This document shows positions 1-64,000 of a DNA stretch of 64,000 nucleotides, one piece after another. The DNA is from Gammaproteobacteria bacterium (GTDB taxonomy: Bacteria; Pseudomonadota; Gammaproteobacteria; Ga0077554; Ga007554). The notes beneath the pieces were generated by a model, which ran no database searches, had not been told where the DNA came from, and worked only from the letters and a program-made list of their open reading frames with translations. Within the stretch, counting starts at the first letter, position 1. Every line of letters starts with the position of its first letter. Both the position numbers and the translations under genes were made by a program. The stretch covers positions 4,131 through 68,130 of the forward strand of contig JACPOZ010000021.1 in the NCBI GenBank assembly GCA_016191235.1, written 5' to 3'.

Positions 1-256
1 CTGTGATCTCTGCACTATCTAACTGCCCCGCTCTGTCACTAGAAACAATAGCGCCATTTTACGCAACTCGCCTGTTGCAAAGCAAAACAATAAAACGCAC
101 CTGAGAAATTCAGAGGCCTCAAGATATATAGGTGAAGCGAAAAAGACGGCATCCTGTGAATCGCCATCCCACTGGTAAGTGGACAACCTTGTCCTGGGGG
201 GCTAAATGCGAAAAAGAAAAAAGCCTCGGGCCAATGATCCAAGGCTTTGTTTTGAT

Positions 257-332
257 TGGTGGGCCGTCTGCGATTCGAACGCAGGACCAACGGATTAAAA
301 GTCCGCTGCTCTACCGACTGAGCTAACGGCCC
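257..332 (-). tRNA. tRNA-Lys (anticodon UUU)
   Basis: Reverse complement reads GGGCCGTTAGCTCAGTCGGTAGAGCAGCGGACTTTTAATCCGTTGGTCCTGCGTTCGAATCGCAGACGGCCCACCA. This is a 76-nt cloverleaf with a 7-bp acceptor stem, GTTCGAATC T-loop, CTTTTAA anticodon loop and encoded CCA. Confidence 0.9.
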
Positions 333-460
333 GTTCAGGAGTGATACATAAGGTGGTGCATGATACCGATCTTGTGAAAAATAACAAGATGCTGGCGCGA
401 CAAAAATGCCGATTCCGGCCCCTTTCCATGGATTGGGAAAGGGGCCGGTTCGGCCATGGT

Positions 461-1525
461 TTATTTCACGCGAGGATCAAGCGAGCCGTTGGCGTAGCGC
501 TTGTACATTTCCTCCAGGTTGATCGCCTTGAGCTTGGAGGCATTGCCGGCAGTGCCGAAGGCTTCATAGCGGATCTTGCAGATATCCTTCATCGCCTTGG
601 TGGCGGCTTTGAAGAACTTGCGCGGGTCGAACTCTTTGGGGTTCTCGCCCATTGCCTTGCGCATCGCGCCGGTGGCGGCCAGACGCAGGTCGGTGTCAAT
701 ATTGACCTTGCGCACGCCGTGCTTGATGCCTTCCTGGATCTCTTCCAGCGGCACGCCGTAGGTTTCGCCGATGTCGCCGCCATACTGGTCGATGATCTTC
801 AGCCATTCCTGGGGCACGGAAGAGGAGCCGTGCATCACCAGATGGGTATCGGGGAGACGGGCATGAATCTCTTTGATGCGGCCGATAGCCAGGATGTCGC
901 CGGTAGGCGGACGGGTAAATTTATACGCGCCGTGGCTGGTGCCGATGGCGATGGCCAGGGCATCCACCTTGCTCGCCTTGACGAACGACGCGGCTTCTTC
1001 GGGATCGGTCAGCAGCATGGAGTGATCCAGCACGCCTTCCGCGCCACTGCCATCTTCCTCGCCCGCCATGCCGGTTTCCAGGGAGCCCAGGCAGCCCAGC
1101 TCGCCTTCCACGGAAACACCGCAGGCGTGGGCCATATCCACCACTTTACGTGTCACTTCGACGTTGTATTCGTAGCTGGCCGGGGTCTTGGCATCTTCCA
1201 TCAAGGAACCGTCCATCATCACCGAGGTGAAACCACTCTGGATGGAACGCATGCACACAGAGGGGGAAGCGCCATGGTCCTGATGTACAACAATGGGGAT
1301 ATGCGGGTACATTTCTACCGCAGCGAACATCAAGTGGCGCAGGAAGGGTTCGCCGGCGTAGGAACGGGCGCCAGCGGAAGCTTGCACGATCACCGGGCTG
1401 TCAGTTTCATCGGCCGCCTGCATGATGGAGTGCATCTGCTCCATATTGTTCACGTTAAATGCGGGCACGCCATAGCCGTGTTCAGCGGCATGGTCCAGAA
1501 GCTGGCGCAGGGATATTAAAGCCAT
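461..1525 (-). CDS. fba: fructose-1,6-bisphosphate aldolase, class II (CbbA-type)
   Basis: 354-aa ORF with N-terminus [27 protein letters not shown] and VVHQDHG and GTSHGAYKF motifs of class II FBA. Last gene of the tkt-gap-pgk-pyk-fba string. Confidence 0.93.
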
Positions 1526-1595
1526 TGTATTCTCCTCATAGATTTATCGAAGGTTAAAAATTCTTTATTAATGATTCACCAGTTGAGCGTATCCG

Positions 1596-3041
1596 TCAAC
1601 CTTGAGGGGCAACAAGATCGCCCACCCGCACAATCTTCATGGCGTTGGTTCCGCCCTGCACTCCGGTCAGATCGCCCTTGGTGATAATCACCAGATCGCC
1701 ATCGCGCACCGCGCCGCGCCGCACCAGCTCATCAATGGCTTCTTTGTTCACCAAGGCATGATCGGTGGAGTTGACATCAAAGCTGACGGGGTACACACCA
1801 CGGTACAGCGTCACTTTTCTGCGCGTCGCCACGTGCGGCGTCAGGGCATAGATCGGGATGCCGGAGCTAATGCGTGACATCCACAAGGGCGTGGAGCCGG
1901 ATTCGGTCAACGCCGCGATAGCCTTCACACCAAGGTGATTCGCGGTATACATGCACGCCATCGCGATGGCCTCGTCAATACGCCCGAAGTGTGTGTTGAG
2001 GCGGTGATCGGAGGTCATTGCCAACGGCTGCTTTTCCGCCTCGAAACAGATGCGGTGCATCGAGGCCACTGCCTTGGCGGGGTATTTTCCACTCGCTGTC
2101 TCCGCCGACAACATCACCGCATCCGTGCCATCCAGCACCGCATTCGCCACGTCAAAGACTTCGGCGCGGGTCGGGATCGGGTTTTCGATCATCGACTCCA
2201 TCATCTGGGTAGCGGTGATCACCACCCGATTCATGGAGCGGGCCAGTTTGATGATGCGCTTTTGCACGGCAGGTAGCTCGGCATCGCCAATCTCGACACC
2301 CAAATCGCCACGCGCAACCATCACCGCATCTGTGGCGGCAATGATTTCTTCCAGGTCTTCAATGGCCTCGGCGCGCTCAATTTTCGCCACAATGCTGCCA
2401 TGGCCACCAGCGGCACGCAGCAGGCTGCGGGCGTAGTTGACATCAGCCGCACTGCGCGGAAAAGACACCGCCACATAATCCGCCTGGATTTCCGCCGCAG
2501 TTATGATGTCGGCGCGGTCCTTGTCGGTGATGGCCGCCGCGGACAACCCGCCGCCCTGGCGGTTGATTCCCTTATTATTGGAGAGCGCACCACCCACCAC
2601 CACCTGGCAGATAATCTGCTTACCTGTGACCTGCTCCACCCAAAGCACGATACGACCGTCGTCAAGCAACAGGGTATCGCCGCGATTCACGTCATTGGGC
2701 AAATCCTTGTAGGTAAGCCCGACCCGTTCCTGGTCGCCGTCGTTGACACCGCAGCTTGCGTCCAGGACAAACCGTGCGCCCTCGACGAGGATAATCTTGC
2801 CATCGCGGAAACGGTCAATCCTGATCTTGGGACCCTGCAAGTCCACCAACACGCCCACCTGACGGCCATAAGCAACCGCCCGGTTGCGCACTGCCTCGGC
2901 GCGCCGTTTATGGTCCTCGGAGGAGCCGTGAGAAAAATTAAGGCGGACCACATCGACACCCGCCTCGATAACGCCATCCAGCACTTTTGGATCATCGGTG
3001 GCGGGGCCGAGTGTTGCAACAATCTTGGTTCGTCTTAGCAA
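1596..3041 (-). CDS. pyk: pyruvate kinase
   Basis: 481 aa with MLRRTKIVATLGPA start and NFSHG and MVARGDLGVEIG motifs. Confidence 0.93.
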   Translation of the reverse strand: MLRRTKIVATLGPATDDPKVLDGVIEAGVDVVRLNFSHGSSEDHKRRAEAVRNRAVAYGRQVGVLVDLQGPKIRIDRFRDGKIILVEGARFVLDASCGVNDGDQERVGLTYKDLPNDVNRGDTLLLDDGRIVLWVEQVTGKQIICQVVVGGALSNNKGINRQGGGLSAAAITDKDRADIITAAEIQADYVAVSFPRSAADVNYARSLLRAAGGHGSIVAKIERAEAIEDLEEIIAATDAVMVARGDLGVEIGDAELPAVQKRIIKLARSMNRVVITATQMMESMIENPIPTRAEVFDVANAVLDGTDAVMLSAETASGKYPAKAVASMHRICFEAEKQPLAMTSDHRLNTHFGRIDEAIAMACMYTANHLGVKAIAALTESGSTPLWMSRISSGIPIYALTPHVATRRKVTLYRGVYPVSFDVNSTDHALVNKEAIDELVRRGAVRDGDLVIITKGDLTGVQGGTNAMKIVRVGDLVAPQG

Positions 3042-3177
3042 ATCAATAACTCCGTAGCGTAATCCAGGTCATTCACGCAAAACCGCGCCGTTGAATGCAC
3101 TATCTTTGCTATATGTTCCACATGCCTGTCACAGTGGTTTTTTGTGCATCAACTCTTTGCGGCTCTGCGTGACATTT

Positions 3178-4359
3178 TTACTTCTTCGCAGCACGTTCTT
3201 CCAAAATCGCCACGGCAGGCAGCTTCTTTCCTTCCAAAAACTCAAGGAAGGCGCCACCACCGGTGGAGATATAGGAAATCTTATCAGCGATATTATACTT
3301 GGCCACCGCCGCCAGCGTGTCCCCGCCGCCCGCGATGGAGAAGGCCTTGGAGTTGGCGATAGCCAGCGACAACGCCTTGGTGCCATTGCCGAACTGATCA
3401 AACTCAAACACGCCAACCGGGCCATTCCAGACAATAGTGCCGGCATTGGCAATGATTTCTTCCAATTGTTTGCTGGACTTGGGGCCGAAGTCGAAAATCA
3501 TGTCATCATCGGCCACGTCTTTAACATCCTTCAATGTGGCAACGGCGGATTCGGAGAACTCCTTGCCGCACACCACATCCACCGGAACAGGCACATCACC
3601 GCCTTTGGCGCGGGCCTCGGCAATAATGTCCTTGGCTTCTTGCACCAAATCGGCTTCCGCCAGCGATTTACCCACTTTGTGGCCTTCCGCCAGGATAAAG
3701 GTATTGGCGATACCGCCGCCAACAATCAGCTGATCCACGATTTTCGACAATGATTTAAGTACAGTGAGCTTGGTCGACACTTTCGAGCCGCCAACAATGG
3801 CAACCATGGGGCGCGCGGGCTTGTCCAACGCCTTGCCCAATGCTTCCAGCTCGGCGGCCAGCAGCGGACCGGCGCAGGCTATGGGGGCGAATTTGGCAAC
3901 GCCGTGGGTGGATGCCTCGGCGCGGTGCGCGGTACCGAAGGCATCCATCACATAGATGTCACACAGCGCGGCATACTGCCTGGAAAGATCATCCGCGTTC
4001 TTTTTCTCGCCCTTATTAAAGCGCACATTTTCGAAGACCACCACCTCACCGGGGGCGACATCAACGCCGCCCAGATAGTCCTTGATGACCCGCACCGGCT
4101 TGCCGAGCAGGCCGGACAGATGTTCCGCGACGGGTTTCATGGAGTTGTCTTCGCTGTAGACGCCTTCTTCAGGGCGGCCCAGATGCGACATCACCATCAC
4201 CTTGGCACCCGCCTTCACCGCCAACTGGATGGTAGGCAGGGAAGCACGAATGCGGGTGTCGTCAGCCACCTTGCCATTTTTGAGCGGCACATTGAGATCT
4301 TCACGGATCAACACCCGCTTTCCAGCAAGGTCGAGATCAGTCATTTTGATTACAGACAT
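3178..4359 (-). CDS. pgk: phosphoglycerate kinase
   Basis: 393 aa with [22 protein letters not shown] and [12 protein letters not shown] motifs. AGGAG Shine-Dalgarno (SD) sequence upstream of the ATG at 4359. Confidence 0.95.
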
Positions 4360-4477
4360 GGGTTTACTCCTGGCTGAATTTAAAAGTCATCAGCGAAGGC
4401 TCGCCGCCTTGGCTAATGGCTCTTTAAGTAAAAAAACAGGGCGGGTTAGGCAAAATGCGCCAACCCGCCCGACATTT

Positions 4478-5533
<1,056 letters not shown>

Positions 5534-5578
5534 TTAAAACGGCCAACCCAGGCTGATAATTCTTGATTTCAGAACGCA

Positions 5579-5652
5579 GGGTGCGTCCCACGCACCCGCA
5601 ATAGCGCTCGACGCGGCCAGGGTGCGCCCTTCGGGCCTGCTCAGTGCAGGCC
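5579..5652. repeat. REP-like hairpin cluster in the tkt-gap spacer
   Basis: gggtgcgtcccacgcaccc (7-bp stem ggtgcgt/acgcacc), followed by a second hairpin ggcctgc-tcagt-gcaggcc. The 18-mer gggtgcgtcccacgcacc recurs exactly at 55966-55983. Confidence 0.45.
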
Positions 5653-5677
5653 ACAGCGCATCCTACGCTCTTGATTG

Positions 5678-7672
5678 TCAGAGAACGCCCTGGACAGCCT
5701 TTACGACATTGTCCACGGTGAAACCGAACTCCTTGAATAGGTCACCCGCCGGGGCCGATTCGCCGAAGGTGTCGATGCCGACCACCGCGCCTTCCAGGCC
5801 GACATACTTATGCCAGCACTCGGTCACACCGGCTTCCACGGCTACGCGCACTATACCCTTGGGCAGCACGCTGTCTTTATAGGCCTGGTCCTGACGGTCA
5901 AAGACGTTCGTGGAGGGCATGGACACCACGCGCGCGGCGATGCCTTTTTCCGCCAAAACCTGTTGCGCACCCGTCGCCAGGGCCACTTCAGAGCCGGTGG
6001 CAATCAGCACAACCTTGGGCTTGCCGCCTGCGGCTTCGGAGAGAACATAACCGCCCTTGCTGACGTTGACAATAGTGGCTTCATCACGTTTCTGGAAAGG
6101 CAGATTCTGGCGGCTGAAGATCAGGCTGCTCGGGCCATCCTTGCGCTCAATGGCGCGCGCCCAGGAAACAGCGGACTCCAGTGTATCGCAGGGGCGCCAC
6201 ACATCCATATTGGGGATGAGACGCAGCGTGGCGGTCTGTTCGACGGGCTGGTGGGTCGGGCCGTCTTCGCCCAGACCGATGGAGTCATGGGTGAATACAA
6301 AGATTGAACGAATCTTCATCAACGCCGCCATGCGCAGGGCATTACGCGCATATTCGGAGAACATCAGGAAGGTCGCGCCGTAAGGAATCACGCCACCGTG
6401 CAACGCCATGCCATTCATCATGGCGGACATGCCGAACTCGCGCACGCCATAGTACACGTAATTGCCGCCGTCCTTTTTGGAGACGCCGCGCGAACCGGAC
6501 CACAGCGTCAGGTTGGAGCTGGCCAGATCCGCGGAACCGCCGAGCAGTTCCGGCAGCGCGGGCGCGAGGCCTTCGATGCTGTTTTGCGAGGCCTTGCGTG
6601 TGGCGATGGTCTCGCCTTTGGTGTTGACATTGGCTATGAAAGCATCGACGTGCTCGCTCCAATTCGCAGGCAGCTCGCCGCTCATGCGGCGCGTGAACTC
6701 GGCAGCCTCGGCGGGGTAGCTCGCAGCATATTCGGCAAACTTGTTGCTCCACAGCTTCTCAAGACCTTCACCTTTGGTGCGAGCATCCCAACCCTCGTAA
6801 ACATGCTTGGGGATCTCGAAGGGAGGATAGCTCCAGCCGATGTTGGCACGGGTTGCGGCCACTTCAGCATCGCCCAGCGCGGCGCCGTGGCAATCATGGC
6901 TGCCTGACTTGTTGGGCGAGCCCATGCCGATCACCGTTTTGCAGCAGATCATCGTGGGCTTGTCGGTATTGGCCTTGGCGGCCTCAATCGCGGCCTCAAT
7001 CGCCGCCGTGTTATGACCGTCAACGTTCGGGATCACGTGCCAGCCATAGGCCTCGAAACGCTTGGGGGTGTCATCGGTAAACCAGCCTTCAACGTGGCCG
7101 TCGATGGAAATGCCATTGTCGTCGTAGAAGGCAATCAGCTTGCCCAGGCCCAGTGTGCCGGCCAGCGAACAGGCCTCGTGGGAGATACCCTCCATCAAGC
7201 AACCGTCGCCCAGAAACACATAGGTGTGGTGGTTGACGATTTCATGGCCGGGCTTATTAAACTCGGCAGCCAGCACCTTTTCGGCAATCGCCATGCCGAC
7301 GGCATTGGTGATGCCCTGACCCAACGGGCCAGTCGTGGTCTCGATACCAGGCGCGTAACCGTATTCAGGGTGTCCAGGGGTTTTGGAGTGAAGCTGACGG
7401 AAGCGTTTGATCTCTTCCATTGGCAGGTCATAGCCGGTGAGGTGCAACAGTGCGTACAGCAGCATCGAGCCATGGCCATTCGAAAGCACGAAGCGGTCGC
7501 GGTCAGGCCATTTGGGGTTGGCCGGGTTATGGCGCAGATGGTGGTTCCACAAAACTTCCGCGATTTCCGCCATGCCCATGGGCGCGCCGGGGTGCCCAGA
7601 GTTGGCCTTCTGTACGGCATCCATCGCAAGCGCGCGTATGGCATTGGCTAAATCTTTACGGGAAGCAGACAT
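5678..7672 (-). CDS. tkt: transketolase
   Basis: ORF 5678..7741 trimmed to [15 protein letters not shown] (ATG 7672, AGAGGAA SD). SGHPGAPMG and GDGCLMEG thiamine-diphosphate motifs present. Confidence 0.93.
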
Positions 7673-8076
7673 GCATTTTTCCTCTAACTCTTTAAAATAA
7701 AAACTAAAATAGTAAGTTGACCCGATCTTTTCAGGACCCAAAGAATGTTATTTTCTCTTAGATTGGACTATTCGGCAATAGCGGGCGCCCAAATGCCGTG
7801 GGAAGTGGGGAGTATTACCGCATATTTCCTATCGAGGATGACTATCGGAAAACACGGATTGCTTGCTCAGGAGCCGTAAAAATATCCGCCGCCGCAGCGA
7901 CGGCTGCATGGACGCGAGAGATAAGGCACATTTAACCCGAATGTTTCATAGATTCGCGTGACGGAGGCATGGCAAGGCATAAAAAGTTATTTCTCGAATC
8001 GGTGATTCACCCTTGAGATTGCTTTCATGGCATGAATTACATATATTAATTTATAAATACAATATGGATTACACAT

Positions 8077-8313
8077 ATGACTACAGTCTCAGTTCGTCTA
8101 CCGGATGATCTCCTCAAGGAGGCTGACAAACACGCCCACGAATTGCACATACCGCGGGCCGAATACATCCGCCGGGCAATTGAAACATTGAATGCAGAGG
8201 TCACCTCCCAGCAGCGCCGTGACCGCATGATAAAAGCTTCCCAGCGCGTGCGGGCGGAAAGCATGCGTGTCAACGCCGAATTCAGCACTATAGAAGATGC
8301 CCCCAATGCGTAA
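8077..8313 (+). CDS. ribbon-helix-helix (CopG/MazE-like) antitoxin
   Basis: 78 aa with an N-terminal RHH pattern (TVSVRLPDDLLKEADKHAHELHIPRAEYIRRAIE). Its stop overlaps the start region of the downstream PemK/MazF-like ORF. Preceded by an AT-rich region with repeated attaca(c)atat motifs. Confidence 0.75.
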   Translation: MTTVSVRLPDDLLKEADKHAHELHIPRAEYIRRAIETLNAEVTSQQRRDRMIKASQRVRAESMRVNAEFSTIEDAPNA

Positions 8314-8656
8314 GCGCGGGAGCGTCTGGCTTGCCAATCTCAATCCCGGCCGCGGCACGGAGCCTGGCAAAATCCGGCCCGTGCTGATCGTGCAAAGCCA
8401 AGCCTTACTGGATGCGGAGCATCCTTCTACCCTCGTGGTACCGCTCACTACCCACTTGATAGAAGATGCCGAACCACTGCGTTTGCGTATCGCCGCCCAA
8501 TCTGATCTCGACAAGGAATCAGATCTCCTGCTCGACCAGTTACGTGCCATTGATAACAAACGGTTGATCCAAGGCCCCTTGCTTCAATGCACTTCCGAAT
8601 TCATGAGGCGGGTGGATCAAGCATTGATAGAAGTACTGGATATCCTGTCTGTTTAG
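8297..8656 (+). CDS. PemK/MazF-family endoribonuclease toxin
   Basis: 119 aa with RGSVWLANLNPGRGTEPGKIRPVLIVQS and STLVVPLTT, characteristic of the MazF/PemK fold. An alternative ATG lies at 8306. Overlaps the antitoxin stop (8311-8313). Confidence 0.8.
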   Translation: MPPMRKRGSVWLANLNPGRGTEPGKIRPVLIVQSQALLDAEHPSTLVVPLTTHLIEDAEPLRLRIAAQSDLDKESDLLLDQLRAIDNKRLIQGPLLQCTSEFMRRVDQALIEVLDILSV

Positions 8657-8694
8657 TCTCCGGTCTGCCGCAACAGATGGGGACTCACAGCATC

Positions 8695-10077
8695 TCACCC
8701 CGCCGGAAACATTTTGTCCGGGTTAAGTATCCCTTTGGGGTCGAACTGATCCTTGATGCGTTTCATCAATGCCAGGGTGGGCGGGTCAATCTCACGGCTG
8801 ACGAAATCGCGCTTTTCGATGCCTACGCCGTGCTCGCCGGAGAGTGTGCCGTTCAACTTCAGGACGAGGCTGAAGACCTTATCCAGACAGTGTTCGGCAT
8901 TATGCATCTGTACCGGGTCATCGGGATCGACTAGCAGATTGACGTGGATGTTGCCATTACCAGCATGCCCGAAATTGACGATGGTGATGTTGTGCTCACG
9001 CGCCAGCACGTCCAGGCCGTCGATAAGTTCGGCCATGCGCGACACCGGCACCACAACATCCTCATTGATCTTTTTTGGCGCAATAGTGCGCAATGCGGGG
9101 GATAGCGCCTTGCGTGTTGCCCATAAATCGCTGACTTCCTGAGGGGTACGGGCGGCCCATAGATCCAGCAACCCTTCGCCTTGCGCGGCGCGGCTCACTG
9201 CCGCAACCGCGTCATCCATCGCGGCCTGCGAACCATCCACCTCGATCATCAGCAATGCCCCCGCCCCCACTGGCAGATCGGCCTTGGAGTAGCTGCGTAT
9301 CATCTCGATTGCGCGGCCGTCGATGAATTCCAGTGCGCACGGTGTGACGGGCTGCGCCATGATGCGCGATACAGCGGCGGCGGCGGCGCGCATGTCGCTG
9401 TAGACGGCGCGCAGGGTACGCTTGGTCTCCGGCAATGGGGTGAGTTTCAGCGTCGCCTCGGTGATGATCGCCAGTGTGCCCTCGCAGCCGACGATCAGCC
9501 GCGTGAGGTCGTAGCCGACGACGCCCTTGGTGGTATAGACCCCCGTGCGAATCTCCTCGCCCGCACCGGTGACCGCGCGCAAACCCAGGGTATTTTCACG
9601 CGGCGTGCCATATTTGACGGCGCGTGGGCCGGCGGAGTTGTAGGCCAGGTTACCGCCCACCGTACAGAAGGCGGCGCTGGTGGGGTCAGGCGGCCAGAAA
9701 AAACCGTGCGCCCCAGCGGCGTCTTGCACCTGCTGATTGGTAACGCCCGGCTCCACCACCATGACGCGGTTGTCCGGGTCGACGCGCAGTATGCGATCCA
9801 TGCGCTCCAGCGCCAGCACCAGTCCACCGCGCAGCGGCACGGTGGCGCCAGTGGTGCCGGTACCCCGCCCGCGCGGCACCAGCGGCACAGCATGGTGATT
9901 GCACAGCCGCACAATGTCACGCACTTGTTCATGCGTGGTGGCGAAGACCACGGCATCGGGCAGCGCATGGCGCCGGCTGTTGTCGTACCCATACGGCCAG
10001 CAGTCGGCGGCATCGCTCAGCACATTTTCTGCGCCGGCGATGGCGGTGAGCTGCTCCAGGAAGGCGGGCGGTATCAT
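8695..10077 (-). CDS. FAD-linked oxidase (GlcD / D-lactate dehydrogenase family)
   Basis: 460 aa with an FAD-binding PCMH-type segment (VPRGRGTGTTGATVP) and C-terminal GTLSGEHGVGIEKR. No glcE or glcF neighbours. Confidence 0.85.
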   Translation of the reverse strand: MIPPAFLEQLTAIAGAENVLSDAADCWPYGYDNSRRHALPDAVVFATTHEQVRDIVRLCNHHAVPLVPRGRGTGTTGATVPLRGGLVLALERMDRILRVDPDNRVMVVEPGVTNQQVQDAAGAHGFFWPPDPTSAAFCTVGGNLAYNSAGPRAVKYGTPRENTLGLRAVTGAGEEIRTGVYTTKGVVGYDLTRLIVGCEGTLAIITEATLKLTPLPETKRTLRAVYSDMRAAAAAVSRIMAQPVTPCALEFIDGRAIEMIRSYSKADLPVGAGALLMIEVDGSQAAMDDAVAAVSRAAQGEGLLDLWAARTPQEVSDLWATRKALSPALRTIAPKKINEDVVVPVSRMAELIDGLDVLAREHNITIVNFGHAGNGNIHVNLLVDPDDPVQMHNAEHCLDKVFSLVLKLNGTLSGEHGVGIEKRDFVSREIDPPTLALMKRIKDQFDPKGILNPDKMFPAG

Positions 10078-10140
10078 GGTCTTTTAACGCTTACTGGCTT
10101 TGAACCCATATTATTCATTAGGCGAGGAGAGCGCACAACG

Positions 10141-10264
10141 CCGTTCGTGGTGAGCTTGTCGAACCATGAACGGCCCTTCGACAGGCTCAGGGCAAACGGT
10201 TTGGGGGCTAATGGCAATCTGCGTTTAACTTTCTTCCCACCCTCTCCCGCCTTGCGGGAGAGGG
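10141..10264. repeat. REP-like intergenic repeats (two hairpin units)
   Basis: Unit 1 is ccgttcgtgg...ccatgaacgg followed by cccttcgacaggctcagggcaaacgg. It translates as the spurious ...SLSNHERPFDRLRANG peptide, which I recall as a repeat family seen in many proteobacterial genomes (recollection, not checked). Unit 2 is a perfect 11-bp stem, ccctctcccgc-ctt-gcgggagaggg (10240-10264). Confidence 0.5.
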
Positions 10265-10364
10265 GGTAAAAATACACCATTGAATTGGAGATGGAATTGC
10301 CGCTTTGAATCCGGATATTTCATAAATCCGTGATGCGCTGTTATGAAACATCCGGGGTAAATCT

Positions 10365-10946
10365 TCAATCAAGATATTCAAAAATCCTGACCACGCGTTC
10401 CACGCCATCGGTACGGCTGGCAATGTCACTGGCGATATCCGCTTCTTTGCGGGTCACTACGCCCATCAGATAAACAATGCTGCTGTCGGTGACCACCTTG
10501 ATATCATTGGCGCTGATCTCCTTTGCGCCCAGCAGCATGGTTTTGACCTTGGTGGTGATCCAGGAGTCGCGGCTGGCGGTCTGAAATGCGATGGGCTGGC
10601 CGATGGTCATTTCGTTATGCACCCGTTTCACCTTTGTAATGCCTTTGACCTTGTCGGCGGCACGCGTACGGAGATCCTCGGTGGGCGCCTGTCCGGTCAA
10701 CAGCACCACGCCGTTAAAACTGGTGACACTGATGCGCGCCTTGTCCGACAATTCAGAATCGGAGAATATCGCCCGCATCGCCTTGAATTCGATAGACTGG
10801 TCATCCACTACTTCCCCCACCGTGCGGCGGTCGCTGGCTACGGCGGCGCCGGTCGCACCACCCGCAATAATCGCCCCCGCGCAGCCCTGCAACAATGCGG
10901 CCGTGAGAAATCCATTGATCATTAGTAAAGACAGCTTTCTATTCAC
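10365..10946 (-). CDS. dolP: BON-domain outer-membrane lipoprotein (DolP/YraP-like)
   Basis: 193 aa with a lipobox signal peptide ...LLQGCAG and two BON-like halves. Conserved position after lpoA-yraN. Confidence 0.85.
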   Translation of the reverse strand: MNRKLSLLMINGFLTAALLQGCAGAIIAGGATGAAVASDRRTVGEVVDDQSIEFKAMRAIFSDSELSDKARISVTSFNGVVLLTGQAPTEDLRTRAADKVKGITKVKRVHNEMTIGQPIAFQTASRDSWITTKVKTMLLGAKEISANDIKVVTDSSIVYLMGVVTRKEADIASDIASRTDGVERVVRIFEYLD

Positions 10947-10972
10947 GTCAACCTCCTATTTTATTAATGGCA

Positions 10973-11401
10973 TCATGCCCCAAACGCATTTTGTATCCAG
11001 AGCACTTCATCATGCTGCGCGCCGGGCGAAATCGAGATCACATCAAAACGTGCCGGGTGCTTGGCCGCTGCCCTGTGCGATTGCAGATAGTGTAACGCAG
11101 TGGCGGTAAGTTTGGCCTGCTTGCGCCGGTCGATACTCTCTGCGCCGCTGCCAAAGCGCGCACTGCGCCGGTAGCGGACTTCGACAAACACGATGCTGCC
11201 CGCATGGCGCATCACAAGATCAATTTCGCCGCACGGACAATGGTAGTTGCGTTCCACCAGTTGCAAGCCACGTTCCAGCAGGTAGCGGCAGGCCAGGTCT
11301 TCCGCCTCGCCCCCGCGCACCGGCGGCCTTCCGCTTGGCGGGATTTTACTGGTCAAGGCTGCGCGATGATGCGCGGCTCGCCATCCACGAAACGCGCGCA
11401 C
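10973..11401 (-). CDS. yraN: YraN-family (UPF0102) endonuclease-like protein
   Basis: GEAEDLACRYLLERGLQLVERNYHCPCGEIDLVMRH...VFVEVRYR signature. Start is uncertain because the ORF overlaps the lpoA 3' end by 49 nt. Confidence 0.8.
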   Translation of the reverse strand: MRAFRGWRAAHHRAALTSKIPPSGRPPVRGGEAEDLACRYLLERGLQLVERNYHCPCGEIDLVMRHAGSIVFVEVRYRRSARFGSGAESIDRRKQAKLTATALHYLQSHRAAAKHPARFDVISISPGAQHDEVLWIQNAFGA

Positions 11402-12501
11402 ACTAATCCCCGGCGAATACGCTGGCCTTTATCCAGACTCAGATTGCCGGTCTCCCCCGCCATGCGCTCACTGGGGTCTGCACGCATCCGGCTCAGGTAA
11501 GGCAAGAGATTATAGGCGTCCACGCCTAATGCGTAGAGGCGCTTGAACTGTTCCGAGGATTGAGGCCAGCGCAGGGAAATGATGCGCGACAAGGCCTGTT
11601 GGCCCTCCTCCAGCACCCAGGGCATGTCGCAAAACAGCACATCGTTCACGTCGGCATCGGCATTTTTGTCGACACGCCCTGTGTAAACATGCGAGGTGGC
11701 ATAAACCGGCACATCGCCCGCAAAGTTAAAGTTCAACTGGGGGCGGATCTGGCGCGCCTGGCGTGGGGTGGCAACCAGGAACAAGGCATCCACATCCTGA
11801 CGGCGGCGGCGCTCCTTACTGCTGATATTGAAGAGCGTGCGCACAGGGGTTGCAAAATCGCTACCCGCCGGGTCATATGTCTGTTGCGCAACCACACTGC
11901 CGCCTAGCTCCTCAAAGCGTGCTTTAAACGTATTGAACACCCGCGCGCCCCACTCCCCCACGGGGATTAACGCAACCGCTTGGCGGCGGCCATCCTGCCA
12001 TGCGCGCTCAGCCACCGCACGCGCCTCATCCTCGGGCGCCAGGCCGAACTGGAAAAGATTACCGGGGCTGGTGTTTTCGTCCTCCGTATAGTTAAGCGTC
12101 AGCGTGGGCACGGCCAAATCAGCATTGCGGGCCAGCGCCTTCACACCGTCCTTGTCCAGCGGACCAATCACCACATTCGCACCTTCCGCCAATGCCTGCT
12201 GATATGCCGCCAGCACCGCAGCAGGCTGAGCACCTGCGTCATAGAGCCGGATGGTGGGCTGATAAAGCTTGTTCAAACGCTGATAATAGGCCGCGAAAAA
12301 ACCGTCACGCACCGCCGCCGCAGCTTTTGCAAGCGGGCCGCTGGAAGGTAACAGCAGCGCGATATTGGCGGGCGGTTCGGCCAGGCGCGGCTGCTCCGGC
12401 ATTGCGGCAACAACGTTACCTGGATCAATGGCAAAGGCACGCCCCACAAACGACAGCGCTACACCGAGCAGCAGGGATGATATGTATTTGGCTGGTAGCA
12501 T
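11353..12501 (-). CDS. lpoA: penicillin-binding protein activator LpoA (LppC family)
   Basis: ORF 11353..12561 trimmed to MLPAKYISSLLLGVALSFVGRAFA (signal peptide). An alternative ATG lies at 12519. Periplasmic-binding-like body; divergent from rsmI as in E. coli. Confidence 0.78.
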   Translation of the reverse strand: MLPAKYISSLLLGVALSFVGRAFAIDPGNVVAAMPEQPRLAEPPANIALLLPSSGPLAKAAAAVRDGFFAAYYQRLNKLYQPTIRLYDAGAQPAAVLAAYQQALAEGANVVIGPLDKDGVKALARNADLAVPTLTLNYTEDENTSPGNLFQFGLAPEDEARAVAERAWQDGRRQAVALIPVGEWGARVFNTFKARFEELGGSVVAQQTYDPAGSDFATPVRTLFNISSKERRRRQDVDALFLVATPRQARQIRPQLNFNFAGDVPVYATSHVYTGRVDKNADADVNDVLFCDMPWVLEEGQQALSRIISLRWPQSSEQFKRLYALGVDAYNLLPYLSRMRADPSERMAGETGNLSLDKGQRIRRGLVCARFVDGEPRIIAQP

Positions 12502-12547
12502 GGCATGATTATATGCCATGTCCGGTGGTTTTTGAGGATCGCAAGCA

Positions 12548-13402
12548 GTGTCAAACAACAATAAAGGTGTGCTTTACGTCGTGGCGACGCCTATCGGCAA
12601 TCTTGGAGACATGTCACCGCGCGCGGTGGAGGTGCTTTCGGCAGCCCAAGTAATCGCCGCCGAGGATACCCGCCACAGCATGCCGCTACTTCGGCATTTC
12701 GGCATTAAAACGCCGTGCATCGCCGTCCACGAACACAATGAGCGCGAGCGTTGCGCCGAACTGGTAGGCCGCTTGCAGGCTGGCGAATCAATTGCGCTGA
12801 TCAGCGATGCGGGTACGCCACTGGTGAGCGACCCCGGCTACCATCTGGTGCGCGCAGCACGTGAACAGGGGGTGCGCGTCATACCGATCCCCGGCCCCAG
12901 CGCCCTGATCAGCGCGCTGTCGGCCTCTGGCCTGCCGACAGACCACTTTGTTTTTGAAGGTTTTTTACCTGCCAAGTCGGCGGCCCGCCGCCACCGGCTG
13001 AGCGAACTTGCCAATGACACCCGTACCATAGCGTTTTTTGAGTCATCCCACCGCATCCTCGACTCCCTGAGCGACATGGCGCAGGTGTTCGGCGCGGACC
13101 GGAGGGCGGTGGTGGCACGCGAACTGACCAAGATGTTCGAGACTATTCATGGCGATACGCTGGGGGCGCTGTGCGATTGGATGGACGCAGACATTCATCA
13201 GCAAAAGGGCGAGTTTGTCGTCCTGGTACATGGCGCCGCACCACGCGACGAAACGGAAGGCAGCACCGAAGCGGAACGGGTACTGCGCATCCTGCTAACC
13301 GAACTGCCGGTAAAACAGGCCGCCGTGCTGGCTGCAAAACTTACCGGACAAAAAAAGAACTTTTTATATGATCTGGCGGTCACGCTAGCCGGTAACCAAT
13401 AG
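12548..13402 (+). CDS. rsmI: 16S rRNA (cytidine1402-2'-O)-methyltransferase
   Basis: 284 aa with the tetrapyrrole-methylase-fold N-terminus GVLYVVATPIGNLGDMSPRAVEVL. Confidence 0.92.
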   Translation: MSNNNKGVLYVVATPIGNLGDMSPRAVEVLSAAQVIAAEDTRHSMPLLRHFGIKTPCIAVHEHNERERCAELVGRLQAGESIALISDAGTPLVSDPGYHLVRAAREQGVRVIPIPGPSALISALSASGLPTDHFVFEGFLPAKSAARRHRLSELANDTRTIAFFESSHRILDSLSDMAQVFGADRRAVVARELTKMFETIHGDTLGALCDWMDADIHQQKGEFVVLVHGAAPRDETEGSTEAERVLRILLTELPVKQAAVLAAKLTGQKKNFLYDLAVTLAGNQ

Positions 13403-13432
13403 TTGGGTACAAGAGTTAGCTTTTTACGGATG

Positions 13433-13455
13433 GGAGCTGGTCATTAGCTCCTTTT
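13433..13455 (+). terminator. rho-independent terminator after rsmI
   Basis: ggagct-ggtcatt-agctcc hairpin followed by tttt. Confidence 0.5.
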
Positions 13456-13478
13456 GCCGTGCGCGCAGCGCACGTCGG

Positions 13479-14129
13479 CTATCCTAACCCTGGGAGCAAT
13501 TGGCGTAACCCGTCCACGATAAACTCCACTGATATGGCGGCAAGCAGCAGCCCCATCAGGCGCGTAACAATATTGATACCGGTTCGCCCGAGCATGGCGC
13601 TCAATGGGAGCGCCATGCGCAGGGCCGCCCATACTGCGAGCGCGACAACCGTGCAACTCACGATGACCAACGCCACCCCCAGCCAGTCTGTCGCCTGATG
13701 GGCGTATATGATTACGGTGCTGATGGCGCCGGGGCCAGCGAGTATAGGGATCGCCAGCGGGACAACCGCGGCGCTCTGTCTGTCTGCCGCCTCTGCCGCC
13801 TCCTCTGGCGTATGTTTGGCGGCCACGGTGGAGGCATTCATCATGGCAACGGCCATCAACAAGATGAGGATGCCACCGCCCACGCGAAACGAGGCGATGC
13901 TGATGCCGAAGAAGCCCAAAATCGTGTCACCCGCCAGGCATGCCACGGCCAACACGATGGCCACCGATAACGCCGTGATACGCGGCATACGGTGGCGCTC
14001 CCTGACAGAACGGTCAGCCGTGAGACTCAGGAATAAAGGGACAGCGCCAAGCGGGTTGACGATGACGAAGATGGCAGTAAAAACCTTCGCGTAATGACCC
14101 CAGTCAGCCATGGCTGCTATATCCCCCAC
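13479..14129 (-). CDS. MarC-family (UPF0056) integral membrane protein
   Basis: 216 aa, polytopic, with IVNPLGAVPLFLSLT motif. An alternative start lies at 14111. Confidence 0.85.
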   Translation of the reverse strand: MGDIAAMADWGHYAKVFTAIFVIVNPLGAVPLFLSLTADRSVRERHRMPRITALSVAIVLAVACLAGDTILGFFGISIASFRVGGGILILLMAVAMMNASTVAAKHTPEEAAEAADRQSAAVVPLAIPILAGPGAISTVIIYAHQATDWLGVALVIVSCTVVALAVWAALRMALPLSAMLGRTGINIVTRLMGLLLAAISVEFIVDGLRQLLPGLG

Positions 14130-14263
14130 ACACTTTCAGCACCAGGGCACGCCCCGCACCATGAAACCCGCACACCCACCCCGTCTAACCGCCGTTTCAC
14201 AGGTTGAAATATACTGCGCGCGCATGTATATTAGTATTATCTAATTAACTAAAGGATGACGCC

Positions 14264-14500
14264 ATGACTATCAATCGCACTGTCCGTATCATCGCCGGTT
14301 TTTTTATCCTGCTATCCTTGGCCCTGGGCGTTGAAGCCAGCCCGCTGTTTCATAACGTGAATTGGCTGTGGTTCACGGCGTTTGTCGGGGCGAATTTGTT
14401 CCAGAGCGGCATCACCAACTGGTGCCTGATGGACACAATCCTGACCAAGTTGGGCGTACCCGCCACGGCCTCTTGCTCATCCGGCCGCAAGACTGCATAA
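14264..14500 (+). CDS. small inner-membrane protein, DUF2892/YgaP-like
   Basis: 78 aa with two TM helices. R.IAG..IL N-terminus and NLFQSGITNWCLMDTIL core, typical of DUF2892. Confidence 0.7.
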   Translation: MTINRTVRIIAGFFILLSLALGVEASPLFHNVNWLWFTAFVGANLFQSGITNWCLMDTILTKLGVPATASCSSGRKTA

Positions 14501-14502
14501 AC

Positions 14503-15132
14503 TCATCTGCGCCGCGCGAGATAGCTCATGATGAATTCAACAATCTCGACGCGGTTATAGGCCTCCTGCGCGTCGCCGCCCCACACGGTGATCCCATGCC
14601 CGCGGATCATCAGTGCGGGGATGCGCGGTGCTGCGGCCTGGAAGCGCTGATCGATAGCCGCCGCTATGCGTGCAACATCGAGCAGATTGTCGAACAACGG
14701 CAACGCAGCATCGGGATTCTGCTCCCATATCCCCAGCCCCTTCACCATTTCCAACGGCGGCAACGGCATTTCCAGTGCGGTGGGCGAAATGTTTTCACAC
14801 GCCAGACAGGCGTCCACGGTATGCACATGCAGGCACGCACGCGCATCGGGAAAATGTTGGTAGACCACTTGATGGATGGAACACTCGGCAGAGGGTTTGG
14901 CATTGGCGTGTAACCGTTCAACAATCTCTCCATCGCGGATGCGCATGCGCAGAAAATCTGTCTCTTCCAGACGTCCCTTGGGCAGGCCGCTGGCGGTTAT
15001 CCAAAAGCTGCCGTCATCCGAGCGGATGCTAAGATTACCCGCCGTGCCTGCCATCCAGCCACGCGCATGAAAGTCGCGCGCAATCTCAACGAGGGCTGCG
15101 CGTGGCGCGAGCTGGTCCAATGTTGTCGCCAA
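14503..15132 (-). CDS. mtnB: methylthioribulose-1-phosphate dehydratase
   Basis: 209 aa class II aldolase/adducin fold with GTAGNLSIR, PSAECSIH, HVHT and RGHGITVWG motifs. Adjacent to mtnD. Confidence 0.8.
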   Translation of the reverse strand: MATTLDQLAPRAALVEIARDFHARGWMAGTAGNLSIRSDDGSFWITASGLPKGRLEETDFLRMRIRDGEIVERLHANAKPSAECSIHQVVYQHFPDARACLHVHTVDACLACENISPTALEMPLPPLEMVKGLGIWEQNPDAALPLFDNLLDVARIAAAIDQRFQAAAPRIPALMIRGHGITVWGGDAQEAYNRVEIVEFIMSYLARRR

Positions 15133-15148
15133 AAAACTCTCCTACAAC

Positions 15149-15691
15149 TCAGCCAACAAATTGCAAAGGGCGCCCGGTATAAACGGGCGTCCAGCCGCTC
15201 GTATCGACAAAGTAACGCACCGCCTTGATGCGTTTGGAATCGCCCAGAATGAACCAGTGCTCAGCGTTGGCTGGGACATTGATATAGTCGCCTGCTGTCA
15301 CTTCAAGCATGAACTGCTTACCATCGGGCTCGACAAATCCGAAATACCCCTTGCCCGCAAGGATGTACCGCACCTCATCGTCAGTGTGGTAGTGGATCTT
15401 TTCGAACTTGGCGAGCATCTCGGCAAGGCCGGGGATGTTTTCATGGATCACGATCATGTCACGCGTGATATACCCCGCCTCGCGCTTTAGCTCATCAAAG
15501 CGATCATCCACGACAGCGAGCAATTCCTGCTTTTCGGCGTCATCCAGCACCGCCTTTTCCATCAATTCCAGGCTGCGCGGCTGGGCAGGCGCCGGCCAGT
15601 GGCGCAGCGTAATGCCTATCGTCGCAAGCTTGGCTTGAATAGCGGGCAAATCCCGCGTATCGGTCTGGTCGGGAAAGATCATGCGCGCCAT
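15149..15691 (-). CDS. mtnD: acireductone dioxygenase (ARD)
   Basis: 180 aa cupin with the HYHTDDEVRYILAGKGYF metal-binding motif. Confidence 0.85.
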   Translation of the reverse strand: MARMIFPDQTDTRDLPAIQAKLATIGITLRHWPAPAQPRSLELMEKAVLDDAEKQELLAVVDDRFDELKREAGYITRDMIVIHENIPGLAEMLAKFEKIHYHTDDEVRYILAGKGYFGFVEPDGKQFMLEVTAGDYINVPANAEHWFILGDSKRIKAVRYFVDTSGWTPVYTGRPLQFVG

Positions 15692-15716
15692 GTTTCGCTC
15701 CTTAATTTCACAAAAT

Positions 15717-17021
15717 TTATCCTTTTCTCGGCCTGTGCGCCTGCCTTGAACCCGAACTCCCGCGGCGCTTCTGGCCAGAGGGAGCAGATCGACTACGCAT
15801 GCGGTCTCCCGCCCCGCTATGCCGTCCGCCCGCGACGGCAGGGGTCACAGGCGTGGCCAGCACCTCGCCACTGAGGCGGCCTACCGGGATTTTGTGGCCG
15901 ATGTATTCTTCGATCTCGGGAATCGAAAAGGCGTACTCCTCACAGGCAAAGCTGATTGCATCCCCGCTTGCGCCGGCACGCGCGGTGCGGCCGATGCGAT
16001 GCACATAATCCTCGGCATCCTGCGGGAGATCGAAGTTGAACACATGGCTGACCTCGGAAATATGCAGGCCGCGCGCCGCGACATCGGTGGCGACCAGCAC
16101 GGGCAGCTCGCCTTGCTGGAATTGCGCGAGCAACGACATGCGCTTGTTCTGCGGCACATCACCCGACAATATGGCGGATTTGAAGCCATTACTCTCAAGA
16201 TGAGCCCACACCTGGTCGGCCGCGCGCTTGGTGTTGACGAAAACAATGGTGCGTTTGGGATCCATATGTTTCAGCAACCCTATCAGCGCGGGGATTTTTT
16301 CTTCGCTGGCGGTGTGATAGATGATCTGCGAGACATTATCAGCCGTCACCTTATCGCTCTCGATTTTCACGAGCTGTGGGTTATTCATGTGCTCGTAGGC
16401 AAGCTCAGTGACGCGCAGCGACAGCGTCGCCGAAAACAACATGCTAAGACGCTTTTCGGGCTTGGGCAACTGGCGCAGCAGGAAGCGGATGTCCTTGATG
16501 AAACCAAGGTCAAGCATGCGGTCGGCCTCATCCAGCACCGCCACCTGCACCGCCTTCAAGTCAAACACGCCTTGCCTGAAGTAATCAATAATCCGGCCCG
16601 GCGTGCCAATCAGGATATCCACGCCCTCCTCGAACATGGCGCGCTGCGCCTCGTAGCCTGTGCCGCCGTAAACCAACCCTAAAGTGAGGCCGGCATGCCT
16701 GCCCAAAAGGAGTGCATCCTTGTGGATCTGGATCGCCAATTCGCGCGTCGGCGCCAATATCACGGCGCGCGGCTGGTTGGGCCGCCGCTTTGGAGAAGCG
16801 GGTACCGTCAGCAGGCGATTCATCACGGCCAGCAGGAAAGCGGCCGTTTTGCCGGTACCGGTTTGCGCCTGCCCTGCCACATCTTTGCCCGACAGCGCCA
16901 GCGGCAGGGTTGCGGCCTGGATCGGCGTACAACGGGAAAAACCTGCGTCTTCGATTCCTTGCCTCAAAGAATCGGAAAAATCAAAACTGGAAAATGAGAT
17001 ATCTGACAAATGATCGTTCAT
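15717..17021 (-). CDS. rhlB: DEAD-box ATP-dependent RNA helicase RhlB-like
   Basis: 434 aa with Q-motif, [21 protein letters not shown] and [10 protein letters not shown] motifs. rhlB / trxA-rho synteny as in E. coli. Confidence 0.85.
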
Positions 17022-17191
17022 AAATCAAAGAATAACAGAATTGCCGGACGATTGGACTTGAAATATGCGGCGGATTAGGCTTGAATGTGAGAAAATAAAC
17101 CTTAAGATAATGATTACAACCACCGTTAAGAGAGCCGTACAACAATAATCAGGCTCTCAAACCCACATCAATCAATCGGAGATGCACTAAC

Positions 17192-17518
17192 GTGAGCAAA
17201 AACATCATTTATGTCACCGACGCCACCTTCGACAACGAAGCGCTGAAAAGCGACACGCCGGTACTGGTCGATTTCTGGGCCGAATGGTGCGGCCCCTGCA
17301 AGATGATCGCCCCGATTCTGGACGAAATCGCCGGAGAATATGCGGGCAGGATCAAGGTCGCCAAACTCAATATCGACGAAAACCCCGCTACACCGTCTCA
17401 ATACGGCATACGCGGCATCCCCACCCTGATGCTGTTTAAAAACGGTAATGTTGAAGCCACCAAAGTGGGCGCGGTCTCCAAGTCTCAATTGACGGCGTTT
17501 ATTGACAGCAACCTTTGA
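17192..17518 (+). CDS. trxA: thioredoxin 1
   Basis: 108 aa with a GTG start and WAEWCGPCK active site. Confidence 0.95.
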
Positions 17519-17768
17519 ACCATATACACAACGCCACACGAGCCTCTCGCAATTTAACCCGCGAGGGGCTAGACGTGGCGCCCTTTTAGTGGTAGCTTTG
17601 CAAAAAGCGCAAATAATTTCGAGCACTGCCAGTATATCTGGCAACAGCGGAACCTCCCCCAGCAACACATCAGCGGCACGAGAAACATACGAGCGTCCCT
17701 ACACACAGGGCCATTCGTTTCTTTAACTTCATCTGCATACCCATTCCAGAACCTGACGATCATCCATC
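17519..17768 (+). promoter_or_regulatory. long untranslated rho leader (possible autoregulatory attenuator)
   Basis: A 250-nt non-coding gap. The distal half is C-rich and G-poor (…ccctacacacagggccattcgtttctttaacttcatctgcatacccattccagaacc…), resembling rut-like sequence. An imperfect hairpin agcctctcgc/gcgaggggct follows trxA. Confidence 0.3.
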
Positions 17769-19025
<1,257 letters not shown>

Positions 19026-19034
19026 TGGTTTTGC

Positions 19035-19065
19035 AGGCCGGGGCGTTAAAAAAATGCCCCGGCCT
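19035..19065. terminator. GC-rich hairpin between convergent rho and glgP
   Basis: aggccggggc-N11-gccccggcct, a 10-bp perfect stem with no clear T-run. Confidence 0.35.
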
Positions 19066-19113
19066 ACCGACTATGCTGCCAATAATAGCGGGTGGACTTA
19101 AAGTCCGCCCTCG

Positions 19114-21633
19114 CTATTTCTGCTTAACCTTCTTACTCTCCGTCCGCTGTTCCAGCGTGATCTTTACTGGCTTCACATCCCATATTTCCTCCGCATATTC
19201 ACGGATGGTGCGGTCACTGGAAAATTTCCCCATGTGCGCAACATTGAGGATCGCCTTGCGCGTCCACTCCTGAGGATCGGCATAAAGCTCGGCAACCCGC
19301 TCTTGCGCTGATATATATGATGCGTAATCGGCAAGCAGCAGGTAATGATCGCCACCATGTGTCAAGGCGTCGATGATGGGCTTGAACAGGTCAGGCTCGT
19401 CGGGCGAGAAATATCCCGAGCCTATCATGTCGAGCACTTGCTTCAACTCGTGGTTTGCATGGTAATAATCCCATGGGTTGTAGCCATTTCTGCGCACTTC
19501 CTCGGCCTGCTGGGCCGTCAGGCCAAAGATGAAAATATTATCTTCACCTACCTCTTCGCGGATTTCCACATTCGCCCCGTCCAGCGTGCCTATGGTGAGG
19601 GCGCCGTTGAGCGCGAGCTTCATGTTGCCTGTGCCGGAAGCCTCTGTGCCCGCCGTGGATATCTGTTGCGAGAGATCGCTGGCCGGGATGAGATCTTCCG
19701 CCGTGGAGACGTTGTAGTTGGGGACAAACAACACCTTAAGGCGACTGCCGATGGCCGGGTCGTTATTCACGATGTCGGCAACGTCATTGATGAGTTTGAT
19801 AATAAGTTTGGCCATGGCATAACCCGGTGCCGCCTTGCCGGCAAAAACCACCAGGCGCGGCACGACATGCGCGCCAGGATTGAACCGGATGCGGTTGTAC
19901 ACCGTAATGATATGCAGCACGTTTAGCAACTGGCGCTTATATTCATGAATACGCTTGATATGCACATCGAACATCGCGTCAGGATTGACATCTATACCCA
20001 GGTGCTTCTTGACCAGCGCGGCAACCCGCTCCTTGTTGGCACGCTTGACAGCGCGAAACTCGTCCCTGAAGGCAGGATCATCGGCCAGTGGGGCCAGCTT
20101 CTTCAGTTCATCAAGATTTGCGGTCCACTCGTCGCCAATACGCGATGTAATCAGGTCGGATAGCAGCGGGTTGGCGTGGTGCAGCCAGCGCCGTGGCGTG
20201 ATGCCATTGGTTTTGTTGACGATCTTGCCGGGGTAAAAGCGTTCGAAATCGGCAAAGGTGGACGACTTCATCAACAGGGTATGTAGTGCCGCGACACCGT
20301 TCACCTTGTGGCTGCCGACTACCGCCAGATGCCCCATGCGAATGCGCTTTCCGTTATCTTCATCGACAATCGACATGTGCCGCAGAAGATCGAAGTTGCC
20401 GGGGTATTGATGCATGACATCTTTCAGGAAGTGGTGGTTGATTTCATAAATAATCTGCAAATGGCGCGGCAACATTTCCTCAAACAGTTTCACCGGCCAG
20501 GTTTCCAGCGCCTCGGGCAGCAGCGTGTGATTAGTGTATGAGAAGGTGCGCACTGTGATATTCCAGGCGCGGCCCCATGGCAGACCATGGAGATCCATCA
20601 ATATCCGCATCAACTCGGGAATAGCCAGTACCGGGTGGGTATCGTTGAGCTGGATTGCCACCTTGTCCGGCAGCTTGTCAAAGTGGTAATGGGCCTTCTG
20701 GAAACGGCGCAGAATATCTTGCAATGATGCACTGACAAAGAAATATTGCTGCTTTAGCCGCAGCTCGCGGCCCATCGCAGTGGTGTCATCGGGGTAGAGT
20801 ACCTTGGAGAGGTTTTCTGATTCATTTTTATCCTCCAGGGCCTTGATGTAATTACCTTCGTTGAAATATTTCAAATTAAAATCGCGCGTCGCCTTGGCAG
20901 ACCACAGACGCATATTGTTCACGGTGTTGGTGTTATAGCCTGGGATCGGTGTGTCATAGGCCATCGCCATTACCTCATCGGCATCAACCCAGTGATAACG
21001 CTTCTGTCCGGTTTCATCCGGATATTCCACGACCCGGCCATGAAATTTCACGGGATAGAGCACTTCGGGACGCGGGAACTCCCAGGGGTTGCCGTAGCGC
21101 AGCCAGTTTTCAGGATGCTCAACCTGGTGGCCATTCTCGATACGTTGAGTGAACATGCCATACTCATAACGGATGCCATAGCCATACGACGGTATGCCAA
21201 GCGTCGCCATGGAATCAAGAAAACACGCCGCCAGCCGCCCGAGGCCACCGTTACCCAGCGCCGCATCCGGCTCCAGTTCACGGATCTCCTCCAGATTAAG
21301 CCCGATGTCATGCAAGGCCTGTTCGCATGCACCCTGAATCCCCACGTTGAGCAGGCTGTTGCTCAGTGTGCGGCCAATCAGGAATTCCAGAGAGAGGTAA
21401 TAGACGCGCTTGGCATCTTCACGGTAATAAGTGCGCATGGTTTCCATCCAGCGCTCCATGAGGCGGTCACGCACCGCATAGGCCGTGACGTTGTACCAGT
21501 CGCGATCAGTGGCGGTATGAAGATCCTTGCCTACCTCGTATTCAAGTCGATTGGCCATCGAGTACTTGATGGCCTCGGCGTCCAGACCCATATAGTCATA
21601 CTTGAAGGAACGCATAGTACTTTTCATCGGCAT
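19114..21633 (-). CDS. glgP: glycogen/maltodextrin phosphorylase
   Basis: 839 aa with the PLP-site motif EASGTGNMKLALNGALTIGTLDGANVE. Confidence 0.93.
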   Translation of the reverse strand: MPMKSTMRSFKYDYMGLDAEAIKYSMANRLEYEVGKDLHTATDRDWYNVTAYAVRDRLMERWMETMRTYYREDAKRVYYLSLEFLIGRTLSNSLLNVGIQGACEQALHDIGLNLEEIRELEPDAALGNGGLGRLAACFLDSMATLGIPSYGYGIRYEYGMFTQRIENGHQVEHPENWLRYGNPWEFPRPEVLYPVKFHGRVVEYPDETGQKRYHWVDADEVMAMAYDTPIPGYNTNTVNNMRLWSAKATRDFNLKYFNEGNYIKALEDKNESENLSKVLYPDDTTAMGRELRLKQQYFFVSASLQDILRRFQKAHYHFDKLPDKVAIQLNDTHPVLAIPELMRILMDLHGLPWGRAWNITVRTFSYTNHTLLPEALETWPVKLFEEMLPRHLQIIYEINHHFLKDVMHQYPGNFDLLRHMSIVDEDNGKRIRMGHLAVVGSHKVNGVAALHTLLMKSSTFADFERFYPGKIVNKTNGITPRRWLHHANPLLSDLITSRIGDEWTANLDELKKLAPLADDPAFRDEFRAVKRANKERVAALVKKHLGIDVNPDAMFDVHIKRIHEYKRQLLNVLHIITVYNRIRFNPGAHVVPRLVVFAGKAAPGYAMAKLIIKLINDVADIVNNDPAIGSRLKVLFVPNYNVSTAEDLIPASDLSQQISTAGTEASGTGNMKLALNGALTIGTLDGANVEIREEVGEDNIFIFGLTAQQAEEVRRNGYNPWDYYHANHELKQVLDMIGSGYFSPDEPDLFKPIIDALTHGGDHYLLLADYASYISAQERVAELYADPQEWTRKAILNVAHMGKFSSDRTIREYAEEIWDVKPVKITLEQRTESKKVKQK

Positions 21634-21720
21634 ATTCCATTCTCCCTTATTGATGAATTCCAGCAGTGGTGTCCCTTGTTATCGGACAACCGATTTATTT
21701 CTAAACAGGCGCTGACACAC

Positions 21721-21748
21721 AAAAAGAAAACCCCGCATCAAGCGGGGC
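21721..21748 (-). terminator. rho-independent terminator after ssb
   Basis: On the minus strand: ccccgc-ttgat-gcgggg followed by ttttcttttt. Confidence 0.6.
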
Positions 21749-21799
21749 CATCTTTCACCCTGAAGGGCATTCGTGTGTGTACCTTTTGGACTCGGGGTT

Positions 21800-22300
21800 T
21801 CAAAATGGGATGTCATCGTCAAAATCATCGAAATTCCCGCCCGGTGCCTGCTGCGATGCAGCTGGGGATTTTGCACTTTTCTGCCCTTCAGGGTAGTTCT
21901 CCTGGGTGCTCGAACTGCGCCCACCACCTTGCGAAGGCGAGAAATCCCCCCCGCCACCGGCACGGCTATCGAGCATTTGCATCTCGCTGGCCACGATCTT
22001 GGTGATATAGCGGTCAGCGCCCGTGGTTTTATCCTGGTATTTCTCCGTCTTGAGCGAGCCTTCGATATAGACCTTCGAGCCTTTTTTGAGATATTCGCCC
22101 GCGATCTCCGCGAGCCGGTTGAAAAACACCACATTGTGCCACTCGGTGCTTTCCTTCTTTTCGCCAGTCTGTTTGTCCTTCCAGCTATCGGCGGTGGCGA
22201 CAGTTACGTTGGCTACGGCGGAGCCGGAGGGCATGTAGCGCACTTCCGGGTCTTTGCCGAGGTTGCCGATCAGGATGACTTTGTTAATGCCTCTTGCCAT
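21800..22300 (-). CDS. ssb: single-stranded DNA-binding protein
   Basis: ORF trimmed to [26 protein letters not shown] (ATG 22300, AGAGG SD). Gly-rich linker and acidic DDDIPF tail. Confidence 0.95.
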
Positions 22301-22420
22301 GGGGAGCCTCTTAAGGTTTCGGGTTTCTTGTGTGCCCCGGAGGACACGTAGCGAATTGGGGATTTTGTACCCTAAAGGGCATAAACACCCTTCGGCACAC
22401 ATCACTTTAAATTGGTTATC

Positions 22421-23821
22421 TTACGCCTTCACCGCTGAAAATTCACGCAGTGCGTCATTATCCAGGATATGCGGATCAATCTTTAGATAGGCGACACCGT
22501 CTTCAGCGATGACGGTAACTTCGGCCACTCCTTTGACTTGCGCCATGCGCACGGCCAGGTCACGCGCCTGCCCCTCATCGATCTGGCCGACATTCACCAT
22601 ATGATTGCTCAGATAACGCGGGGATCTCATGGTGGCCGCCAGCCCCGCCCAGACCGCCGCGATGATGGCGCACAGCAAAAATACGCTTCCCAGGCCGAAG
22701 GCACCGTACAACCAGCCGCCCAAAGTACCGCCGCAAAAGGCCCCTAAAAACTGGGTGGTGGAGTAGACGCCCATCGCCGTACCCTTTTTATGGGAAGGCG
22801 CGGTCTTTGCGATCAGGGAGGGCAGCGTGGCCTCCAGCACATTAAACGCCATAAAAAACAGCACCAGCAACAAAGAAATGCCTACCAGCGAATCATGGGC
22901 GAAAGTCAGCCCGGCTTGACTCAGCGCTACCGCTATGACCGAGCCTACGAACACCTGCTTCATGCGGCGGTGTTTTTCGGCCTGGATAATGAGCGGCACC
23001 ATCGCCGCCATCGAAACCAGTTGCACGCCCAGATAAACCATCCAGTGCTGGCCTGCACCGAGCCCTGCGTGGTCGCGCAACGCCACCGGCACCACCACAA
23101 AGCTCGCCATCAAAATCATGTGCAGCGCGAAGATGCCGAAATTCAGGCGCAGCAGCTCCCTGTCCGCAAGAATATCCTTGAATTGCGCCGGGACGGCCTC
23201 AGCATCACGATGGAATGTGCTGTGCTCCGGTTGCGGCACGCCGAAATGCAGCACGGCGATGCCGCTCAGCGCCAGCACGGCGGTGAGCCAGAAAATGCCG
23301 GGGACGCCGATCCAGCCGTTGAGGACAGGCCCGATGACGAATGACAGGGAGAATGACAGGCCGATGGTCATGCCGATCACGGCCATGATCTTGAGGCGGT
23401 GTTCCTCGCGGGTGAGATCGGCGGCCAGCGCCATGACGGCGGCGGCGATGGCCCCGCTGCCCTGCAAGGCACGGCCAATGATGACGCCCGTGATTGAGTC
23501 GGCCAGCGCGGCCACTACGCTGCCGATGGCGAAGATCACCAGGCCGAATGCGATGATGGGCTTGCGCCCGAAACGGTCGGACAACATGCCGAAAGGGATC
23601 TGGAAAACGGCATTGGCGAGGCCGTAAATCCCAATCGCCAGGCCGATCAGCATGGGCGTGGCGCCACTCAGATGATCGTGCGCATAGAGCGAAAACACCG
23701 GCAGGATCATGAACAATCCCATCATGCGTAGCGCATAGATACTGGAAAGCGAAAATGCGGCCTTGCGTTCCCCCGGATTCATGCTCTGCTGATTTGCGTG
23801 TTGTTTTGATCGTCGAACCAC
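22421..23821 (-). CDS. MFS transporter with a soluble C-terminal extension of about 70 aa
   Basis: 466 aa, about 12 TM helices, with MFS motif A GMLSDRFGRKP. An alternative start is MNPGERK at 23782. Confidence 0.85.
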   Translation of the reverse strand: MVRRSKQHANQQSMNPGERKAAFSLSSIYALRMMGLFMILPVFSLYAHDHLSGATPMLIGLAIGIYGLANAVFQIPFGMLSDRFGRKPIIAFGLVIFAIGSVVAALADSITGVIIGRALQGSGAIAAAVMALAADLTREEHRLKIMAVIGMTIGLSFSLSFVIGPVLNGWIGVPGIFWLTAVLALSGIAVLHFGVPQPEHSTFHRDAEAVPAQFKDILADRELLRLNFGIFALHMILMASFVVVPVALRDHAGLGAGQHWMVYLGVQLVSMAAMVPLIIQAEKHRRMKQVFVGSVIAVALSQAGLTFAHDSLVGISLLLVLFFMAFNVLEATLPSLIAKTAPSHKKGTAMGVYSTTQFLGAFCGGTLGGWLYGAFGLGSVFLLCAIIAAVWAGLAATMRSPRYLSNHMVNVGQIDEGQARDLAVRMAQVKGVAEVTVIAEDGVAYLKIDPHILDNDALREFSAVKA

Positions 23822-23896
23822 GGTGTGCTCTGCTCTTTGCCTGATGGGGGTAAAAGGGCGTATATTAGCAGGTTAGCCAGGTAGTAGGAAACTCGC

Positions 23897-26737
23897 ATGG
23901 AAACCATCCGCATCCGCGGCGCCCGTACTCATAATTTACAAAATATTGACCTTGACCTGCCGCGCGGCAAGTTGATCGTAATTACCGGACTGTCCGGCTC
24001 CGGCAAGTCATCGCTGGCCTTCGACACCATCTATGCCGAGGGGCAGCGGCGTTACGTGGAGTCGCTGTCGAGCTATGCGCGCCAGTTTCTGGCGATCATG
24101 GAAAAGCCGGACGTGGACCACATCGAGGGCCTGTCGCCCGCGATCTCCATCGAACAGAAATCCACTTCGCACAACCCGCGTTCCACGGTCGGCACCGTCA
24201 CCGAGATCTACGATTACCTGCGCCTGCTGTATGCCCGCGCCGGCGAGCCGCGCTGCCCGGAACACGGGGTAGTGCTTGACGCCCAGACCGTCAGCCAGAT
24301 GGTCGATCATGTGCTGGCGCTGCCCGCCGAAACGCGGCTGATGCTACTCGCGCCGGTGGTGGAGGGGCGCAAGGGCGAGTACGCCGAGGTGCTGGAGGAG
24401 CTGCGGGCGCAAGGTTACGTGCGGGCACGCATCGACAGCACAGTGGTGGAGCTGGATCAGGCACCCAAGCTCGATCTGCGCAAAAAGCACACCATCGAGG
24501 TGGTGGTGGACCGTTTCAAGGTACGCCCCGAGGTGCAACAACGCCTGGCGGAATCGTTCGAGACCGCGTTGCGTCTGGCCGACGGTCTGGCACGCGTGGC
24601 GTTCATGGACGATCCCGAGCAGGATGACGTGGTATTTTCCGCCAAATTCGCCTGTCCGCAATGTGGCTACAGCATTACCGAACTGGAGCCACGCCTGTTC
24701 TCGTTCAACAACCCGGCGGGGGCCTGCCCTGGCTGCGATGGCTTAGGGATCAAGCAGTTCTTCGACCCGGCGCGCGTGGCAGCCAATCCCGAGCTGAGTC
24801 TGGCGGGCGGCGCGGTGCGCGGCTGGGATCGCCGTAATGCCTATTATTTCCAGATGATCGGCGCGCTTGCCGGGCACTACGGATTCGATGTCGAGACACC
24901 CTTCCAGGAGCTGCCGCAACGCGTGCGCGACATCATCCTGTTCGGCAGCGGCAAGGAAGAGATCGAATTTGATTATTACAACGATCGCGGCGTGCCCGCC
25001 CGGCGCGCGCATCCGTTCGAAGGGGTCATCCCCAACATGACGCGCCGCCACCGCGAGACCGAGTCCGGCGCGGTGCGCGAGGAGCTGTCCAAATACCTGA
25101 GCACCCAGCCCTGCCCCGACTGTCACGGCGCCCGGCTGCGGCGCGAGGCACGCAATGTGTTTGTGGGTGGCAAGACCCTGCCCGAAACGGTCGCTATGCC
25201 GGTGGGACGGGCGCGGGAATTTTTCGGCGGGCTGATACTACCCGGCTGGCGCGGCGAAATCGCCGCCAAGATCGTCAAGGAAGTCGGTCAGCGGCTGGAT
25301 TTTCTGGTCAACGTCGGGCTGGACTACCTGACGCTGAACCGCAGCGCCGATAGCCTGTCGGGCGGTGAGGCGCAGCGTATCCGGCTCGCCAGCCAGATCG
25401 GCGCGGGGCTGGTGGGCGTGATGTATGTGCTGGACGAGCCATCCATCGGCCTGCACCAGCGCGACAACGAGCGCTTGCTGCACACCCTGGTCTATCTGCG
25501 TGACTTGGGCAATACCGTGATCGTGGTCGAGCACGACGAGGACGCCATCCGCCTCGCCGATTACGTGGTCGACATCGGCCCCGGCGCGGGCGTACACGGC
25601 GGAAAGATCGTTGCCCAAGGCACGCCGCAGGAGATCATCGCCAATCCCGCCTCGCTCACCGGACAATACCTGTGCGGCCACCGCAAGATCGACGTGCCCA
25701 TCGCACGCATCGCCCCCGATCCGGAGCGCCAACTGCTTATCCGCGGCGCCAGCGGCCACAACTTAAAGGGCGTCAATGTCGACATCCCGCTAGGGCTGAT
25801 GACCTGTGTCACCGGCGTATCTGGCTCCGGCAAATCCACCCTGGTCAACGACACCCTCTATCGCCAGGCGGCGCGCGCACTGTATGGCAGCACTGAAGAA
25901 CCCGCCCCCTGCGCGGAGATCATCGGCCTGGAGCAGTTCGAGAAGGTGGTGAGCATCGACCAAAGCCCCATCGGGCGCACGCCGCGCTCCAACCCCGCCA
26001 CGTATACCGGACTGTTCACGCCGATCCGCGAACTGTTCTCAGGCACGCAGGAGGCGCGGGCACGCGGCTACAATCCGGGCCGCTTCAGCTTCAACGTCAA
26101 GGGCGGGCGCTGCGAGGCCTGCCAGGGCGACGGCGTAATCAAGGTGGAGATGCACTTTCTGCCCGACATCTACGTGCCATGCGATGTGTGCAAGGGTAAA
26201 CGCTATAATCGCGAGACGCTGGAGGTGCGTTACAAGGGCAGGAACATCCAGGAGGTGCTGGATATGACGATCGAGGACGCGTTGAACTTCTTCAGCGCCG
26301 TGCCGGTCATCCACCGCAAGCTGCAAACCCTGATGGATGTCGGACTGTCCTACATCAAGCTCGGCCAGAACGCCACCACCCTCTCCGGTGGCGAAGCACA
26401 ACGCGTCAAACTGTCACGCGAACTCTCCAAGCGCGAATCCGGCAGCACGCTCTACATCCTCGACGAACCCACCACCGGCCTGCACTTCCACGACATCAAA
26501 CAACTGCTCGCCGTGCTGCACCAGTTACGCGACCACGGCAACACCATCGTGGTAATCGAACATAACCTCGACGTCATCAAAACCGCCGACTGGCTCATCG
26601 ACATGGGACCGGAGGGCGGCGACAAGGGTGGCGAAGTGCTGGTCGTAGGCACCCCCGAAGACATCGCCGCGCATCCAGGCTCACATACAGGGCGGTTTCT
26701 CAGGCCGGTGCTGGAGCGGGAGCATCTGGCGGCTTGA
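23897..26737 (+). CDS. uvrA: excinuclease ABC subunit A
   Basis: 946 aa with two ABC ATPase modules ([18 protein letters not shown]) and zinc-finger Cys pairs. Confidence 0.97.
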
Positions 26738-27324
26738 TGGGCTTAGGGGCGGCTAAAGACAGCAATGGATGAGTTGCGCGGGATACTGGAGGAGCCGGGG
26801 GATGAGGTTGAAAGGTGAAGCGCGAAGAAGAAATACTCGCGCCACTGTTACGAGCTTTGAATTGGAGCCACAGCCTGCTGATTCTAAATCCTCCGCCGCC
26901 TCGAAGCCCGCTGCGCCAGCACCCAGGGAGAAAAACTCACCCGAGGCCACCCTCGCCAAAGACTTCCGTGGCGAGGTGGTACCATAAGACTCAAATGATG
27001 AACCGACCAGTATGTTGCTTGAGCGCATTTGCACCAAGCATAATGACCAATCCATAAGCACATCCAGGCGGGAGCGACAAAGCCCGCAAACTAAAGACAA
27101 AGATAGCCAGGGAGACCCCATGCTCACCAAACTGCACCTGAAGAGGCATCTATCTTCGGCATGAAGACGAAGTCTGGCTGATTGCACGTGCCAAGTTGGT
27201 TCATCCCGATTTCGTACAGAATATTGGCAAGCATTGGCGTTCGCGTGCTCTGCGTTGGAACACGCTGGATGCCGACAGGAGTCGGACACCATTAGCCTGT
27301 CATCGGAAATGAACGGCCAAAACA

Positions 27325-29076
27325 ATGCTCAATAACCTAATCTCCCGTGCTACTCTCGAAGACCTCGCCGGTAGCACCGCTTTCCAGCGCGGCGAGGAAT
27401 ATTTTTCCGTCGGCGCCGTCGAGCGTCTTCGTGCGACAGATGGCAAGATCACCGCCCGGGTCGAAGGCACGGAAACCTACCAGGTCGAGTTGCGGGATGA
27501 CGATGGCGATCTGGCCTACGATTGCACCTGCCCGCGTGCCGCCGACGGTTATTTCTGCAAGCACTGCGTGGCGGTTGGGCTGGCGTGGATGGCCGAAAAT
27601 TCCGCCACACCGAAATCTGGCGCCGCATCCAGCAAAAAGAAACGGCGCGATCCGTGGCGTGACATCAAGGGGTATCTGACAGCGCAGCCACCGGAAGCCT
27701 TGGTCGAACTGTTGCTGGACGTGGCACAGCGCGACGATAGGCTCTACCAGTCGTTATTACTCAAGACTGAACGTAGCGGCAGAGGCGGGAACGTGGCCAA
27801 GGCATACCAAAGGGCGATCGACGATGCGACGCGCATTCACCGCTTTGTCGACTGGCGGGAGGTTGGCACCTTCGCCGGTATTATCGACCAGGTGGCGGAT
27901 TCACTGGCGGAATTGCTCAAGCCCGGCACGGCCGCCATGCTGGTCGAGCTGGCCGAGTACGCCATCGAGCGAATCGAGAATGCGCTGGAGCAGGTTGACG
28001 ACTCGAACGGCGAGATTGGCGATATTGTCTATCGCTTGGGCGAGTTGCATCTCAAGGCTTGCACGATGGCGCAGCCGGAACCAGCGGGGCTGGCCGAGCG
28101 TCTGTTCCGGTTCGAGACGACGCTACCGTTCGGCCTGTGCAGCTTCGATGCCACCACCTATCGCGATGCCCTCGGTTTGGCCGGCCTGCGCCGCTATCGA
28201 GAGCTGGCGGAAGCCGAGTGGCGCAAGCTCAAGCCACGGGATGTGAAGGACAGCTACGATACTCACCGGGCAACGATCACCCGCATCATGGAGCGGCTGG
28301 CCGAGGCGAGCGGCGACGTCGAGGAACTGGTGGCTATCAAGTCGCAGGATCTTTCCTCGGGTTACCGCTATCTCGACATCGCCGAAATCTGGACCAAGGC
28401 CAAGCAGTCGGACAAAGCGCTGGAATGGGCGGAACGCGGCCTGAAGGCTTTTCCCGAGCGGCCCGACAACCGGCTCCGGGACTTTCTGGTGGCGGCGTAC
28501 CTTGCGCGCAAACGCAATGACGAGGCATTGCAACTCACCTGGATTCAGTTCGAGGAGCGCTCGAGTCTTGAACACTACAAGAAGCTGCACGATGTTGCCG
28601 ACAAGCTCGGCCTCTGGCCGGAGCAGCGCGACCGGGCACTCGCGAGGGTCGCTGAGGTCATCGCACGCGAAGCGAACACAACGAGTCGCTGGAAACCGAA
28701 GCCGTCAACGCCAAATTATTCGCTACGGGTGGAAATTGCCCTGTGGGAGCAGGATTTTGATGCGGCCTGGACAGCCGCACATGAAGGCGCCTGTGATCGC
28801 GGCCTACTCGTCACGTTGGCCGGGAAACTCGAAGTTCCGCGTCCTGGTGATGCCATGAGCCTCTACCGCCGCGTAGTGCCGCTCATCGTCGAACAGACCA
28901 ACAATGCCGCCTATGATGAGGCGATCAAGCTGATTCGCAAGGTGGGCGAGTTGATGAAAGCGCAGAATCAGTCCCGGCAATTTGGCGACTATCTGGCAGA
29001 GTTGCGTGTGCAGTTCAAGCCGAAGCGGAATTTCATCAAGTTGCTGGATGGGGTGGCACGGAGTGCTGTGAAATGA
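27325..29076 (+). CDS. SWIM zinc-finger domain protein with a long helical C-terminal region
   Basis: 583 aa. A CxC-x(n)-CxH SWIM signature (YDCTCPRAADGYFCKHCVAV) sits near residue 65. The remainder is helical-repeat-like. No partner genes on either side. Confidence 0.8.
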   Translation: MLNNLISRATLEDLAGSTAFQRGEEYFSVGAVERLRATDGKITARVEGTETYQVELRDDDGDLAYDCTCPRAADGYFCKHCVAVGLAWMAENSATPKSGAASSKKKRRDPWRDIKGYLTAQPPEALVELLLDVAQRDDRLYQSLLLKTERSGRGGNVAKAYQRAIDDATRIHRFVDWREVGTFAGIIDQVADSLAELLKPGTAAMLVELAEYAIERIENALEQVDDSNGEIGDIVYRLGELHLKACTMAQPEPAGLAERLFRFETTLPFGLCSFDATTYRDALGLAGLRRYRELAEAEWRKLKPRDVKDSYDTHRATITRIMERLAEASGDVEELVAIKSQDLSSGYRYLDIAEIWTKAKQSDKALEWAERGLKAFPERPDNRLRDFLVAAYLARKRNDEALQLTWIQFEERSSLEHYKKLHDVADKLGLWPEQRDRALARVAEVIAREANTTSRWKPKPSTPNYSLRVEIALWEQDFDAAWTAAHEGACDRGLLVTLAGKLEVPRPGDAMSLYRRVVPLIVEQTNNAAYDEAIKLIRKVGELMKAQNQSRQFGDYLAELRVQFKPKRNFIKLLDGVARSAVK

Positions 29077-29201
29077 GTGCCGAGGCGTCCATTTGAACCT
29101 CCACTGTTTATTATCCATGCGCAAGATAATAATGCAAAATAAACAAAAATGTTATTAATAAACAATATGATATGTTTCGCGTTATTATCTTGGCGAAAAA
29201 A

Positions 29202-29326
29202 ACCCGCCCTCAAACCTCATAATCAACCAGACGCCGCTCCGAGCGCACCGCCATCACAAATTCCTTGACCTCTTCATGCAATGGATGGCTCTGATATACA
29301 TCCAGTGCCGCCCTGCTCTCGAACTC
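29202..29326. repeat. 125-bp direct repeat, left copy
   Basis: Identical to 31178-31302 except 29276 A versus 31252 G. Confidence 0.95.
29210..29326 (-). pseudogene. orphan 3' fragment of the Dabb-domain gene (last 38 codons plus stop)
   Basis: Lies within the left repeat copy and encodes ...EFESRAALDVYQSHPLHEEVKEFVMAVRSERRLVDYEV*. No upstream coding continuation. Confidence 0.75.
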
Positions 29327-29341
29327 AGGATTCAGCAATGA

Positions 29342-31003
29342 CTATTCGGGAAGCGGGAACAACTGCTTTGACCTGCGCCACCACAACCCCATCAATGCGA
29401 GCAATGCCAGCGGCTCAAACGCACCGCCGCCTCCAGAAGAGGGGGGTGAAGATGACGGCGTAGATGGCGCGGCCTCGGCAACAGACCTGATGCCTTGCCC
29501 ACTCAGCGCTAAAGGTTGATAACCGGCAGCGGAGTCACTGAACACCATCACTTCTCCGGTATAAGAATATTCGCCAGCGGATGAATACGTTACCGCAAAC
29601 TGGCACTGGCCGCCCGCCTCGATGGTATTACCGGAACAGGTATCATTTTTGATACCAAAATCACCCGTGGTGCCACTCTCCCCGGCAACCAAAAGGACCG
29701 CATCGATCTTCAGGGGCAACGCACCAGCATTTGATAACGTAACCACATGCTCCTTACTTTGTCCAACAGGGACACTGAAAGTGAGTGGCCCGGTGTCCAA
29801 CTTGATCGCCGATGTCAGCGTGGGACCAGTGATTTTTTTAAGTTCCTCGGAGTCTGAGCTAAATTTTCGCGCGAGCTGAAGCGTTGCGGTATCTATGACG
29901 TAAACATTGCTGTAGCTCGCACATCCCGGTTGAACTGTAGCACTGGAGGTTACGCGGAGTCTGGGCTGGTAGAATTGTATTTCCAGGCCCTGCGGCAGGC
30001 CAGACATTGGAATGCTGATATACGAAACTGCCGTGGACGATAAATCCACGGAAGCCAACAGAGTAGCGTTGCTACTGGTGTCGCCGATCGTCGCATAGAG
30101 ATTCTTGCCTTCCGCATCAATAACCATGTCACCGGCAACACGATTCTCCCCCACAAAACTTGTTACCAGTGTAACCACTTTTGTTGCCACATTCATCGCC
30201 ACAAGCTTTCCTGAAGTCTGGCTTAGAATATAAAGACGGGAGCCATCGGGATGAGCAACAAGACGGTTCGGGATATCGCTGAGAATTATGGTATCAACTA
30301 CCGTGCGGGTAACCGTATCTATCACATAAACCGCGTTCTCGCCCTCGCTGGCCACAAACAATTTTCTGCCATCAGGGCTTAAAGCCATCGAGGAAGGCTT
30401 GCTGCCCACAACAATGGTCACAACAACCACATGCTCTGGCGCCTTGATGATGGAAACAGTCCCATCGTCGTAATTTGACACGTAAACGTACCGTCCGTTG
30501 GGACTGATGGCCATAGCGCGCGGCGCGGCACCGACATTCACGATGGTGCTGGCTGTGCTCGCGGAGGCAACAGAAGTACTTGCAAGGTCAACAACCGATA
30601 CTGTTTTATCTGTGGGATTAAGCGCGTAAGAAAACGGCCCTCGCTTAATTTCCTGGACTCCGCCAGAGGAAAAAGAAACGGTTTGAAATACATAATCTGA
30701 GGGGGGTGTACATACGATGCTGGAAAAAGTATCTGGGAGTGGCACCGTTATCTGTCTTTGGGTAAACCCTACATCTACCGCTGCAATAGGGTTCGATATT
30801 GTGAACGGATCAGATGCTGCCCCACTTGCAATATGCCAGGAATCAAACACAGAAGTTGGACGCCCGGAAACCGGAACGACCTGCTGCCCAACCTCTATGA
30901 CTTTTATGTCTTCCGGCGGCGACGCCACGCCTGCAGAAATCAAACCAACCACTGATGAAAGTCCCAAACAAAACCCTGCAAGGCGGGCATACCTGGATCG
31001 CAT
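29342..31003 (-). CDS. secreted YVTN-type beta-propeller protein with a choice-of-anchor-D-like domain and GlyGly-CTERM-like tail (paralog 1)
   Basis: ORF 29342..31069 trimmed to the signal peptide MRSRYARLAGFCLGLSSVVGLISAGVA. Repeated blades (YVYVSNYDDGTVSIIK, LFVASEGENAVYVIDT, LYILSQTSGKLVAMNV). Cys-pair Ig-like domain (DTCSGNTIEAGGQCQFAVTY). C-terminus SSGGGGAFEPLALLALMGLWWRRSKQ. Confidence 0.8.
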   Translation of the reverse strand: MRSRYARLAGFCLGLSSVVGLISAGVASPPEDIKVIEVGQQVVPVSGRPTSVFDSWHIASGAASDPFTISNPIAAVDVGFTQRQITVPLPDTFSSIVCTPPSDYVFQTVSFSSGGVQEIKRGPFSYALNPTDKTVSVVDLASTSVASASTASTIVNVGAAPRAMAISPNGRYVYVSNYDDGTVSIIKAPEHVVVVTIVVGSKPSSMALSPDGRKLFVASEGENAVYVIDTVTRTVVDTIILSDIPNRLVAHPDGSRLYILSQTSGKLVAMNVATKVVTLVTSFVGENRVAGDMVIDAEGKNLYATIGDTSSNATLLASVDLSSTAVSYISIPMSGLPQGLEIQFYQPRLRVTSSATVQPGCASYSNVYVIDTATLQLARKFSSDSEELKKITGPTLTSAIKLDTGPLTFSVPVGQSKEHVVTLSNAGALPLKIDAVLLVAGESGTTGDFGIKNDTCSGNTIEAGGQCQFAVTYSSAGEYSYTGEVMVFSDSAAGYQPLALSGQGIRSVAEAAPSTPSSSPPSSGGGGAFEPLALLALMGLWWRRSKQLFPLPE

Positions 31004-31177
31004 ATCTTTTATTCTCCGCCGAAAAGGAAATTTATCGCTTCTATCTGACCATTTCTCCTTTTGAACCACGCTACTTCCCTAAGGCTTGGGTGAGCATAGC
31101 AAAGCGAAAACCAGCCGGTCAATCGAATACGCAGAGGCTAAGCTGCGCAAATCAGATACTAGAGCCTCCCATCAGAC

Positions 31178-31302
31178 ACCCGCCCTCAAACCTCATAATC
31201 AACCAGACGCCGCTCCGAGCGCACCGCCATCACAAATTCCTTGACCTCTTCGTGCAATGGATGGCTCTGATATACATCCAGTGCCGCCCTGCTCTCGAAC
31301 TC
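31178..31302. repeat. 125-bp direct repeat, right copy (inside the intact Dabb gene)
   Basis: See 29202-29326. Confidence 0.95.
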
Positions 31303-31488
31303 GGAATAGAGCGCGACATCGGATGACGCATCTTCCCTGCTGAAATCTATTCCAACCTCAAGGCGCAACATACCGGGGATCTGGCCGTTAAGCGCCTCCA
31401 AACGCCGCTTCACTTCGAGGGCATTCTCCGCCGCGCTACGACCATTGGCGGTTTCTTTCAACTTCCACAGCACGATATGTTTAATCAC
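31186..31488 (-). CDS. stress-responsive Dabb (dimeric alpha/beta barrel) domain protein
   Basis: ORF trimmed to the GTG at 31488 (IKHIVLWKLKE...). GTGA overlap with the alr stop. The longer 138-aa form would overlap alr by more than 100 nt. Confidence 0.8.
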   Translation of the reverse strand: MIKHIVLWKLKETANGRSAAENALEVKRRLEALNGQIPGMLRLEVGIDFSREDASSDVALYSEFESRAALDVYQSHPLHEEVKEFVMAVRSERRLVDYEV

Positions 31489-32573
31489 ACTCTTTCTCCG
31501 CTCTCGACCATCCTCACCCGCTGCGTCACCCCGCACAATAATTGGTAAGGGATGGTCGAGGCGCAATGCGCCACCTCTTCCACCGGCAAGCCTTGCCCCC
31601 ACAAGGTCACCGGGTCACCAATCTGCGCGTTGGGTTGACTGCTCAAATCGACGGTGATCATATCCATAGACACGCGCCCGATCAGCGGCACCCGCTTACC
31701 ATTGAGCAGCACCGGCGTACCCGGCGCGGCGTGGCGCGGGTAGCCGTCGCCGTAGCCAATCGCGACGACCCCTACCGGCATATCCAGCGGGCACACCCAG
31801 GATGCCGCATAACCAATCGCATCACCCTTTTTGAAGCGGTTGACGGAGATAAGTTTGGACGTGAGTGTCATCACCGGTTTGAGACCGTCATCCACCGCCA
31901 CACTATCAATGAAAGGTGACACACCGTACAGCATGATGCCGGGGCGCACCCAATCGGCATGGGTCTGCGGCCAACCGAGTATCCCCGCCGAATTGGCGAT
32001 GCCGCGCTCGCCTTCGATGCCGGCGATTGCGGCACTAAAGCATTCCAACTGATGCAGCGTCTGCAAACTATGGCGATCATCGGCACTGGCGAGATGGGTC
32101 ATGAGACGGACCGGGTCAGCCACCCAGCGGCATGCCTTGAGACGCCGCCAGGCATCCTGCGCCTGTTCCGGGGCAAAGCCCAGCCGGTGCATGCCCGAGT
32201 CGATCTTGAGCCAAGTGGGGATGGGTGCCGATAAGGGATGCGCTTCGAGAATATCGAGCTGCGCGGCTTGATGTATCACCACACCAAGGCGGTGATGCTG
32301 GATCAGCGCCAGCTCCTGCGCCTCAAAAAAACCTTCCAGTAGCGTGATCGGGGTCTCGATGCCCGCCTCACGCAGTACGATGGCCTCGTCGATGCTTGCC
32401 ACACCAAAGGCATCGGCGTTGGCCATGGCGCGCGCCACGCGCACCATGCCATGCCCGTAGCCGTTGGCCTTGATGATGGCCATCACATGGCGTCCAGGCG
32501 CCGCCTCGCGCACACGTTGCAGATTGTGCCGCAACGCATCCAGATCAATCAGCGCCGTGGCTGCACGCGCCAT
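31485..32573 (-). CDS. alr: alanine racemase
   Basis: 362 aa with the PLP-lysine motif AIIKANGYGHG. Confidence 0.93.
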   Translation of the reverse strand: MARAATALIDLDALRHNLQRVREAAPGRHVMAIIKANGYGHGMVRVARAMANADAFGVASIDEAIVLREAGIETPITLLEGFFEAQELALIQHHRLGVVIHQAAQLDILEAHPLSAPIPTWLKIDSGMHRLGFAPEQAQDAWRRLKACRWVADPVRLMTHLASADDRHSLQTLHQLECFSAAIAGIEGERGIANSAGILGWPQTHADWVRPGIMLYGVSPFIDSVAVDDGLKPVMTLTSKLISVNRFKKGDAIGYAASWVCPLDMPVGVVAIGYGDGYPRHAAPGTPVLLNGKRVPLIGRVSMDMITVDLSSQPNAQIGDPVTLWGQGLPVEEVAHCASTIPYQLLCGVTQRVRMVESGERV

Positions 32574-33965
32574 TTACTCGCCATCGTTGTAACGGTTGGA
32601 TATGAAATTTTCAAATCGTGTGTATTGCCCGAGGAAGGTCAACCGCGTGGTGCCGATGGGACCATTACGCTGCTTGGCGATGATAATTTCCGCCGTACCC
32701 TTGTCCTGGCTGTCTTCGTGATAAACCTCGTCGCGATAAATGAACACGATCAGATCCGCATCCTGCTCGATAGCGCCGGATTCACGTAGATCGGACATTA
32801 CCGGACGCTTATTGGGCCGCTGTTCAAGACTGCGGTTGAGCTGTGACAGCGCGACTACCGGGACACTCAATTCCTTGGCCAGCGACTTGAGAGAACGCGA
32901 GATTTCCGAGATCTCGGTGGCACGGTTTTCCTTGTTGCCCAACACCTGCATCAACTGTAGATAGTCGATAACAATCATGCCCAGGCCGTGCTCACGCGCC
33001 AGGCGACGCGCGCGCGCGCGCAGGTCGGTGGGGGTCAGCGCCGGCGTATCGTCGATAAACAGCGGGGCTTCGGCAAGTATCCCTACCGCCGAGGTAACAC
33101 GCGGCCAGTCGTCGTCATCAAGCTTACCGGTGCGCAGCTTGTGCTGATCGATGCGCCCCAATGACGACATCATACGCATCGCCAGCTGCTCGCCGGGCAT
33201 TTCCATACTGAACACCGCCACTGGCAACCCGGTCTTGATCGCGGCATGCTCCGCCAGGTTCATCGCAAACGTGGTTTTGCCCATCGACGGGCGGCCCGCG
33301 ACGATAACAAGATCCGAGCGCTGCAGGCCGGAAGTCATCTCATCAAAATCGCTAAATCCGGTAGGCACGCCGGTAATCGGGTTGTCCTGCTGGAACAGGG
33401 TATCGATACGATCCACCGCCTTGACCAGCAAATCCTTGATCGAAGTAAAGCCGCGCTTGCCGCGCGCGCCCCGCTCGGCGATTTCAAACACCAGTTTTTC
33501 GGCATTATCCAGCAATTCGGGGCTATCTCGCCCCTCTGCCGCATACGCACTGTTGGCGATCTCCGTACCAACGCGGATTAACTGACGAAACACCGAACGC
33601 TCGCGCACAATGGCGGCATAGGCTTTGATATTGGCAGCGGTGGGGGTGTTCTTGGCGAGCATGCCAAGATAGGCCAAACCCCCGGCATTTTCCAGCTCGT
33701 TGATGGCCTCAAGCCGTTCGGAGAGGGTGATTACGTCGAAAGGGGTGTTGCGGCTGGAGAGGTCGACGATAGCGCGAAAAATCAGGCGATGATCGCGGCG
33801 ATAAAAATCCTCCTCGACCACCAGGTCCGCCACCTGATCCCAGGCACTATTCTCCAGCATCAGGCCGCCGATGACGGCCTGTTCAGCCTCGATCGAATTC
33901 GGCGGGACCTTCAGCGCCTCGGTCGCTACATCGGGAGATCTTGTTGCGAAGGCTAAGTCGTGCAT
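32574..33965 (-). CDS. dnaB: replicative DNA helicase
   Basis: 463 aa with KVPPNSIEAEQAVIGGLML N-terminus and Walker A GRPSMGKTT. Its stop directly abuts the alr start. Confidence 0.96.
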   Translation of the reverse strand: MHDLAFATRSPDVATEALKVPPNSIEAEQAVIGGLMLENSAWDQVADLVVEEDFYRRDHRLIFRAIVDLSSRNTPFDVITLSERLEAINELENAGGLAYLGMLAKNTPTAANIKAYAAIVRERSVFRQLIRVGTEIANSAYAAEGRDSPELLDNAEKLVFEIAERGARGKRGFTSIKDLLVKAVDRIDTLFQQDNPITGVPTGFSDFDEMTSGLQRSDLVIVAGRPSMGKTTFAMNLAEHAAIKTGLPVAVFSMEMPGEQLAMRMMSSLGRIDQHKLRTGKLDDDDWPRVTSAVGILAEAPLFIDDTPALTPTDLRARARRLAREHGLGMIVIDYLQLMQVLGNKENRATEISEISRSLKSLAKELSVPVVALSQLNRSLEQRPNKRPVMSDLRESGAIEQDADLIVFIYRDEVYHEDSQDKGTAEIIIAKQRNGPIGTTRLTFLGQYTRFENFISNRYNDGE

Positions 33966-33967
33966 AT

Positions 33968-34238
33968 TTAGAGCCTGTCTGTGAATAAATCATCCCTGCG
34001 ACGGAGGCCGGTTTTGAGCAGGGCAAGGAACGCTGAGCGTAGTGTGCTTGTTGCACATAAGCGAAGCGTGACGCCGCACTGCTCAAAACCGGCCCCGTCC
34101 CTCCGGGTTGCGCCCCAAAACACGCCATGCGGCGTTGCTCGCCGCTCATTTGGTACAACCAAACTTCGCACCTCGCGTCTTGCCTGGCGTGTTTTGGGAC
34201 AGCAACGCAGGGATGATTTATTCACAGACAGGCTCTAA
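33968..34238. repeat. 271-bp nested palindromic (MITE-like) element
   Basis: Perfect 33-bp terminal inverted repeats (TIRs), ttagagcctgtctgtgaataaatcatccctgcg (33968-34000) against 34206-34238. Two internal hairpin units: ccggttttgagca...tgctcaaaaccgg and ccaaaacacgcca...tggcgtgttttgg. It generates mirror-image 85-aa ORFs on both strands. Confidence 0.7.
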
Positions 34239-34314
34239 GGAAAAAGATACCGGGAATCAGTATCAGCACGACCTCGCTTTTACTGATCCCCGTCTCCTGA
34301 TCCTTGGCCTCTGA

Positions 34315-34764
34315 TTAGGCCTCAGGCGCTACGACAATCTTCACCTGGGCATTAACATCCGGGTGCAGGTGAATCTCGACATCATACTCACCCACTTGGC
34401 GCAATGCTCCGGCGGGAAGCCGCACTTCATGCTTCTCAACGGCAACACCGGCGGCGGTCACCGCCTCGGCGATATCGCGCGTACCTACGGAGCCAAACAG
34501 CCTGCCTCCCTCACCCGCCTGGCTACGCACCGTCACAACTTTGTCAACCAGCGCTGCAGCACGCGCCTGAGCGGATGCCAGCAGCTCGGCCGCGGCCTTT
34601 TCCAGCTCGGCACGGCGTGCTTCATATTTGGCACGATTCTCAGGGGTAGCAACCGCTGCCTTGCCGCGCGGAATCAGGTAATTCCGGCCATAGCCAGGCT
34701 TGACTGACACCACTTCGCCCAAGACACCCAAATTCTGAACTTTCTCAAGAAGAATCAAATCCAT
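34315..34764 (-). CDS. rplI: 50S ribosomal protein L9
   Basis: ORF trimmed to [13 protein letters not shown] (ATG 34764); 149 aa. Confidence 0.93.
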
Positions 34765-34803
34765 CTCACAATACCTCACTCATGCAGTGATTATAAAAAC
34801 TGT

Positions 34804-35745
34804 TCAACCTTCAGCAGGCGGCTTCCGGTTAACGCCAAAATAAGATCGGATATTCAACCAATTGTCGGCAAGCCCCACCCCGGCCAGCGCCACCGCCACA
34901 AAAGGCAGCAGAATCGCCATCAAGGTATAAAGGACCATCAACCACGCTGGGTTTGCCTTGGCAGCTGCGGCCACGCCATGCGCCACCGCCAGCCCTTGCA
35001 ACATATACACTCCGGTCAGCACCACCAGCAGGTCTTTCGCGGCATCACCGATACTGCCCGAAACAAACAAGCCCGCGCCAAGCACAATCAAGGCCAGATA
35101 AGCCAGGCGATCCCCCAGGCGCAGAGCGTTATATTCGCTCCCGAAACCACCCGGATTGTAGAGCATCGCCTGCCACCAGCGCGCGATTACCAGACTGAAC
35201 AACAGGGTCAACACCTGCGCCCCAGCCAGGATGCCAGTCATCCGCGACAACACGGCGCCCAGCACCTGCCGTACCTGATCGGCATCGCCCATGCCCGCCT
35301 GCTGCATCGCAGGGAGCATCACAGCCTCAAACATCTTGCCCCACCATGCCGCCGGATCAGGCAGCACCGCATACACGGCGAGAACAATCAACCCACCCAG
35401 CAGCGTTGCCGCCTGGAAAGCCAACGTCAGGGAAACGGTGGCTCGCAACACCAATGCCAGCAGCCACGCCGGCAACCAAATCACCGCCGCAAACACCAGT
35501 CCCGGCGCCGGATTTCCCATAGTCACCAAGGTAAGCGCCGACACGCCTAGCGCCGCCCCGATAACGACAAAGACGCCTTCCCGCGCACCAAGACGCAGCG
35601 CCACCAAGGCAACCACGGCCCCGCTCACAACGGTCATCAAGGGCTGCGCGAATGGCAACAACAGAGAGAGGACGCCAAACAACGCCGCTACCAGCATCGC
35701 CTGGATGCGGCCGCGCATAATAAATGCGGCAAATTTTTGCATCAA
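34804..35745 (-). CDS. polytopic membrane protein (DUF2232/YybS-like)
   Basis: 313 aa, about 8 TM helices. It sits between rpsR and rplI, the same position as yybS in Bacillus. Confidence 0.65.
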   Translation of the reverse strand: MMQKFAAFIMRGRIQAMLVAALFGVLSLLLPFAQPLMTVVSGAVVALVALRLGAREGVFVVIGAALGVSALTLVTMGNPAPGLVFAAVIWLPAWLLALVLRATVSLTLAFQAATLLGGLIVLAVYAVLPDPAAWWGKMFEAVMLPAMQQAGMGDADQVRQVLGAVLSRMTGILAGAQVLTLLFSLVIARWWQAMLYNPGGFGSEYNALRLGDRLAYLALIVLGAGLFVSGSIGDAAKDLLVVLTGVYMLQGLAVAHGVAAAAKANPAWLMVLYTLMAILLPFVAVALAGVGLADNWLNIRSYFGVNRKPPAEG

Positions 35746-35858
35746 ACCGCGCTCGCGCTCGTATCAGGCCGCGCCGACGCTACGAAAGCTATTGCCACCA
35801 GCACAGCTCCAGGAAAAAGACGCAGGGCCTAAACAAAAACTCCCTGCGCCTTCCGCAA

Positions 35859-36083
35859 TCAATGGGCGTCGCAATAGGGCAGCAATGCCAAATAACGAGC
35901 ACGCTTGATGGCGGTGGTCAACTGCCGCTGATATCTGGCACGGGTTCCGGTAATACGGCTCGGCACAATCTTGCCGGTCTCCGTGATGTAGTTCTTCAGT
36001 ACGGCGATATCTTTGTAATCAATTTCTTTGACTTTTTCAGCGGTAAAACGGCAAAACTTTCTGCGACGGAAAAAACGCGACAT
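35859..36083 (-). CDS. rpsR: 30S ribosomal protein S18
   Basis: 74 aa: [25 protein letters not shown]... Confidence 0.95.
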
Positions 36084-36131
36084 AAATAATCTCCAGATCT
36101 ATCGAATCAATTGTGATGCAAGGGTCGCAGC

Positions 36132-36542
36132 TTACTCTGCCGCCACTGCCAAGTCGCCCTCGACATCTTCGGCGACCTCTTCAACATCCGGCCGGAACTT
36201 GACCTCGCGATCTTCACGGTCTTCAGCGGACTTGGCCAAAAGCGATGGCGTGGTAATCGCCTCGCTGCATGAGACAACCAGATTACGCAGCACGGCGTCG
36301 TTAAAGCGGAAAGCACTGGTGAGTTCGCTGATAGTCTCGGTGCCGCATTCGATATTCATCAGCACATAATGTGCCTTGTGGACCTTATTGATCGGGTAAG
36401 CCAGCTGACGGCGGCCCCAGTCCTCAAGGCGATGGATGGTCCCACCCTTGGATTCGATCGTCGAGCGGTAACGCTCGATCATGGCGGGAACCTGCTCACT
36501 CTGGTCTGGATGGACCAGAAACACGATTTCATAATGCTTCAT
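36132..36542 (-). CDS. rpsF: 30S ribosomal protein S6
   Basis: 136 aa with [18 protein letters not shown] start and an acidic C-terminal tail. No priB between rpsF and rpsR. Confidence 0.95.
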
Positions 36543-36832
36543 AAGTGCTCCTTACGGTTTATAGCAGCCTTCTACGCCTTTGCTATTGAAATGACGCGGG
36601 AAGGCAAGGAGTGAAAATTTACCTAAACAAACAACTACAACTAACTAAGCCGAACATTGTACATTACTCCTTGCAAACCATGCAATTTTGTTTGATTCCG
36701 CCGCCAGGAAGAGCGCCCGCAGAAAAAGCTAAAAAAGCATTGCGTTTCCCATTCCAATGCTATATATATATCCAACGGTTGGTTCAATCTGACAAACCGC
36801 CTAACACACTAATGATGGGGAGGGTGTAAATA

Positions 36833-36961
36833 ATGGTTCAAAATATTGGCATCAACATTCTGATTCCTTTGGCAGTATTTGGCTTCCTGATCTTTGGTTC
36901 AGGCTTGATCGCAAGCGCTGCTTTCAAGGACATCGCCGGACGGAAAGGCAAGAAGAGCTAA
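36833..36961 (+). CDS. 42-aa single-TM micro-protein (hypothetical)
   Basis: Not in the ORF track (under 60 aa). ATG at 36833 lies 8 nt after ggggaggg. Sequence is MVQNIGINILIPLAVFGFLIFGSGLIASAAFKDIAGRKGKKS, a hydrophobic helix with a basic tail. Followed by a strong terminator. Confidence 0.4.
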   Translation: MVQNIGINILIPLAVFGFLIFGSGLIASAAFKDIAGRKGKKS

Positions 36962-36973
36962 CGCTCGCTACGG

Positions 36974-37018
36974 CCCTAAATAAAAAAGCCCGGCATTGCC
37001 GGGCTTTTTTATTTAGGG
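36974..37018. terminator. bidirectional rho-independent terminator (45-bp perfect palindrome)
   Basis: ccctaaataaaaaagcccggca-t-tgccgggcttttttatttaggg. A GC stem (gcccggc/gccgggc) is flanked by A6 and T6. It lies between the convergent micro-ORF and the 910-aa gene. Confidence 0.8.
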
Positions 37019-37032
37019 TTTCTCAAAATCCG

Positions 37033-39765
37033 CTAATTTTGAACTGGCAACAAAGAGTGGGGCTTTTTTTGCGCCTGTCCCAGGCCAAGATCATAAATGT
37101 CACGATCCAGGGGGCTGAGTGCCTTGAGACGGGCGCGATAAAACGACGCCATCTTACCATCGCCGGCATCCCTCTCCATGCGCCATAAGGCCCGCAAGGC
37201 CTCGACATGGTCTGGACGCACCTGCAAAATAGCCTGCAAGGCCTGCCGTTTGTTCATGCCGCGATCCAGCGCCTGTGGCAATGTCGCCAGCATCTTGTCG
37301 GCCAGGTCAAAACCAATCCAGCGATCACGGGGATTGGCCTCAAAGGCGAGGCGCATCAGACGCTGCGCCTCGCCCGTATTATCACCACGCAGCGCAGCCA
37401 CCCAGCTTCTCGCCGCCAAAAAAGAGGCCACATAGCTGCGCTCGAATTCCTGCGCATTATTGGCCGGCACATTCATGGCGAGCGCTGCCTGCGCCAAGCC
37501 TGGCCGCTGCTCCAGCAGCTTGGACAATAATACATCGAGATTAAATGCATCGCGGTAACGTGCGCGCGGCAAACGGTATTCGATCTGCGGCGCCCATTCA
37601 TCCTGCACCGGACCCACGCCTGGCGGAATCGGTCCCCAGTAGCGGCCCAACCATGTCCATGCACCCTCCCCGCCCGTCGCGGCGGATTGCCCGGCTTGCG
37701 CAAGACGGCCCAAATTTGCCAGCAATGCGGGCGCGCCCTGCACAACGTCCTTCGGACCTACCAATGCGACGCGGAAACCATCCATAAAAATTACCGCACC
37801 GGGGAAAACCTTCCGAAAGCTGCGGAAAATTATACCCAATGATCCGGCATCGAATTGATTCAGGGCCAGCCACTGCACAAACAACCCATTTTCCGTCAAC
37901 CTGTCACGGGCGCGCTGAAATTGCTGCACTGACAACAAGGCACTATGCCCCACCAGATCGGGATGAAACAAATCGCCAATAATGACATCGTAATGCCCCG
38001 TATCCCGGCGCAAAAAGCGTCGCGCGTCATCTCGCGTCACAGCCAGCTTGCCCATCACATCCTGATTCACCGGCGCAAACCACTGCGCCGCTGCCGTAAT
38101 AGCCCCCTGCGAAAGCTCCACTGCCTTGCGCGACAATTGCGGGTACGGCAGCGATCCCGCCGCAGATATCCCCGTACCCAAGCCAAGAAACAGCACCGAG
38201 TGCGGCGCGGGGTGCAGCATCAGTGGCAAACGGGCCTGATTTTGCTGCGCCTCGACAGCAGCGGGATCGGAAGATGCGTCCATGCGCTGCAAATCGGCCA
38301 GCAACAAACGCTGACCGTCGACCCGTTCCACAACGTGGGTAATTGAGATGGCATCTTCATGCACATAAATATCCTGACTACCCGCCTGGGTCACAGGCAG
38401 CAGCACATTCACTGCGGGCAGCTCATACACCCTGCCCACCCCCGCCAGACCCATTACACCGAGCATAGTCAGCCAGGGCCAGCGGCTATCCGCCCACACC
38501 ATGCCGCACGCGAATAACAAAACTGCCGCCAGACACAAAGTACCCATGGTTCCCAGCCAGGGTATGAGCACAAATCCCGCCAGCACTGCACCCAACGCCG
38601 CACCCAACGAATTGACGCCATACAGCCACGATCCAGTGCTATGCTGATCTCCCAGTCGGCTATTGAGCAACGGCAACCACGCACCGAGCGCCAGCGTCAC
38701 CGGCAAGGTCAGCGCGGCCACAGCCAGCCCCTGCCACCACAATGCGCCCGCGAGGGATGAAAAATGCGCCTTTTCGACCCACGCCGCCAACTGCGGTACC
38801 AGCCCCAGGCCCAGCAGGCTAAAACTGCCCGCCAGCAACGGCAACACAGCAAACCAGCGCGCGCCGCGCATGTGCCGCGCCGCCAAGCTGCCCAGACCAA
38901 TACCCACCAGGAACACTGCCAGCAGCACTGCCAGCACATATTCGGTACGCAACAGGATCATGCCGAACAGGCGCGTCCAACCCACCTGCAGCATCAATGC
39001 CGCCGCACCCACGCCGGCATAGGCGGCGAGCGATACGAATGATAACCGCGCAGCGCCTTCCCTTGGGCTTTCCTTCGCAGCCGCAGCGTTCGCCAGCGGC
39101 GTAAAGGACAACAAAAACGCCGCCATGCCCACGCACAACCCAATCCCGGCAACCACCCGCACAGCGCTCGACCATCCCAGCCATGGCAACAGCAGCAAGG
39201 GCAATAACGCCCCCGCCGCGCCACCCACGGCATTGAAGCCATAGATCTTGCCTAATGAGACACTGGGTGATGCGGCTCCGCCTGCAAGCACCCTAAGCAC
39301 CAAAGGGAATCCCGCCCCCATTGCCAGCGCGGGGACAAACAACAATACCAATGCGGCCAGGGATTGCAACGCATACCATACCGTAAGCTCCGCCTGCGCG
39401 GCATACGCACCCAGCCAGCCATCCAGCACCTGCTGCATCCATGGCATACACAGGGCATAGAGAGCGACCCCAACCTCCAGCGCGGCAAAAGCCACCAGCG
39501 GCGCCCGCGCGTTGCGCGCAAACCTTACTCCCAGCAAACTGCCCAGGCCAAGGCCAGCCATGAAGGTGGCGACCGTCACCACCACACCGAAAATGCTGAC
39601 CCCGAATTGCAGGCCCAACATGCGTGCCCACAAAACCTCATAGGCGAGGCTGGTCAGGCCGGAGATAAAATACAGCAGGATCAGTACCCAGACCCAACGG
39701 TGGGGGGCATTGCCTTGCGGAGAGGAATCGCTCAAGTCAGATTTGAGCGCCTGATCAACTTGCAT
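37033..39765 (-). CDS. fused polytopic membrane (MFS-like) / spermidine-synthase-like / TPR protein
   Basis: 910 aa. About 14 N-terminal TM helices, a central SAM-fold aminopropyltransferase-like segment (VLFLGLGTGISAAGSL...YDVIIGDLFHPDL) and a C-terminal TPR-like region. Confidence 0.78.
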   Translation of the reverse strand: MQVDQALKSDLSDSSPQGNAPHRWVWVLILLYFISGLTSLAYEVLWARMLGLQFGVSIFGVVVTVATFMAGLGLGSLLGVRFARNARAPLVAFAALEVGVALYALCMPWMQQVLDGWLGAYAAQAELTVWYALQSLAALVLLFVPALAMGAGFPLVLRVLAGGAASPSVSLGKIYGFNAVGGAAGALLPLLLLPWLGWSSAVRVVAGIGLCVGMAAFLLSFTPLANAAAAKESPREGAARLSFVSLAAYAGVGAAALMLQVGWTRLFGMILLRTEYVLAVLLAVFLVGIGLGSLAARHMRGARWFAVLPLLAGSFSLLGLGLVPQLAAWVEKAHFSSLAGALWWQGLAVAALTLPVTLALGAWLPLLNSRLGDQHSTGSWLYGVNSLGAALGAVLAGFVLIPWLGTMGTLCLAAVLLFACGMVWADSRWPWLTMLGVMGLAGVGRVYELPAVNVLLPVTQAGSQDIYVHEDAISITHVVERVDGQRLLLADLQRMDASSDPAAVEAQQNQARLPLMLHPAPHSVLFLGLGTGISAAGSLPYPQLSRKAVELSQGAITAAAQWFAPVNQDVMGKLAVTRDDARRFLRRDTGHYDVIIGDLFHPDLVGHSALLSVQQFQRARDRLTENGLFVQWLALNQFDAGSLGIIFRSFRKVFPGAVIFMDGFRVALVGPKDVVQGAPALLANLGRLAQAGQSAATGGEGAWTWLGRYWGPIPPGVGPVQDEWAPQIEYRLPRARYRDAFNLDVLLSKLLEQRPGLAQAALAMNVPANNAQEFERSYVASFLAARSWVAALRGDNTGEAQRLMRLAFEANPRDRWIGFDLADKMLATLPQALDRGMNKRQALQAILQVRPDHVEALRALWRMERDAGDGKMASFYRARLKALSPLDRDIYDLGLGQAQKKPHSLLPVQN

Positions 39766-39795
39766 GAGGTGTTTTTAAGTTAGGCAAAAAGATCG

Positions 39796-40170
39796 TCAGA
39801 AAGGAAAGAACCAGACAATGGCAGTGACCGCATGGGCAATCGCCAGAAAAACGCTGAATCCCGCAAATATCATATGCGCAACAAAAACCTGCTTGCCATA
39901 CACAGCCATCGCGATACCGAGCGCGGCAGCGCCAATAATACCAATCAGCAACAAGATGCCCATGATAAATAAAATCTGGTGCTTCTTTTTATCGGAAATC
40001 AACACATCCTTGCCGACAGTCTGCTCCTTGTTGACAAAGGATTGCATCACCTCCTGACTCTCATTTGCCCTGACCGGCGGCGACGCCATTGCACCCATAA
40101 AAATCGCCACAAGGAATAACACCAGCCAGCTTTTCCTGGCACCCACCATGCGGCAACTTGCTGCTGTCAT
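39796..40170 (-). CDS. small membrane protein (hypothetical)
   Basis: 124 aa with a signal/anchor helix and two C-terminal TM helices. GGAG SD 8 nt before the ATG at 40170. Ends 30 nt upstream of the 910-aa gene. Confidence 0.55.
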   Translation of the reverse strand: MTAASCRMVGARKSWLVLFLVAIFMGAMASPPVRANESQEVMQSFVNKEQTVGKDVLISDKKKHQILFIMGILLLIGIIGAAALGIAMAVYGKQVFVAHMIFAGFSVFLAIAHAVTAIVWFFPF

Positions 40171-40192
40171 GCTTCCAACTCCGACACATATT

Positions 40193-40212
40193 AAAAAGCC
40201 CCGAACGGGGCT
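40193..40212 (-). terminator. rho-independent terminator-like hairpin
   Basis: On the minus strand: agcccc-gttc-ggggct followed by ttttt. It lies only 23 nt upstream of the ATG at 40170. Confidence 0.55.
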
Positions 40213-40258
40213 TTGATCAACAATAATTCATCCTGCAACAAAAAACCTGCGCCTCCTG

Positions 40259-40498
40259 CTACGCCTCTTCCGGCTCCTTGGTTACCTCGGCCCCCTCTGC
40301 GCGTTTGCGCATGGCAAAATACCAATAAAGGATCGCTATAATAATGATGGGACCCAATACCATGGGCAACAAAAACAAAAAAATTAGCCAAGGCGTATCA
40401 ATCGTAACATGCAAATAGCGGTAGCTATCCAGCGCCAAGGCGGAATCCGATAGCAACAACAGCGGAAAAAAACCAAACAAACCAATATATTTTTTCAT
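40259..40498 (-). CDS. small exported/membrane protein (hypothetical)
   Basis: ORF trimmed to the ATG at 40498 (MKKYIGLFGFFPLLLL...), preceded by AGAGGTGG. One further TM helix and a charged tail. Confidence 0.5.
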   Translation of the reverse strand: MKKYIGLFGFFPLLLLSDSALALDSYRYLHVTIDTPWLIFLFLLPMVLGPIIIIAILYWYFAMRKRAEGAEVTKEPEEA

Positions 40499-40513
40499 AA
40501 TTACCACCTCTGA

Positions 40514-41578
40514 TCAGGATGGGTCAGCATCTTTGGCGCAGCGAAATCCAAAGAAATCGGATGCGGCGTAAGGCCAAGAGAAATTCCGGTGATAGGTCGA
40601 GGTGGAAAATGGATCGCTCTTCCAGGAACCACCGCGCAGAACCTTGTAGCGCTTTTCTGTAGGCACCAGATCCACAATTTTCAGCGACCTGTCCGCCGCC
40701 GAATTTATCTGGGCAATTTTGGCCTTAAAAACATCCTCCGGCGCATCACTGCCCGCATACGGGAGCAGGTCATTTTCAACCCACTGGCTGACATTGCCTG
40801 CCATGCCAAGCACCCCATAAGGACTTGCCCCTGAAGGATAAGCTGTTACAGGCGTGGTTGAGCCTACTGAATAATAGGTGTTCAATCGCGTAGGGTCCAT
40901 TTTATCCCCCCATGGCCAGCGCCGCCCATCCACGCCGCGCGCCGCTTTCTCCCACTCCGCCTCGGTGGGCAGGCGCTTCCCCGCCCATTTTGCGTAACTC
41001 ACTGCATCAAACCACGACACCATCGTCACAGGATGCAACTCGGCACCCTCGGGAATTCTGCCCTTACGCCAATTCAGGGGCGGTCGATGGCCCGCCGCTA
41101 CAAAGCGCGCATATTGGGCGTTGGTTACCGGATATTTATCAATCAGATACGGCCTTAGCACGACGCGATGCTGTGGACGGTTTTGCACATCGTCGCGCTC
41201 CCGATCCGTACCCATCACAAATTCACCTGCGGGGATCAAAATAGTCGAATCCACTTCACGCCATTGCTCAGGCGTCAACAGTGCCTCCACCTCGGCTGGC
41301 GTATAAGCTACCGCCACAGCCCCTTCGCTTGCCCTACGCTTGTTAAGCGTTATATCCTCGCCCGCTGCCCGGATTTTACTATGCATTTCTTTGAGGTCAT
41401 AAGAGGCTTTACTGCGCATATCCGCCATGCGGTTGGAACCGAGCTTCACCACATGCAAGGTTGCAAAGATCATGGTCAAGGCAACACATGAGACCAAGGT
41501 TGCCGCAATATACCGCTTGCGTATGGCAATCTGCCCTGGGGTCGCAACTCGGGCACTACGAATCTCGCCCGACCTCAC
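40514..41578 (-). CDS. membrane-anchored formylglycine-generating-enzyme (FGE-sulfatase/SUMF1/NirV) family protein
   Basis: 354 aa with an N-terminal TM anchor. Motifs: GEFVMGTD, HRVVLRPYLIDKYPVTNAQYARFV, HPVTMVSWFDAVSYAKWAGKRLPTEAEWEKAARG, RVLRGGSW and FGFRCAKD. Start overlaps the upstream stop (ATGA type). Confidence 0.85.
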   Translation of the reverse strand: MRSGEIRSARVATPGQIAIRKRYIAATLVSCVALTMIFATLHVVKLGSNRMADMRSKASYDLKEMHSKIRAAGEDITLNKRRASEGAVAVAYTPAEVEALLTPEQWREVDSTILIPAGEFVMGTDRERDDVQNRPQHRVVLRPYLIDKYPVTNAQYARFVAAGHRPPLNWRKGRIPEGAELHPVTMVSWFDAVSYAKWAGKRLPTEAEWEKAARGVDGRRWPWGDKMDPTRLNTYYSVGSTTPVTAYPSGASPYGVLGMAGNVSQWVENDLLPYAGSDAPEDVFKAKIAQINSAADRSLKIVDLVPTEKRYKVLRGGSWKSDPFSTSTYHRNFSWPYAASDFFGFRCAKDADPS

Positions 41579-42096
41579 TTTTCTACTCCAGACGATACAC
41601 TGTCGGCACCCGGCAGACTCTCGGGAGCTAATTCGCTGCCTGCCTTTTTGTAGAGCCTATGCCGCAAATGGCTGGGAGTACGCCCATAGGTCTTTTTCAC
41701 AACAATTTCACCCACCAGGCCACCTACCCCCGCGAGTTCCATGGCAATCAAAACAACCAGCAGCCAGTATACCAATGGAAGCAGTCTAACGCCCTCCGGT
41801 ATCGCGGTATAGCCGTAGAAGACATCCAGATACTTATACCCCTGCACAATAAAAGGCACAAAAAATGCCAACAGCTTACCCCCAAATCCGTAAATCAACG
41901 CGACGGGGAGTCCGGCAACAAACGGCACCAAAAAGAGCGACATAGCCCAATCATAAGTGAAATAATCAATCCCGGAAAACAAGTGCAGTTGCACGCCTGT
42001 CCAACGGTCACCAATAACATTGATGATAACACCCACCGTTATGGCAATGGTCGCCATCAGAACATCAAGGAGCCTGCTTTTAATTTTTCCGTTCAT
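41575..42096 (-). CDS. polytopic membrane protein (hypothetical)
   Basis: 173 aa, about 5 TM helices. Has 4-nt overlaps with both neighbouring genes. Confidence 0.6.
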   Translation of the reverse strand: MNGKIKSRLLDVLMATIAITVGVIINVIGDRWTGVQLHLFSGIDYFTYDWAMSLFLVPFVAGLPVALIYGFGGKLLAFFVPFIVQGYKYLDVFYGYTAIPEGVRLLPLVYWLLVVLIAMELAGVGGLVGEIVVKKTYGRTPSHLRHRLYKKAGSELAPESLPGADSVSSGVEK

Positions 42097-42602
42097 TGGG
42101 GCGTTTTACCTGCTGCAAGATAAGGCTTGCCTGTCAGCTTCTCAAACTCTGCCTTTTTAGTCTCTTCCAGATACCAATCCTGCACCTTCAGGCTAGCCAT
42201 ATACGAAGCAAGGACTTTGCGCTCTTCCTCGGAAAGATGTGCATAGGAAGGCATTTTATACATTTTTTTCAATCGCGTAGGAAGAATCGCCTGGGGGTTC
42301 TCGGCAGAAAAATACGCATAAAACCACTGCTCGTCACGCAATGAGCCAATACCATCCAATGCCGGAGCAGGCACATTAGCGCTCATATCCCGCACACTCC
42401 ACAGTGAGTGACAGTTTTTACATTCAAGCCGTCGATAAAGATCGGAACCCGCAACCTCCAGCTGGGAGGACGCCGCTGAATAAAAGGGGATACCACGATC
42501 CACCTCTTTTTTTTCAGTGTTCAATTGCCATATTTTGTGGCCCACCAGCACCACAGACAAAACCGCAATAACGGCAAGAATGCCCTTCTCGCCTTTACGC
42601 AT
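42093..42602 (-). CDS. membrane-anchored monoheme c-type cytochrome (short FixO/CcoO-like)
   Basis: 169 aa with an N-terminal TM helix and a single CKNCH heme motif. The downstream PAPALDGIGSLRDEQWFYAYFSAENPQAILPTRLKKMYKMPSY resembles the CcoO signature. Confidence 0.72.
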   Translation of the reverse strand: MRKGEKGILAVIAVLSVVLVGHKIWQLNTEKKEVDRGIPFYSAASSQLEVAGSDLYRRLECKNCHSLWSVRDMSANVPAPALDGIGSLRDEQWFYAYFSAENPQAILPTRLKKMYKMPSYAHLSEEERKVLASYMASLKVQDWYLEETKKAEFEKLTGKPYLAAGKTPQ

Positions 42603-42610
42603 TTAAATTC

Positions 42611-42871
42611 CTACTTATCTTTCTTCGCCAGGTTCTCTTCCCGGCGCTGTATCTGATGTTTCATCACTTCCTGGCTTTTTGAAAATTCCTCGGGTGACAT
42701 CTTGTTTTTATCCTTCTCGTCAAAGACAACGTATTTAATGTCCTCGTCAAACTGCTCGTTCTTGGCCGCCCACCACATAAAATAACCCGCCGCGATCAAA
42801 ATAAATGCTGCGGCGACAAGCCAAACATATATGGTCCAACCATCGGGTAAAGATTGCAGGTATTCAGTCAT
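42611..42871 (-). CDS. CcoS/FixS-like small membrane protein
   Basis: 86 aa. One TM helix followed by WWAAKNEQFDEDIKYVVFDEKD, which matches the W-x3-(S/N)-(G/E)-Q-(F/Y)-(D/E)-D pattern of cbb3 maturation protein CcoS. AGGAGA SD. Confidence 0.55.
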   Translation of the reverse strand: MTEYLQSLPDGWTIYVWLVAAAFILIAAGYFMWWAAKNEQFDEDIKYVVFDEKDKNKMSPEEFSKSQEVMKHQIQRREENLAKKDK

Positions 42872-42880
42872 GTCTTTCTC

Positions 42881-43228
42881 CTAGAAGAGGTAACCTTCGA
42901 TCATTTGCGTCCAGCCAAAAGTCACACCAATAATAATGCCCATAATGAGGGCGCCGAACATCACCTTTTCCCCGGTTTTCAACACTCGCTTGCTTTTTTT
43001 CATGTAGATATAAATCATGAAGGCGAACAATATAACCTGCATTATCAAAAAAACGAAAATGGCGATACTGTAACGGTGGCTATTCAGCCCTTCAATGGTC
43101 AGATCAAGACCAAACAGGCTGCTGGGGCCTTCTTGCACCTTTGCCAGCGCCGCTCCAGAATATTCCCCGAACCGGGTATTTGCAAGAAGAGTTGATAAGA
43201 ACGACCGAAACTCATTCCACATATTCAT
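42881..43228 (-). CDS. small membrane protein (hypothetical)
   Basis: 115 aa with two predicted TM helices. First gene after a 400-bp non-coding gap; weak SD. Confidence 0.45.
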   Translation of the reverse strand: MNMWNEFRSFLSTLLANTRFGEYSGAALAKVQEGPSSLFGLDLTIEGLNSHRYSIAIFVFLIMQVILFAFMIYIYMKKSKRVLKTGEKVMFGALIMGIIIGVTFGWTQMIEGYLF

Positions 43229-43436
43229 AATTACCTAATACACCGTATCACCGCATGATGAGAAAGAGTGCTGCACTATGCGCCCGTCTCGCCATTCAAT
43301 CGTACGATAAGCACGATAAATCCAACACTTTTATAGACAGAAAATAGCAGCAATCGTTCGTTTTGAGAGTCGCACAACTTTTGCTAGTATAGTGCATCGT
43401 TCTTCACGGTATTTATGCGCAAACCATTGTAGTTCT

Positions 43437-43475
43437 GGCTTTAGCCCAACATGTCGGGTTAAAACCCGACCTACC
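43437..43475. repeat. REP-like hairpin
   Basis: ggctttagcccaacatgtcgggttaaaacccgacctacc (stem gtcgggtt/aacccgac). I recall it resembling a widespread proteobacterial repeat family (not checked). Confidence 0.4.
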
Positions 43476-43546
43476 ATGCGTTGCTGGCTGTGCCCATAAG
43501 TTCCAGATAGCTTGCAACACCATACTAGCCACTAGAAGTGCAGGGC

Positions 43547-43584
43547 AATAAAAAAGATGCCGCCCTTCATCAGAGCGGCATCTT
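43547..43584 (-). terminator. rho-independent terminator ending the oxidase operon
   Basis: 10-bp stem aagatgccgc / gcggcatctt with an 11-nt loop, followed on the minus strand by ttttatt. Confidence 0.7.
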
Positions 43585-43629
43585 AGCAGGATATTACCTT
43601 ACCTACCCAGCGGGTAGGCAGACATCAAA

Positions 43630-43782
43630 CTACTTGAATGCCTCAGCATCCTTCGCCATTTGCTTGTCTTCCTTATGCTCACGCCAGTATTTATCCACGA
43701 TTGTGCTGTACAGGAATGGCGCGGTAAACACAAAGGCGATGATTGCCGCCGCCACCATAGTAAGGTTGTCGATATCGATCAT
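43630..43782 (-). CDS. 50-aa single-TM micro-protein (CcoQ-like by size and topology only)
   Basis: Not in the ORF track. AAGGAGG lies 8 nt before the ATG at 43782. Sequence is MIDIDNLTMVAAAIIAFVFTAPFLYSTIVDKYWREHKEDKQMAKDAEAFK. It starts 25 nt after the preceding stop and is followed by a terminator. Confidence 0.55.
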   Translation of the reverse strand: MIDIDNLTMVAAAIIAFVFTAPFLYSTIVDKYWREHKEDKQMAKDAEAFK

Positions 43783-43807
43783 GCTTTAGTCCTCCTTAAA
43801 AATTAAA

Positions 43808-44440
43808 TCAAGTAGTGACGGGCTTCTTGGAGAAGTGTGGCAAGCGCTTGATCATGATGAACATCCACAAGCAGTAGTAGCTCACGTAGAACACGTCAAT
43901 AGTGTATCCCTTGTCCCACCAAGGCTGCTTGCGCTCCCTCACGCCATCCGCACGGAAATTGCCCTCGAAGTTGGCCAAAACAACCTTGTCACCCAACACC
44001 GTGAAGTTGTCAAGAGGATATTTGGTCTGCTTCTGTAGTTCAATGATGTGCGGAGCCAGATTCTGCAAGTCGTACCAGTCGATGGGATGACGTTCAAGCT
44101 GACCTTTCAATGCGTTATCCGGCGCCCTGTTGTATGCCTCGGTGTTGATGTATTTCATCTTCTCCTCGGCGGTGGCAAGCTTCTGCACCTCCGGAGAATT
44201 CATCAACTCCACGTGGGTTTGATAAATTGCAGCCGTCGGCCTTTGCCCCCATATTGGCATGGTAAGCATGAATGCAGTGAGAATGATCAGTGCAATCAGG
44301 AACGTCAGCGGGAAGGGGAGGCGATTATTCGCCGGGTGTATCAACCCACCCATTCTTTCCTCGCCCCACATCTTTAATATTTGCTGCTGTTCTTGCTCAT
44401 CAGAAAGCGAGTACAGCGGGTTATCCATTTTCCAGGCCAT
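43808..44440 (-). CDS. two-TM membrane protein occupying the CcoP position (no heme motif)
   Basis: 210 aa. AAGAGGGG SD, 26 nt after the CcoO-like stop. TM helices LPFPLTFLIALIILTAFMLTMPIW and IDVFYVSYYCLWMFIMI. No CxxCH. Confidence 0.6.
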   Translation of the reverse strand: MAWKMDNPLYSLSDEQEQQQILKMWGEERMGGLIHPANNRLPFPLTFLIALIILTAFMLTMPIWGQRPTAAIYQTHVELMNSPEVQKLATAEEKMKYINTEAYNRAPDNALKGQLERHPIDWYDLQNLAPHIIELQKQTKYPLDNFTVLGDKVVLANFEGNFRADGVRERKQPWWDKGYTIDVFYVSYYCLWMFIMIKRLPHFSKKPVTT

Positions 44441-44466
44441 AATATACCCCTCTTATATATGATTGA

Positions 44467-45441
44467 TTACTTCAGACTCAGAACCCAGTCAATCAAGGCA
44501 CGGATTTCGCTATCGGGCGCGTAATCGGGTACCTCTGGCGGATAGGTTCTCTTGCCTTCGGAGTACTCCTTATATTCGGCGCGCCACTTATCAAAGTCGA
44601 TAGTGTTTCCCTGCGCGTCTTTATCACCCCACAGGTAGTCAAAACGCGGCATGATGGAGTTGACCTGCACCAATCTGGGATTGAAGAAGTGCATCATCAT
44701 CCACTCGCGAGAGGAGTTTCTGGAAGCGACGTGGAGAATATCCGGCGCTTTGCGGTCGGAACCGAATGCGGTCGGATTTTCACCATTGAAGTCGCCCAGG
44801 TAGGGAGGGGCACCAAAAGCCTGCCAATCCTGGGTCTGCTCAGGCAGGAGGGTATGGCACCACCAGCATCCCTGCACGACAAACTCCGTCTTGCCTTTGG
44901 AAATGAGATGGGTATTCTTATCTCCGGCAGCAGCAAGGGTAGCATCAGGCGTCCAACCCTTGGTCACCGAGGCATTTTCGATGTAGGTCAGCTCTTCACC
45001 ATTAAACTCACCGAGCGCCAGCGTGAAGACCACACCTTCCTGACTCCCTTTGCTATGATTCGAGCCGCTGACAGTACTAATTTGCCCTTGGCTTTCGCTC
45101 AGGTCCTGGACGCCCTTACCCAGATCGTGGGGGTGCCGGATATTCGGCGGCATCGGAACACCCGCCTTGTACACATACGCCCTCACCGGCGGATCCAGCT
45201 TTGCGCCGGTTTTAGGGTCCGTCTCCAGATCGACAGTGATAGGTCTGTTGATACCCAGCAATAGCGGATCAGCATAACCAAACCCTATGTCGAACCCTGC
45301 CGACAACTGCTTCTCCAGGGCCATCTTGGTTGACACCGCAGACCTCAAGTCAAAGCTAGGCATGAAGATTGTGATAGTCATCGAGAGTCCTAACGCACCC
45401 CCGACCATTGCGGCACCTAATCTATACTCTTTAAAAGCCAT
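44467..45441 (-). CDS. enlarged CcoO/FixO-like monoheme cytochrome c subunit
   Basis: ORF trimmed to the ATG at 45441 (GGGAGGG SD). One TM anchor and a single CWWCH. CcoO signature ...FGSDRKAPDILHVASRNSSREWMMMHFFNPRLVQVNSIMPRFDYLW. Roughly 125-140 extra residues lie between the anchor and the heme motif. Confidence 0.8.
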   Translation of the reverse strand: MAFKEYRLGAAMVGGALGLSMTITIFMPSFDLRSAVSTKMALEKQLSAGFDIGFGYADPLLLGINRPITVDLETDPKTGAKLDPPVRAYVYKAGVPMPPNIRHPHDLGKGVQDLSESQGQISTVSGSNHSKGSQEGVVFTLALGEFNGEELTYIENASVTKGWTPDATLAAAGDKNTHLISKGKTEFVVQGCWWCHTLLPEQTQDWQAFGAPPYLGDFNGENPTAFGSDRKAPDILHVASRNSSREWMMMHFFNPRLVQVNSIMPRFDYLWGDKDAQGNTIDFDKWRAEYKEYSEGKRTYPPEVPDYAPDSEIRALIDWVLSLK

Positions 45442-45473
45442 TTTTATCCCTCCCAACTATTGGTTCACATTAT

Positions 45474-45502
45474 ATCCCCCGGCAACTAGGCGTCCGGGGG
45501 AT
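45474..45502 (-). promoter_or_regulatory. intercistronic stem-loop between the ccoN-like and ccoO-like genes
   Basis: atcccccgg-N11-ccgggggat, a 9-bp perfect stem within the 94-nt spacer. No T-run on the minus strand. Confidence 0.4.
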
Positions 45503-45535
45503 TTTAGGATCATGTAACGATATCAGATGCCTCTT

Positions 45536-46945
45536 TTAACGCTCGTATGCCAACTCGTGAGCATAACGGCCATCTGGAACCAACGTACCCACGCGGGCGG
45601 TCATCCACATGTTGTAGAGCCACACCAAATTGCCGGTAAACACCATGGTGCCACCAACCCAGCGTGCGATCATGTAGGGGTGCTCTGCAATCACGACGTC
45701 GATATAAGGCACCTCGTAGATCTTGCCAGCACCCTGGATCAGACCTGCGATTGTCATTGATATCCAGTAGGTACAGAAGCCGATCAGCACGAACCAGTAG
45801 TGGAAGTTGGCCAAGGCCAAGGAGTACAGCTTTCTCTTTAGCATCTGCTGCAGGCCAAAATAGACCGCCGCGATTTCCAGGAAGGTGGACATTCCCAGCA
45901 AAGCCAAGTGGGCATGTGCCACGATCCAGCCCGTGCCATGGATGAACCAGTTAATGGAGCGGGTCTGCTGGAATCCACCCTGCATGTTAAGGGGAATCGC
46001 CAGAAACACGCCAGTAACGGAGAATTTGATCTCGATGTTCTCCACGAACATGCTCCACTTACCTTTCATGGTCAACAAAATGTTGGCAACAAAGGCAACG
46101 GCGGGGATCAAAATCAACACACCTTCCACGGAGGCAAAGGACTTCAGCCACTCAGGCAATGGCGAGGACATCAAGTGGTGCGAGGCCGGGGTCGAATAAA
46201 ACACGACGATCGACCAGAAGTGCATATGGCCGATGCGATGCGAGTAGAGCGGGTTACCCGTCAGCTTGGGAATTGTATAGTACGCAATTGCTGCTGCGAC
46301 CGGGGTAATCCACAGGCCCAAAAGATTATGGGCATTCCACCAGGTCAGGTACGCTTCAGACAAGCCTGTGAGGTGGAAATACTCAGGGGAGTTACCGACT
46401 AACAGCACGATACCGACCATGAAGGTACAGGCGCCGAAGAACCAGTTGGTGATATAAATACCTTGAGTACGACGGTGAGCGATCGTCATGATGACGTTGA
46501 CGCACAACGGCGCGATAACACCAAGCAGTATCACCAGGTCAAACGGCCATGCAAAATCGGAATACTCACGGCCCGAGGTGATGCCGATCCAAAGGCTGAG
46601 CAGCGCCGAGGAAAGACCGACGTTCCATAAGAGCGCCGTCCAGAGACCCAACTTTTCCGACCACATCCGGGTATTACCCAAAGCAGGCGTCATATACATC
46701 ATGGTCATGGCAAATGCCATGGAAATCCAGCCGACGATCACTGCGAGAACATGCACCTGACGCATATGACCGAATGCGAACAGCTCCGTACCGGTTACAA
46801 AATCCGGGAACGCCAGCTTTGCGGCATTAAACGAACCCAAGCCCGTTCCGACCACAAACCAGAAAATAGCGGAAAATCCAAAGAATATCGCCGCTGATCC
46901 TGGCGGGATATCCTCATTCTTTGCGGACAAATATTTAAATAACAT
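45536..46945 (-). CDS. C-family (cbb3-type) heme-copper oxidase subunit I, CcoN-like
   Basis: 469 aa, about 12 TM helices. Motifs: FGHMRQVHVLAV (helix II His), GREYSDFAWPFDL, WWNAHNLLG (CuB His), FYSTPASHH (Y-x5-HH) and WIVAHAHLALLGM (HxH). GGAGGTGAGGGG SD. Confidence 0.9.
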   Translation of the reverse strand: MLFKYLSAKNEDIPPGSAAIFFGFSAIFWFVVGTGLGSFNAAKLAFPDFVTGTELFAFGHMRQVHVLAVIVGWISMAFAMTMMYMTPALGNTRMWSEKLGLWTALLWNVGLSSALLSLWIGITSGREYSDFAWPFDLVILLGVIAPLCVNVIMTIAHRRTQGIYITNWFFGACTFMVGIVLLVGNSPEYFHLTGLSEAYLTWWNAHNLLGLWITPVAAAIAYYTIPKLTGNPLYSHRIGHMHFWSIVVFYSTPASHHLMSSPLPEWLKSFASVEGVLILIPAVAFVANILLTMKGKWSMFVENIEIKFSVTGVFLAIPLNMQGGFQQTRSINWFIHGTGWIVAHAHLALLGMSTFLEIAAVYFGLQQMLKRKLYSLALANFHYWFVLIGFCTYWISMTIAGLIQGAGKIYEVPYIDVVIAEHPYMIARWVGGTMVFTGNLVWLYNMWMTARVGTLVPDGRYAHELAYER

Positions 46946-47002
46946 AACCCCTCACCTCCCAGGTAGTAACACTAACCTTTATTCTGCCCAAACAAACACA
47001 AG

Positions 47003-47095
47003 TTACTCTTTCATCATATTCAGAAGATACCAAGACATCCACATACTCGAGAACGCGAGCAAGATACCGCAACCACCAGCGAATGTCGCCAACAT
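47003..47095 (-). CDS. 30-aa hydrophobic micro-ORF upstream of the ccoN-like gene (hypothetical)
   Basis: Not in the ORF track. GGGGG lies 7 nt before the ATG at 47095. Sequence is MLATFAGGCGILLAFSSMWMSWYLLNMMKE. Confidence 0.35.
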   Translation of the reverse strand: MLATFAGGCGILLAFSSMWMSWYLLNMMKE

Positions 47096-47185
47096 AATGA
47101 AACCCCCTTTAATTAAAAACTGAAGAGACTAGCTACCAGCAAAGGAAATACCAGCAAGGAAACCCATGATTCCCCGCCCAACCTA

Positions 47186-47491
47186 TTAAAAATACGCTGG
47201 CTTTTCACCTTTGGCGACGGCCTCGGCCTCAAGCTTGCCGTGCCTGCTCATCGCCATCACCTGAATGATGAAGAACGCAACCCCGAAGGCGATCATCATA
47301 CAGTCGACAAACCCCGAAAAAGTCGCCGGATTGTATTGCTCTGCACCCCAGCCGCCCCAGCTTTCATAGGGGCCACGCCCTACGGCACACATCACTGCGG
47401 CGCCGAACACACTTCCATTACCCATGCCAGTGGTCACACCACCGATAAAAGCGGGAAAAAATATTTTCCCCAAAGTCAGCTTATTATTCAT
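47186..47491 (-). CDS. small membrane protein (hypothetical), first gene of the oxidase operon
   Basis: 101 aa. GGGAGGG SD 4 nt before the ATG at 47491. Two Gly-rich TM helices. Confidence 0.55.
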   Translation of the reverse strand: MNNKLTLGKIFFPAFIGGVTTGMGNGSVFGAAVMCAVGRGPYESWGGWGAEQYNPATFSGFVDCMMIAFGVAFFIIQVMAMSRHGKLEAEAVAKGEKPAYF

Positions 47492-47859
47492 CTATCCCTC
47501 CCATATGGTTGCTGCTGCTTATGCACTTACTCGTTAACTGTGCAAACCCGGAATGACACATGGCGAATGTCATTCGCCATCTATTACCACTAATAAAAAC
47601 AAATTGCAAGGTGGCGTCAAGCTAATCCCTTATAAACTGCATCCCATATCTGATCGTGCCATATGGCTGCATCCGACGTCAAGACGTGTTTTGCATTTAT
47701 GTTCGCATGCCATTCACGGCCTCATTAGGCAGCCATTGCACGGGGGCATGCAGCAGGCGTTCTGCACACCTCATCCATCTACGCAATTCCTCGTATTTCC
47801 AGGCAATAAGCACTTATGGCGCCGAGGAGGTCAAGGCGTGGACGCATAAAATATCCGGA

Positions 47860-48627
47860 TTAAAAATCATACTCTATGATCAGCGGGGCATGGTCGGAGA
47901 AGCGCTGATCTTTGTAAATAGATGCTTCTTTGACTTTATCTTTCAGGCCCGGTGTAATCACTTGATAGTCGATGCGCCATCCCACGTTTTTGGCCCACGC
48001 CTGGCCACGGTTGGACCACCAAGTATATTGATCCGCCTCCTGGTTGATGACGCGAAAGGCATCCACAAATCCCAGTGGACCGAATAACTCGTCCATCCAG
48101 GCACGCTCTTCCGGCAGAAAACCGGAGTTTTTCTGGTTGCCACGCCAGTTTTTGAGGTCAATCTGTTTATGGGCGATGTTCCAGTCGCCACAGATGATGT
48201 ATTCGCGCCGGTCTTCCTGGAATTGCCTGAGAACGGGCCTGATGCGTTCCATAAGGTCAAATTTCACCGCTTGGCGCTGCTCGCCACTGCTGCCTGAGGG
48301 CATGTATAGGGAGATGACGCTGAGACTGCCGAAATCAGCCTGGATAAAACGCCCCTCTGCATCGATATCCTGCCAGCCCAGCCCCATCACCACGCGATCC
48401 GGCTTCTTTTTGCAATACAGCGCCACGCCGCTGTAACCTTTCTTTTCGGCATCATGAAAATAGGCGTGATAGCCGGACGGGTGGTAGGTTTCGGGGGGAA
48501 GCTGATGCTCCTGCGCCTTGGTTTCTTGCAGGCACACGACATCGGCGTCCTGCTTTAGCATCCACTCAAAAAATCCTTTGCTGGCAGCAGAGCGGATGCC
48601 GTTGGCGTTGAGTGCGATTATTTTCAT
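47860..48627 (-). CDS. xthA: exodeoxyribonuclease III
   Basis: 255 aa with MKIIALNANGIRSA start, CLQETK, and C-terminal SDHAPL. Confidence 0.93.
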   Translation of the reverse strand: MKIIALNANGIRSAASKGFFEWMLKQDADVVCLQETKAQEHQLPPETYHPSGYHAYFHDAEKKGYSGVALYCKKKPDRVVMGLGWQDIDAEGRFIQADFGSLSVISLYMPSGSSGEQRQAVKFDLMERIRPVLRQFQEDRREYIICGDWNIAHKQIDLKNWRGNQKNSGFLPEERAWMDELFGPLGFVDAFRVINQEADQYTWWSNRGQAWAKNVGWRIDYQVITPGLKDKVKEASIYKDQRFSDHAPLIIEYDF

Positions 48628-48689
48628 GTGTTTTCCATTGTGCGGCGAGGCCGGTACAATAGCCGAAATTTAATCACGGGCAAACCTCC

Positions 48690-49343
48690 ATGCAAAATTA
48701 TCAGCGCGAATTCCTTGATTTTGTGATTACTACAGGTGTGCTGCGTTTTGGGGAATTCACTCTGAAATCCGGGCGCGTCAGCCCCTACTTTTTTAACAGC
48801 GGCCTGTTCAATACCGGCGGCAGCATCGCGCGATTGGGGCGCTACTATGCTGCCGCGCTGGAAAATGCGGGCATAAGCTATGACATGCTGTTCGGCCCGG
48901 CCTATAAGGGTATACCGCTGGCGGTGGCTACATCGATTGCGCTCGCCGACCATCACCGGCGCGATATCCCGTATGCCTTCAACCGCAAGGAGGCCAAGGA
49001 CCATGGCGAGGGTGGTACAACGGTGGGGGCGAAGCTGGCGGGCCAGGTTATGATTATCGACGATGTGATCTCGGCGGGTACCTCGGTGCGCGAATCGATT
49101 GTAATCATCAAAGCGGCGGGGGCGGTTCCGGCGGGTGTTGCCATTGCGCTGGACAGGCAAGAGCGTGGCGCGGGCGCGTTATCTGCGATCCAGGAAGTAG
49201 AAGGGGCGCATGGGATCAAGGTAGCAAGCATTGTCAATCTGGACAATTTGATTGAATACCTGTCTATGCAACCGGCAATGTCGGATGCGCTGGAGAACAT
49301 CCGCGCCTATCAGGCGCGGTATGGGGTACGCGGTTGCGCGTAG
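48690..49343 (+). CDS. pyrE: orotate phosphoribosyltransferase
   Basis: 217 aa with the PRPP-binding motif [13 protein letters not shown]. Confidence 0.95.
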
Positions 49344-49350
49344 CGAACCC

Positions 49351-52777
<3,427 letters not shown>

Positions 52778-52828
52778 CAGGGATTATTAGCGTTGAGAGT
52801 TTTCATGCTTTACTATTCAAGGTAATGG

Positions 52829-53284
52829 CTAATGACGCCCCGAGTGACCAAATCCGCCCTCGCCGCGCGCACTCTCCGCAAAGTCATCGACGATCTCGAA
52901 GGCGGCCTGCACTACCGGCACGAACACCATTTGCGCGATACGCTCCCCCGGCTCGATGCGGAAGGACAGGCTGCCACGGTTCCAGCACGAGACAAACACC
53001 TGGCCCTGGTAGTCCGAGTCAATCAGCCCCACCAGGTTGCCCAGCACTATGCCGTGCTTGTGGCCCAAGCCGGAGCGCGGCAACAGCACTGCGGCCAATG
53101 ATGGATCATCGATATGGATCGCCAGCCCGGCCGGGATCAAATGGCTTTCGCCGGGATGTATCTCCAGCACGCTATCCAGACAGGCGCGAAGATCCATGCC
53201 CGCTGCGCCGTGTGTGGCGTAATGCGGCAAAGGAAATTCGTTGCCGATGCGCGGATCGAGAATTTTAAGTTTTATCTTGTGCAT
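52829..53284 (-). CDS. dut: dUTP diphosphatase
   Basis: 151 aa with [14 protein letters not shown] start and GLIDSDYQG motif. Confidence 0.95.
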
Positions 53285-54512
53285 GATATCTCTCAGATAT
53301 TACGGAAATCAGATCACGGGCCAGCTTGTCCTTGGCCGCATATGGCAATTCCATGCTGCCGCCCTGCCGATCTACAGGGACATTCGAATCCTGGGATGCC
53401 GGGAGCGGCCAAAACAGCGTCAGCGCATTTTCATTACTATCAAAACCCATGCCCTGCCCTACCCAGTTGGCAGCAACCATATCTAGCGTCTTGGCGGCGA
53501 GCTTGGCGCGGGCATGCGCCTCCAGATTCTCGGTCTCAGCGGCGAAGCCCACGGTAAACGGCGCATTGGGCAGTGCTGCGACGCTGGCAAGAATATCAGG
53601 AGTACGTTCCAGCGCCAGGCTCACCTCAGTCTGCGCCTTTTTAATCTTGTGCTGCGCCAACTGTTGCGGGCGATAATCGGCCACCGCCGCCGCGCCGATA
53701 AAGATATCGCAATCGCGCATATTCGCCAGCACCGCCTCATACATCTGCTCGGCGCTTTCCACATCAATGCGCACTACACGCGGCGGTGCGGGCAGCGCCA
53801 CCGGGCCGCTGACCAGGGTTACGTTGGCACCCGCCTCTGCTGCGGCAGCAGCGATGGCATAGCCCATCTTTCCCGAGCTGCGATTGCTGATGAAGCGCAC
53901 CGGATCAATCGCCTCGCGCGTCGGCCCGGCGCTCACCACTACATTGAGACCGTTCAAGCTCCCGGCGGCGAACAGCCCTGCCGTCATTTCCACCAATTGC
54001 TGCGACTCCACCATCCGCCCCTCGCCTACCTCGCCGCACGCCTGCTCGCCAGCAGCGGGACCGAACAGTCGCACACCGCGGCGCTCAAGAAGTCGGCGGT
54101 TGTCCTGCGTCGCCGGATTAGACCACATCAGCCGGTTCATCGCGGGCGCAAGCGCGAGCGGCGCGTCACAGGCCAGACACAACGTACTGAGCAGGTCATC
54201 GGCCAGCCCATGAGCCAGCTTCGCCATGAAATTCGCGCTTGCCGGTGCCACCAGCACCGCATCCGCCCAACGTGCCAGCTCGATGTGGCCCATAGCCGCT
54301 TCGGCCTGCGGATCAAGCAAATGCAGATGTACCGGGTTACCGGACAGCGCCTGCATGGTGAGCGGCGTGATGAACTCCGTCGCGGCGCGCGTCATCACCA
54401 CCCGCACTTCGGCCCCGGCATCGCGCAGGCGGCGCGTCAGATCAGCGCTCTTATAGGCCGCGATACCGCCCGTAACGCCAAGAAGGATGCGTTTATTTTC
54501 CAGTTGCTTCAT
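53265..54512 (-). CDS. coaBC: bifunctional phosphopantothenoylcysteine decarboxylase/synthetase
   Basis: 415 aa with [13 protein letters not shown] flavoprotein N-terminus and the CoaB half [10 protein letters not shown]. Confidence 0.95.
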
Positions 54513-54599
54513 GCCGGATGGTCGACTCGGTAGAACATGGTTCAGATTTTAACCTAAATTCCGATACTGTTTGTGACATTCATATTCGAAAGAACGCGC

Positions 54600-55277
54600 A
54601 TGCCCATCACCGACTGGCCTGAACACGAACGTCCCCGCGAAAAGCTGCTGCTGCGCGGCCCCGGTGCATTGTCCGACGCCGAACTGCTGGCGATTTTTTT
54701 GCGCACTGGCGTACCCGGCAAAAGCGCCGTCGATCTGGCACGCGATCTGTTGAATGAATACGGTGGGCTGCGCACCCTGCTGGAGGCCGATCAAAAACAG
54801 TTTTGCCGAGGCCACGGGTTAGGGCAGGCGAAATATGTCCAGCTTCAGGCCGTGCTGGAGATGGGCCGCCGCCACCTGCGCGAGACGCTGGAGCGCGGCG
54901 ACGCCCTGAGTAATCCCAACGACACCCGTCGCTTCCTCACGGCGCGCCTGCGCGGCTATCCGCACGAGGTGTTCGCCTGCCTGTTTCTCGACAACCGCCA
55001 CCGGGTAATACGCTTCGACGAGATGTTCACCGGCACTATCGACGGCGCCAGCGTCCATCCGCGCGAGGTGGTCAAACGCGCGCTGGCGCATAACGCGGCG
55101 GCGGTGATCTTCGCCCACAACCACCCCTCCGGCATCGCCGAACCCAGCCGCGCCGACGAAACGCTGACGCGTCGCCTGAAAGACGCCCTGGCACTGGTCG
55201 ACATCCGTGTTCTCGATCATCTGATTATCGGTGATGGCGAAGATGTGGTATCCTTTGCGGAACGTGGGTTGCTTTAA
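54600..55277 (+). CDS. radC: RadC-family (JAB/MPN) protein
   Basis: ORF trimmed to the ATG at 54600 ([17 protein letters not shown]). HNHPSG JAMM motif present. Confidence 0.88.
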
Positions 55278-55390
55278 AACCTCAAGTGGGATCGGTTTTT
55301 TCTTGCGTATCGCGCCGGAATTTGTTATAAATTATAGTTTCGCCCGGCCTAATGGCCGACAGCACCGAATTCGTCGTTTGGAGATTTAGC

Positions 55391-55627
55391 ATGTCCAGAG
55401 TATGTCAAGTCACGGGCAAGCGCCCAATAACCGGAAACAATGTTTCCCACGCCAATAACAGAACACGACGCCGTTTTCTGCCGAATCTGCACGTCCATCG
55501 CTTTTGGGTAGAGAGCCAGAAGCGCTGGGTGCGCCTGCGCCTTTCCACGCAGGGGATGCGCATGATTGACAAGGTTGGCATAGACGCCGTGCTGGCCGAA
55601 ATGCGCAGCCGCGGCGAAAAGGCATAA
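55391..55627 (+). CDS. rpmB: 50S ribosomal protein L28
   Basis: [33 protein letters not shown]; 78 aa. Confidence 0.95.
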
Positions 55628-55639
55628 GGGGAATAAATC

Positions 55640-55795
55640 ATGCGTGAAAAAATCAAGCTCATATCCAGCGCCGGCACCGGCCACTTCTACACCACCATGA
55701 AGAACAAGCGCAACACCCCCGACAAACTCGAAATGAAGAAGTTTGATCCCGTGGTGCGCAAGCACGTTGCCTACAAAGAAGCCAAGATCAAGTAA
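55640..55795 (+). CDS. rpmG: 50S ribosomal protein L33
   Basis: Not in the ORF track (51 aa). Sequence is [51 protein letters not shown]. It starts 12 nt after rpmB. Confidence 0.92.
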
Positions 55796-55817
55796 TCCTG
55801 GCACTTTTAGCCTAATT

Positions 55818-55859
55818 GGCGTGACTTCCGGGCTCCCCGGAGTCACGCCACTAATTTTT
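55818..55859 (+). terminator. rho-independent terminator after rpmG
   Basis: ggcgtgacttccggg / ccccggagtcacgcc stem followed by actaattttt. Confidence 0.7.
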
Positions 55860-55965
55860 CATACCTGCAAAATCTCACCCCGCTTAAAATCCCTGAATTT
55901 CATAAAGCACATGCGACCTTGCTTGGCTCATAGTTTTACTGCATTTCTAAATCAATAGTGGAACC

Positions 55966-55983
55966 GGGTGCGTCCCACGCACC
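55966..55983. repeat. REP-like hairpin, second copy of the 18-mer
   Basis: gggtgcgtcccacgcacc, identical to the first 18 nt (5579-5596) of the hairpin at 5579-5597. Confidence 0.45.
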
Positions 55984-56049
55984 AACAAGTTATTGGCGTT
56001 TTGAATCAGCCTGCCGCGATCAAAATTCAATCGCGGATTTGACATAACC

Positions 56050-57453
56050 TTATCCGGCCGCCCGCAATAAGCGCTCCCTCCCCCGCTTTACCGCTGCCCG
56101 TACCTGATCCGGCGCCGTACCTCCCAGGTGGTTGCGTGACGCCACTGAACCTTCCAACGTCAGCACATCAAATACATCCTGTTCGATGGCCGTGGAAAAC
56201 TGACGCAGTTCATCGAGCGTCATTTGCGCGAGGTCCTTGCCGGTCTCGATACCGCGACGCACCGCCTTGCCGACAATCTCGTGGGCATCGCGGAACGCCA
56301 CGCCGCGCCGCACCAGATAATCCGCCAGATCGGTTGCAGTGGAAAAACCGCTCCGCGCGGCATGGGCCATGTTGTCGCGTTTGATCTGCACAGCGAGAAT
56401 CATGTCCGTATAGACCTTGAGCGAGCCGCGCACGGTGTCGATGGTATCAAACAGCGGCTCTTTGTCTTCCTGGTTGTCTTTATTGTAGGCCAGCGGCTGG
56501 CTTTTCATGAGAGTGAGCAGGGCAATCAGGTTGCCGTTGACGCGCCCGACCTTGCCGCGCACCAGCTCAGGCACATCGGGATTTTTCTTCTGCGGCATGA
56601 TGGAGGAGCCTGTGCAGAAACGATCAGGAAGATCGACGAAACCAAACTGCGTGGATGACCAGAGGATCAGCTCCTCGGAGCAGCGCGACAGATGCGTCAT
56701 TATCAGCGCGGCGGCGGCGGTGAATTCAATGGCGAAGTCGCGGTCGCTGACGGCGTCGAGGGAATTTTCCGCCGGCGCGTCGAAACCCAGCAATTGGGCG
56801 GTGTAGGCACGGTCGATGGGATAGCTGGTACCCGCCAGCGCCGCCGCTCCCAGGGGCATGATGTTGGCGCGCTTGCGGCAGTCCTGCATGCGCGCGCGGT
56901 CGCGGTTGAACATCTCGAACCACGCCATCATGTGATGGCCGAAGGTAACGGGCTGGGCCACTTGCAGATGGGTGAATCCGGGCATGATGGTGTCGGCCTC
57001 GCGCTCGGCGACGTCGAGCAGCGCGGCTTGCAGGCGCGTCAGCTCGGCCATGATGGCGTCGATCTCGTCACGCAGATAAAGGCGGATATCGGTGGCAACC
57101 TGATCATTGCGCGAGCGGCCGGTATGCAATTTTTTGCCGGCGATGCCGATGCGCTCGGTGAGGCGCGCCTCAATGTTCATGTGCACGTCTTCCAGCGCCA
57201 CCGACCACGTGAAGTCGCCGCGCTCGATGTCGCGCAAGATGTCCTGCAAGCCATCGACGATGGCCTCGCACTCTGCCGCGCTCAGCACCCCCACACGAGT
57301 CAACATGCGCGCATGGGCGATGGAGCCTGCGATGTCGTGCCTGTAGAGCCGTTTGTCGAACAACACGGAGGCGGTGAACGCCTCGACGAAGGTATCCGTC
57401 GCCTCGGTAAAACGCCCTGCCCAGGGTTTGTCGATGCTTTTGTCGCTAGCCAC
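56050..57453 (-). CDS. argH: argininosuccinate lyase
   Basis: 467 aa with the fumarate-lyase signature [12 protein letters not shown]. Confidence 0.96.
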
Positions 57454-57467
57454 GCTTTTATCCTGTT

Positions 57468-57519
57468 ACGAAAATAATGTGGTGGAAAGTATAGCAATTT
57501 TCCGGGGCAGGAATCCGCC
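57468..57519. repeat. about 52-bp direct repeat, left copy (argH-proximal)
   Basis: acgaaaataatgtggtggaaagtatagcaattttccggggcaggaatccgcc matches 59464-59515 at 44/52 positions. Perfect cores are ataatgtggtggaaag, caattttccggg and ggaatccgcc. Confidence 0.85.
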
Positions 57520-57638
57520 ACATTTTTCTCGCGCAGATTCGGCGGATCAGGAATTCACAGCAGGTTCAAAATTACCATTTTCAAAGTGGCGTGGCATCAG
57601 GAGAAGATGATATCCGCGAGGCGCACCTCGCTTTTTGT

Positions 57639-59342
57639 CTATAGCCGCTGCCGCCCCCTACGCACCAAGGCCCACAACACCGCAAACATCAGGCTGATCG
57701 GCCCCCAGCTTCCTCCGCCGCCGCCACTATTGCCACTAGCGCTTGATGGCAACGCCTCCTCTGCTCCTGATACACCCCGCGCTGTCACAGCGACCGGCGC
57801 AGAAAGCAGGGTGGAATCACTGTCGATATGCACCAGGGCGCCAGACTGGCCCGTGCTGACCGGGGCATAGCTCAAGGTAATCGCGCATTGACCATCAGGC
57901 TGCAGGGTCTTATTCGTGCAGGTGTCCTCGGCGACTGCAAAGCCGGAGGAATTGGTGGCAGTGGCCACAGGGATATTCGCTGGCGTACTGGAAACCTCGA
58001 TCCGCACGCCGCTCACTGTGAGTGGCAAACTTCCCGTATTGGTGATGGTGAGGGTGCGTGCAGCAGGCTGGCCGCTGGGAACCTCGCCAAAATCCAGTTG
58101 TTTTGCGCTGGGAGTGATGATCGACGCCAGCTCAGGGCTACTGACCAAGGGGCCAAGTCCCATCACCGCGAGCCGGTTCAGTAATTGACCGTTTTTATCC
58201 AGCACTTCGAGATGGTTCGTCTGCTTGTTCATGCCGAACAACCAGCCTGCTTTAGTCACAACAATATCCGCTGCAACGCCTTTGACGTCCAGGGTACTAG
58301 TCAGCTTCAAGTCAGTGGTATCGACGATATAAACCTTGCCAAATATTTCCGCGCAACTCGGTGCTTGCGGCAGCTCGGTGGTGACGAACAATTGCTGTGC
58401 CGCAGGGTTTACAGCCAACGCTTGGGGCAGGCCCTCAAAACTGATCTCAGGAAACGAAATCTCATTTGTTGCGGTATCCAATACCGCCAATGATGTCGTG
58501 GTGAGATGGCCGAGGGTGATGTACAGCCGCTCGCCGGATGCGTCCAACGCGATATCCTCAGGCGCGCCTTGCTCGATCAATGCGTGGCTTTTCACGACAT
58601 CGCCCGAGGCAACATCAATGACATATACTTTGCCACTGACATGACTCAGGCTATACAGCCGCGTGCCGTCCAGGTGGATAGCGAGACGGTCGGAAACATC
58701 GGCGAGAGCAATCGTCTTGATTGCGCTCCGCGCGGCGGTATCAATCACGATGATGGATTTGCCACCCTCAACCACTGCATAGAGCCGGGTTCCATCGCGG
58801 CTCACAAGCAAACTGGCAGGCTTAGCCTCCAAAGTGACCTCGCCGATCCTGTGACGATCATGGGCACGGATGATGACGATCTTTCCGTCGCCCGTGCCGA
58901 CATAGATATAGCCGCCGCTCGGACTGATGGCTATGCCTTGAGGAATCTGACCAGCATCGAGTGAAAGGGGTTCGGCCTTGACCGCACCCAGATCGGAATA
59001 ATCCACCACAGAGACGGTGTTGTTATCGCGGTTGGTGAAGTAGGCATATGGCCCGCGTTTGGTCGTGCTCGAAGTAACAACTGCGGCGGACATACGAACA
59101 GCGTTCACTGAGCTATCGGCCATCATGGTTTGAATAAGGGGCGTACCATCGGCGCGGGGGGGCCGCGGAAGGAAGTAATCTCCTGTTATAGTCGTTTCAC
59201 ACGCCCCTCCTCCCGGGCAGGGAGCCACAGGAGTTACGGAGCAAGAATCGCCAAATTTCCAGCCATCGAAATCGATTGGCGATGCGGCAAAGACGTTTGA
59301 AGCAACGGCAAGCAGCAACCCTGCAAATAATGCGCGTGACAT
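57639..59342 (-). CDS. secreted YVTN-type beta-propeller protein with a choice-of-anchor-D-like domain and GlyGly-CTERM-like tail (paralog 2)
   Basis: 567 aa with signal peptide MSRALFAGLLLAVASNVFA. Blades collinear with paralog 1 (YIYVGTGDGKIVIIRA, LYAVVEGGKSIIVIDT, LYSLSHVSGKVYVIDV). Cys-pair domain DTCTNKTLQPDGQCAITLSY. C-terminus SGNSGGGGGSWGPISLMFAVLWALVRRGRQRL. Confidence 0.8.
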   Translation of the reverse strand: MSRALFAGLLLAVASNVFAASPIDFDGWKFGDSCSVTPVAPCPGGGACETTITGDYFLPRPPRADGTPLIQTMMADSSVNAVRMSAAVVTSSTTKRGPYAYFTNRDNNTVSVVDYSDLGAVKAEPLSLDAGQIPQGIAISPSGGYIYVGTGDGKIVIIRAHDRHRIGEVTLEAKPASLLVSRDGTRLYAVVEGGKSIIVIDTAARSAIKTIALADVSDRLAIHLDGTRLYSLSHVSGKVYVIDVASGDVVKSHALIEQGAPEDIALDASGERLYITLGHLTTTSLAVLDTATNEISFPEISFEGLPQALAVNPAAQQLFVTTELPQAPSCAEIFGKVYIVDTTDLKLTSTLDVKGVAADIVVTKAGWLFGMNKQTNHLEVLDKNGQLLNRLAVMGLGPLVSSPELASIITPSAKQLDFGEVPSGQPAARTLTITNTGSLPLTVSGVRIEVSSTPANIPVATATNSSGFAVAEDTCTNKTLQPDGQCAITLSYAPVSTGQSGALVHIDSDSTLLSAPVAVTARGVSGAEEALPSSASGNSGGGGGSWGPISLMFAVLWALVRRGRQRL

Positions 59343-59463
59343 TATCCATCTCCAGGAATTTTTTTGTTATGCCCCAGCTCGAGTTAAAACGACCACCAAG
59401 GCTCAAACCTTAATGTAGCGCGGCAAAGTAGCGACTGTCTATCGCGAGATTTTGCTGCGCCTT

Positions 59464-59515
59464 ATGAAGATAATGTGGTGGAAAGCAGAACAATTTTCCG
59501 GGTATGGAATCCGCC
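59464..59515. repeat. about 52-bp direct repeat, right copy (algZ-proximal)
   Basis: See 57468-57519. Confidence 0.85.
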
Positions 59516-59570
59516 GGAAATAGCCGATATAGACAAGACTACCTCCATTTAATGACACCTTAATGACGCC

Positions 59571-60632
59571 ATGGCAAAATCCCCCACATTCACCGCGAAT
59601 GACACCACCAGCGGCACCCTGTTTCTGCCGGATTTTTGCAATATCCGCATGGTGTTTGCGATTGTGATTATCGCGGAGCTGCTGGCTTTTCTGATTGTGC
59701 TGGCGAGTTCATCCGGTCATCAGGTATGGGACAATCTGAGCCTGACTTCGCTGTTTATCCAGTGGGTAGCGCTGGCCAGCACTGCGGTGCTGTGCCTAAG
59801 TCGTCCCTGGCTGGCCACTTTGGACAACCGGGCCGCTGCAATTTTCAGTTACCTGTTGCCGGTGATTGTTACCGCACTGCTCAGTGGCGCCACTGACTGG
59901 ATAGCCTATGCCCAAATGGGCGCGGGCGCCGAGCAACACGCGGCCTTTGCAATCCGCAACGTCACCATCAGTGCCATCATCAGCGCCGTGGTGATGCGCT
60001 ATTTCTATGTGCAGCATCAGTTGAAACAAAACATTCAGGCCGAATCGAGGGCGCGCATCCAGGCACTGCAGGCGCGCATCCGTCCGCATTTTCTGTTCAA
60101 CAGCATGAACACCATTGCCAGCCTGACGCGCAGTCAGCCGGCGCTGGCAGAGGAAGCCGTGATGGATCTGGCCGATCTGTTCCGCGTCAGCCTGTCCGAC
60201 GCCCATGAGCTCATCACGTTTCAGGCGGAACTGGAGCTGTCGCAGCGCTATCTGCACATCGAAAAGCTGCGCTTGGGCGAGCGGTTGATCGTTGCGTGGG
60301 ATTTACACGGGATCTTTGACGGTGCGCTGATCCCGGCGCTCACTCTCCAGCCGTTACTGGAGAACGCGATCTACCATGGCATAGAACCGCTGCCGGAAGG
60401 CGGGGTGATTCACATCAACGGGCAGCAAACGTTGGGGCTGATTCACATCAATATCAGCAACCCCGTGTCAACGCAGAGCATCACCGCGCGGCGCGGCGGC
60501 CACCACATGGCGCTGGACAATATCCGCCAGCGGCTGGCGGCTCATTATGGAACACAGGGCGAACTCACCACGGAACGCACCGGGGACTATTACCGTGTCC
60601 GGCTCACTTTTCCGGTGGAGCACACTTCATGA
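59571..60632 (+). CDS. algZ: LytS/AlgZ(FimS)-family sensor histidine kinase
   Basis: 353 aa. N-terminal multi-TM region beginning ...LFLPDFCNIRMVF, the His_kinase motif IRPHFLFNSMNTIASL, and the N-box LLENAIYHGIEP. ATGA overlap with the response regulator. Confidence 0.82.
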   Translation: MAKSPTFTANDTTSGTLFLPDFCNIRMVFAIVIIAELLAFLIVLASSSGHQVWDNLSLTSLFIQWVALASTAVLCLSRPWLATLDNRAAAIFSYLLPVIVTALLSGATDWIAYAQMGAGAEQHAAFAIRNVTISAIISAVVMRYFYVQHQLKQNIQAESRARIQALQARIRPHFLFNSMNTIASLTRSQPALAEEAVMDLADLFRVSLSDAHELITFQAELELSQRYLHIEKLRLGERLIVAWDLHGIFDGALIPALTLQPLLENAIYHGIEPLPEGGVIHINGQQTLGLIHINISNPVSTQSITARRGGHHMALDNIRQRLAAHYGTQGELTTERTGDYYRVRLTFPVEHTS

Positions 60633-61363
60633 GAATACTGATTGTGGACGACGAGGCGCTGGCGCGGGCGCGCCTGCGTTCCCTGACGGAGGAAATGGCT
60701 GGTATTGATGTGGCCGGCGAGGCAGCAAATGGCAAACAAGCGCTGTTTGCGGCCAGTGAACTGGCGCCGGATGTTATCCTGCTCGACATCCGCATGCCGG
60801 TCATGGACGGCCTGGAAGCCGCACAGCACCTTGCCACGCTGAAAAACCCGCCCGCAGTGATCTTCACCACCGCCTACGGCGACCACGCCCTGGCCGCCTT
60901 CGAGGCGCACGCCATGGACTACCTGCTCAAACCCATCCGCAAGGAGCGCTTGCGGCAGGCCCTGGACAAGGCAGGCAAACTCAACCGCGCCCAGCTCCAT
61001 GCCGTAACGCGCAATGAAAACGGCAATACACACGCCCGCACCCACATCAGTTCACATTCGGCGGGTAAGATTCAACTGGTGGCGGTGGCGGATATCCTCT
61101 ACTTCCAGGCCGATAATAAATATGTCACGGTGCGTCATACTGGCGGCGAGGTACTGATCGAGGCATCCCTCAAATCCCTGGAAGAGGAGTTCGCCAGGCA
61201 CTTCACGCGTATCCACCGCAATGCGCTGGTGGCGAATGCTCACCTCATCGGTATGACAAAAAATAAGGACGGGCATTATGAGGTTATGTTGCGCGGCAGC
61301 GACGACCGGCTGGAGGTCAGCCGCAGCCATCTGCCGCTTGTAAAAAAAAGACTGAAGGTGTGA
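60629..61363 (+). CDS. algR: LytTR-family response regulator
   Basis: 244 aa with receiver domain (MRILIVDDE...DIRMP) and a C-terminal LytTR DNA-binding domain. Confidence 0.9.
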   Translation: MRILIVDDEALARARLRSLTEEMAGIDVAGEAANGKQALFAASELAPDVILLDIRMPVMDGLEAAQHLATLKNPPAVIFTTAYGDHALAAFEAHAMDYLLKPIRKERLRQALDKAGKLNRAQLHAVTRNENGNTHARTHISSHSAGKIQLVAVADILYFQADNKYVTVRHTGGEVLIEASLKSLEEEFARHFTRIHRNALVANAHLIGMTKNKDGHYEVMLRGSDDRLEVSRSHLPLVKKRLKV

Positions 61364-61453
61364 ATTTGCGGTTACAGACGGTATCATTAGTCAAAAGCAG
61401 GCGCGGGATTGCTCGCTCCTGCAACCCAAAACATTTAAAATCCTGGTTCGCAC

Positions 61454-62401
61454 ATGCCCACAAATAGAGTCCGTATCGCAACCCGCAAAAGCCCATTAGC
61501 CCTGTGGCAGGCCGAATATGTCCGAGACAGACTGCTGAAGGCCCATCCTGGGCTTCAGGTGGAACTGTTAAAGATGACTACCCAAGGCGACAAGATCCTC
61601 GACAGCCCGCTGGCCAAGATCGGCGGCAAAGGGCTGTTCGTTAAAGAGCTGGAGCAAGGCATGCTGGAGGGACACGCCGATATCGCGGTGCATTCCATGA
61701 AGGATGTGCCTGCAGAATTCCCGCCCGGCCTGCACCTGGCGGTGGTATGTGAACGCGAAGACGCGCGCGATGCCTTTGTCTCGAACACCTACGCCAGCCT
61801 GAATGACTTGCCGCAGGGCGCGCGGGTGGGCACCTCCAGCCTGCGCCGCCAGTGCCAACTGAATGAGAAGCGCCCCGACCTGAACATCCTCACACTACGC
61901 GGCAACGTCAACACGCGCCTTGCGAAGCTTGACGCTGGCGAGTACGACGCCATCATCCTCGCCAGCGCCGGGCTGTTGCGTCTTGGGATGGCGGAACGCA
62001 TCACGGAATACCTGGATACCCGCGTCTCCCTGCCTGCGGTGGGGCAAGGCGCGGTGGGCATAGAATGCCGTGAGGATGACGCGCGCATCCACGCCCTGCT
62101 TGCGCCGTTAAATGATGCGCCCACCCATATCCGCGTCACGGCGGAACGCGCCATGAACCGGCGCCTGGAGGGGGGATGCCAGGTGCCTATCGCCGGATAC
62201 GCCGTGCTCGACGGCGGCAATCTCACCCTACGCGGCCTGGTGGGCCGCCCCGATGGCAGCGAGGTGGTGCGCGGTGAAGTCAGCGGGCCACAGCAGGAAG
62301 CGGAGCAACTTGGCATAGCACTTGCTGACGACTTGCTGAAGCGTGGCGCCGCCGCGATCCTGAAAGATGTCTATCAGGACGCCCTCCCCACTCCACCATG
62401 A
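61454..62401 (+). CDS. hemC: hydroxymethylbilane synthase
   Basis: 315 aa with [18 protein letters not shown]-terminus. Confidence 0.96.
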
Positions 62402-63192
62402 CCCGGAAACCCGCAATGGAAGGCATAACCGTATTAGTTACACGCCCGGCCCACCAGTCACAGCGCTTGTGCGAACTGATCGAGGCCGAGGGTGGGCGCG
62501 CAGTACTGCTTCCCGCGATTGAGATCCTCGATCCGCAGGACATAAACGCGACGCAGGAACTCCTCGACCGTCTCAATGAATTCGACATCGCCATCTTCAT
62601 CAGCGCCAATGCCGTGAGCAAGACAATGGAACTGTTGTCGCCGCGCCACGACTGGCCGCCACACCTGAAGGTGGCCGCAGTAGGCGCGCGTACTGCCGAG
62701 GAATTGCAGCACCGTGGTAGACCTGTCGATATCCGCCCCCATCAGCAGTTCAATAGCGAGGCGCTACTCGCCCTGGACATAATGGGTGATGTCGCATCCA
62801 AAAGAATCGTAATTTTCCGTGGTGAGGGTGGCCGCGAACTGCTGGGTGACACACTCAGGGAGCGCGGCGCGCATGTGGAGTACGCAGAAGTCTACCGGCG
62901 CGGCAAACCCGCCGTGAATTTCAACAGCGTGATGAACGCCGGGATTGATGCCATCATCGTAACCAGCAATGAGGGCCTGCGCAACTTATGGGAAATGGCG
63001 GGCGAAACGGGCAGGGAATGGCTGCTGTACATACCCCTGGTGGTGATCAGCCAGCGCACCGCAGACCTGGCAGGTGAACTTGGCTTTGTCTGCCCGCCAC
63101 TGATAGCAGGCGAGGCCAGCGATGCGGGACTGGTGGCTGCGATCAGGGACTGGTGTAATATCGAGCGCGCCTCATCTGTGAACGTGACATGA
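62398..63192 (+). CDS. hemD: uroporphyrinogen-III synthase
   Basis: 264 aa. ATGA overlap with the hemC stop. [10 protein letters not shown] motif. Confidence 0.88.
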
Positions 63193-64000
63193 ACGACAGC
63201 GAAAAAGCATCAGGGCATTCCGGCGCGGAACCCGCCTCAATCGACCACACCCACCCGGCGCAGCCTCCCAAAAAACCAGAACCATCCGCCGCCCCGCGTG
63301 ATGCAAAGGGATCGACGAATGCCATGGATGCACGGATGCGCAGGAACAGCCCGGCGCTATTTCTGGTGCTGTTTGCGCTGCTGCTCACATTAGGCCTGGG
63401 CGCAGCAGGTTATTTCCTCTGGACCGGCCAGCAGGCGCTCAACCATGACATGGCCCGAACCAGCACCGCGCTGCGCGTGTTGGACGACACCATCAAAAGC
63501 GAACTCAAAGGCCTGAATGAGCTGCGGGCCGAGCAGCAGGCGTTGCGCACTTTCACGCAGGAAATGCGCTCCAGCATGGAAAAAAGCCATGATTTTTCGA
63601 CGGCATCCGACGCCGAGTACCTGATGCGCATCGCCAGCCACCGTCTGCTCCTGGAGCAGGACGTGTCCACCGCCATCACTGCCCTGGAAGAGGCCAACCA
63701 GCGGCTGGGGGAAGCAGCCGACCCCGCCCTGCTTGAAACGCGCCAACAGTTGATAGATGAAATCACCCAATTAAAAGCCGTACCGCAACCGGATATCGCG
63801 GGTGCATCCTTAACGCTCAACAGCCTGCAAAACCAAGTGGAACGATGGACGCCGCTGGGATCGCAAACCAAGGCACCCACCGCATCGCTTCCTCGTGAGA
63901 CAAAAAATTTCTGGAGCGGCGCGTGGGAAGAACTCAAAAGCCTGGTGATAATCAAGCGCACCGATCAGGCCATCCTGCCGCTGGCCAGCCCTGATCAGCG
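63189..64000 (+). CDS. hemX: HemX-like membrane protein (partial, runs off the window)
   Basis: Open frame from the ATG at 63189 (ATGA overlap with hemD) to the window end, so it is absent from the ORF track. Pro/charged N-terminus, a TM helix ALFLVLFALLLTLGLGAAGYFLW, then coiled-coil-like sequence. hemC-hemD-hemX synteny. Confidence 0.75.
   Translation, partial: MNDSEKASGHSGAEPASIDHTHPAQPPKKPEPSAAPRDAKGSTNAMDARMRRNSPALFLVLFALLLTLGLGAAGYFLWTGQQALNHDMARTSTALRVLDDTIKSELKGLNELRAEQQALRTFTQEMRSSMEKSHDFSTASDAEYLMRIASHRLLLEQDVSTAITALEEANQRLGEAADPALLETRQQLIDEITQLKAVPQPDIAGASLTLNSLQNQVERWTPLGSQTKAPTASLPRETKNFWSGAWEELKSLVIIKRTDQAILPLASPDQ

Follow-up and report, generated by a model that had tools for sequence, protein, structure and literature searches.

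A single-gene insertion flanked by a 125-bp direct duplication of a Dabb-domain gene 3′ end in a gammaproteobacterial genome

Organization of the locus and its direct repeats

We analyzed a 64-kb stretch of DNA (64,000 nucleotides; hereafter the window) from a 78.8-kb contig with HYX62 locus tags, which was assembled from short metagenomic reads. A SWIM/DUF6880 gene and a Dabb-domain gene converge in this window, and between them lies a segment with one open reading frame (ORF) that is bounded by two copies of the Dabb 3′ end. The features of this region, with their strands, are as follows.

27325–29076, + strand: SWIM/DUF6880 gene, convergent, forming the downstream flank of the target; PADLOC candidate defence PDC-S62
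29106–29195: AT-rich imperfect palindrome (pal), 6 nt beyond R′ as a repeat unit of ~90 nt
29202–29326, − strand: repeat copy R′, an orphan copy of the Dabb 3′ end that matches R at 124/125 positions, with a derived CAT codon
29327–31177, − strand: insert 1, a unique segment of 1,851 bp that is missing in relatives and has one ORF
29342–31069, − strand: propeller paralogue 1, the sole ORF of insert 1
31093–31122, − strand: putative sigma-70-like promoter inside insert 1, TTGACC-N18-TATGCT with a TG extension
31178–31302, − strand: repeat copy R (gene copy), comprising the last 38 Dabb codons, the stop codon (31186–31188) and 8 nt
31186–31488, − strand: Dabb (stress-responsive A/B barrel) gene, 100 aa

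A repeat search of the window aligned R′ directly with R at a spacing of 1976 bp, and exact k-mer chaining resolved the alignment into two identical blocks, which in R′ span 29202–29275 (74 nt) and 29277–29326 (50 nt). Both methods agree with the direct repeats of 124/125 identity that an earlier note had read from the letters of the window. A nominal 135-nt repeat family (29202–29336 and 31178–31312) extends further, and its outer 10 nt, of which 5 match, fall outside the true repeat. The sole mismatch, 29276 A versus 31252 G, had been called synonymous in the Dabb frame, and it is so because the affected codon, CAC in R and CAT in R′, encodes histidine in both copies. R has the same state at this site as relatives L001–L004. 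Its identification as the authentic end of the Dabb gene was upheld by Pfam (PF07876, E=5e-23). The GTG start of this gene overlaps the alr stop codon (GTGA); its orthologues in L001–L005 are 81–95% identical, and an exact-protein look-up with its sequence gave no match.

Only two direct-repeat families of at least 40 nt occur in the 64-kb window, the second of which flanks a further propeller gene (paralogue 2), so the R/R′ pair stands far above the chance level. A scan for long direct repeats (at least 35 nt, 0.3–10 kb apart) across ~210 kb of related loci and the window returned R, the 54-bp duplication at paralogue 2 (R2), repeats around the SWIM gene and one pair of small paralogous genes only. 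R and R′ have four substitutions in common that are absent from L001–L004, and the duplicated DNA is therefore this lineage's own. The two copies differ at 1 of 125 positions, compared with 6–25 of 125 between the window and its relatives; this places the event, or else the latest homogenisation of R and R′, in the recent past, and gene conversion between the two could imitate a recent origin.

The palindrome proper at 29122–29192 lies 9 nt from R′, and pal folds as DNA with −12.1 kcal/mol (z −2.3). Two roles considered for this palindrome were rejected. It is not an integron attC site, since neither pal nor the insert ends contain R″/R′ boxes (RYYYAAC ... GTTRRRY) and no integrase was found. 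Nor is it part of a SWIM cassette that moves across taxa, since the Gallionella and wood-metagenome contigs share homology with the SWIM ORF only and have no palindrome.

The gene carried by insert 1

As the earlier note had stated, the 1,851 bp contain exactly one gene, whose stop codon is 15 nt from R′. The NCBI start of paralogue 1 at 31003 yields a protein of 553 aa (MBI2778941.1); in exact-protein look-ups this form is recorded and the full 575-aa ORF has no match. The protein comprises a signal peptide, a YVTN beta-propeller, a choice-of-anchor-D/Ig-like domain, a Gly-rich tail, a hydrophobic helix and RR, its C-terminal end being GlyGly-CTERM-like, and it is a secreted beta-propeller surface protein. 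The closest homologue, in L081, is located between the SWIM gene and uvrA and is 64% identical at the amino acid level and 72.6% at the nucleotide level. The hexamers of the putative promoter are kept upstream of this homologue. Insertion of an mRNA-derived copy (retro-copy) was rejected, because insert 1 includes the conserved −35/−10 pair together with ~55 nt 5′ of its own −35 box.

Insert 1 has a GC content of 0.515 and a GC3 of 0.52, compared with a GC3 of 0.70–0.81 in the adjoining genes. Since paralogue 1 and the L081 homologue of its type have similarly low GC3 values (0.52 and 0.51), the bias characterizes the family and does not prove recent import. No donor was found for insert 1, the nearest homologue (72.6% identical) diverging short of the insert ends, and no local source was found for the terminal 20–32 nt of the inserts. 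Plasmid and phage collections yielded neither related sequence nor a vector, an Rfam search returned no relevant element, and insert 1 is single-copy within the window. A metagenome scan with the family alignment retrieved chiefly generic YVTN propellers, and the same architecture was recovered in one locus only, L090. The family members at L081, L170/L171, L173/L174 and L090 have no flanking repeats, and the repeats are therefore not a trait of the gene family itself.

A second repeat-flanked propeller gene upstream of argH

The second repeat family of the window brackets propeller paralogue 2. That it carries the same duplication signature was overlooked in the first sequence-only reading.

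57466–57519, − strand: copy A of the 54-bp duplication, on the argH side of the insert and 12 nt ahead of the argH start, with 1 difference from the empty-site sequence
57520–59461, − strand: insert 2, 1,942 bp, holding propeller paralogue 2
57639–59342, − strand: propeller paralogue 2, 567 aa, 31% identical to paralogue 1
59462–59515, − strand: distal copy B of the 54-bp duplication, with 7 differences from the empty-site sequence

The argH site is empty in L083–L086, each with one 54-nt stretch that can be aligned with either window copy, and filled in L087/L088. The propeller genes of this clade diverge very fast: between positional orthologues, paralogue 2 is 71% identical versus 97% for argH. 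The duplicated sequences R, R2 and pal are mutually unrelated and differ in length.

Read support for the junctions

Examination of the junctions in raw reads had been recommended, and both are present in Logan unitig L082 (SRR12113392, 1,911 bp), an independent assembly product of raw reads. This unitig equals window positions 29297–31207 exactly, that is, insert 1 plus 30 nt (k−1) of repeat on each side. Since it reaches into R on both sides, both junctions are real in the raw reads and the insert has one context in that sample. At k=31 the graph fits A-R-I-R-B and A-R-B plus an R-I circle equally well. An assembly artefact, in which the repeat was mis-threaded and the true structure is an empty-site chromosome with a small circle or tandem array, or else a mixture of strains, could draw on this ambiguity of the k=31 graph, on the short-read metagenomic origin of the contig and on the differences in this region between strains. 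Such an artefact is nevertheless highly improbable: both novel junctions occur in reads, a 2-kb circle devoid of a replication gene is unlikely to persist, and the two repeat copies of the contig carry different alleles. Moreover, the argH event shows the same architecture in two independently assembled lineages, and its repeat copies have diverged and hence are not collapsed repeats. Insert 1 with its 125-bp duplication is a real and unusual feature, with the reservation that the genome was assembled from short metagenomic reads.

Empty sites in relatives

The single-gene insertion proposed earlier is matched by empty sites with one R copy in L001, L003 and L176, and an older local tandem duplication in relatives, put forward in the earlier note as the competing account, was not seen. 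In L001 and L176 the single R, a T-run, pal and the SWIM gene follow one another colinearly; pal occupies the same place as in the window and is thus an older part of the target region. In L003 the single R and the T-run lead directly to the SWIM gene, and pal is on the other side of that gene. Different neighbours were found downstream of Dabb in L002, L004 and L005. Insert 1 is very probably a 1,851-bp segment gained after the split from the closest sequenced relatives, 8 nt past the Dabb stop codon. Its entry point is the start of the T-run, 6–9 nt from the AT-rich palindrome. The 125 bp of recipient sequence that precede this point now flank the insert on either side; the host Dabb gene is therefore intact, as had been noted, and the new gene is followed by an orphan piece of the Dabb 3′ end.

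The uvrA–SWIM–Dabb region varies in content between relatives: some have a propeller gene there, others a restriction-modification island or an IS, and in others it is empty. In L176 an active IS4-like element occupies the same spacer, with an ordinary 9-bp duplication. The SWIM gene itself lies between direct repeats of 87–100 nt in L001 and L176.

Repeat-flanked variable segments are often deletions (PMC2884548), and it could be supposed that the propeller gene and its repeats are ancestral and that recombination between the repeats removed the gene from the relatives. Loss of this kind may well lie behind the patchy occurrence of insert 2. For insert 1 we regard an ancestral state as very improbable, given that the orphan fragment itself requires a duplication, that its two copies are far closer to each other (1/125) than to the relatives (6–25/125), and that all three genomes with the same flanks (L001, L003 and L176) are without the gene.

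Relocation within the chromosome deserves somewhat more weight. An ancestral copy between the SWIM gene and uvrA would have been copied by a local template switch over ~2.5 kb into the Dabb 3′ end, and the original later lost. The only close homologue, in L081, has precisely this position, propeller genes diverge rapidly (71% for paralogue 2 versus 97% for argH), and a low GC3 that is a family trait does not speak for import. However, the uvrA–SWIM spacer of the window (26738–27306) holds no propeller remnant, the original copy would have to disappear in a further step, and 64% identity is below that of the known orthologue pair, all of which makes relocation rather unlikely.

Mobility functions and comparison with known systems

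The 30-odd large ORFs of the window that were run against Pfam contain no transposase or integrase domain, and the genes from argH to hemC, whose names come from synteny with annotated relatives, include no such gene either. The best local alignment between the initial 80 nt of the insert and the reverse complement of its last 80 nt scored 7, compared with averages of 6.9–7.6 for shuffled sequences, giving no indication of terminal inverted repeats; inserts 1 and 2 share no end motif, and insert 1 has no tRNA attachment site. Within the window, the reported lack of transposase, integrase, terminal inverted repeats and tRNA site is sustained.

The view that 125 bp is far longer than classical transposition produces also stands, with the qualification that long duplications have a precedent: IS1549 and IS1634 generate target duplications of 8–514 bp (PMC2266710). 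These elements (IS1634 family) resemble the present case in that duplications reach tens to hundreds of base pairs and vary in length with each insertion; they differ from it in being multicopy, with a DDE transposase and terminal inverted repeats, whereas insert 1 consists of cargo only, in one context. Thus, among the hallmarks of a DDE transposon, insert 1 has the target duplication (125 bp; 54 bp at insert 2) and lacks the transposase, terminal inverted repeats and multiple contexts. Duplications of the IS1549/IS1634 type have not been described for a cargo-only segment devoid of transposase and terminal repeats, and our literature search turned up no account of long target duplications that had formed in the absence of a transposase. 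To our knowledge, bacterial target duplications of this length without a transposase have no precedent.

Elements that integrate into gene 3′ ends, such as e14 in icd, regenerate the gene and leave an orphan fragment. Integrase-bearing prophages and islands that bring a replacement gene end (tRNA-targeting islands among them), and their integrase-less derivatives (CIMEs), accordingly share with insert 1 an intact target gene, an orphan 3′ fragment on the opposite side and long direct repeats. Insert 1 shows the 3′-end insertion with gene regeneration, but neither a recombinase nearby (among the large ORFs of the 64-kb window tested or named by synteny) nor a common attachment sequence; both of its repeats are of recipient type and none of element type, and the second and third cases are at unrelated sequences (a promoter region and a palindrome). 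Minimal mobile elements, first described from Neisseria, and genomic islets likewise place single cargo genes without mobility functions in variable slots between conserved genes, but such islets are exchanged through flanking homology, with no target duplication.

A recombinase or transposase encoded elsewhere could have acted in trans, either as an integrase on a non-autonomous element with its attachment site in the Dabb 3′ end or as a wide-stagger transposase of the IS1549/IS1634 kind. The 3′-end integrators and the long IS duplications just described would fit such an enzyme; the occurrence of three duplications, 54 to ~125 nt long, in a single lineage suggests common machinery, and the IS4-like element of L176 is active in the very same spacer. 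That element, however, leaves an ordinary 9-bp duplication. No integrase or transposase was seen among the large window ORFs tested or the synteny-named genes, and terminal inverted repeats and conserved ends are missing. A single site-specific enzyme cannot account for three duplicated sequences that are unrelated to one another, and the single context of insert 1 in the sample argues that it is not a multicopy element. Action in trans is therefore improbable.

Possible mechanisms of insertion

We tentatively favor a single illegitimate event, involving no element-encoded recombinase, in which the duplication was copied from recipient DNA; this reading is plausible and falls only a little short of probable. 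Such an event could have taken either of two courses. In the first, the target strands would be opened at points 125 nt from each other, the segment ligated into the gap and the overhangs filled in, and the target-site duplication would be a very long one; nicks with this spacing do not separate unaided, which weighs against a staggered break of this kind. In the second, a nascent strand would quit its template at the T-run or palindrome, copy the segment from another DNA molecule and re-enter the original template 125 nt behind its exit point, as in FoSTeS/MMBIR-type switching. Template switching of this type, of which junction microhomology is the hallmark, likewise yields an insertion and a flanking duplication of any length in one event, and the start point of insert 1 adjoins both a hairpin-forming palindrome and a T-run. 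Unlike the present case, in which the template would be foreign or distant, FoSTeS/MMBIR is known mainly from eukaryotes and from amplification in E. coli. The same process probably made the older 54-bp duplication at argH and may have made the repeats of ~100 nt around the SWIM gene in relatives. Against it, the family members at L081, L170/L171 and L173/L174 are without flanking repeats, and the occurrence of two of the three cases in one gene family is a hint that the process is more specific than illegitimate recombination at random.

The main competitor is Campbell-type integration, in which a circle bearing the propeller gene and the 125-bp Dabb 3′ end would enter by one RecA crossover and give R-insert-R′. 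A single crossover leaves exactly what is seen here, namely an unbroken gene, an orphan fragment and two nearly identical repeats, and the product topology is that of Campbell insertion-duplication. The repeats suffice for RecA at 125 bp (99% identity) and are borderline at 54 bp, R2 being near the lower limit for efficient recombination. The de Bruijn unitig is equally compatible with an R-I circle, a repeat-flanked cassette can be excised in that form, and the patchy occurrence of insert 2 in relatives of equal distance is consistent with loss or gain by homologous recombination. In nature, however, the circle must already join foreign DNA to 54–125 bp of recipient sequence. For insert 1 it must hold both novel joints and this lineage's own R, because the four substitutions are common to both copies, and the insert retains neither replication nor vector sequence. 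Campbell integration thus presupposes an earlier event of the favored kind and would explain the spread of the cassette and not its origin. For this reason it ranks below one-step insertion, and we consider it unlikely, though by no means negligible, as the source of insert 1. Following a one-step insertion, the repeat-flanked cassette could later be lost, or passed between conspecifics, through ordinary RecA recombination.

A more far-reaching reading is that this lineage has an undescribed route by which cassettes of ~1.8–1.9 kb, each a promoter plus an ORF, enter arbitrary targets with duplications of 50–125 bp, nothing for the process being encoded by the cassette. This route would have been used at least three times (propeller 1, propeller 2 and SWIM/PDC-S62), and we consider it doubtful.

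Implications for gene gain

Gene gain in bacteria is mostly credited to mobile elements or to homologous exchange of flanks, and the entry of a "naked" single gene is little documented. Here, two events can be compared base by base between filled and empty sites, and a third looks alike; each involves a duplication far beyond that of classical transposition and no mobility gene. If a common mechanism holds, it would represent a new way in which bacteria gain genes for surface proteins and defence; if the events are sporadic and illegitimate, they still provide clean natural cases of long target duplications. They show in addition that an insertion can spare the host gene or promoter at its landing site.

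Two regularities were observed among the events. The spacing of the repeats is 1976 bp at propeller 1, 1996 bp at propeller 2 and 1915 bp at the SWIM gene. The A-side boundaries of both propeller inserts read TTCC|G, which could reflect chance or a nuclease preference.

Insertion of a propeller gene at the Dabb locus

The window lies on a contig of 78,831 bp that was assembled from a metagenome and is assigned to a "Gammaproteobacteria bacterium" (HYX62 locus tags). A repeat search identified direct repeats at window 29202-29326 and 31178-31302 (start-to-start spacing, 1976), which exact k-mer comparison resolved into identical blocks at 29202-29275 and 29277-29326. The sole mismatch, 29276 A versus 31252 G, is synonymous in a His codon (CAC in the gene copy, CAT in the orphan copy). 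Thus, the 125-bp repeat described in an earlier note was reproduced in its coordinates, its single synonymous A/G difference and the one ORF between the copies. Across the whole window, just one other direct repeat of at least 40 nt was found. The genes concerned are as follows.

33965-32574, minus strand: dnaB
32573-31485, minus strand: alr
31488-31186, minus strand: Dabb gene, 100 aa (Pfam PF07876, E=5e-23), its start overlapping the alr stop
31069-29342, minus strand: single ORF between the copies, propeller paralogue 1
27325-29076, convergent to the minus-strand genes: SWIM/DUF6880 gene
57639-59342: propeller paralogue 2, 31% identical to paralogue 1

A 116-nt spacer, 108 nt of which lies within the insert past the repeat, separates the Dabb stop codon from the propeller 1 ORF. 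Beyond the ORF, 15 nt lead to the orphan copy, which comprises the final 38 codons of Dabb with their stop and another 8 nt; after it come a T-run and then an imperfect, AT-rich palindrome (29195-29106). The NCBI accessions of the SWIM (MBI2778939.1) and propeller (MBI2778941.1) proteins are two apart, so the depositors may have called a CDS between them (window 29077-29341), possibly the orphan Dabb fragment.

The insertion is real. Logan unitig L082 (run SRR12113392, 1,911 bp) matches window 29297-31207 with zero mismatches; it spans the 1,851 bp of unique sequence and continues into the repeat on either side for exactly k-1 = 30 nt. Both novel junctions therefore exist in the raw reads, and the segment has no other flank in this run, since a second context would end the unitig at the segment's own ends; on a k=31 graph alone, integration looks the same as an empty chromosome accompanied by a repeat-insert circle.

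Empty sites and origin of the duplicated sequence

A scan with the Dabb protein, using one genome per species, identified five close relatives (L001-L005; 81-95% amino acid identity). In L001, the 3′ end of Dabb continues colinearly through the T-run and palindrome to the SWIM gene (10184-12204 versus window 29326-27306, 92.7% identity). In L003, Dabb and the T-run lead directly to SWIM; in L176, which comes from a 514-kb contig, they lead to an IS-split palindrome and then to SWIM. None of these three has a propeller gene after Dabb, and their empty sites with a single repeat copy back the earlier reading of an insertion with target duplication. The other three relatives (L002, L004 and L005) carry different genes downstream of Dabb. 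In L002, a Gly/Ala-rich stretch inserted within alr (4059-5249) lengthens its product to 396 aa, compared with 362 aa.

Over the 125 nt, the relatives show 6 to 25 differences from the window, and the two window copies differ at 1. From these counts, either the insertion itself is recent or the two copies were last homogenised recently. Four substitutions are common to both window copies against L001-L004, so the duplicated DNA is the lineage's own; at the variable site, the gene copy has the state of most relatives.

A second event at argH

Propeller paralogue 2 lies between a histidine-kinase gene and argH and is flanked by the copies of the second long repeat (57466-57519 and 59462-59515; 54 nt, 85% identity). 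In four relatives (L083-L086), the kinase gene directly adjoins argH, and the one 54-nt stretch present there can be aligned with either window copy (for example, L083 5935-5988 with window 59515-59462 and also with 57519-57466). Two others, L087 and L088, have a filled site with both copies and an identical 5′ junction; in L087, similarity between the copies stretches to about 70-100 nt. Measured against the empty-site sequence, the argH-proximal copy has stayed conserved (1-4 differences), and the distal copy is decaying (7-12 differences). The event at argH is older, and it left the argH upstream region intact.

Positional orthologues of propeller 2 (window 57639-59342 versus L087 4096-5811) share 71% amino acid identity, versus 97% for the adjacent argH, which indicates very fast divergence or allele replacement of these surface proteins. 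Since propeller genes evolve so fast, propeller 1 might have arisen by relocation of a resident gene instead of being foreign.

Composition of the insert

Propeller 1 (MBI2778941.1, whose annotated start is the ATG at 31003) begins with a sequence resembling a signal peptide and contains YVTN beta-propeller repeats (TIGR02276, 3e-21) as well as a choice-of-anchor-D/Ig-like domain (NF012200). Its tail, GGGGAFEPLALLALMGLWWRR, resembles the GlyGly-CTERM sorting signal, and may putatively function as one. A sigma-70-like promoter (TTGACC-N18-TATGCT, 31122-31093), kept upstream of the only close homologue, lies within the insert, which therefore consists of promoter plus ORF; inclusion of the promoter rules out a transcript copy. 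That homologue, P0002 on contig L081 (64% amino acid and 72.6% nucleotide identity), sits between SWIM and uvrA, on the opposite side of SWIM from the insert. The GC3 of propeller 1 is 0.52 versus 0.70-0.81 in neighbouring genes; the L081 homologue has the same low GC3 in an equally GC-rich genome, so composition alone is no proof of recent import.

No transposase or integrase domain was detected in the 30-odd large window ORFs tested, nor was either enzyme found among the remaining argH-hemC genes, named by synteny with annotated relatives; the absence noted earlier holds for this set, in which all genes except the propellers and SWIM are housekeeping. Terminal inverted repeats are absent from the insert ends, which score the same as shuffled sequence; inserts 1 and 2 share no end motif, and the insert's terminal 20-32 nt have no further copy in the window. 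There was no match to an Rfam family, and no related DNA or full-length protein in plasmid and phage collections.

Mechanism of duplication

The observed core is an insertion with a duplication derived from the recipient's own sequence, and with no element-encoded enzyme or terminal repeats. It recurs at unrelated targets, with duplications that vary in length (54, approximately 100 and 125 nt). A single site-specific enzyme behind the events is unlikely, as the duplicated sequences are unrelated to one another. A wide-stagger transposase would not be unprecedented, given the 8-514-bp duplications of IS1549/IS1634 (PMC2266710), but would require terminal repeats, absent here. Both A-side boundaries (insert 1 and the argH event) read TTCC|G, a weak coincidence.

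We favour a one-step event that would duplicate its target, either through a widely staggered break and fill-in, or through an out-and-back template switch whose exit point would be the T-run next to the palindrome (DNA fold -12.1 kcal/mol, z -2.3) and whose re-entry point would lie 125 nt upstream. Because the insertion point is already past the Dabb stop, Dabb would have stayed intact without the duplication, which therefore appears to be a mechanistic by-product and not a product of selection. Campbell-type integration of a circle yields the same product, but presupposes a circle in which the cassette is already joined to 54-125 bp of the recipient's own sequence; this model better explains later spread or loss than origin. 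Of the two mechanisms offered in the earlier note, we lean tentatively towards staggered-break fill-in, widened to include template switching, over Campbell-type integration. Recurrence in the same genome raises the interest of the insertion, tempered by the metagenome-assembled contig and by three other propeller-family sites (L081, around P0002; L170/L171; L173/L174) where no flanking repeats were found.

A variable neighbourhood

A third event of the same kind, less secure than the first two, is possible at SWIM. The palindrome (~90 nt, window 29106-29195) was seen only beside this gene: the window has it only downstream and L003 only upstream, and L001 and L176 have it on either side, with SWIM lying between same-orientation copies of a palindrome-containing element (L001 10318-10417 and 12233-12332, 81-85% identical, spacing 1915; L176 7867-7972 and 9782-11219). 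No empty site for these repeats was found in the relatives examined. Across ~210 kb of related loci, the sole other spaced direct repeat of at least 35 nt is a pair of small paralogous genes. The palindrome was rejected as an attC site and as a canonical terminator.

Among PADLOC defence candidates, PDC-S62 is matched by the SWIM protein (7e-69). Its homologues are 80-90% identical in betaproteobacterial bins (Sulfuricella, Gallionella, Nitrosomonadaceae and Sterolibacterium), whereas the identity of argH to named taxa does not exceed 78%; the SWIM gene hence spreads by horizontal transfer. Its neighbours in two other taxa are toxin-antitoxin and restriction genes, with no palindrome or repeats around it.

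In L176, an IS4-like element (9830-11150; DDE_Tnp_1 and DUF4372 transposase) with 19-nt inverted ends (CAGAAGTGTCCGGCAATTT) and a 9-bp duplication (TAAACATGT) lies within the palindrome; together with insert 1, this means that the same SWIM-Dabb spacer was hit repeatedly. The uvrA-SWIM slot is also variable, holding 570 nt of unrelated sequence in the window (26738-27306), a propeller homologue in L081 (1264-3332) and a 7-kb restriction-modification island that also carries toxin genes in L176 (747-7750). In all comparisons, intergenome homology breaks off about 18 nt before the SWIM start.

Elsewhere in the window, a 45-nt near-perfect palindrome (36974-37018) lies directly downstream of a 910-aa ORF (37033-39765). 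A perfect 33-nt inverted repeat (33968-34000 and 34206-34238) surrounds ~200 nt between dnaB and rplI, where mirror-image ORFs are called on both strands.

Follow-up and report, generated by a model that had tools for sequence, protein, structure and literature searches.

Gene content and organization of the locus

The analyzed DNA (the window, a stretch of 64,000 nucleotides from a gammaproteobacterial genome) contains six minus-strand open reading frames between positions 40259 and 43228, which encode proteins of 115, 86, 169, 173, 354 and approximately 79–82 aa. All of them were found where a first-pass annotation of this DNA had placed them. These genes represent the middle of a 13-gene module (37033–47491). 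Upstream of them lies an oxidase operon, and the conserved unit runs past 40259 with g124 (39796–40170) and a 910-aa spermidine-synthase-like membrane protein (37033–39765). The comparison covered 80 gammaproteobacterial genomes at species level, among them Gallionella, Sideroxydans, Nitrotoga, Ca. Tenderia and Chromatiales. Counts refer to assessable loci, that is, those long enough to judge. The following features were assigned:

43630–47491 (-): upstream oxidase operon (Pfam COX1 249 bits, FixO 50 bits), collinear in 80 loci
47186–47491 (-): g101, first-listed gene of the oxidase operon
45536–46945 (-): CcoN-like protein, 469 aa, oxidase operon
44467–45456 (-): CcoO-like protein, 329 aa, oxidase operon
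43808–44440 (-): g210, oxidase operon
43630–43782 (-): g50, oxidase operon
43554–43584 (-): intrinsic terminator 3' of the oxidase operon, 13-bp stem followed by a T-run (region -43.4 kcal/mol, z -4.5)
42881–43228 (-): g115, first companion-operon gene, open reading frame of 115 aa with two predicted TM helices (54–72, 89–107), in 65/69 assessable loci
42611–42871 (-): CcoS/FixS-like single-TM peptide, 86 aa, with a charged C-terminal extension of about 40 aa (FixS similarity, BLASTP), in 67/67 loci
42093–42602 (-): membrane-anchored monoheme class I cytochrome c, 169 aa (C61-x-x-C64-H65, Met117 in MPS; Cytochrom_C), in 66/66 loci
41575–42096 (-): mem173, polytopic, 173 aa, about four TM helices, ATGA overlap with the cytochrome gene, in 60/66 loci
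40514–41578 (-): FGE-fold protein, 354 aa, GTG start (Pfam PF03781 FGE-sulfatase, 188.7 bits), in 59/59 loci
40259–40507 (-): g82, open reading frame of 82 aa with a signal-peptide-like N-terminus and a C-terminal TM helix, in 58/58 loci
40193–40212 (-): hairpin after g82, 8-bp GC-rich stem followed by TTTTT (fold z -4.1)
39796–40170 (-): g124, invariant H99-M100 and H113 in a TM hairpin, in 56/56 loci
37033–39765 (-): spm910, 910 aa, about 13 TM helices and a spermidine-synthase-like domain, in 53/54 loci

The six open reading frames are real genes and not chance, because collinear orthologs with 27–93% identity and invariant motifs occur in dozens of genomes. Wherever a locus of the 80 genomes is long enough, the 13-gene module is collinear. 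The co-occurrence counts are inflated by shared ancestry, since CcoN is at least 79% identical in all 80 loci (265 more distant relatives were found outside the set). The outer flanks vary: most relatives carry Cyc1, a truncated COX1, a Trx-like and a CcoG-like gene there, none of which occurs in the window or in the genomes closest to it.

The companion genes are tightly packed, as had been claimed. Both 4-nt overlaps, ATGA at 42093–42096 and GTGA at 41575–41578, are real, start/stop overlaps are frequent across loci, and the median gaps from g115 to g124 are -4 to 12 nt (10 nt between g82 and g124 in other genomes). The hairpin at 40193–40212 before g124 is, from its sequence, a possible terminator or attenuator. 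For g82 the more likely start is the ATG at 40498 after AGGTGG, which would give the signal-peptide-like MKKYIGLFGFFPLLLLSDSALA; residues D27-S28-Y29, T38, W40 and P53 are invariant.

TM prediction gives every companion-operon product a membrane anchor and places the cytochrome and FGE domains in the periplasm. No Pfam match above cut-off was obtained for g115, and mem173 had no match in Pfam and NCBIfam. The invariant residues of mem173 are G70, G72-G73-K74, E120, G125-G126, G129-E130 and K134. Its gene is genuinely missing from six loci (L039, L041, L046, L053, L067, L078), and the cytochrome and FGE genes are adjacent even there.

The oxidase and the two transcription units

The six His ligands of heme b, heme b3 and CuB and the helix-VII Tyr of P. 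stutzeri CcoN (3mk7) all align with the 469-aa CcoN-like protein. Since all cbb3 ligands are kept, the oxidase is genuine. It scored 227 against the TIGR ccoN equivalog with a cut-off of 583 and thus belongs to a divergent subfamily of the C-family heme-copper oxidases. No CcoP homolog was found near the oxidase. The enzyme is a CcoP-less, "distal"-type cbb3 oxidase.

The companion genes had been described as lying directly downstream of the oxidase operon. They are indeed located on the same strand, but they do not simply continue that operon: the intrinsic terminator with its 13-bp stem intervenes at 43554–43584. This strong terminator indicates that the oxidase and companion operons are separate transcription units. 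Its position agrees with a 5–12-fold RNA step-down at the equivalent gap of Ca. Tenderia. For Ca. Tenderia electrophaga, RNA-seq gave log2 length-normalized values of 13.25 for ccoN, 12.91 for ccoO and 12.65 for g210, and of 10.2 to 9.4 for the companion genes (PMC5371394, suppl. file 4). The presumed companion orthologs, assigned by gene order, sizes and annotations and not by alignment, are 5–12 times less abundant than ccoNO in these data; such mRNA ratios do not settle subunit stoichiometry. Neither the oxidase nor the companion set was differentially expressed. Opposite regulation of the two operons had been named as an observation that would speak against a functional link. The Ca. Tenderia data show no such opposition; the companion genes co-vary positively with ccoN (r 0.71–0.85, n = 8), and unrelated genes correlate too (ggt r 0.90 with the FGE gene).

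Proteins of the companion operon

The motifs reported for the 86-aa peptide (W34-x3-N-E-Q-F-D-E-D) and the cytochrome (C61-K-N-C-H65, DGIGSLRDEQW and MPSY) were all found. A BLASTP alignment over 63 aa (E 4e-9) with CcoS of Aeromonas caviae, whose gene lies beside ccoI, supported the description of the peptide as CcoS-like. In the reverse tblastn search, Aeromonas CcoS had its sole window match at 42656–42832. The score against Pfam FixS (PF03597) was 22.8 bits, just under the cut-off of 23.1, and that against TIGR00847 was 14 bits, well under the cut-off of 28.35; FixS was matched by 52 of 56 orthologs (E ≤ 0.01). The peptide exhibits the features of the CcoS family, namely an N-terminal TM helix (at about 13–36) and the motifs W-x2-[RK]-x2-Q-[FY]-[DE]-[DE] and [IV]-[LV]-F-D-[DE], which align with those of Aeromonas CcoS and do not vary in 56 orthologs. 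DGWTIY and QFDE..KY..F are invariant. The companion genes ccoG, ccoH and ccoI, which are expected for this family, are missing at the locus, and the earlier statement that none of them has a homolog in the window was correct. CcoH and CcoI homologs were likewise found in none of the 80 related loci, and a CcoG-like gene occurs in 35 relatives only.

The 169-aa protein exhibits the CxxCH motif, the distal Met and the predicted periplasmic location of a class I c-type cytochrome. Its N-terminal TM helix spans residues 4–22, and C61, C64, H65, M117, P118 and S119 show little or no variation among orthologs. Pfam Cytochrom_C (PF00034) was matched with 33.3 bits (cut-off 21.3). Among the orthologs Cytochrom_C was matched by 53/53, Cytochrome_CBB3 by 42/53 and FixO, weakly, by 27/53. 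The first-pass annotation had regarded the protein as a second FixO-like cytochrome and had counted two CcoO-type hemoproteins at the locus. This assignment was not supported. The FixO match (PF02433) was not full-length, covering only 32 residues (44–75) with 28.7 bits under a cut-off of 29.6. Paralogy with the 329-aa CcoO-like protein of the locus was not seen (BLASTP, E 1.1). A CcoO-like fold was not recovered either: the AF2 model (pLDDT 79) gave weak Foldseek matches alone, to the c-domain of cd1 NirS and to NorC (NorC E 0.05–0.3), with no CcoO chain among the 50 best matches. Solved chains showed no significant similarity, and the CcoO chains of the PDB gave E 0.18–0.54. The protein is a class I cytochrome c of a generic, membrane-anchored kind and not demonstrably a second CcoO. 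The N-terminal TM anchor and the class I c-type domain are shared with CcoP, cytochrome cy and NorC. Unlike CcoP, it contains one heme and not two, lacks FixP_N and is encoded in an operon separate from ccoNO.

The 354-aa protein consists of an N-in TM anchor (about 24–44), a helical linker of about 60 aa and a periplasmic FGE-sulfatase domain (109–349), the only Pfam match. The GTG is the sole possible start upstream of the conserved R20/R22, with GGAG 7 nt upstream. Six K/R and one D/E precede the single TM helix, in agreement with the earlier view of a membrane-anchored, periplasm-facing protein. This helix carries the invariant H42 and R50. Sequence searches of the PDB returned ToxD, FGE and EgtB. 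The AF2 model (pLDDT 73) matched FGE structures with a Foldseek probability of 1.00.

The first-pass annotation had argued that FGE-fold proteins are copper-dependent. In FGE, Cu(I) is bound by the catalytic Cys pair RGGS-x2-C-x4-C, which aligns with S321 and T326 of the 354-aa protein. T326 is invariant in the family, and the loop is free of Cys in all 79 members. Since both catalytic cysteines are missing, the copper argument has no basis here. The position of the FGE Cys loop is occupied by an invariant, subfamily-specific loop (K320, D322, P323, F324, T326, H330) with the sequence K-S-D-P-F-S-T-S-T-Y-H. It is poorly defined in the model (pLDDT below 50 at 313–329), so that its geometry is not readable.

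The NCBIfam matches to the sulfoxide or selenoxide synthases of the EgtB/OvoA/SenA type covered the C-terminal part only, with 115 bits for EgtB (cut-off 360) and 91 for SenA (cut-off 420). The DinB-like domain with its iron-binding triad, which precedes the FGE-like domain in these synthases, is absent, residues 1–107 being the TM helix and the helical linker, and the protein contains no protein kinase catalytic domain. Pfam and NCBIfam revealed no sulfatase among the 13 module genes, and no nitrite reductase among the module genes checked; a nirK-like gene was also not seen among the window and locus genes examined. The orthologs fall into a single 50%-identity cluster and are about as conserved as the CcoO-like subunit. 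The anchor and linker of this cluster were seen in no other proteins. In the loci examined the family was never encountered away from this oxidase.

SUMF1 FGE, pFGE/SUMF2 and PvdO share the fold of the 354-aa protein, and pFGE and PvdO also lack the catalytic Cys pair. PvdO is a periplasmic protein, as predicted for the 354-aa protein. The latter differs from all three in its N-terminal TM anchor, unique linker and own invariant loop, and its gene is linked to a heme-copper oxidase and a cytochrome c, whereas the FGE relatives are linked to sulfatases or pyoverdine genes. NirV, an FGE-domain protein often encoded beside nirK, has an unknown function, is not mandatory for NirK and accompanies about 61% of nirK genomes (PMC4770552). 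NirV and the 354-aa protein are thus alike in their domain and in being encoded beside a copper-containing respiratory enzyme. There is, however, no nirK at the present locus, and the linkage to a ccoN-like gene, on which the first-pass annotation had made its proposal depend, was observed in 59 of 59 assessable loci.

Relation to known systems and possible role

The gene order of the module was drawn before, in Fig. 2B of a preprint on Tenderiales (bioRxiv 10.1101/2022.05.06.490989). The first-pass statement that such a role had not been described for cbb3 oxidases is not supported in this respect. Gene order and sizes match the "cbb3-1/cbb3-2 region" of Ca. Tenderia and freshwater iron oxidizers (genes 9–20 of that figure), which is the "complex IV-2" of PMC5371394. 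The common order is a small protein, CcoN, CcoO, hypothetical proteins, a monoheme cytochrome, a hypothetical protein, a protein of about 357 aa, small TM proteins and a spermidine-synthase-like protein. This region and the window locus are almost certainly the same module, of which the window contains the 13-gene core only, without the flanking Cyc1, truncated CcoN, thioredoxin and CcoG. In the Tenderia papers the CcoS-like peptide was not recognized, and the FGE-fold gene was called a serine/threonine protein kinase, the label used in the preprint (bioRxiv 10.1101/2022.05.06.490989).

The companion operon also resembles ccoGHIS/fixGHIS in being a membrane-protein set beside ccoNO, with a CcoS-type single-TM peptide and expression separate from the structural genes. 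The ccoGHIS/fixGHIS genes are the biogenesis cluster of canonical cbb3 oxidases, for example in Rhodobacter capsulatus and Bradyrhizobium. In contrast to that cluster, the module lacks CcoH and CcoI, and CcoG-like genes are confined to relatives. It contains instead the TM-anchored cytochrome c, the FGE-fold protein, four small membrane proteins and the spermidine-synthase-like polytopic protein.

On balance, we slightly favor the view that the six genes are an operon of their own, expressed at a lower level and devoted to the CcoP-less "distal"-type cbb3 oxidase, and that they encode biogenesis factors and possibly sub-stoichiometric auxiliary subunits. In all related genomes checked, the operon is found together with this oxidase, which suggests an uncharacterized set of helper proteins for a terminal oxidase of major importance in bacteria that oxidize iron, sulfur or nitrite. 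The conserved linkage, the tight packing, the CcoS homology, the membrane location of all products, the distinct FGE family with its own loop, the terminator and the lower but co-varying mRNA speak for this view, and the authors of the Tenderiales preprint likewise considered assembly proteins beside a membrane complex. We infer all functional roles, notably the binding or action of the FGE-fold domain. The CcoS-like peptide would assist the CcoN-like subunit in acquiring heme b/b3 and CuB, the role that CcoS has in canonical systems. The TM-anchored monoheme cytochrome c on the periplasmic face may serve as a tethered electron-entry or relay heme and could stand in for the missing diheme CcoP. 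The FGE-fold protein, tethered beside the cytochrome, would be neither a formylglycine-generating nor a copper enzyme. Its peptide/ligand groove, rebuilt on the K-x-D-P-F-x-T-x3-H loop, may bind or modify a periplasmic partner. In assembly or maintenance, this partner could be the cytochrome itself, a segment of the oxidase or a cofactor intermediate. Against a dedicated operon, the CcoS-like peptide scores under the Pfam and TIGR00847 cut-offs and mem173 is dispensable in six genomes.

Alternatively, though with distinctly lower probability, the oxidase is an enlarged complex that has the cytochrome c, the FGE-fold protein and the small membrane proteins built in as stoichiometric integral subunits. 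The cytochrome would then replace CcoP, and the FGE domain would cap the complex on its periplasmic side or offer a platform at which donors such as Cyc1 dock. A possible membrane complex with assembly proteins, an "alternative complex IV", has also been discussed in the Tenderiales preprint (bioRxiv 10.1101/2022.05.06.490989). Strict co-occurrence and collinearity, the membrane nature of all products and an oxidase without a CcoP homolog nearby are consistent with this explanation. So are the invariant H42 and R50 in the TM helix of the FGE protein and the structural ring component PorK/GldK, an FGE fold among the PDB and NCBIfam matches. The strong terminator between the operons, the companion mRNAs 5–12 times below ccoNO in Ca. 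Tenderia and the CcoS-like gene in the companion operon, which points to biogenesis, argue against an enlarged complex.

It appears unlikely that a separate periplasmic redox enzyme is formed by the cytochrome c together with the FGE-fold protein and perhaps mem173. Such a PvdO/EgtB/ToxD-like enzyme would have a small molecule or the side chain of a protein as its substrate and be tied to the oxidase only via shared regulation or physiology (O2, reactive-species handling). The closest solved relatives are indeed enzymes (ToxD, EgtB, OvsA, FGE and CalU17), the invariant loop places Lys, Asp and His at the FGE active-site position, the cytochrome and FGE genes remain neighbors where mem173 is lost, and start/stop overlaps are common. 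All known catalytic residues are missing, however, the Cys pair among them, there is no DinB iron domain, the module contains no substrate-related genes, and no locus examined has the family apart from the oxidase.

That the protein is what the database names say, whether formylglycine-generating enzyme, Ser/Thr kinase or EgtB-type "hercynine oxygenase / iron(II)-dependent oxidoreductase", is very improbable: annotation sources use these names and partial NCBIfam matches to EgtB and SenA exist, but the sequence contradicts them with both FGE cysteines replaced, scores far under cut-off for the C-terminal FGE-like domain only, an N-terminal TM anchor and linker before a domain predicted to be periplasmic, no kinase domain and no sulfatase in the module. 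Ser/Thr protein kinase is the name of the Tenderia ortholog in GenBank.

Gene content and conservation of the module

Analysis of the open reading frames in the window revealed 13 genes in one run, all of them on the minus strand.

Open reading frames of the 13-gene run, in gene order (window coordinates)
47186-47491, minus strand: g101, the gene 5' of ccoN
45536-46945, minus strand: CcoN-like protein, 469 aa
44467-45456, minus strand: CcoO-like protein, 329 aa
43808-44440, minus strand: g210, a gene of the oxidase operon
43630-43782, minus strand: g50, the last gene of the oxidase operon
gap of 401 nt between g50 and g115
42881-43228, minus strand: g115, the first gene of the companion operon
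42611-42871, minus strand: 86-aa peptide (CcoS-like)
42093-42602, minus strand: 169-aa cytochrome c
41575-42096, minus strand: mem173, a 173-aa membrane protein
40514-41578, minus strand: FGE-domain protein, 354 aa
40259-40507, minus strand: g82, the last gene of the companion operon
39796-40170, minus strand: g124, the gene between the companion operon and spm910
37033-39765, minus strand: spm910, a polytopic protein of 910 aa that includes a spermidine-synthase-like domain

The six companion genes of the first-pass annotation, their 4-nt overlaps (ATGA at 42093-42096 and GTGA at 41575-41578) and the motifs quoted for their products were all found in the window sequence. In the FGE-like gene a GTG, preceded by GGAG, is the sole start codon 5' of the residues conserved among orthologs. 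For the 82-aa ORF the ATG at 40498 is the more likely start; it would yield a signal-peptide-like N-terminus.

Scanning one genome for each species, we found 345 relatives of the CcoN-like protein. The best 80 of these 345 (79-99% identity) were retrieved together with 10 kb of sequence on either side. All are from MAGs of the Gammaproteobacteria sensu lato (Gallionella, Sideroxydans, Ca. Nitrotoga, Ca. Tenderia, Thiotrichaceae, Chromatiales, Ectothiorhodospiraceae and Thiohalomonadales). A tblastn comparison of the 13 window proteins with the 80 loci revealed the whole module in unchanged order and orientation wherever the contig was long enough. Counting as assessable only those loci that extend far enough, we found the CcoS-like gene in 67/67, the cytochrome gene in 66/66, the FGE-like gene in 59/59, g82 in 58/58, g124 in 56/56, spm910 in 53/54, g115 in 65/69 and mem173 in 60/66; these are not independent events, because all 80 loci share a CcoN at least 79% identical. 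Linkage to ccoN in other genomes, which the first-pass annotation had named as its own test, was thus observed for the FGE-like gene in every assessable locus of a collinear module.

The gene for mem173 is truly missing in six loci of one subclade (L039, L041, L046, L053, L067 and L078), where the cytochrome gene lies immediately 5' of the FGE-like gene. Therefore, the cytochrome-FGE pair is the conserved core of this part of the operon. A homolog search with mem173 gave 19 matches, all of them orthologs without names or domains.

The outer flanks of the module vary among loci (L008-L080 and L083 were compared with window positions 36000-48700). Upstream, most relatives carry two cytochrome genes (a dihaem Cyc1 and a monohaem type), a truncated COX1 and a thioredoxin-like gene, and downstream a CcoG-like ferredoxin, two hypothetical genes and a second truncated COX1; the two truncated COX1 genes encode about 170 aa each. 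The window and its closest relatives (L001-L006) contain only the 13-gene core, which sits between xthA/pyrE and rpsF/rpsR, and all those flanking genes are missing.

Three further proteins of the run showed conserved features of their own. g101, found in 79/80 loci and without a family match, contains an invariant Gly-rich segment, G22-M-G-N-G-S-V-F-G30, and an invariant H84. In g124 the residues H99-M100 and H113 are invariant in 62 orthologs and lie within a C-terminal TM hairpin; this His/Met pattern could ligate haem or copper. spm910, with about 13 TM helices and a weak match to the spermidine-synthase-like domain (Pfam, 25.4 bits), is the constant final gene of the module and is called 'Spermidine Synthase' in the Ca. 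Tenderia annotation.

The oxidase and the companion proteins

The 469-aa protein is a genuine C-family haem-copper oxidase. It aligned over its full length with P. stutzeri CcoN (3mk7), and the His residues that ligate haem b, haem b3 and CuB are conserved, as is the helix-VII Tyr. Its score of 227 bits is far under the TIGR ccoN equivalog cut-off of 583, and the protein was therefore assigned to a divergent subfamily. No gene for CcoP or CcoQ was found at the oxidase locus. In the CcoO-like protein (44467-45456) similarity to FixO is restricted to residues 182-279, and about 150 residues without a family match separate the TM anchor (13-31) from the haem domain (CWWCH). Canonical CcoO has no such insertion. 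The literature on iron oxidisers distinguishes 'distal' cbb3 clusters, whose subunit composition is unlike that of the proximal type. From the gene order that it shares with the Sideroxyarcus and Sideroxydans loci, the window oxidase appears to be of this distal, CcoP-less type. Distal ccoNO of Sideroxydans lithotrophicus ES-1 is expressed at about the 99th percentile (PMC8788666), and 'complex IV-2' of Ca. Tenderia electrophaga is among its most highly expressed gene sets (PMC5371394).

The 86-aa peptide scored 22.8 bits with Pfam FixS (cut-off 23.1), and 52 of its 56 orthologs matched FixS at E <= 0.01. Its best match by tblastn in 7.3 Gb of plasmid-collection records was a 68-aa ORF of Aeromonas caviae, which lies directly 3' of FixH and a CcoI-type P-type ATPase and scored 67.7 bits with FixS. 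The two align over 63 residues (E 4e-9) spanning the TM helix and the motifs W-x-x-[KR]-x-E-Q-F-[DE]-[DE] and [IV][LV]FDE. In the reverse search with the Aeromonas ORF, 42656-42832 was the sole match in the window. Thus, the FixS matches, this alignment and the reverse search support the CcoS/FixS-like assignment made in the first-pass annotation. In contrast to canonical CcoS, the peptide has an invariant N-terminal DGWTIY and a charged tail of about 40 residues, and CcoH and CcoI are missing near its gene.

A TM helix lies at the N-terminus of the 169-aa cytochrome, in which both CxxCH and M-P-S are invariant. Its orthologs matched Pfam Cytochrom_C in 53/53, Cytochrome_CBB3 in 42/53 and FixO in 27/53 cases; in the window protein the FixO match was under the cut-off and covered only 32 residues around the haem motif. 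Similarity to the CcoO-like protein of the locus was undetectable (BLASTP E 1.1). The best PDB sequence match was the c-domain of caa3 subunit II (E 0.027), with CcoO chains at E 0.18-0.54. A structure search with the AF2 model (pLDDT 79) gave nothing at E <= 0.001; the best matches were the c-domain of cd1 nitrite reductase and NorC, and CcoO was missing from the top 50. A profile search gave 1631 matches, of which the best 120 were all orthologs, named cytochrome c, SoxX or cbb3 subunit. The idea of a second FixO-like cytochrome, and with it of two CcoO-type hemoproteins at the locus, is not supported. The 169-aa protein is a membrane-tethered class I cytochrome c, and its architecture together with the absence of CcoP suggests a surrogate of CcoP.

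The 354-aa protein starts with 6 K/R versus 1 D/E residues followed by one TM helix, which places its FGE-sulfatase domain (residues 109-349, 188.7 bits) in the periplasm. Its closest solved relatives by sequence and fold are ToxD, the C-domains of EgtB/OvsA, FGE, CalU17, pFGE and PvdO. The catalytic segment of Streptomyces FGE, RGGSYLCHDSYCNRY, aligns to RGGSWKSDPFSTSTY. Thus, both copper-binding cysteines are replaced (S321 and T326). The replacement holds across 79 family members, with T326 invariant, so that the copper-dependent FGE chemistry invoked in the first-pass annotation fails as a rationale. An active FGE was rejected because of the lost cysteines, an EgtB-type enzyme and a kinase because neither a DinB iron domain nor a kinase domain was found in the protein. 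The database names ('hercynine oxygenase', 'iron(II)-dependent oxidoreductase', 'gamma-glutamyl hercynylcysteine S-oxide synthase' and 'serine/threonine protein kinase') are transfers from the common fold and do not fit.

With a conservation similar to that of the CcoO-like subunit, the FGE-like domain is not a decayed relic. Every family member has K320, D322, P323, F324, T326 and H330, residues essentially missing in about 25 other FGE-domain representatives that align there. This invariant loop lies at the exact position of the FGE Cys loop, where the model is not confident (pLDDT <50 at 313-329). In a search of 1.84 billion cluster representatives the full-length family formed one 50%-identity cluster (P0141). 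All other matches cover the FGE domain alone, so that anchor and linker occur only in this family. No cytochrome fusions were seen among these representatives, the list being dominated by giant multi-domain FGE-repeat proteins. The TM anchor (residues 24-50) contains an invariant H42 near its periplasmic end as well as invariant G47 and R50, and the linker a nearly invariant R70-A-A-G73-E74. Conservation of this kind is more than a plain anchor would usually show and suggests contact with another helix or with a cofactor.

A tblastn search of plasmids with the FGE-like protein matched 358 records. The FGE-domain matches inspected as candidates for NirV, the protein often encoded beside nirK, were rejected: they were caspase-linked (Sinorhizobium), sulfatase-linked FGE (Salipiger) or ABC-transporter-linked (Ensifer). 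A 49-kb stretch of pSymA contained no FGE-like gene. [quoted passage not shown]

Transcription units and expression

A hairpin with a 13-bp stem and a T-run lies directly 3' of g50 (43554-43584, minus strand), in a region with a folding energy of -43.4 kcal/mol (z -4.5). The distance from g50 to g115 varies between genomes from 44 to 548 nt (median 143 nt), whereas from g115 to g124 the genes lie close together and often overlap, their median gaps being -4 to 12 nt. In the window a second hairpin follows g82 (40193-40212). A sigma-70 scan of 43229-43553 gave no convincing promoter, with fewer matches than in shuffled controls, and none of the module's three promoter regions contained an FNR/Anr box. 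The g50-g115 intergenic region also contains an 8-bp perfect palindrome, unique within the window (GTCGGGTT..AACCCGAC, 43453-43470), possibly an operator or what is left of a REP-like element. Just 3' of spm910 a palindromic hairpin (36974-37018) gave symmetric sub-threshold Rfam matches on both strands, beyond which an Rfam scan of 36900-47900 found nothing. This hairpin is probably a bidirectional terminator closing the module.

Independent data showing the same split between the operons come from RNA-seq of Ca. Tenderia electrophaga (PMC5371394, supplementary file 4). Orthology was assigned from gene order, sizes and annotations, all of which match the module, and a 424-nt gap is found at the equivalent place. 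The length-normalised log2 values (logCPM - log2(gene length, kb), checked on Tel_00440) were 13.25 for ccoN, 12.91 for ccoO, 12.65 for g210, 10.21 for g115, 10.73 for the CcoS-like gene, 10.47 for the cytochrome, 9.95 for the mem173 counterpart, 9.62 for the FGE-like gene, 9.39 for g82 and 9.45 for g124. The companion genes were thus 5- to 12-fold below the oxidase genes. Electrode potential caused no significant change in either set. In the eight samples companion genes correlated with the FGE-like gene (r 0.86-0.98) and with ccoN (0.71-0.85), although with n=8 some unrelated genes correlate too. The two operons are therefore separate or attenuated units. The opposite regulation that the first-pass annotation regarded as evidence against its proposal was not seen.

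Proposed role of the companion operon

What the data show is co-occurrence, topology, homology and expression, and every role is inferred from these. The six-gene set is most economically read as a dedicated accessory operon of the CcoP-less oxidase. The CcoS-like peptide would serve cofactor insertion and the tethered cytochrome c electron entry or relay. The FGE-fold domain would be a tethered periplasmic binding or modifying module, acting on the oxidase, the cytochrome or a cofactor intermediate. We consider it rather unlikely that the companion proteins are integral subunits of a larger complex: their mRNA levels are lower and a CcoS-like gene lies among them, which speaks for biogenesis factors rather than stoichiometric subunits, although neither is decisive. 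An independent cytochrome-linked periplasmic enzyme is less probable still, and chance adjacency of the genes was considered and rejected. A much broader proposal would make Cys-less periplasmic FGE-fold proteins general helpers of extracytoplasmic copper redox enzymes (NirV-NirK, PvdO-copper tyrosinase PvdP, FGE-like family-cbb3), in which case the FGE-like family, along with its tethered cytochrome c, would be indispensable for maturing or repairing the CcoP-less cbb3 oxidase or would belong to it as a true subunit; to this we attach only a small probability.

An identical gene order appears for Ca. Tenderia in an earlier preprint (bioRxiv 10.1101/2022.05.06.490989), which notes its conservation in freshwater iron oxidisers and suggests assembly proteins together with a membrane complex. 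The FGE-fold nature of the '357-aa kinase', its Cys loss and the CcoS-like peptide were not recognised in that preprint. Among the papers listed by literature searches for FGE or sulfatase-modifying factor with cbb3, none makes the link. Overall, the observations of the first-pass annotation stood and its interpretation held in part, namely for the CcoS-like peptide and the linkage but not for two CcoO proteins or a copper-dependent FGE.

The CcoP-less cbb3 oxidase is of ecological importance: in iron-, electrode-, sulfur- and nitrite-oxidising lithoautotrophs few terminal oxidases are as highly expressed. Its fixed companion set (CcoS-like peptide, tethered cytochrome c, Cys-less FGE-fold protein and several small membrane proteins) would define a second, non-canonical biogenesis and accessory route of C-family oxidases, in bacteria responsible for oxidising iron, sulfur and nitrite where oxygen is low. 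Like ccoGHIS it would be a cbb3 accessory gene set containing CcoS, with a different composition. It would also give a first functional context to a large and consistently mis-named FGE-fold subfamily.

Elsewhere in the window, an identical 14-mer, CTGATATACATCCA, occurs at 29291-29304 and 31267-31280, on either side of an ORF for a beta-propeller-like protein (29342-31069), and the pair may be a repeat flanking this gene.

Follow-up and report, generated by a model that had tools for sequence, protein, structure and literature searches.

A putative cbb3-type oxygen reductase operon that lacks CcoP and encodes four conserved orphan membrane proteins

Six minus-strand genes, running from position 47491 to 43630 of the window (the whole 64,000-nucleotide stretch of gammaproteobacterial DNA that was analyzed), probably form a single transcription unit encoding a cbb3-type (C-family) heme-copper oxygen reductase that lacks CcoP, the 'distal cbb3' of the iron-oxidizer literature. 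In order, the ORFs specify proteins of 101 and 30 aa, CcoN, CcoO, and proteins of 210 and 50 aa, and all six were located where a preliminary description of the locus had placed them (Table 1). No diheme CcoP is encoded in the operon and the 210-aa protein, g210, contains no CxxCH, as that description had noted. Absence of CcoP is already known as a trait of the distal form in iron oxidizers, and the label 'distal' is assigned here presumptively, from the shared taxa and the absent ccoP. A second, 'distal' cbb3 of different subunit composition has been described in the same taxa (PMC8788666, PMC7029218, PMC10734462). Sideroxydans ES-1 carries proximal and distal cbb3 clusters of unlike subunit composition, with the distal ccoN and ccoO expressed at roughly the 99th percentile (PMC8788666), and both cbb3 forms are present in Zetaproteobacteria (PMC7029218). 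A passage of PMC5520029 cites Ducluzeau et al. 2008 for ccoNO being all that is common to every cbb3 cluster.

Table 1. Features of the conserved locus, in window coordinates
Feature	Coordinates	Strand	Description	Motifs, matches and signals
g101	47186..47491	-	101-aa membrane protein, first operon gene	invariant TGMGNGSVFGAA...GRG...WGGWG; SD -10.7 kcal/mol
g30	47003..47095	-	30-aa single-helix micro-protein	consensus ...GILLAFSSMWFSWYLL...; SD -11.4
CcoN	45536..46945	-	CcoN-like catalytic subunit I, 469 aa, C-family heme-copper oxidase	Pfam COX1 9e-74
CcoO	44467..45441	-	CcoO-like monoheme subunit II, 324 aa	Pfam FixO 3e-13, residues 182-279 only
g210	43808..44440	-	210-aa orphan membrane protein	TM ~43-63; mainly helical domain ~65-178; second hydrophobic helix ~180-199
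g50	43630..43782	-	50-aa single-helix micro-protein	N-terminal MIDxDNPP; conserved P..YS..VD; SD -12.1
Terminator	43544..43584	-	intrinsic terminator-like hairpin and T run	closes the six-gene unit
g115	42881..43228	-	115 aa, two TM helices	opens the second conserved unit
g86	42611..42871	-	CcoS/FixS-like, TM helix then ...KNEQFDEDIKY...	Pfam FixS 7.6e-5, 22.8 bits (cut-off 23.1)
g169	42093..42602	-	membrane-anchored monoheme c-type cytochrome (CKNCH)	Pfam Cytochrom_C 1.3e-7
g173	41575..42096	-	173-aa polytopic membrane protein	conserved IYG.GGK...FPP, E..A.GG..GE
FGE354	40514..41578	-	TM-anchored FGE-sulfatase-fold protein	Pfam FGE-sulfatase 2e-55
g124	39796..40170	-	small membrane protein	conserved His: KH..., ...HM..AG, ...AHA...VWF.PF
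spm910	37033..39765	-	fused polytopic-membrane and spermidine-synthase-like protein	Pfam Spermine_synth 1.2e-5

Architecture, translation signals and distribution of the operon

The strong Shine-Dalgarno (SD) strings quoted earlier for these genes are present. Anti-SD duplex energies of the six lie between -8.8 and -12.1 kcal/mol in the window, each ranking among the strongest 0-2% against 42 other window ORFs (median -2.85), a rough comparison because the start codons of those background ORFs were picked mechanically. Across about 100-145 loci the median SD energies of all six genes are -8.7 to -11.3 kcal/mol, and those of the genes downstream are -1.5 to -4.8 kcal/mol in six of seven, the CcoS-like g86 having -8.2. 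The terminator proposed to end the operon was recovered as a 13-bp stem (43584-43554) followed by a T run; in 73 of 79 loci the gap between g50 and g115 holds an equivalent hairpin and T run, the stem sequence varying between loci.

Collinearity of the six genes extends to about 150 loci of Gamma-, Beta- and Zetaproteobacteria (L001-L080, L081-L155, L169 of Ferrovaceae and L163 of Nitrotoga), the carriers including Mariprofundus ferrooxydans PV-1, Sideroxydans, Gallionella, Nitrotoga and Ferrovaceae. The exact cluster is found in PV-1, one Sideroxydans MAG, Gallionella MAGs and one Ferrovaceae MAG, and at a few Zetaproteobacteria loci (L115, L122 and L123) the six-gene unit stands alone at its site.

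The catalytic subunits

The 469-aa CcoN scores 227 bits against TIGR00780 ccoN (cut-off 583), and both CcoN and CcoO fall far under the NCBIfam equivalog cut-offs. CcoN aligns over its full length to Pseudomonas stutzeri CcoN (3mk7_A, E 8e-62), with H65, E127, H206, Y250, H256/H257 and H344/H346 opposite P. stutzeri H60, E122, H207, Y251, H257/H258 and H345/H347. All six His ligands are retained, as are the Tyr of the cross-link and the Glu of the Ca site. The C-family ligand motifs picked out in the preliminary description (FGHMRQVH, WWNAHN, FYSTPASHH and HAH) all occur in this protein and match P. stutzeri H60, H207, Y251/H257/H258 and H345/H347. The alignment shows the predicted protein to hold every residue for low-spin heme b and the heme b3-CuB center, including the helix-VII Tyr that is cross-linked in solved cbb3 enzymes. 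When the family profile was run against the PDB, five cbb3 CcoN chains were matched at E 2e-69 to 5e-52, NorB came next (5e-6) and the matches included no chain of the A or B family; this placement among the heme-copper oxidase families puts CcoN with cbb3, in line with its proposed status as a divergent C-family oxidase.

A clade-specific AIPLNMQGGFQQ stands where canonical CcoN has FYGMSTFEGPMM. The five solved canonical chains all share P. stutzeri Y317 and E323, whereas the present clade invariantly has Ala and Gln in their place, which suggests that the heme b3 environment or proton path has been retuned. With these two residues replaced, an O2 affinity and proton pumping like those of the canonical enzyme cannot be assumed.

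CcoO comprises an N-terminal TM helix, an insertion domain of ~140 aa (residues ~40-180) and a heme c domain with a single CWWCH and the heme c Met in SIMPRF. Its FixO match exceeds the Pfam cut-off and it matches CcoO chains in the PDB (E 2e-9 to 6e-8) with the Met-bearing SIMPR motif aligned, bearing out its earlier recognition as the CcoO homolog that follows ccoN. AF2 models the insertion domain at pLDDT 85-96, with no fold match in the PDB. Translation most likely starts at ATG 45441 (324 aa), behind the quoted GGGAGGG, and not at TTG 45456 (ORF 44467-45456); a protein identical to the 324-aa form is in a database record.

The downstream genes

Seven more genes beyond the terminator, overlooked in the preliminary description, belong to the conserved neighborhood. 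For g115 no credible family was found in Pfam or NCBIfam. The motif of g86 is conserved and the gene is collinear in 122 loci; against TIGR00847 ccoS it gives E 0.029. The start of g173, which has no family match in Pfam or NCBIfam, overlaps the stop of g169, and the start of FGE354 overlaps the stop of g173. FGE354 is collinear in 113 loci and scores under all NCBIfam equivalog cut-offs. The conserved block closes with spm910 (NCBIfam 'fused MFS/spermidine synthase', 3e-25), which is followed by rpsF and is collinear in every locus long enough.

The remaining cytochrome, g169, could be a true third redox subunit and functional analog of CcoP, a possible but doubtful role that is compatible with our main explanation. 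Its N-terminus resembles CcoO (FixO 1.1e-6 over residues 44-75; an NCBIfam ccoO-type match over residues 9-77) in TM anchor and heme motif, its JGI name is 'cbb3-type cytochrome oxidase cytochrome c subunit', and it is collinear in 133 loci. In Ferrovum JA12, the co-localized cytochrome FERRO_02510, which occupies the gene position expected for g169, was proposed to take the place of subunit III (PMC4725956), and a Ferrovaceae MAG has the identical gene order. However, g169 lies in a separate transcription unit past the conserved terminator, does not adjoin the six operon genes at some loci of Zetaproteobacteria and carries one heme rather than two, and its weak SD (median -2.5 kcal/mol) makes a role as fixed third subunit doubtful.

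Four small orphan membrane proteins

The other four operon products, g101, g30, g210 and g50, are unmatched in Pfam, NCBIfam and the PDB, and the earlier phrase 'unrecognizable partner subunits' stands. Homologs recur beside ccoN-like genes in collinear position in 146 loci for g101 (a 'hypothetical protein' in NCBI and JGI records), 126 for g30, 138 for g210 and 99 for g50, for which 27 members searched against Pfam gave neither FixQ nor any other match. The gene for g30 is apparently missing from the GenBank annotation, since the accession numbering runs without a gap from g210 to g101. All 1378 homologs of g210 are named 'hypothetical' and none has a Pfam domain; g210 itself has no PDB sequence match at E<=5, and only 35 representatives, with no fusions, were found among 1.84e9 proteins. 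Its AF2 model (mean pLDDT 73.6, about 90 for residues 70-160) retrieved nothing from the PDB with Foldseek at E<=1e-3. Divergence in all six genes, the 30- and 50-aa ORFs included, is concentrated at third codon positions (0.34/0.19/0.53 by position for g30, a coding-like pattern, and 0.46/0.34/0.65 for g50). These patterns show the four predicted proteins to be conserved, syntenic and under purifying selection. The 'novel subunit complement' of the preliminary description holds in that the partners match no family, but it marks a widespread clade and is not peculiar to the present genome.

From synteny and SD strength alone, we infer that g101, g30, g210 and g50 are subunits. Canonical cbb3 requires dedicated assembly proteins, CcoGHIS, and the four could instead be transient assembly or stability factors for a two-subunit CcoNO, which we consider unlikely. 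CcoH is reported to remain bound to the complex (PMC4742706), g210 has no cofactor motif and the PV-1 proteome reports CcoN and CcoO only (PMC5520029), although the small proteins going unreported there is weak evidence because proteomics often misses small hydrophobic proteins. Against such a role, the four SDs match those of CcoN and CcoO in strength in about 100-145 genomes while most downstream SDs are weak (that of g86 being fairly strong), the four genes sit inside the structural operon upstream of the conserved terminator and accompany ccoNO even without the downstream units, and single-helix CcoQ and CcoM are normal cbb3 components (PMC4742706).

Base composition

The locus had been called more AT-rich than its flanks, which is correct (GC of 0.51 for 43630-47491, 0.58 for 47800-56000 upstream and 0.567 for the whole window), and this had been taken to suggest acquisition, for which the case is weak. 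Cluster GC is below flank GC in 51 of 67 genomes, by a mean of 2.2 points at genome GC of 0.43 to 0.62, and follows host GC from 0.43 to 0.59; GC below that of the flank characterizes these genes in general and is no evidence of acquisition. A recently acquired island is quite improbable: CcoN identity of ~80% across Beta- and Gammaproteobacteria fits some old lateral spread, but the closest relatives (93-99% CcoN identity) share the upstream neighbor xth, and no mobile-element genes were seen beside the cluster.

Discussion

The cross-link Tyr and three CuB His of CcoN are invariant, and four residues past the first CuB His there is an invariant Gly (G210) and not the Glu of cNOR, which Hino et al. 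are said to have found in 2010 to ligate FeB. It is highly improbable that the enzyme acts chiefly on nitric oxide, or on another substrate in place of oxygen: the C family is the oxidase family nearest cNOR, NorB is the next-best PDB match, cbb3 enzymes show NO-reductase side activity (PMC8780969), two canonical near-active-site residues are replaced and in Mariprofundus erugo the cluster is directly preceded by a nirK-like gene, but the profile separates cbb3 (2e-69) from NorB (5e-6) and the carriers are microaerophilic lithotrophs, in which this type of oxidase is expressed very highly (PMC8788666).

In a CcoP-less oxygen reductase, the reading that we favor, a periplasmic or membrane-anchored c-type cytochrome would reduce the heme c of CcoO, from which electrons would pass to heme b and then to heme b3-CuB, where O2 would be reduced to water. 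The four orphan proteins, g101, g30, g210 and g50, would be made in amounts like those of CcoN and CcoO and, as stoichiometric subunits, may take the membrane positions of the canonical CcoP, CcoQ and CcoM helices. By topology reasoning only, the heme-free domain of g210 and the 140-aa domain of CcoO would be periplasmic, in place of the CcoP heme domains. The two downstream units, with the CcoS-like protein, g169, the FGE-fold protein and others, may provide maturation and electron delivery. These putative, uncharacterized subunits merit structural study.

Gene organization of the oxidase cluster

All six minus-strand genes of the proposed operon were found exactly where the preliminary description had placed them (see the table), and the Shine-Dalgarno strings quoted there are present. 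One change is needed, at CcoO, for which the likely ATG (45441) stands behind the quoted GGGAGGG and yields 324 aa; an identical 324-aa protein is already in the database. The anti-Shine-Dalgarno duplex energies of the six genes lie between −8.8 and −12.1 kcal/mol, each within the strongest 0 to 2% of 42 other ORFs of the window (median −2.85), a rough comparison as the start codons of the background ORFs were chosen mechanically. The six genes end, as described, at a terminator, where a T run comes after a hairpin with a 13-bp stem. A hairpin and T run occur 3′ of g50 in 73 of 79 related loci, with stem sequences that differ between loci, so that the originally proposed six-gene transcription unit is itself conserved. 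By accession numbering, g30 seems not to have been annotated in the GenBank record of this metagenome-assembled genome (MAG), where MBI2778958 (g210) to MBI2778961 (g101) leave room only for ccoO and ccoN between them. Third codon positions hold most of the pairwise divergence in every gene, including g30 (0.34/0.19/0.53 by codon position) and g50 (0.46/0.34/0.65), and both micro-ORFs are therefore real genes.

Features of the oxidase cluster and other elements of the window
Feature	Position	Strand	Length	Description
g101	47186-47491	minus	101 aa	ORF
g30	47003-47095	minus	30 aa	ORF
CcoN-like	45536-46945	minus	469 aa	ORF
CcoO-like	44467-45456 (ORF)	minus	324 aa	Likely ATG at 45441
g210	43808-44440	minus	210 aa	ORF
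g50	43630-43782	minus	50 aa	ORF
Terminator	43584-43544			13-bp hairpin, then T run
Downstream block	37033-43228	minus		Seven genes, g115 to spm910
g115		minus	115 aa	Second unit; two TM helices
g86		minus	86 aa	Second unit; CcoS/FixS-like
g169		minus	169 aa	Second unit; membrane-anchored monoheme cytochrome c, N-terminus CcoO-like
g173		minus	173 aa	Second unit; polytopic
FGE354		minus		Second unit; TM-anchored FGE-sulfatase-fold protein (2e-55)
g124		minus	124 aa	Third unit; membrane protein rich in conserved His
spm910		minus	910 aa	Third unit; fused membrane and spermidine-synthase-like protein
Palindrome	47562-47578			GGCGAATGaCATTCGCC, upstream of g101
Repeat ORF	29342-31069	minus	575 aa	Repeats of YVSNYDDGTVSII type

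The six-gene operon thus stood, but seven further conserved genes past the terminator, including a cytochrome c and a CcoS-like gene, had been missed. They are collinear in nearly every related locus, and the ribosomal protein S6 gene that comes next marks the end of the conserved block at 37033. Five of them (g115 to FGE354) lie close together, overlapping or standing only a few bases apart, and g124 and spm910 follow after a gap of approximately 260 nt. In a few Zetaproteobacteria loci the six-gene unit stands alone at the site, showing the block to be modular. The CcoS/FixS-like g86 scores 22.8 bits against Pfam FixS (gathering cut-off 23.1, E 7.6e-5) and has a conserved ...KNEQFDEDIKY... 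after its TM helix.

Approximately 70 to 85 nt upstream of g101, the first operon gene, lies the perfect palindrome GGCGAATGaCATTCGCC, a possible operator that shares bases with another inverted repeat (AATGACA...TGTCATT). No FNR/ANR box is present upstream of g101 in the window. An FNR-type box (TTGAT-N4-ATCAA, one mismatch) occurs in only 10 of 138 orthologous regions, taken as the 300 nt upstream of g101 (1.8 expected from shuffles; loci L068, L072, L073, L100, L106, L110, L111, L119, L009 and L031), and is thus no general feature of the cluster. Elsewhere in the window, the C-terminus (…GGGGAFEPLALLALMGLWWRRSK) of the 575-aa repeat ORF resembles, by eye, a PEP-CTERM-type sorting signal.

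CcoN is a divergent cbb3-type subunit with clade-specific replacements

The 469-aa protein matches Pfam COX1 (9e-74) and scores 227.3 bits against TIGR00780, the NCBIfam equivalog for canonical CcoN, below its cut-off of 583.15; on these profiles it is assigned to the CcoN family in the broad sense, outside the canonical equivalog. A phmmer search aligned it at full length (residues 22–452) with P. stutzeri CcoN (3mk7_A, 7.7e-62), and H65, E127, H206, Y250, H256/H257 and H344/H346 align with P. stutzeri H60, E122, H207, Y251, H257/H258 and H345/H347, E127 corresponding to the Ca-site Glu E122. The six His ligands (two to heme b, one to heme b3 and three to CuB) and the helix-VII Tyr of Y-x5-HH are invariant in 22 family members. 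Placement among the heme-copper oxidase families, using a profile of these 22 members, gave the five solved cbb3 CcoN chains as the best matches (2e-69 to 5e-52) and NorB at 5e-6, and no A- or B-family subunit I chain at E ≤ 10, in agreement with the preliminary description of a divergent cbb3-type oxidase with C-family ligands. No canonical ccoN motif is found in the window or in any related locus retrieved.

The nearest non-oxidase relative, cNOR (NorCB, e.g. 4XYD), shares the 12-helix fold of subunit I and a monoheme c subunit with one TM anchor, but the profile matches it with an E-value 63 orders of magnitude behind that for cbb3. The FeB-ligating Glu is reportedly a defining feature of the NO reductases (Hino et al. 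2010). Whereas cNOR has this Glu-ligated FeB and no cross-link Tyr, the Tyr is invariant in the window family, as is a Gly at the Glu position four residues past H206; the hallmarks of cNOR and qNOR are thus missing. With its ligands aligned and its profile best for cbb3 CcoN, the protein is, as judged from sequence, the subunit I of a C-family enzyme with an intact oxygen-reducing center.

Against this conserved background, the segment FYGMSTFEGPMM, identical in all five solved CcoN chains, is absent from the window CcoN, and an invariant AIPLNMQGGFQQ replaces it throughout the window family, so that P. stutzeri Y317 becomes Ala and E323 becomes Gln (CcoN residues 316 and 322). The canonical FYGMSTFEG reads AIPLNMQGG in the window CcoN, and NMQGGF was found in 156/156 sources examined. 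A further replacement turns LSIVHFW into IGHLHFW, with Gly and His at the positions of P. stutzeri S240 and I241 (CcoN residues 239–240). In the P. stutzeri structure paper, Y317 reportedly lines the proton channel and E323 reportedly hydrogen-bonds the proximal His of heme b3; a literature search on E323 and Y317 gave no residue-level detail of their roles.

CcoO carries an additional domain

The gene adjoining ccoN had been called a CcoO homolog, and both Pfam FixO and alignment with the PDB CcoO chains support this. The FixO match (50.2 bits, gathering score 29.6) covers only residues 182–279, and the score against TIGR00781 is 45.8, below 200.65. The protein has the expected TM anchor (residues 8–26), a single heme c motif (CWWCH) and a Met-bearing SIMPRF for the sixth ligand, CWWCH and SIMPRF aligning with the PDB CcoO chains. 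Between anchor and heme domain lies an insertion of approximately 140 residues; in the AlphaFold model it forms a confident α/β domain (pLDDT 85–96), and a Foldseek search of the CcoO model (E ≤ 1e-3) gave no fold match in the PDB.

CcoP is absent and its gene position is held by a heme-free orphan

As first described, the diheme CcoP is absent: no ORF with two CxxCH motifs occurs within 37033-47491. The slot after ccoO is held by the heme-free g210, and the sole other cytochrome of the block, g169, has one heme. The partner proteins had been called unrecognizable, and g101, g30, g210 and g50 indeed have no credible Pfam or NCBIfam match. Neither g50 nor g30 of the window matches CcoQ/FixQ in these collections. 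When 27 g50 family members were scanned singly against Pfam as candidates for CcoQ/FixQ, only chance-level matches resulted. A structural analogy of g50 or g30 to CcoQ is possible.

For g210, all 1378 homologs are named "hypothetical" and none has a Pfam domain. No sequence match was found in the PDB, and the predicted structure, with a confident, mainly helical middle domain, gave no PDB fold match (Foldseek, E ≤ 1e-3). A profile search of 1.84e9 representative proteins returned only 35 matches, mostly fragments, and no distant relatives. We considered whether g210 might be a CcoP remnant and rejected this, as the matches among the 1.84e9 representatives include neither a fusion to a cytochrome c domain nor a distant relative. 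By sequence criteria g210 is a narrow orphan family rather than a degenerate CcoP, and it does not belong to a known cbb3 subunit family. The short, Lys/Arg-rich tail after its second hydrophobic helix suggests an N-in/C-in topology, which would place the middle domain in the periplasm.

The cluster is conserved across three proteobacterial groups

All products were compared by tblastn with 155 loci from one-genome-per-species collections. Nearly all loci of sufficient length have the six genes in one and the same order, and the products of g210, g101 and the micro-ORFs stay beside ccoN-like genes across loci, as the preliminary description had proposed to check; its claim of uniqueness was overstated, since the cluster occurs across Gamma-, Beta- and Zetaproteobacteria. 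Carriers include uncultured Gammaproteobacteria (Chromatiales, Ectothiorhodospiraceae, Thiotrichales and Ca. Tenderia), Betaproteobacteria (Gallionella, Sideroxydans, Nitrotoga and Ferrovaceae) and Zetaproteobacteria, among them the isolates Mariprofundus ferrooxydans PV-1, M. erugo P3 and EBB-1. The window CcoN is 99% identical to those of two groundwater/sand-filter Gammaproteobacteria MAGs, and orthologous clusters at 72 to 81% CcoN identity are found in a Sideroxydans MAG (L074), Gallionella MAGs (L068, L079), Nitrotoga (L055, L163), Mariprofundus PV-1 (L089), P3 (L088) and EBB-1 (L132), and Ferrovaceae (L169).

The locus is more AT-rich than its surroundings, as had been noted (GC 0.51 in the operon, 0.58 in the upstream flank), and this had been taken to suggest acquisition. 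That step reads too much into composition. The GC drop in the window lineage is larger than usual, approximately 6.5 points, but cluster GC lies below that of the flank in 51 of 67 genomes (mean 2.2 points) and follows host GC from 0.43 to 0.59, so the low GC is for the most part inherent to the genes themselves; relatives at 93 to 99% CcoN identity share the upstream neighbor, and nothing mobile flanks the cluster. Recent acquisition of the locus is accordingly improbable.

The surroundings of three loci hold other redox genes. In the most divergent locus with a g210 homolog (L156:1-3899), an alternative complex III operon (molybdopterin-like ActB, NrfD-type ActC, ActD) lies directly upstream of the oxidase cluster, the COX1 gene of this locus being called in fragments. 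Just upstream of the cluster in M. erugo P3 (L088:3592-8395) are a nirK-like two-domain multicopper oxidase, two c-type cytochromes, a thioredoxin-like protein, and a FixO-like cytochrome beside a 170-aa fragment that matches only the C-terminal part of COX1. Upstream and on the opposite strand in the Sideroxydans MAG (L074:2317-3862) are a 193-aa and a 267-aa cytochrome c, the latter probably diheme by its two matched cytochrome c stretches.

Discussion

The preliminary reading of a divergent cbb3 oxidase without CcoP and with unrecognizable but real partners was right in substance. The window enzyme resembles canonical cbb3 enzymes, CcoNOQP or CcoNOP(M) (P. stutzeri 3MK7/5DJQ; Rhodobacter capsulatus 6XKW), in its full-length CcoN with all heme and CuB ligands, the cross-link Tyr and the Ca-site Glu, in the TM anchor, CxxCH and Met ligand of CcoO, and in having small single-helix partners. 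In contrast to these enzymes, it has no diheme CcoP and no recognizable CcoQ/FixQ, it has four orphan membrane partners, and its CcoO bears the insertion of approximately 140 aa.

The oxidase type and the lack of CcoP are already known from the literature on iron oxidizers and on Ferrovum JA12. Iron-oxidizer papers distinguish "proximal" and "distal" cbb3 forms, a naming that follows Ducluzeau et al. 2008. The two clusters of Sideroxydans ES-1 "differ in their subunit composition," and its distal ccoN and ccoO reach approximately the 99th expression percentile (PMC8788666); one form or both occur in Zetaproteobacteria and Gallionellaceae (PMC7029218, PMC10734462). No genes besides ccoNO are shared by every cbb3 cluster, and in the PV-1 proteome CcoN and CcoO were the sole subunits detected (PMC5520029). 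A second, non-canonical form with a different subunit set is thus on record in Sideroxydans (S. lithotrophicus ES-1), Gallionellaceae and Zetaproteobacteria, the same taxa that carry the window-type cluster, and from shared taxa and composition we infer that the window enzyme is the distal cbb3. The distal-cbb3 papers (PMC8788666, PMC7029218, PMC10734462) treat ccoN and ccoO only and do not mention the small partners, the insertion in CcoO or the seven downstream genes. In the acidophilic betaproteobacterium Ferrovum sp. JA12, only subunits I and II of the cbb3 cluster (FERRO_02510-02610) were annotated, the intervening genes were treated as unremarkable, and a co-localized cytochrome c was suggested as a replacement for subunit III (PMC4725956). 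This c-type cytochrome is encoded six genes downstream of ccoN, where the window has g169, and a Ferrovaceae MAG has the identical 13-gene order.

Are the small partners subunits or assembly factors? Across approximately 100 to 145 genomes, the median Shine-Dalgarno energies of the six first-unit genes are −8.7 to −11.3 kcal/mol, the small proteins being indistinguishable from CcoN and CcoO; for six of the seven downstream genes they are −1.5 to −4.8 kcal/mol, the exception being the CcoS-like g86 (−8.2). The strong sites and the position inside the structural operon favor stoichiometric subunits for the four small partners, and lower-abundance roles in maturation or electron delivery are favored for most downstream genes. 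Shine-Dalgarno strength alone gives no sharp separation of the two categories, because g86, the sole recognizable assembly-type gene, is fairly strong too. Single-helix subunits have precedents in cbb3 oxidases, namely CcoQ and CcoM (PMC4742706).

We therefore speculate, as a serious possibility rather than the expected outcome, that the cluster encodes a cbb3 oxidase of a separate class with six subunits. In it, CcoN and CcoO would be joined by g101, g30, g210 and g50 as four undescribed membrane subunits; the heme-free g210 and the extra CcoO domain would take the place of CcoP on the periplasmic face, perhaps as a docking site for cytochromes of the iron- and sulfur-oxidation pathways; and the invariant Y317A and E323Q would retune the heme b3 site or the proton path. 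If true, neutrophilic iron oxidizers would have this enzyme as their main terminal oxidase.

Structures of cbb3 oxidases, and most mechanistic work on them, concern the canonical CcoNOP(Q) enzymes. The entrance of the proton channel is formed in part by CcoP, and how the enzyme works without this subunit therefore bears on proton uptake as well. In the form described here the third redox subunit is gone, four conserved orphans and a new CcoO domain are present instead, and two residues shared by all five solved canonical CcoN chains are replaced. The genes are among the most highly expressed sets in Sideroxydans and occur in Zetaproteobacteria, Gallionellaceae, Ferrovaceae, Nitrotoga and many uncultured sulfur- or iron-oxidizing Gammaproteobacteria; given this spread and expression, the form probably carries much of the O2 respiration at oxic-anoxic interfaces. 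Knowledge of its actual composition would reveal how a cbb3 oxidase functions when CcoP is missing, and how electrons from extracellular iron oxidation reach O2.

Follow-up and report, generated by a model that had tools for sequence, protein, structure and literature searches.

The region between argH and algZ in the window (the whole 64-kb stretch of DNA that was analysed) raises the question of how a single gene came to lie between two divergently oriented neighbours with a piece of their spacer repeated on each side of it. The preliminary description had read this arrangement as an insertion into an intergenic region, in which the target was duplicated and each flanking gene kept its promoter-proximal sequence.

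A propeller gene between two copies of a spacer segment

A blastn self-comparison of the window gives an ungapped direct repeat of 54 nt with 46/54 identical positions (E=6e-10), referred to here as S on the argH side and S' on the algZ side (Table 1). The narrower match noted earlier (57468-57519 and 59464-59515, 44/52) is reproduced, as are its three perfect cores of 16, 12 and 10 nt, each of which is confined to these two places in the window; a 25-nt pattern of the pair is expected 0.00 times per window (100 shuffles). Across the whole window the self-comparison finds only two direct repeats, the 54-nt pair and a 125-nt pair; the former encloses prop2 and the latter prop1, and the window has no other propeller gene. 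The identities of the neighbours stand, namely argH with its Lyase_1 and ASL_C2 domains, a LytS-type His_kinase as "algZ", a LytTR regulator as "algR", and hemC. The repeat had been placed 15 nt upstream of an argH ATG, which has to be corrected, as the start found is a GTG that lies 12 nt from the repeat.

Table 1. Features of the argH-algZ locus and of the comparison locus at 29-31 kb (window coordinates)
Feature	Position	Strand	Remarks
argH, argininosuccinate lyase	56050..57453	-	GTG start 57453; Pfam Lyase_1 4.5e-81, ASL_C2 4.1e-29
Left copy S, argH side	57466..57519		1-2/54 positions differ from the single empty-site copy
132-nt segment from S to the conserved part of prop2	57520..57651		includes final 13 nt of the prop2 ORF
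Terminator-like hairpin	57616..57636	+	GCGAGG-CGCA-CCTCGC then TTTTTG; antisense to prop2
prop2	57639..59342	-	567 aa, GC3 0.62; signal peptide, YVTN beta-propeller, choice-of-anchor D, C-terminal tail
prop2 5' flank, within insert	59343..59461	-	weak sigma-70-like matches
Right copy S', algZ side	59462..59515		6-7/54 positions differ from the empty-site copy
Rest of the ancestral spacer next to algZ, single-copy	59516..59570	+
algZ-like LytS-type histidine kinase	59571-60632	+	profile match
algR-like LytTR response regulator	60629-61363	+	profile match
Left copy, 125-nt duplication	29202..29326		Dabb 3' fragment: 8 nt past the stop + 117 nt ORF
prop1, propeller gene, prop2-like architecture	29342..31069	-	probable start 31003, 553 aa, GC3 0.52
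Right copy, 125-nt duplication	31178..31302		working 3' end of Dabb (31186-31488)

The propeller gene is the sole substantial ORF of the insert, which leaves room for no further gene and in which Pfam and NCBIfam models detect no transposase. The ends of the insert lack terminal inverted repeats, and neither a tyrosine nor a serine recombinase is encoded in the inserts at the two loci or in their immediate neighbours. The 132 nt that separate S from the conserved part of prop2 are common to the window and one relative (L168) and are unrelated to the sequence at the same place in another (L166), so that the left part of the insert varies among relatives. On the other side of the gene, 59359-59461 is 95% identical to L166, the coding region of prop2 being 88% identical. 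The remainder of the spacer next to algZ holds an 11-nt tandem duplication (59549-59559 and 59560-59570).

The ancestral spacer in relatives without the gene

Close relatives were identified through AlgZ, as members of its 90% protein cluster. Three related MAG lineages (L163/L164, L165 and L169), with flanks 91-93% identical to the window, lack the propeller gene and have an argH-algZ spacer of 110 nt with one copy of the motif and not two. The alignment of the window to these empty sites ends at 57519 and restarts at 59462, both ends falling onto the same 54 nt (5903-5956 in L163), and in the empty sites the repeated segment is contiguous with both flanks and present exactly once. As relatives without the propeller have one copy, the repeat is an insertion scar. 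The alternative that the preliminary description had itself put forward, a repeated regulatory box such as ArgR or AlgR operators, draws on the unusual conservation of the spacer but is refuted by the single copy in propeller-free genomes. A chance match is excluded as well, and the similarity is colinear and ungapped over 54-64 nt; both readings can be set aside. The conservation itself (1/54 differences between L163 and L165, compared with 5-15% in the adjacent algZ coding sequence) implies that the spacer contains regulatory sequence.

That argH and algZ are usual neighbours, as had been stated, holds well beyond the close relatives. The two genes are directly adjacent in 93/160 more distant loci (48/80 from genomes and 45/80 from metagenomes, with a median gap of ~140 nt), and none of these 93 loci has a propeller gene. 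The AlgZ proteins of these loci are at most 59% identical, and the loci served for gene order and not for spacer alignment.

The filled genomes (window, L168 and L166) form one clade, argH of the related MAGs being 92-96% identical to that of the window at the DNA level. Independent assemblies of at least four data sets contain the filled state, and depth is even across the locus; joints of an empty or excised allele were not seen in the contigs of X1-X4, a kind of sequence that drops rare variants. Taken together, it is very probable that argH and algZ were ancestrally divergent with a 110-nt spacer, and that foreign DNA carrying prop2 entered this spacer in the common ancestor of the window, L168 and L166, the insert then being flanked on both sides by at least 54 nt of spacer, and by 64 nt or more in the relative with the fewest rearrangements. 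With the same high confidence, prop2 is taken to be a horizontally acquired gene for an exported surface protein of the YVTN-propeller and choice-of-anchor-D kind with a GlyGly-CTERM-like tail, and the insertion to have left argH its full upstream region (S) and to have given algZ S', fused to that gene's own proximal leader.

It is highly improbable that the polarity is the reverse, with an ancestor that had the propeller gene and both repeats, and "empty" genomes from which recombination between the two copies removed the gene. Deletion between direct repeats is common, and if the crossover fell within the 20 nt at their right end that are identical, the single copy left behind would be S-like, which is what the empty sites show. 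This history would however require the gene to have been lost independently at least twice (in L163 and in L165/L169) and would make the 93 distant propeller-free adjacencies derived, and with the atypical GC3 of prop2 it is disfavoured by parsimony.

Divergence of the two copies

The changes in S' relative to the empty-site copy all lie to the left of a 20-nt block that is identical to S (GGAATCCGCCGGAAATAGCC). Six of them are common to all three filled lineages; S' of L168 equals S' of L166, and the window copy differs from both at 1/54. As its 6-7 changes occur in all filled genomes, S' may have arrived already diverged from a donor, a possibility that is confounded by mosaic recombination. 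The divergence between the window and L166 is 1% in the 5' part of algZ and 8-12% further on, and a population with 99.9% identity at the argH-algZ locus falls to about 96% at 22-38 kb. An argument for a burst of change in S' or for its donor origin was dropped on account of this mosaic pattern; in a check for a donor tract running from S' into algZ, divergence is not above background.

A scan of the empty spacer with the sigma-70 consensus gives zero matches, so the promoter assignments in S are inferences made by eye. The locus offers a natural experiment on promoter duplication, as S is nearly unchanged and S' has lost the TATAGC/TATACT -10-like box. An Rfam scan of the region for structured RNA finds nothing at E<=1. 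The hairpin with a T-run that had been described on the plus strand is present, although a few nucleotides further along, and from its sequence it would halt rightward transcripts leaving S.

A second propeller gene with a longer duplication

The same architecture had been claimed for the region at 29202-31302, and this is borne out by the empty sites of L171/L172 and L173, in which the 125 nt are single-copy. Both 125-nt copies in the window share four substitutions specific to its lineage, which identifies the duplicated DNA as that of the recipient and not as material from a distant donor; gene conversion may have homogenised the pair. For prop1, integration is read from the MAG contig alone, as the unitig graph of the source run can likewise be explained by an empty site together with a 1976-bp circle. 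The suggestion that the prop2 insertion is the older of the two agrees with all three comparisons made. The repeats around prop2 are 85% identical and those around prop1 99.2%; GC3 is 0.62 in prop2 and 0.52 in prop1, compared with 0.70-0.78 in housekeeping genes; and prop2 is common to the clade of the window, L168 and L166, while prop1 is found in the source metagenome only.

A SWIM gene with 87-nt repeats and prop1 form adjacent insertions that share one boundary.

The nearest relative of prop1 is 64% identical. P0121, a cluster-mate of the near prop1 relative P0005, lies in another organism between purK and a YgjP-like gene and has no flanking direct repeat, so that such repeats are not a general property of the propeller gene family. 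Between the two loci of the window no common recombination core is visible, the repeat sequences being unrelated and their lengths 54/64 and 125 nt.

Routes of integration

The route given most weight, although at somewhat less than an even chance, is a single illegitimate and duplicative integration by break repair or template switching. The incoming DNA would have had its two ends attached to the target with a stagger of 54-125 nt between the points of attachment. A staggered double-strand break followed by fill-in could produce this, and so equally could a replication fork at which an unequal sister-duplex or template-switch event was bridged by the foreign DNA; either route would duplicate the recipient's own sequence. 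As the duplication leaves both neighbours intact, it would be such insertions that persist in a compact control region or at the 3' end of a gene. The repeats would then permit a precise RecA-dependent loss of the insert or the transfer of the cassette between relatives. We know of no documented bacterial pathway that yields target duplications of 50-125 nt around a foreign insert. Against a random stagger, all repeat lengths exceed the RecA minimum, as homologous single-crossover integration would predict, and to account for the argH 3' fragment found in L166 (see below), a simple spacer duplication in one step would have to be supplemented by extra template switches.

Several known processes resemble this proposal in part. 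Template switching of the FoSTeS/MMBIR type and tandem duplications with filler DNA are described mainly in eukaryotes; there, too, local duplications of variable length flank insertions, at times with short templated patches from nearby, and the 50-nt argH fragment of L166 could by analogy be such a patch. To our knowledge FoSTeS/MMBIR is not established for foreign gene acquisition in bacteria. A further case is homology-facilitated illegitimate recombination during natural transformation (de Vries & Wackernagel 2002 and Prudhomme et al. 2002, cited in PMC2884548). The likeness lies in foreign DNA between conserved genes, in the lack of mobile-element genes and in a lineage with homologous exchange. 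The products in those two studies reportedly replace or delete recipient DNA beside the anchor and do not duplicate it. Target duplications made by transposons, insertion sequences and casposons are 2-15 bp long, of fixed length for each element, and accompanied by a transposase and terminal repeats. As here, the target is doubled around the insertion and the empty site is single-copy, but the present duplications of 54-125 nt are variable and come without a transposase or terminal inverted repeats. A transposon reading was considered and rejected on these grounds, with duplications of 54/64 and 125 nt.

The next reading, a Campbell-type insertion-duplication, is rather unlikely. It supposes that circularised DNA carrying the gene and a copy of the target entered by one homologous RecA crossover, which leaves repeats on both sides. 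Insertion-duplication by a single crossover is known from the genetics of Neisseria and streptococci and doubles the target segment around the insert (PMC11658436), an anatomy identical to the one seen here. One contiguous target segment, single-copy in the empty allele, forms a direct repeat on each side; the repeats of 54-64, 87 and 125 nt all exceed the RecA minimum and are long enough for precise RecA-dependent loss. S' looks donor-like and the left copy is recipient-like up to the 20-nt block GGAATCCGCCGGAAATAGCC, in which the crossover could lie, and homologous exchange is extensive in the lineage. The differences from the laboratory procedure are that the event is natural and that the insert is one foreign chromosomal gene and no plasmid backbone. 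A Campbell-type crossover is ruled out as the primary event for the locus at 29-31 kb, at which the gene is foreign in composition with a nearest relative of only 64% identity, and yet both copies of the duplicated DNA carry the substitutions of the window's own lineage. Moreover, a 20-nt block of identity or homology of 85% is a poor substrate for RecA, the model requires a donor with the gene already beside the same sequence, of which none was seen, and no circular intermediate was observed.

An improbable reading that arises from L166 is that the argH-algZ locus preserves the remnant of a larger duplication of ~1.45 kb, from ~25 nt before the argH stop to the spacer, in which the second argH was replaced by the propeller gene. 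This would have been either a tandem duplication or the integrated circular fragment [lipoprotein gene-argH-spacer] of a relative, the survivors being S' and a fragment termed a'. The gene order in L166 is argH, S, a gene for a 579-aa lipoprotein, a terminator, a', the propeller gene, S' and algZ. Here a' (3975-4024 of L166), which lies next to the propeller gene, is a 50-nt piece of the 3' end of argH with 84-88% identity to it; its orientation is that of argH, and it is colinear with S' just as the argH end is with S. It continues in the argH frame as Leu-TAA directly after the terminator of the lipoprotein gene, like a native convergent gene end, and a' and S' have diverged about equally from their partners (12-16%). 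These features speak for a larger duplication, yet no argH-like sequence other than a' and S' themselves is left in the insert, a' is limited to L166, the window and L168 lacking it, and chance alone would give an in-frame stop this early, within two codons, in ~9% of cases. A larger duplication also requires more steps and leaves the clean 125-nt locus unexplained, since the right edge of the insert must coincide with the duplication joint. L166 does indicate that the original duplication was longer than the present repeat, at least 64 nt, and perhaps lay within a larger argH duplication.

It is very unlikely that the repeats are the attL and attR sites of a decayed or trans-mobilised element resembling a CIME, with its integrase elsewhere or lost. 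CIMEs are elements without integration genes that still have attL and attR (PMC5704250), and, as in attL/attR elements generally, the acquired DNA is bounded by direct repeats. At 29-31 kb the insertion hits the 3' end of a gene and the repeat restores it, as with many integrases; at the argH-algZ locus the variable left part of the insert could be expected of a decaying island. The neighbouring insertions of the SWIM gene and prop1 with one common boundary are likewise reminiscent of tandem accretion. In contrast to such elements, the inserts of 1.85-1.94 kb are each filled by one gene with no integrase domain, and 125-nt repeats that are 99.2% identical leave little time for the traceless loss of an integrase. 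Repeats that differ in length and sequence and have no common core would need two different specificities, and no inverted-repeat arm structure was found.

Implications for gene gain

Bacterial gene gain is mostly attributed to mobile elements or to the homologous replacement of DNA lying between conserved flanks. The two loci of the window are clean cases, with filled and empty alleles for both, in which a single foreign gene is flanked by long target duplications without element machinery. It is a speculative and improbable further step to suppose that the lineage has an undescribed acquisition route, either recombinase-free or served by a recombinase in trans only, that puts single foreign genes into compact control regions or gene ends with target duplications of 50-125 nt. 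If true, such a route would itself make RecA-competent repeats, so that each new gene is an excisable and transferable cassette; both propeller genes would exemplify it, and the SWIM gene flanked by 87-nt repeats may do so too. Were the process a regular one, it would account for the insertion of genes into a divergent promoter region of 110 nt, or into the 3' end of a gene, with the neighbours unharmed. Every gain would be reversible and transferable through its repeats, and long flanking duplications would be a searchable mark of recent acquisition in metagenome-assembled genomes.

The propeller proteins

The proteins encoded by prop1 and prop2 are only about 30% identical, and both genes are atypical in GC3. 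The YVTN repeat model TIGR02276 scores 49.8 bits in prop2 and 75.0 bits in prop1, both above the cut-off of 27.85. The choice-of-anchor D model NF012200 (cut-off 45) is passed by prop2 with 58.1 bits over residues 407-511, and prop1 stays under it with 37.1 bits; the corresponding Pfam ASH/HYDIN Ig-like models on prop2 reach 27.9/27.5 bits, barely over their cut-offs. No rhombosortase was seen among the ORFs scanned within the 64-kb window. GlyGly-CTERM is described as a C-terminal Gly/Ser-rich motif followed by a hydrophobic helix and basic residues (PMC6219818). The tail of prop2 consists of a Gly-rich, a transmembrane and an Arg part, and the only tail model with a match is the SVAGG GlyGly-CTERM family, the match being weak (E=2e-4, 20.5 bits, cut-off 150). 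Judged by eye, the propeller tails SGGGGGSWGPISLMFAVLWALVRRGRQRL and SSGGGGAFEPLALLALMGLWWRRSKQ resemble the GlyGly-CTERM pattern.

Insertion of a propeller gene between argH and algZ

The spacer between argH and algZ contains a beta-propeller gene, prop2, enclosed by an ungapped 54-nt direct repeat of which the argH-side copy (S) and the algZ-side copy (S') are 46/54 identical (E=6e-10, blastn of the whole window against itself). The preliminary description of this repeat, with 44/52 matches and three perfect cores, is correct; every core pattern is confined to these two places in the window, and the 25-nt pattern CAATTTTCCGGGNNNGGAATCCGCC has 0.00 expected occurrences in shuffles. The self-comparison finds only one other direct repeat in the 64 kb, at the locus of prop1; the window has just two propeller genes, and each lies inside one of these repeats. 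The flanking genes are as first named, except that argH starts with GTG and not with ATG, and the hairpin with a T-run lies at 57616-57636.

Coordinates of the features discussed (window unless another sequence is named)
Feature	Position	Strand	Remarks
argH	56050-57453	minus	GTG start at 57453
S	57466-57519		argH-side repeat copy
Slot segment	57520-57651		132 nt
Terminator hairpin	57616-57636	plus	T-run
prop2	57639-59342	minus	567 aa: signal peptide; YVTN beta-propeller repeats (TIGR02276, 49.8 bits, cut-off 27.85); choice-of-anchor D / ASH-HYDIN Ig-like domain (NF012200, 58.1 bits, cut-off 45); tail GGGGG - hydrophobic helix - RRGRQR
S'	59462-59515		algZ-side repeat copy
Tandem duplication	59549-59570		11 nt, TTAATGACACC / TTAATGACGCC
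LytS-type histidine kinase and LytTR regulator (algZ/algR), then hemC	right of insert
Locus 1 repeat	29202-29326 / 31178-31302		125 nt, 124/125 identical
Single-copy spacer motif	L163 5903-5956		54 nt
Left repeat to propeller gene	L166 2167-4047		contains lipoprotein gene and a'
Lipoprotein gene	L166, between S and propeller gene	plus	579 aa, no family match
Terminator	L166, between S and propeller gene	plus
a'	L166 3975-4024	argH orientation	50 nt, 84-88% identical to argH 3' end
Four-gene insertion	L165 1947-4505		LysR regulator, two unknown genes, TrmO-like gene
SWIM-flank repeats	L171 10796-10834/12711-12749 and 9397-9460/12644-12706; L173 3360-3446/5275-5361; window 29106-29192		AT-rich imperfect palindrome
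Inverted-repeat segment	33968-34240		33-nt perfect repeats, 33968-34000 / 34206-34238
Palindrome	36974-37018		45 nt, near-perfect (97.8%)
910-aa ORF	37033-39765

Scans with AlgZ of species-representative genomes and JGI metagenomes retrieved relatives that were all at most 59% identical. In these, argH and algZ stand next to each other in divergent orientation at 48/80 genome loci and 45/80 metagenome loci with a median gap of ~140 nt, and none of the 80 + 80 loci has a propeller homologue there. Close relatives were taken from the 90% cluster of AlgZ. In L163/L164 (GCA_040183005.1), L165 (GCA_947085925.1) and L169 (GCA_964469705.1), which are without the propeller gene, argH and algZ lie 110 nt apart and the spacer motif occurs once. 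The window is 92-93% identical to these empty genomes up to exactly 57519 and again 89-91% identical from exactly 59462, and both alignments overlie the same 54-nt stretch of the relative. A regulatory box already repeated in genomes lacking the gene is therefore not what is found, and both the earlier observation and its interpretation as an insertion stand. The insertion scar formed by S and S' is genuine and documented twice over; the stretch of target duplicated in it is unusually long, which varies an already known architecture.

The same structure is present in L168, a Logan contig 95.7% identical to the window over 7.6 kb, and L166/L167 (GCA_021731145.1) are also filled. In identity matrices the window, L168/L170 and L166/L167 form one group at 94-97%, with the empty genomes outside at 91-93%, and the parsimonious reading is one gain on the stem of the filled clade. 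The gain could also be older, with two or more precise losses via the repeats after it; this is less parsimonious but compatible with the repeat pattern, since an S-like single copy would result from a crossover in the 20-nt identical block at the repeat end. Four metagenomes carrying the same population cover the filled state evenly and without a break, and none of their contigs has a joint bypassing the insert. The even coverage and several independent assemblies rule out an assembly artefact.

The genome is mosaic, in that freshwater populations (metagenome runs X2-X5) match the window with 99.9% identity over 57.3-64 kb but with only ~96% over 22-26 and 33-38 kb, which points to a recent homologous exchange that brought the prop2 locus. 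These populations have no sequence at least 90% identical to 26.8-32.6 kb, which holds a 190-aa ORF, a SWIM gene, prop1, Dabb and part of alr.

The propeller genes and the second locus

The prop1 and prop2 proteins share their architecture at an identity of only ~30%. The tail of prop2 resembles a GlyGly-CTERM sorting signal as such signals are defined in PMC6219818, and the one model match in favour of this is weak (E=2e-4). GC3 is 0.52 in prop1 and 0.62 in prop2 against 0.70-0.78 in argH, algZ, algR, hemC, alr, dnaB and the SWIM gene, so both genes look acquired, prop1 later than prop2.

The locus 1 architecture, described from the outset as like that of locus 2, is borne out by L171/L172 (same MAG as L163) and L173 (GCA_033717875.1), which align with the window to 29326 and again from 31178/31180 and hold the 125-nt segment in single copy. 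As this segment consists of the last 117 nt of the Dabb-domain gene and 8 nt past its stop, the left copy is a gene fragment and the right copy the working gene end. The two copies have four substitutions in common that set the window lineage apart from the empty sites of L171/L172 and L173; one further change is found in the left copy alone. Because both carry the lineage's substitutions, the duplicated segment is the recipient's own DNA, unless gene conversion homogenised the pair. Detection of prop1 was confined to the source metagenome; of the related populations, one has an empty junction and another a different neighbour. In the source run the repeat is assembled as a unitig of its own, about twice as deep as the adjoining ones (17.4 vs 7.7-11.1). 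Two integrated copies would give this depth, but so would an empty site together with a 1976-bp circle, and it is the MAG contig that shows the integrated form.

Turnover beside S and possible roles of the repeats

The left repeat copy of L166 extends 10 nt further, to ...GGAAATAGCC, with an 8-nt tandem duplication inside; the original duplication was thus at least 64 nt long, and its end was later lost in the window/L168 lineage. The argH fragment a' of L166 continues in the argH frame with Leu-TAA. The window and L168 have at this place an unrelated segment that includes the hairpin, and the last propeller-gene codons differ between them and L166. Contigs of related populations in runs X6 and X8 match the window rightwards from 57524, with different sequence before (...GGTGAGGACAGATTTCGCGA). 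As L166, window/L168 and these other metagenomes each differ here, turnover continues in the slot that separates S from the propeller gene 3' end.

Since S differs at only 1-2/54 positions over six genomes, as against 7-9% in the coding flanks, it would seem to be under constraint. S' retains the blocks ATAATGTGGTGGAAAG, CAATTTTCCGGGT and GGAATCCGCC and has lost the AGTATAGC box, which is a -10-like hexamer whichever strand is read (plus TATAGC, minus TATACT). These sequences are compatible with an argH promoter kept in S and an S' retaining just what algZ needs; a consensus scan of the empty spacer gave no confident sigma-70 promoter. The terminator may be placed to stop rightward transcripts from S antisense to prop2, and L166 has at its position a plus-strand gene with its own terminator. 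The tandem duplication immediately 5' of the algZ start codon has a diverged form in L166 and is absent from L168 and all empty-site genomes.

Origin of the duplications

At both loci foreign DNA separates two copies of a formerly single target segment, the two duplications are unlike in length and sequence, and no transposase, integrase or terminal inverted repeat was found for the inserts. The preferred mechanism, held tentatively and at slightly less than an even chance, is a one-step duplicative illegitimate integration; no other single event explains why a compositionally foreign gene at locus 1 is flanked by 125 nt belonging to the recipient. The foreign ends would be joined to the target at staggered positions 54-125 nt apart, either with fill-in of a staggered break or through a sister-duplex or template-switch event at a replication fork. 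A Campbell-type single crossover of a circle bearing target homology, as outlined in PMC11658436, gives a product of identical anatomy, with target-segment repeats flanking the insert as at both propeller loci, and would account for all repeats exceeding the RecA minimum and for the donor-like look of S'. It presupposes, however, a donor with the gene already beside the same sequence. It is rather unlikely as the origin and would more plausibly have served to spread the genes afterwards. For locus 2, a' suggests a duplication of the entire argH unit, perhaps through integration of a circular fragment from a relative (lipoprotein gene, argH, spacer), with the redundant argH then replaced by the propeller gene; argH remnants besides a' and S' were not found, and this course is improbable. 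Site-specific recombination of the CIME-like kind (PMC5704250), by an integrase since lost or acting in trans, is highly improbable.

Other variable segments

Flanking repeats are not a trait of the propeller gene family, as they are absent around the gene of P0121, a third member (34-36% identical to prop1 and prop2) that belongs to another organism and has purK on one side and a YgjP-like gene on the other. In L165 four genes replace the 95 nt from rpmG to the argH 3' end without flanking direct repeats; the region 3' of argH is a second variable slot, and gains with and without repeats both occur in the lineage. The SWIM/DUF6880 gene adjoining prop1 has ~87-nt direct repeats (85% identical) on either side in L171 and L173 and only the downstream copy in the window, and is a possible third case of duplicated flanks, at the same boundary as prop1. 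An IS (DDE_Tnp_1) is inserted into the downstream copy in L171.

The palindrome lies just downstream of the 910-aa ORF, which has no Pfam match. Downstream of dnaB, ~270 nt between inverted repeats are absent from L171 and bypassed by contigs of three related metagenomes (joint 33969->34251), and resemble a MITE-type insertion confined to the lineage of the window.
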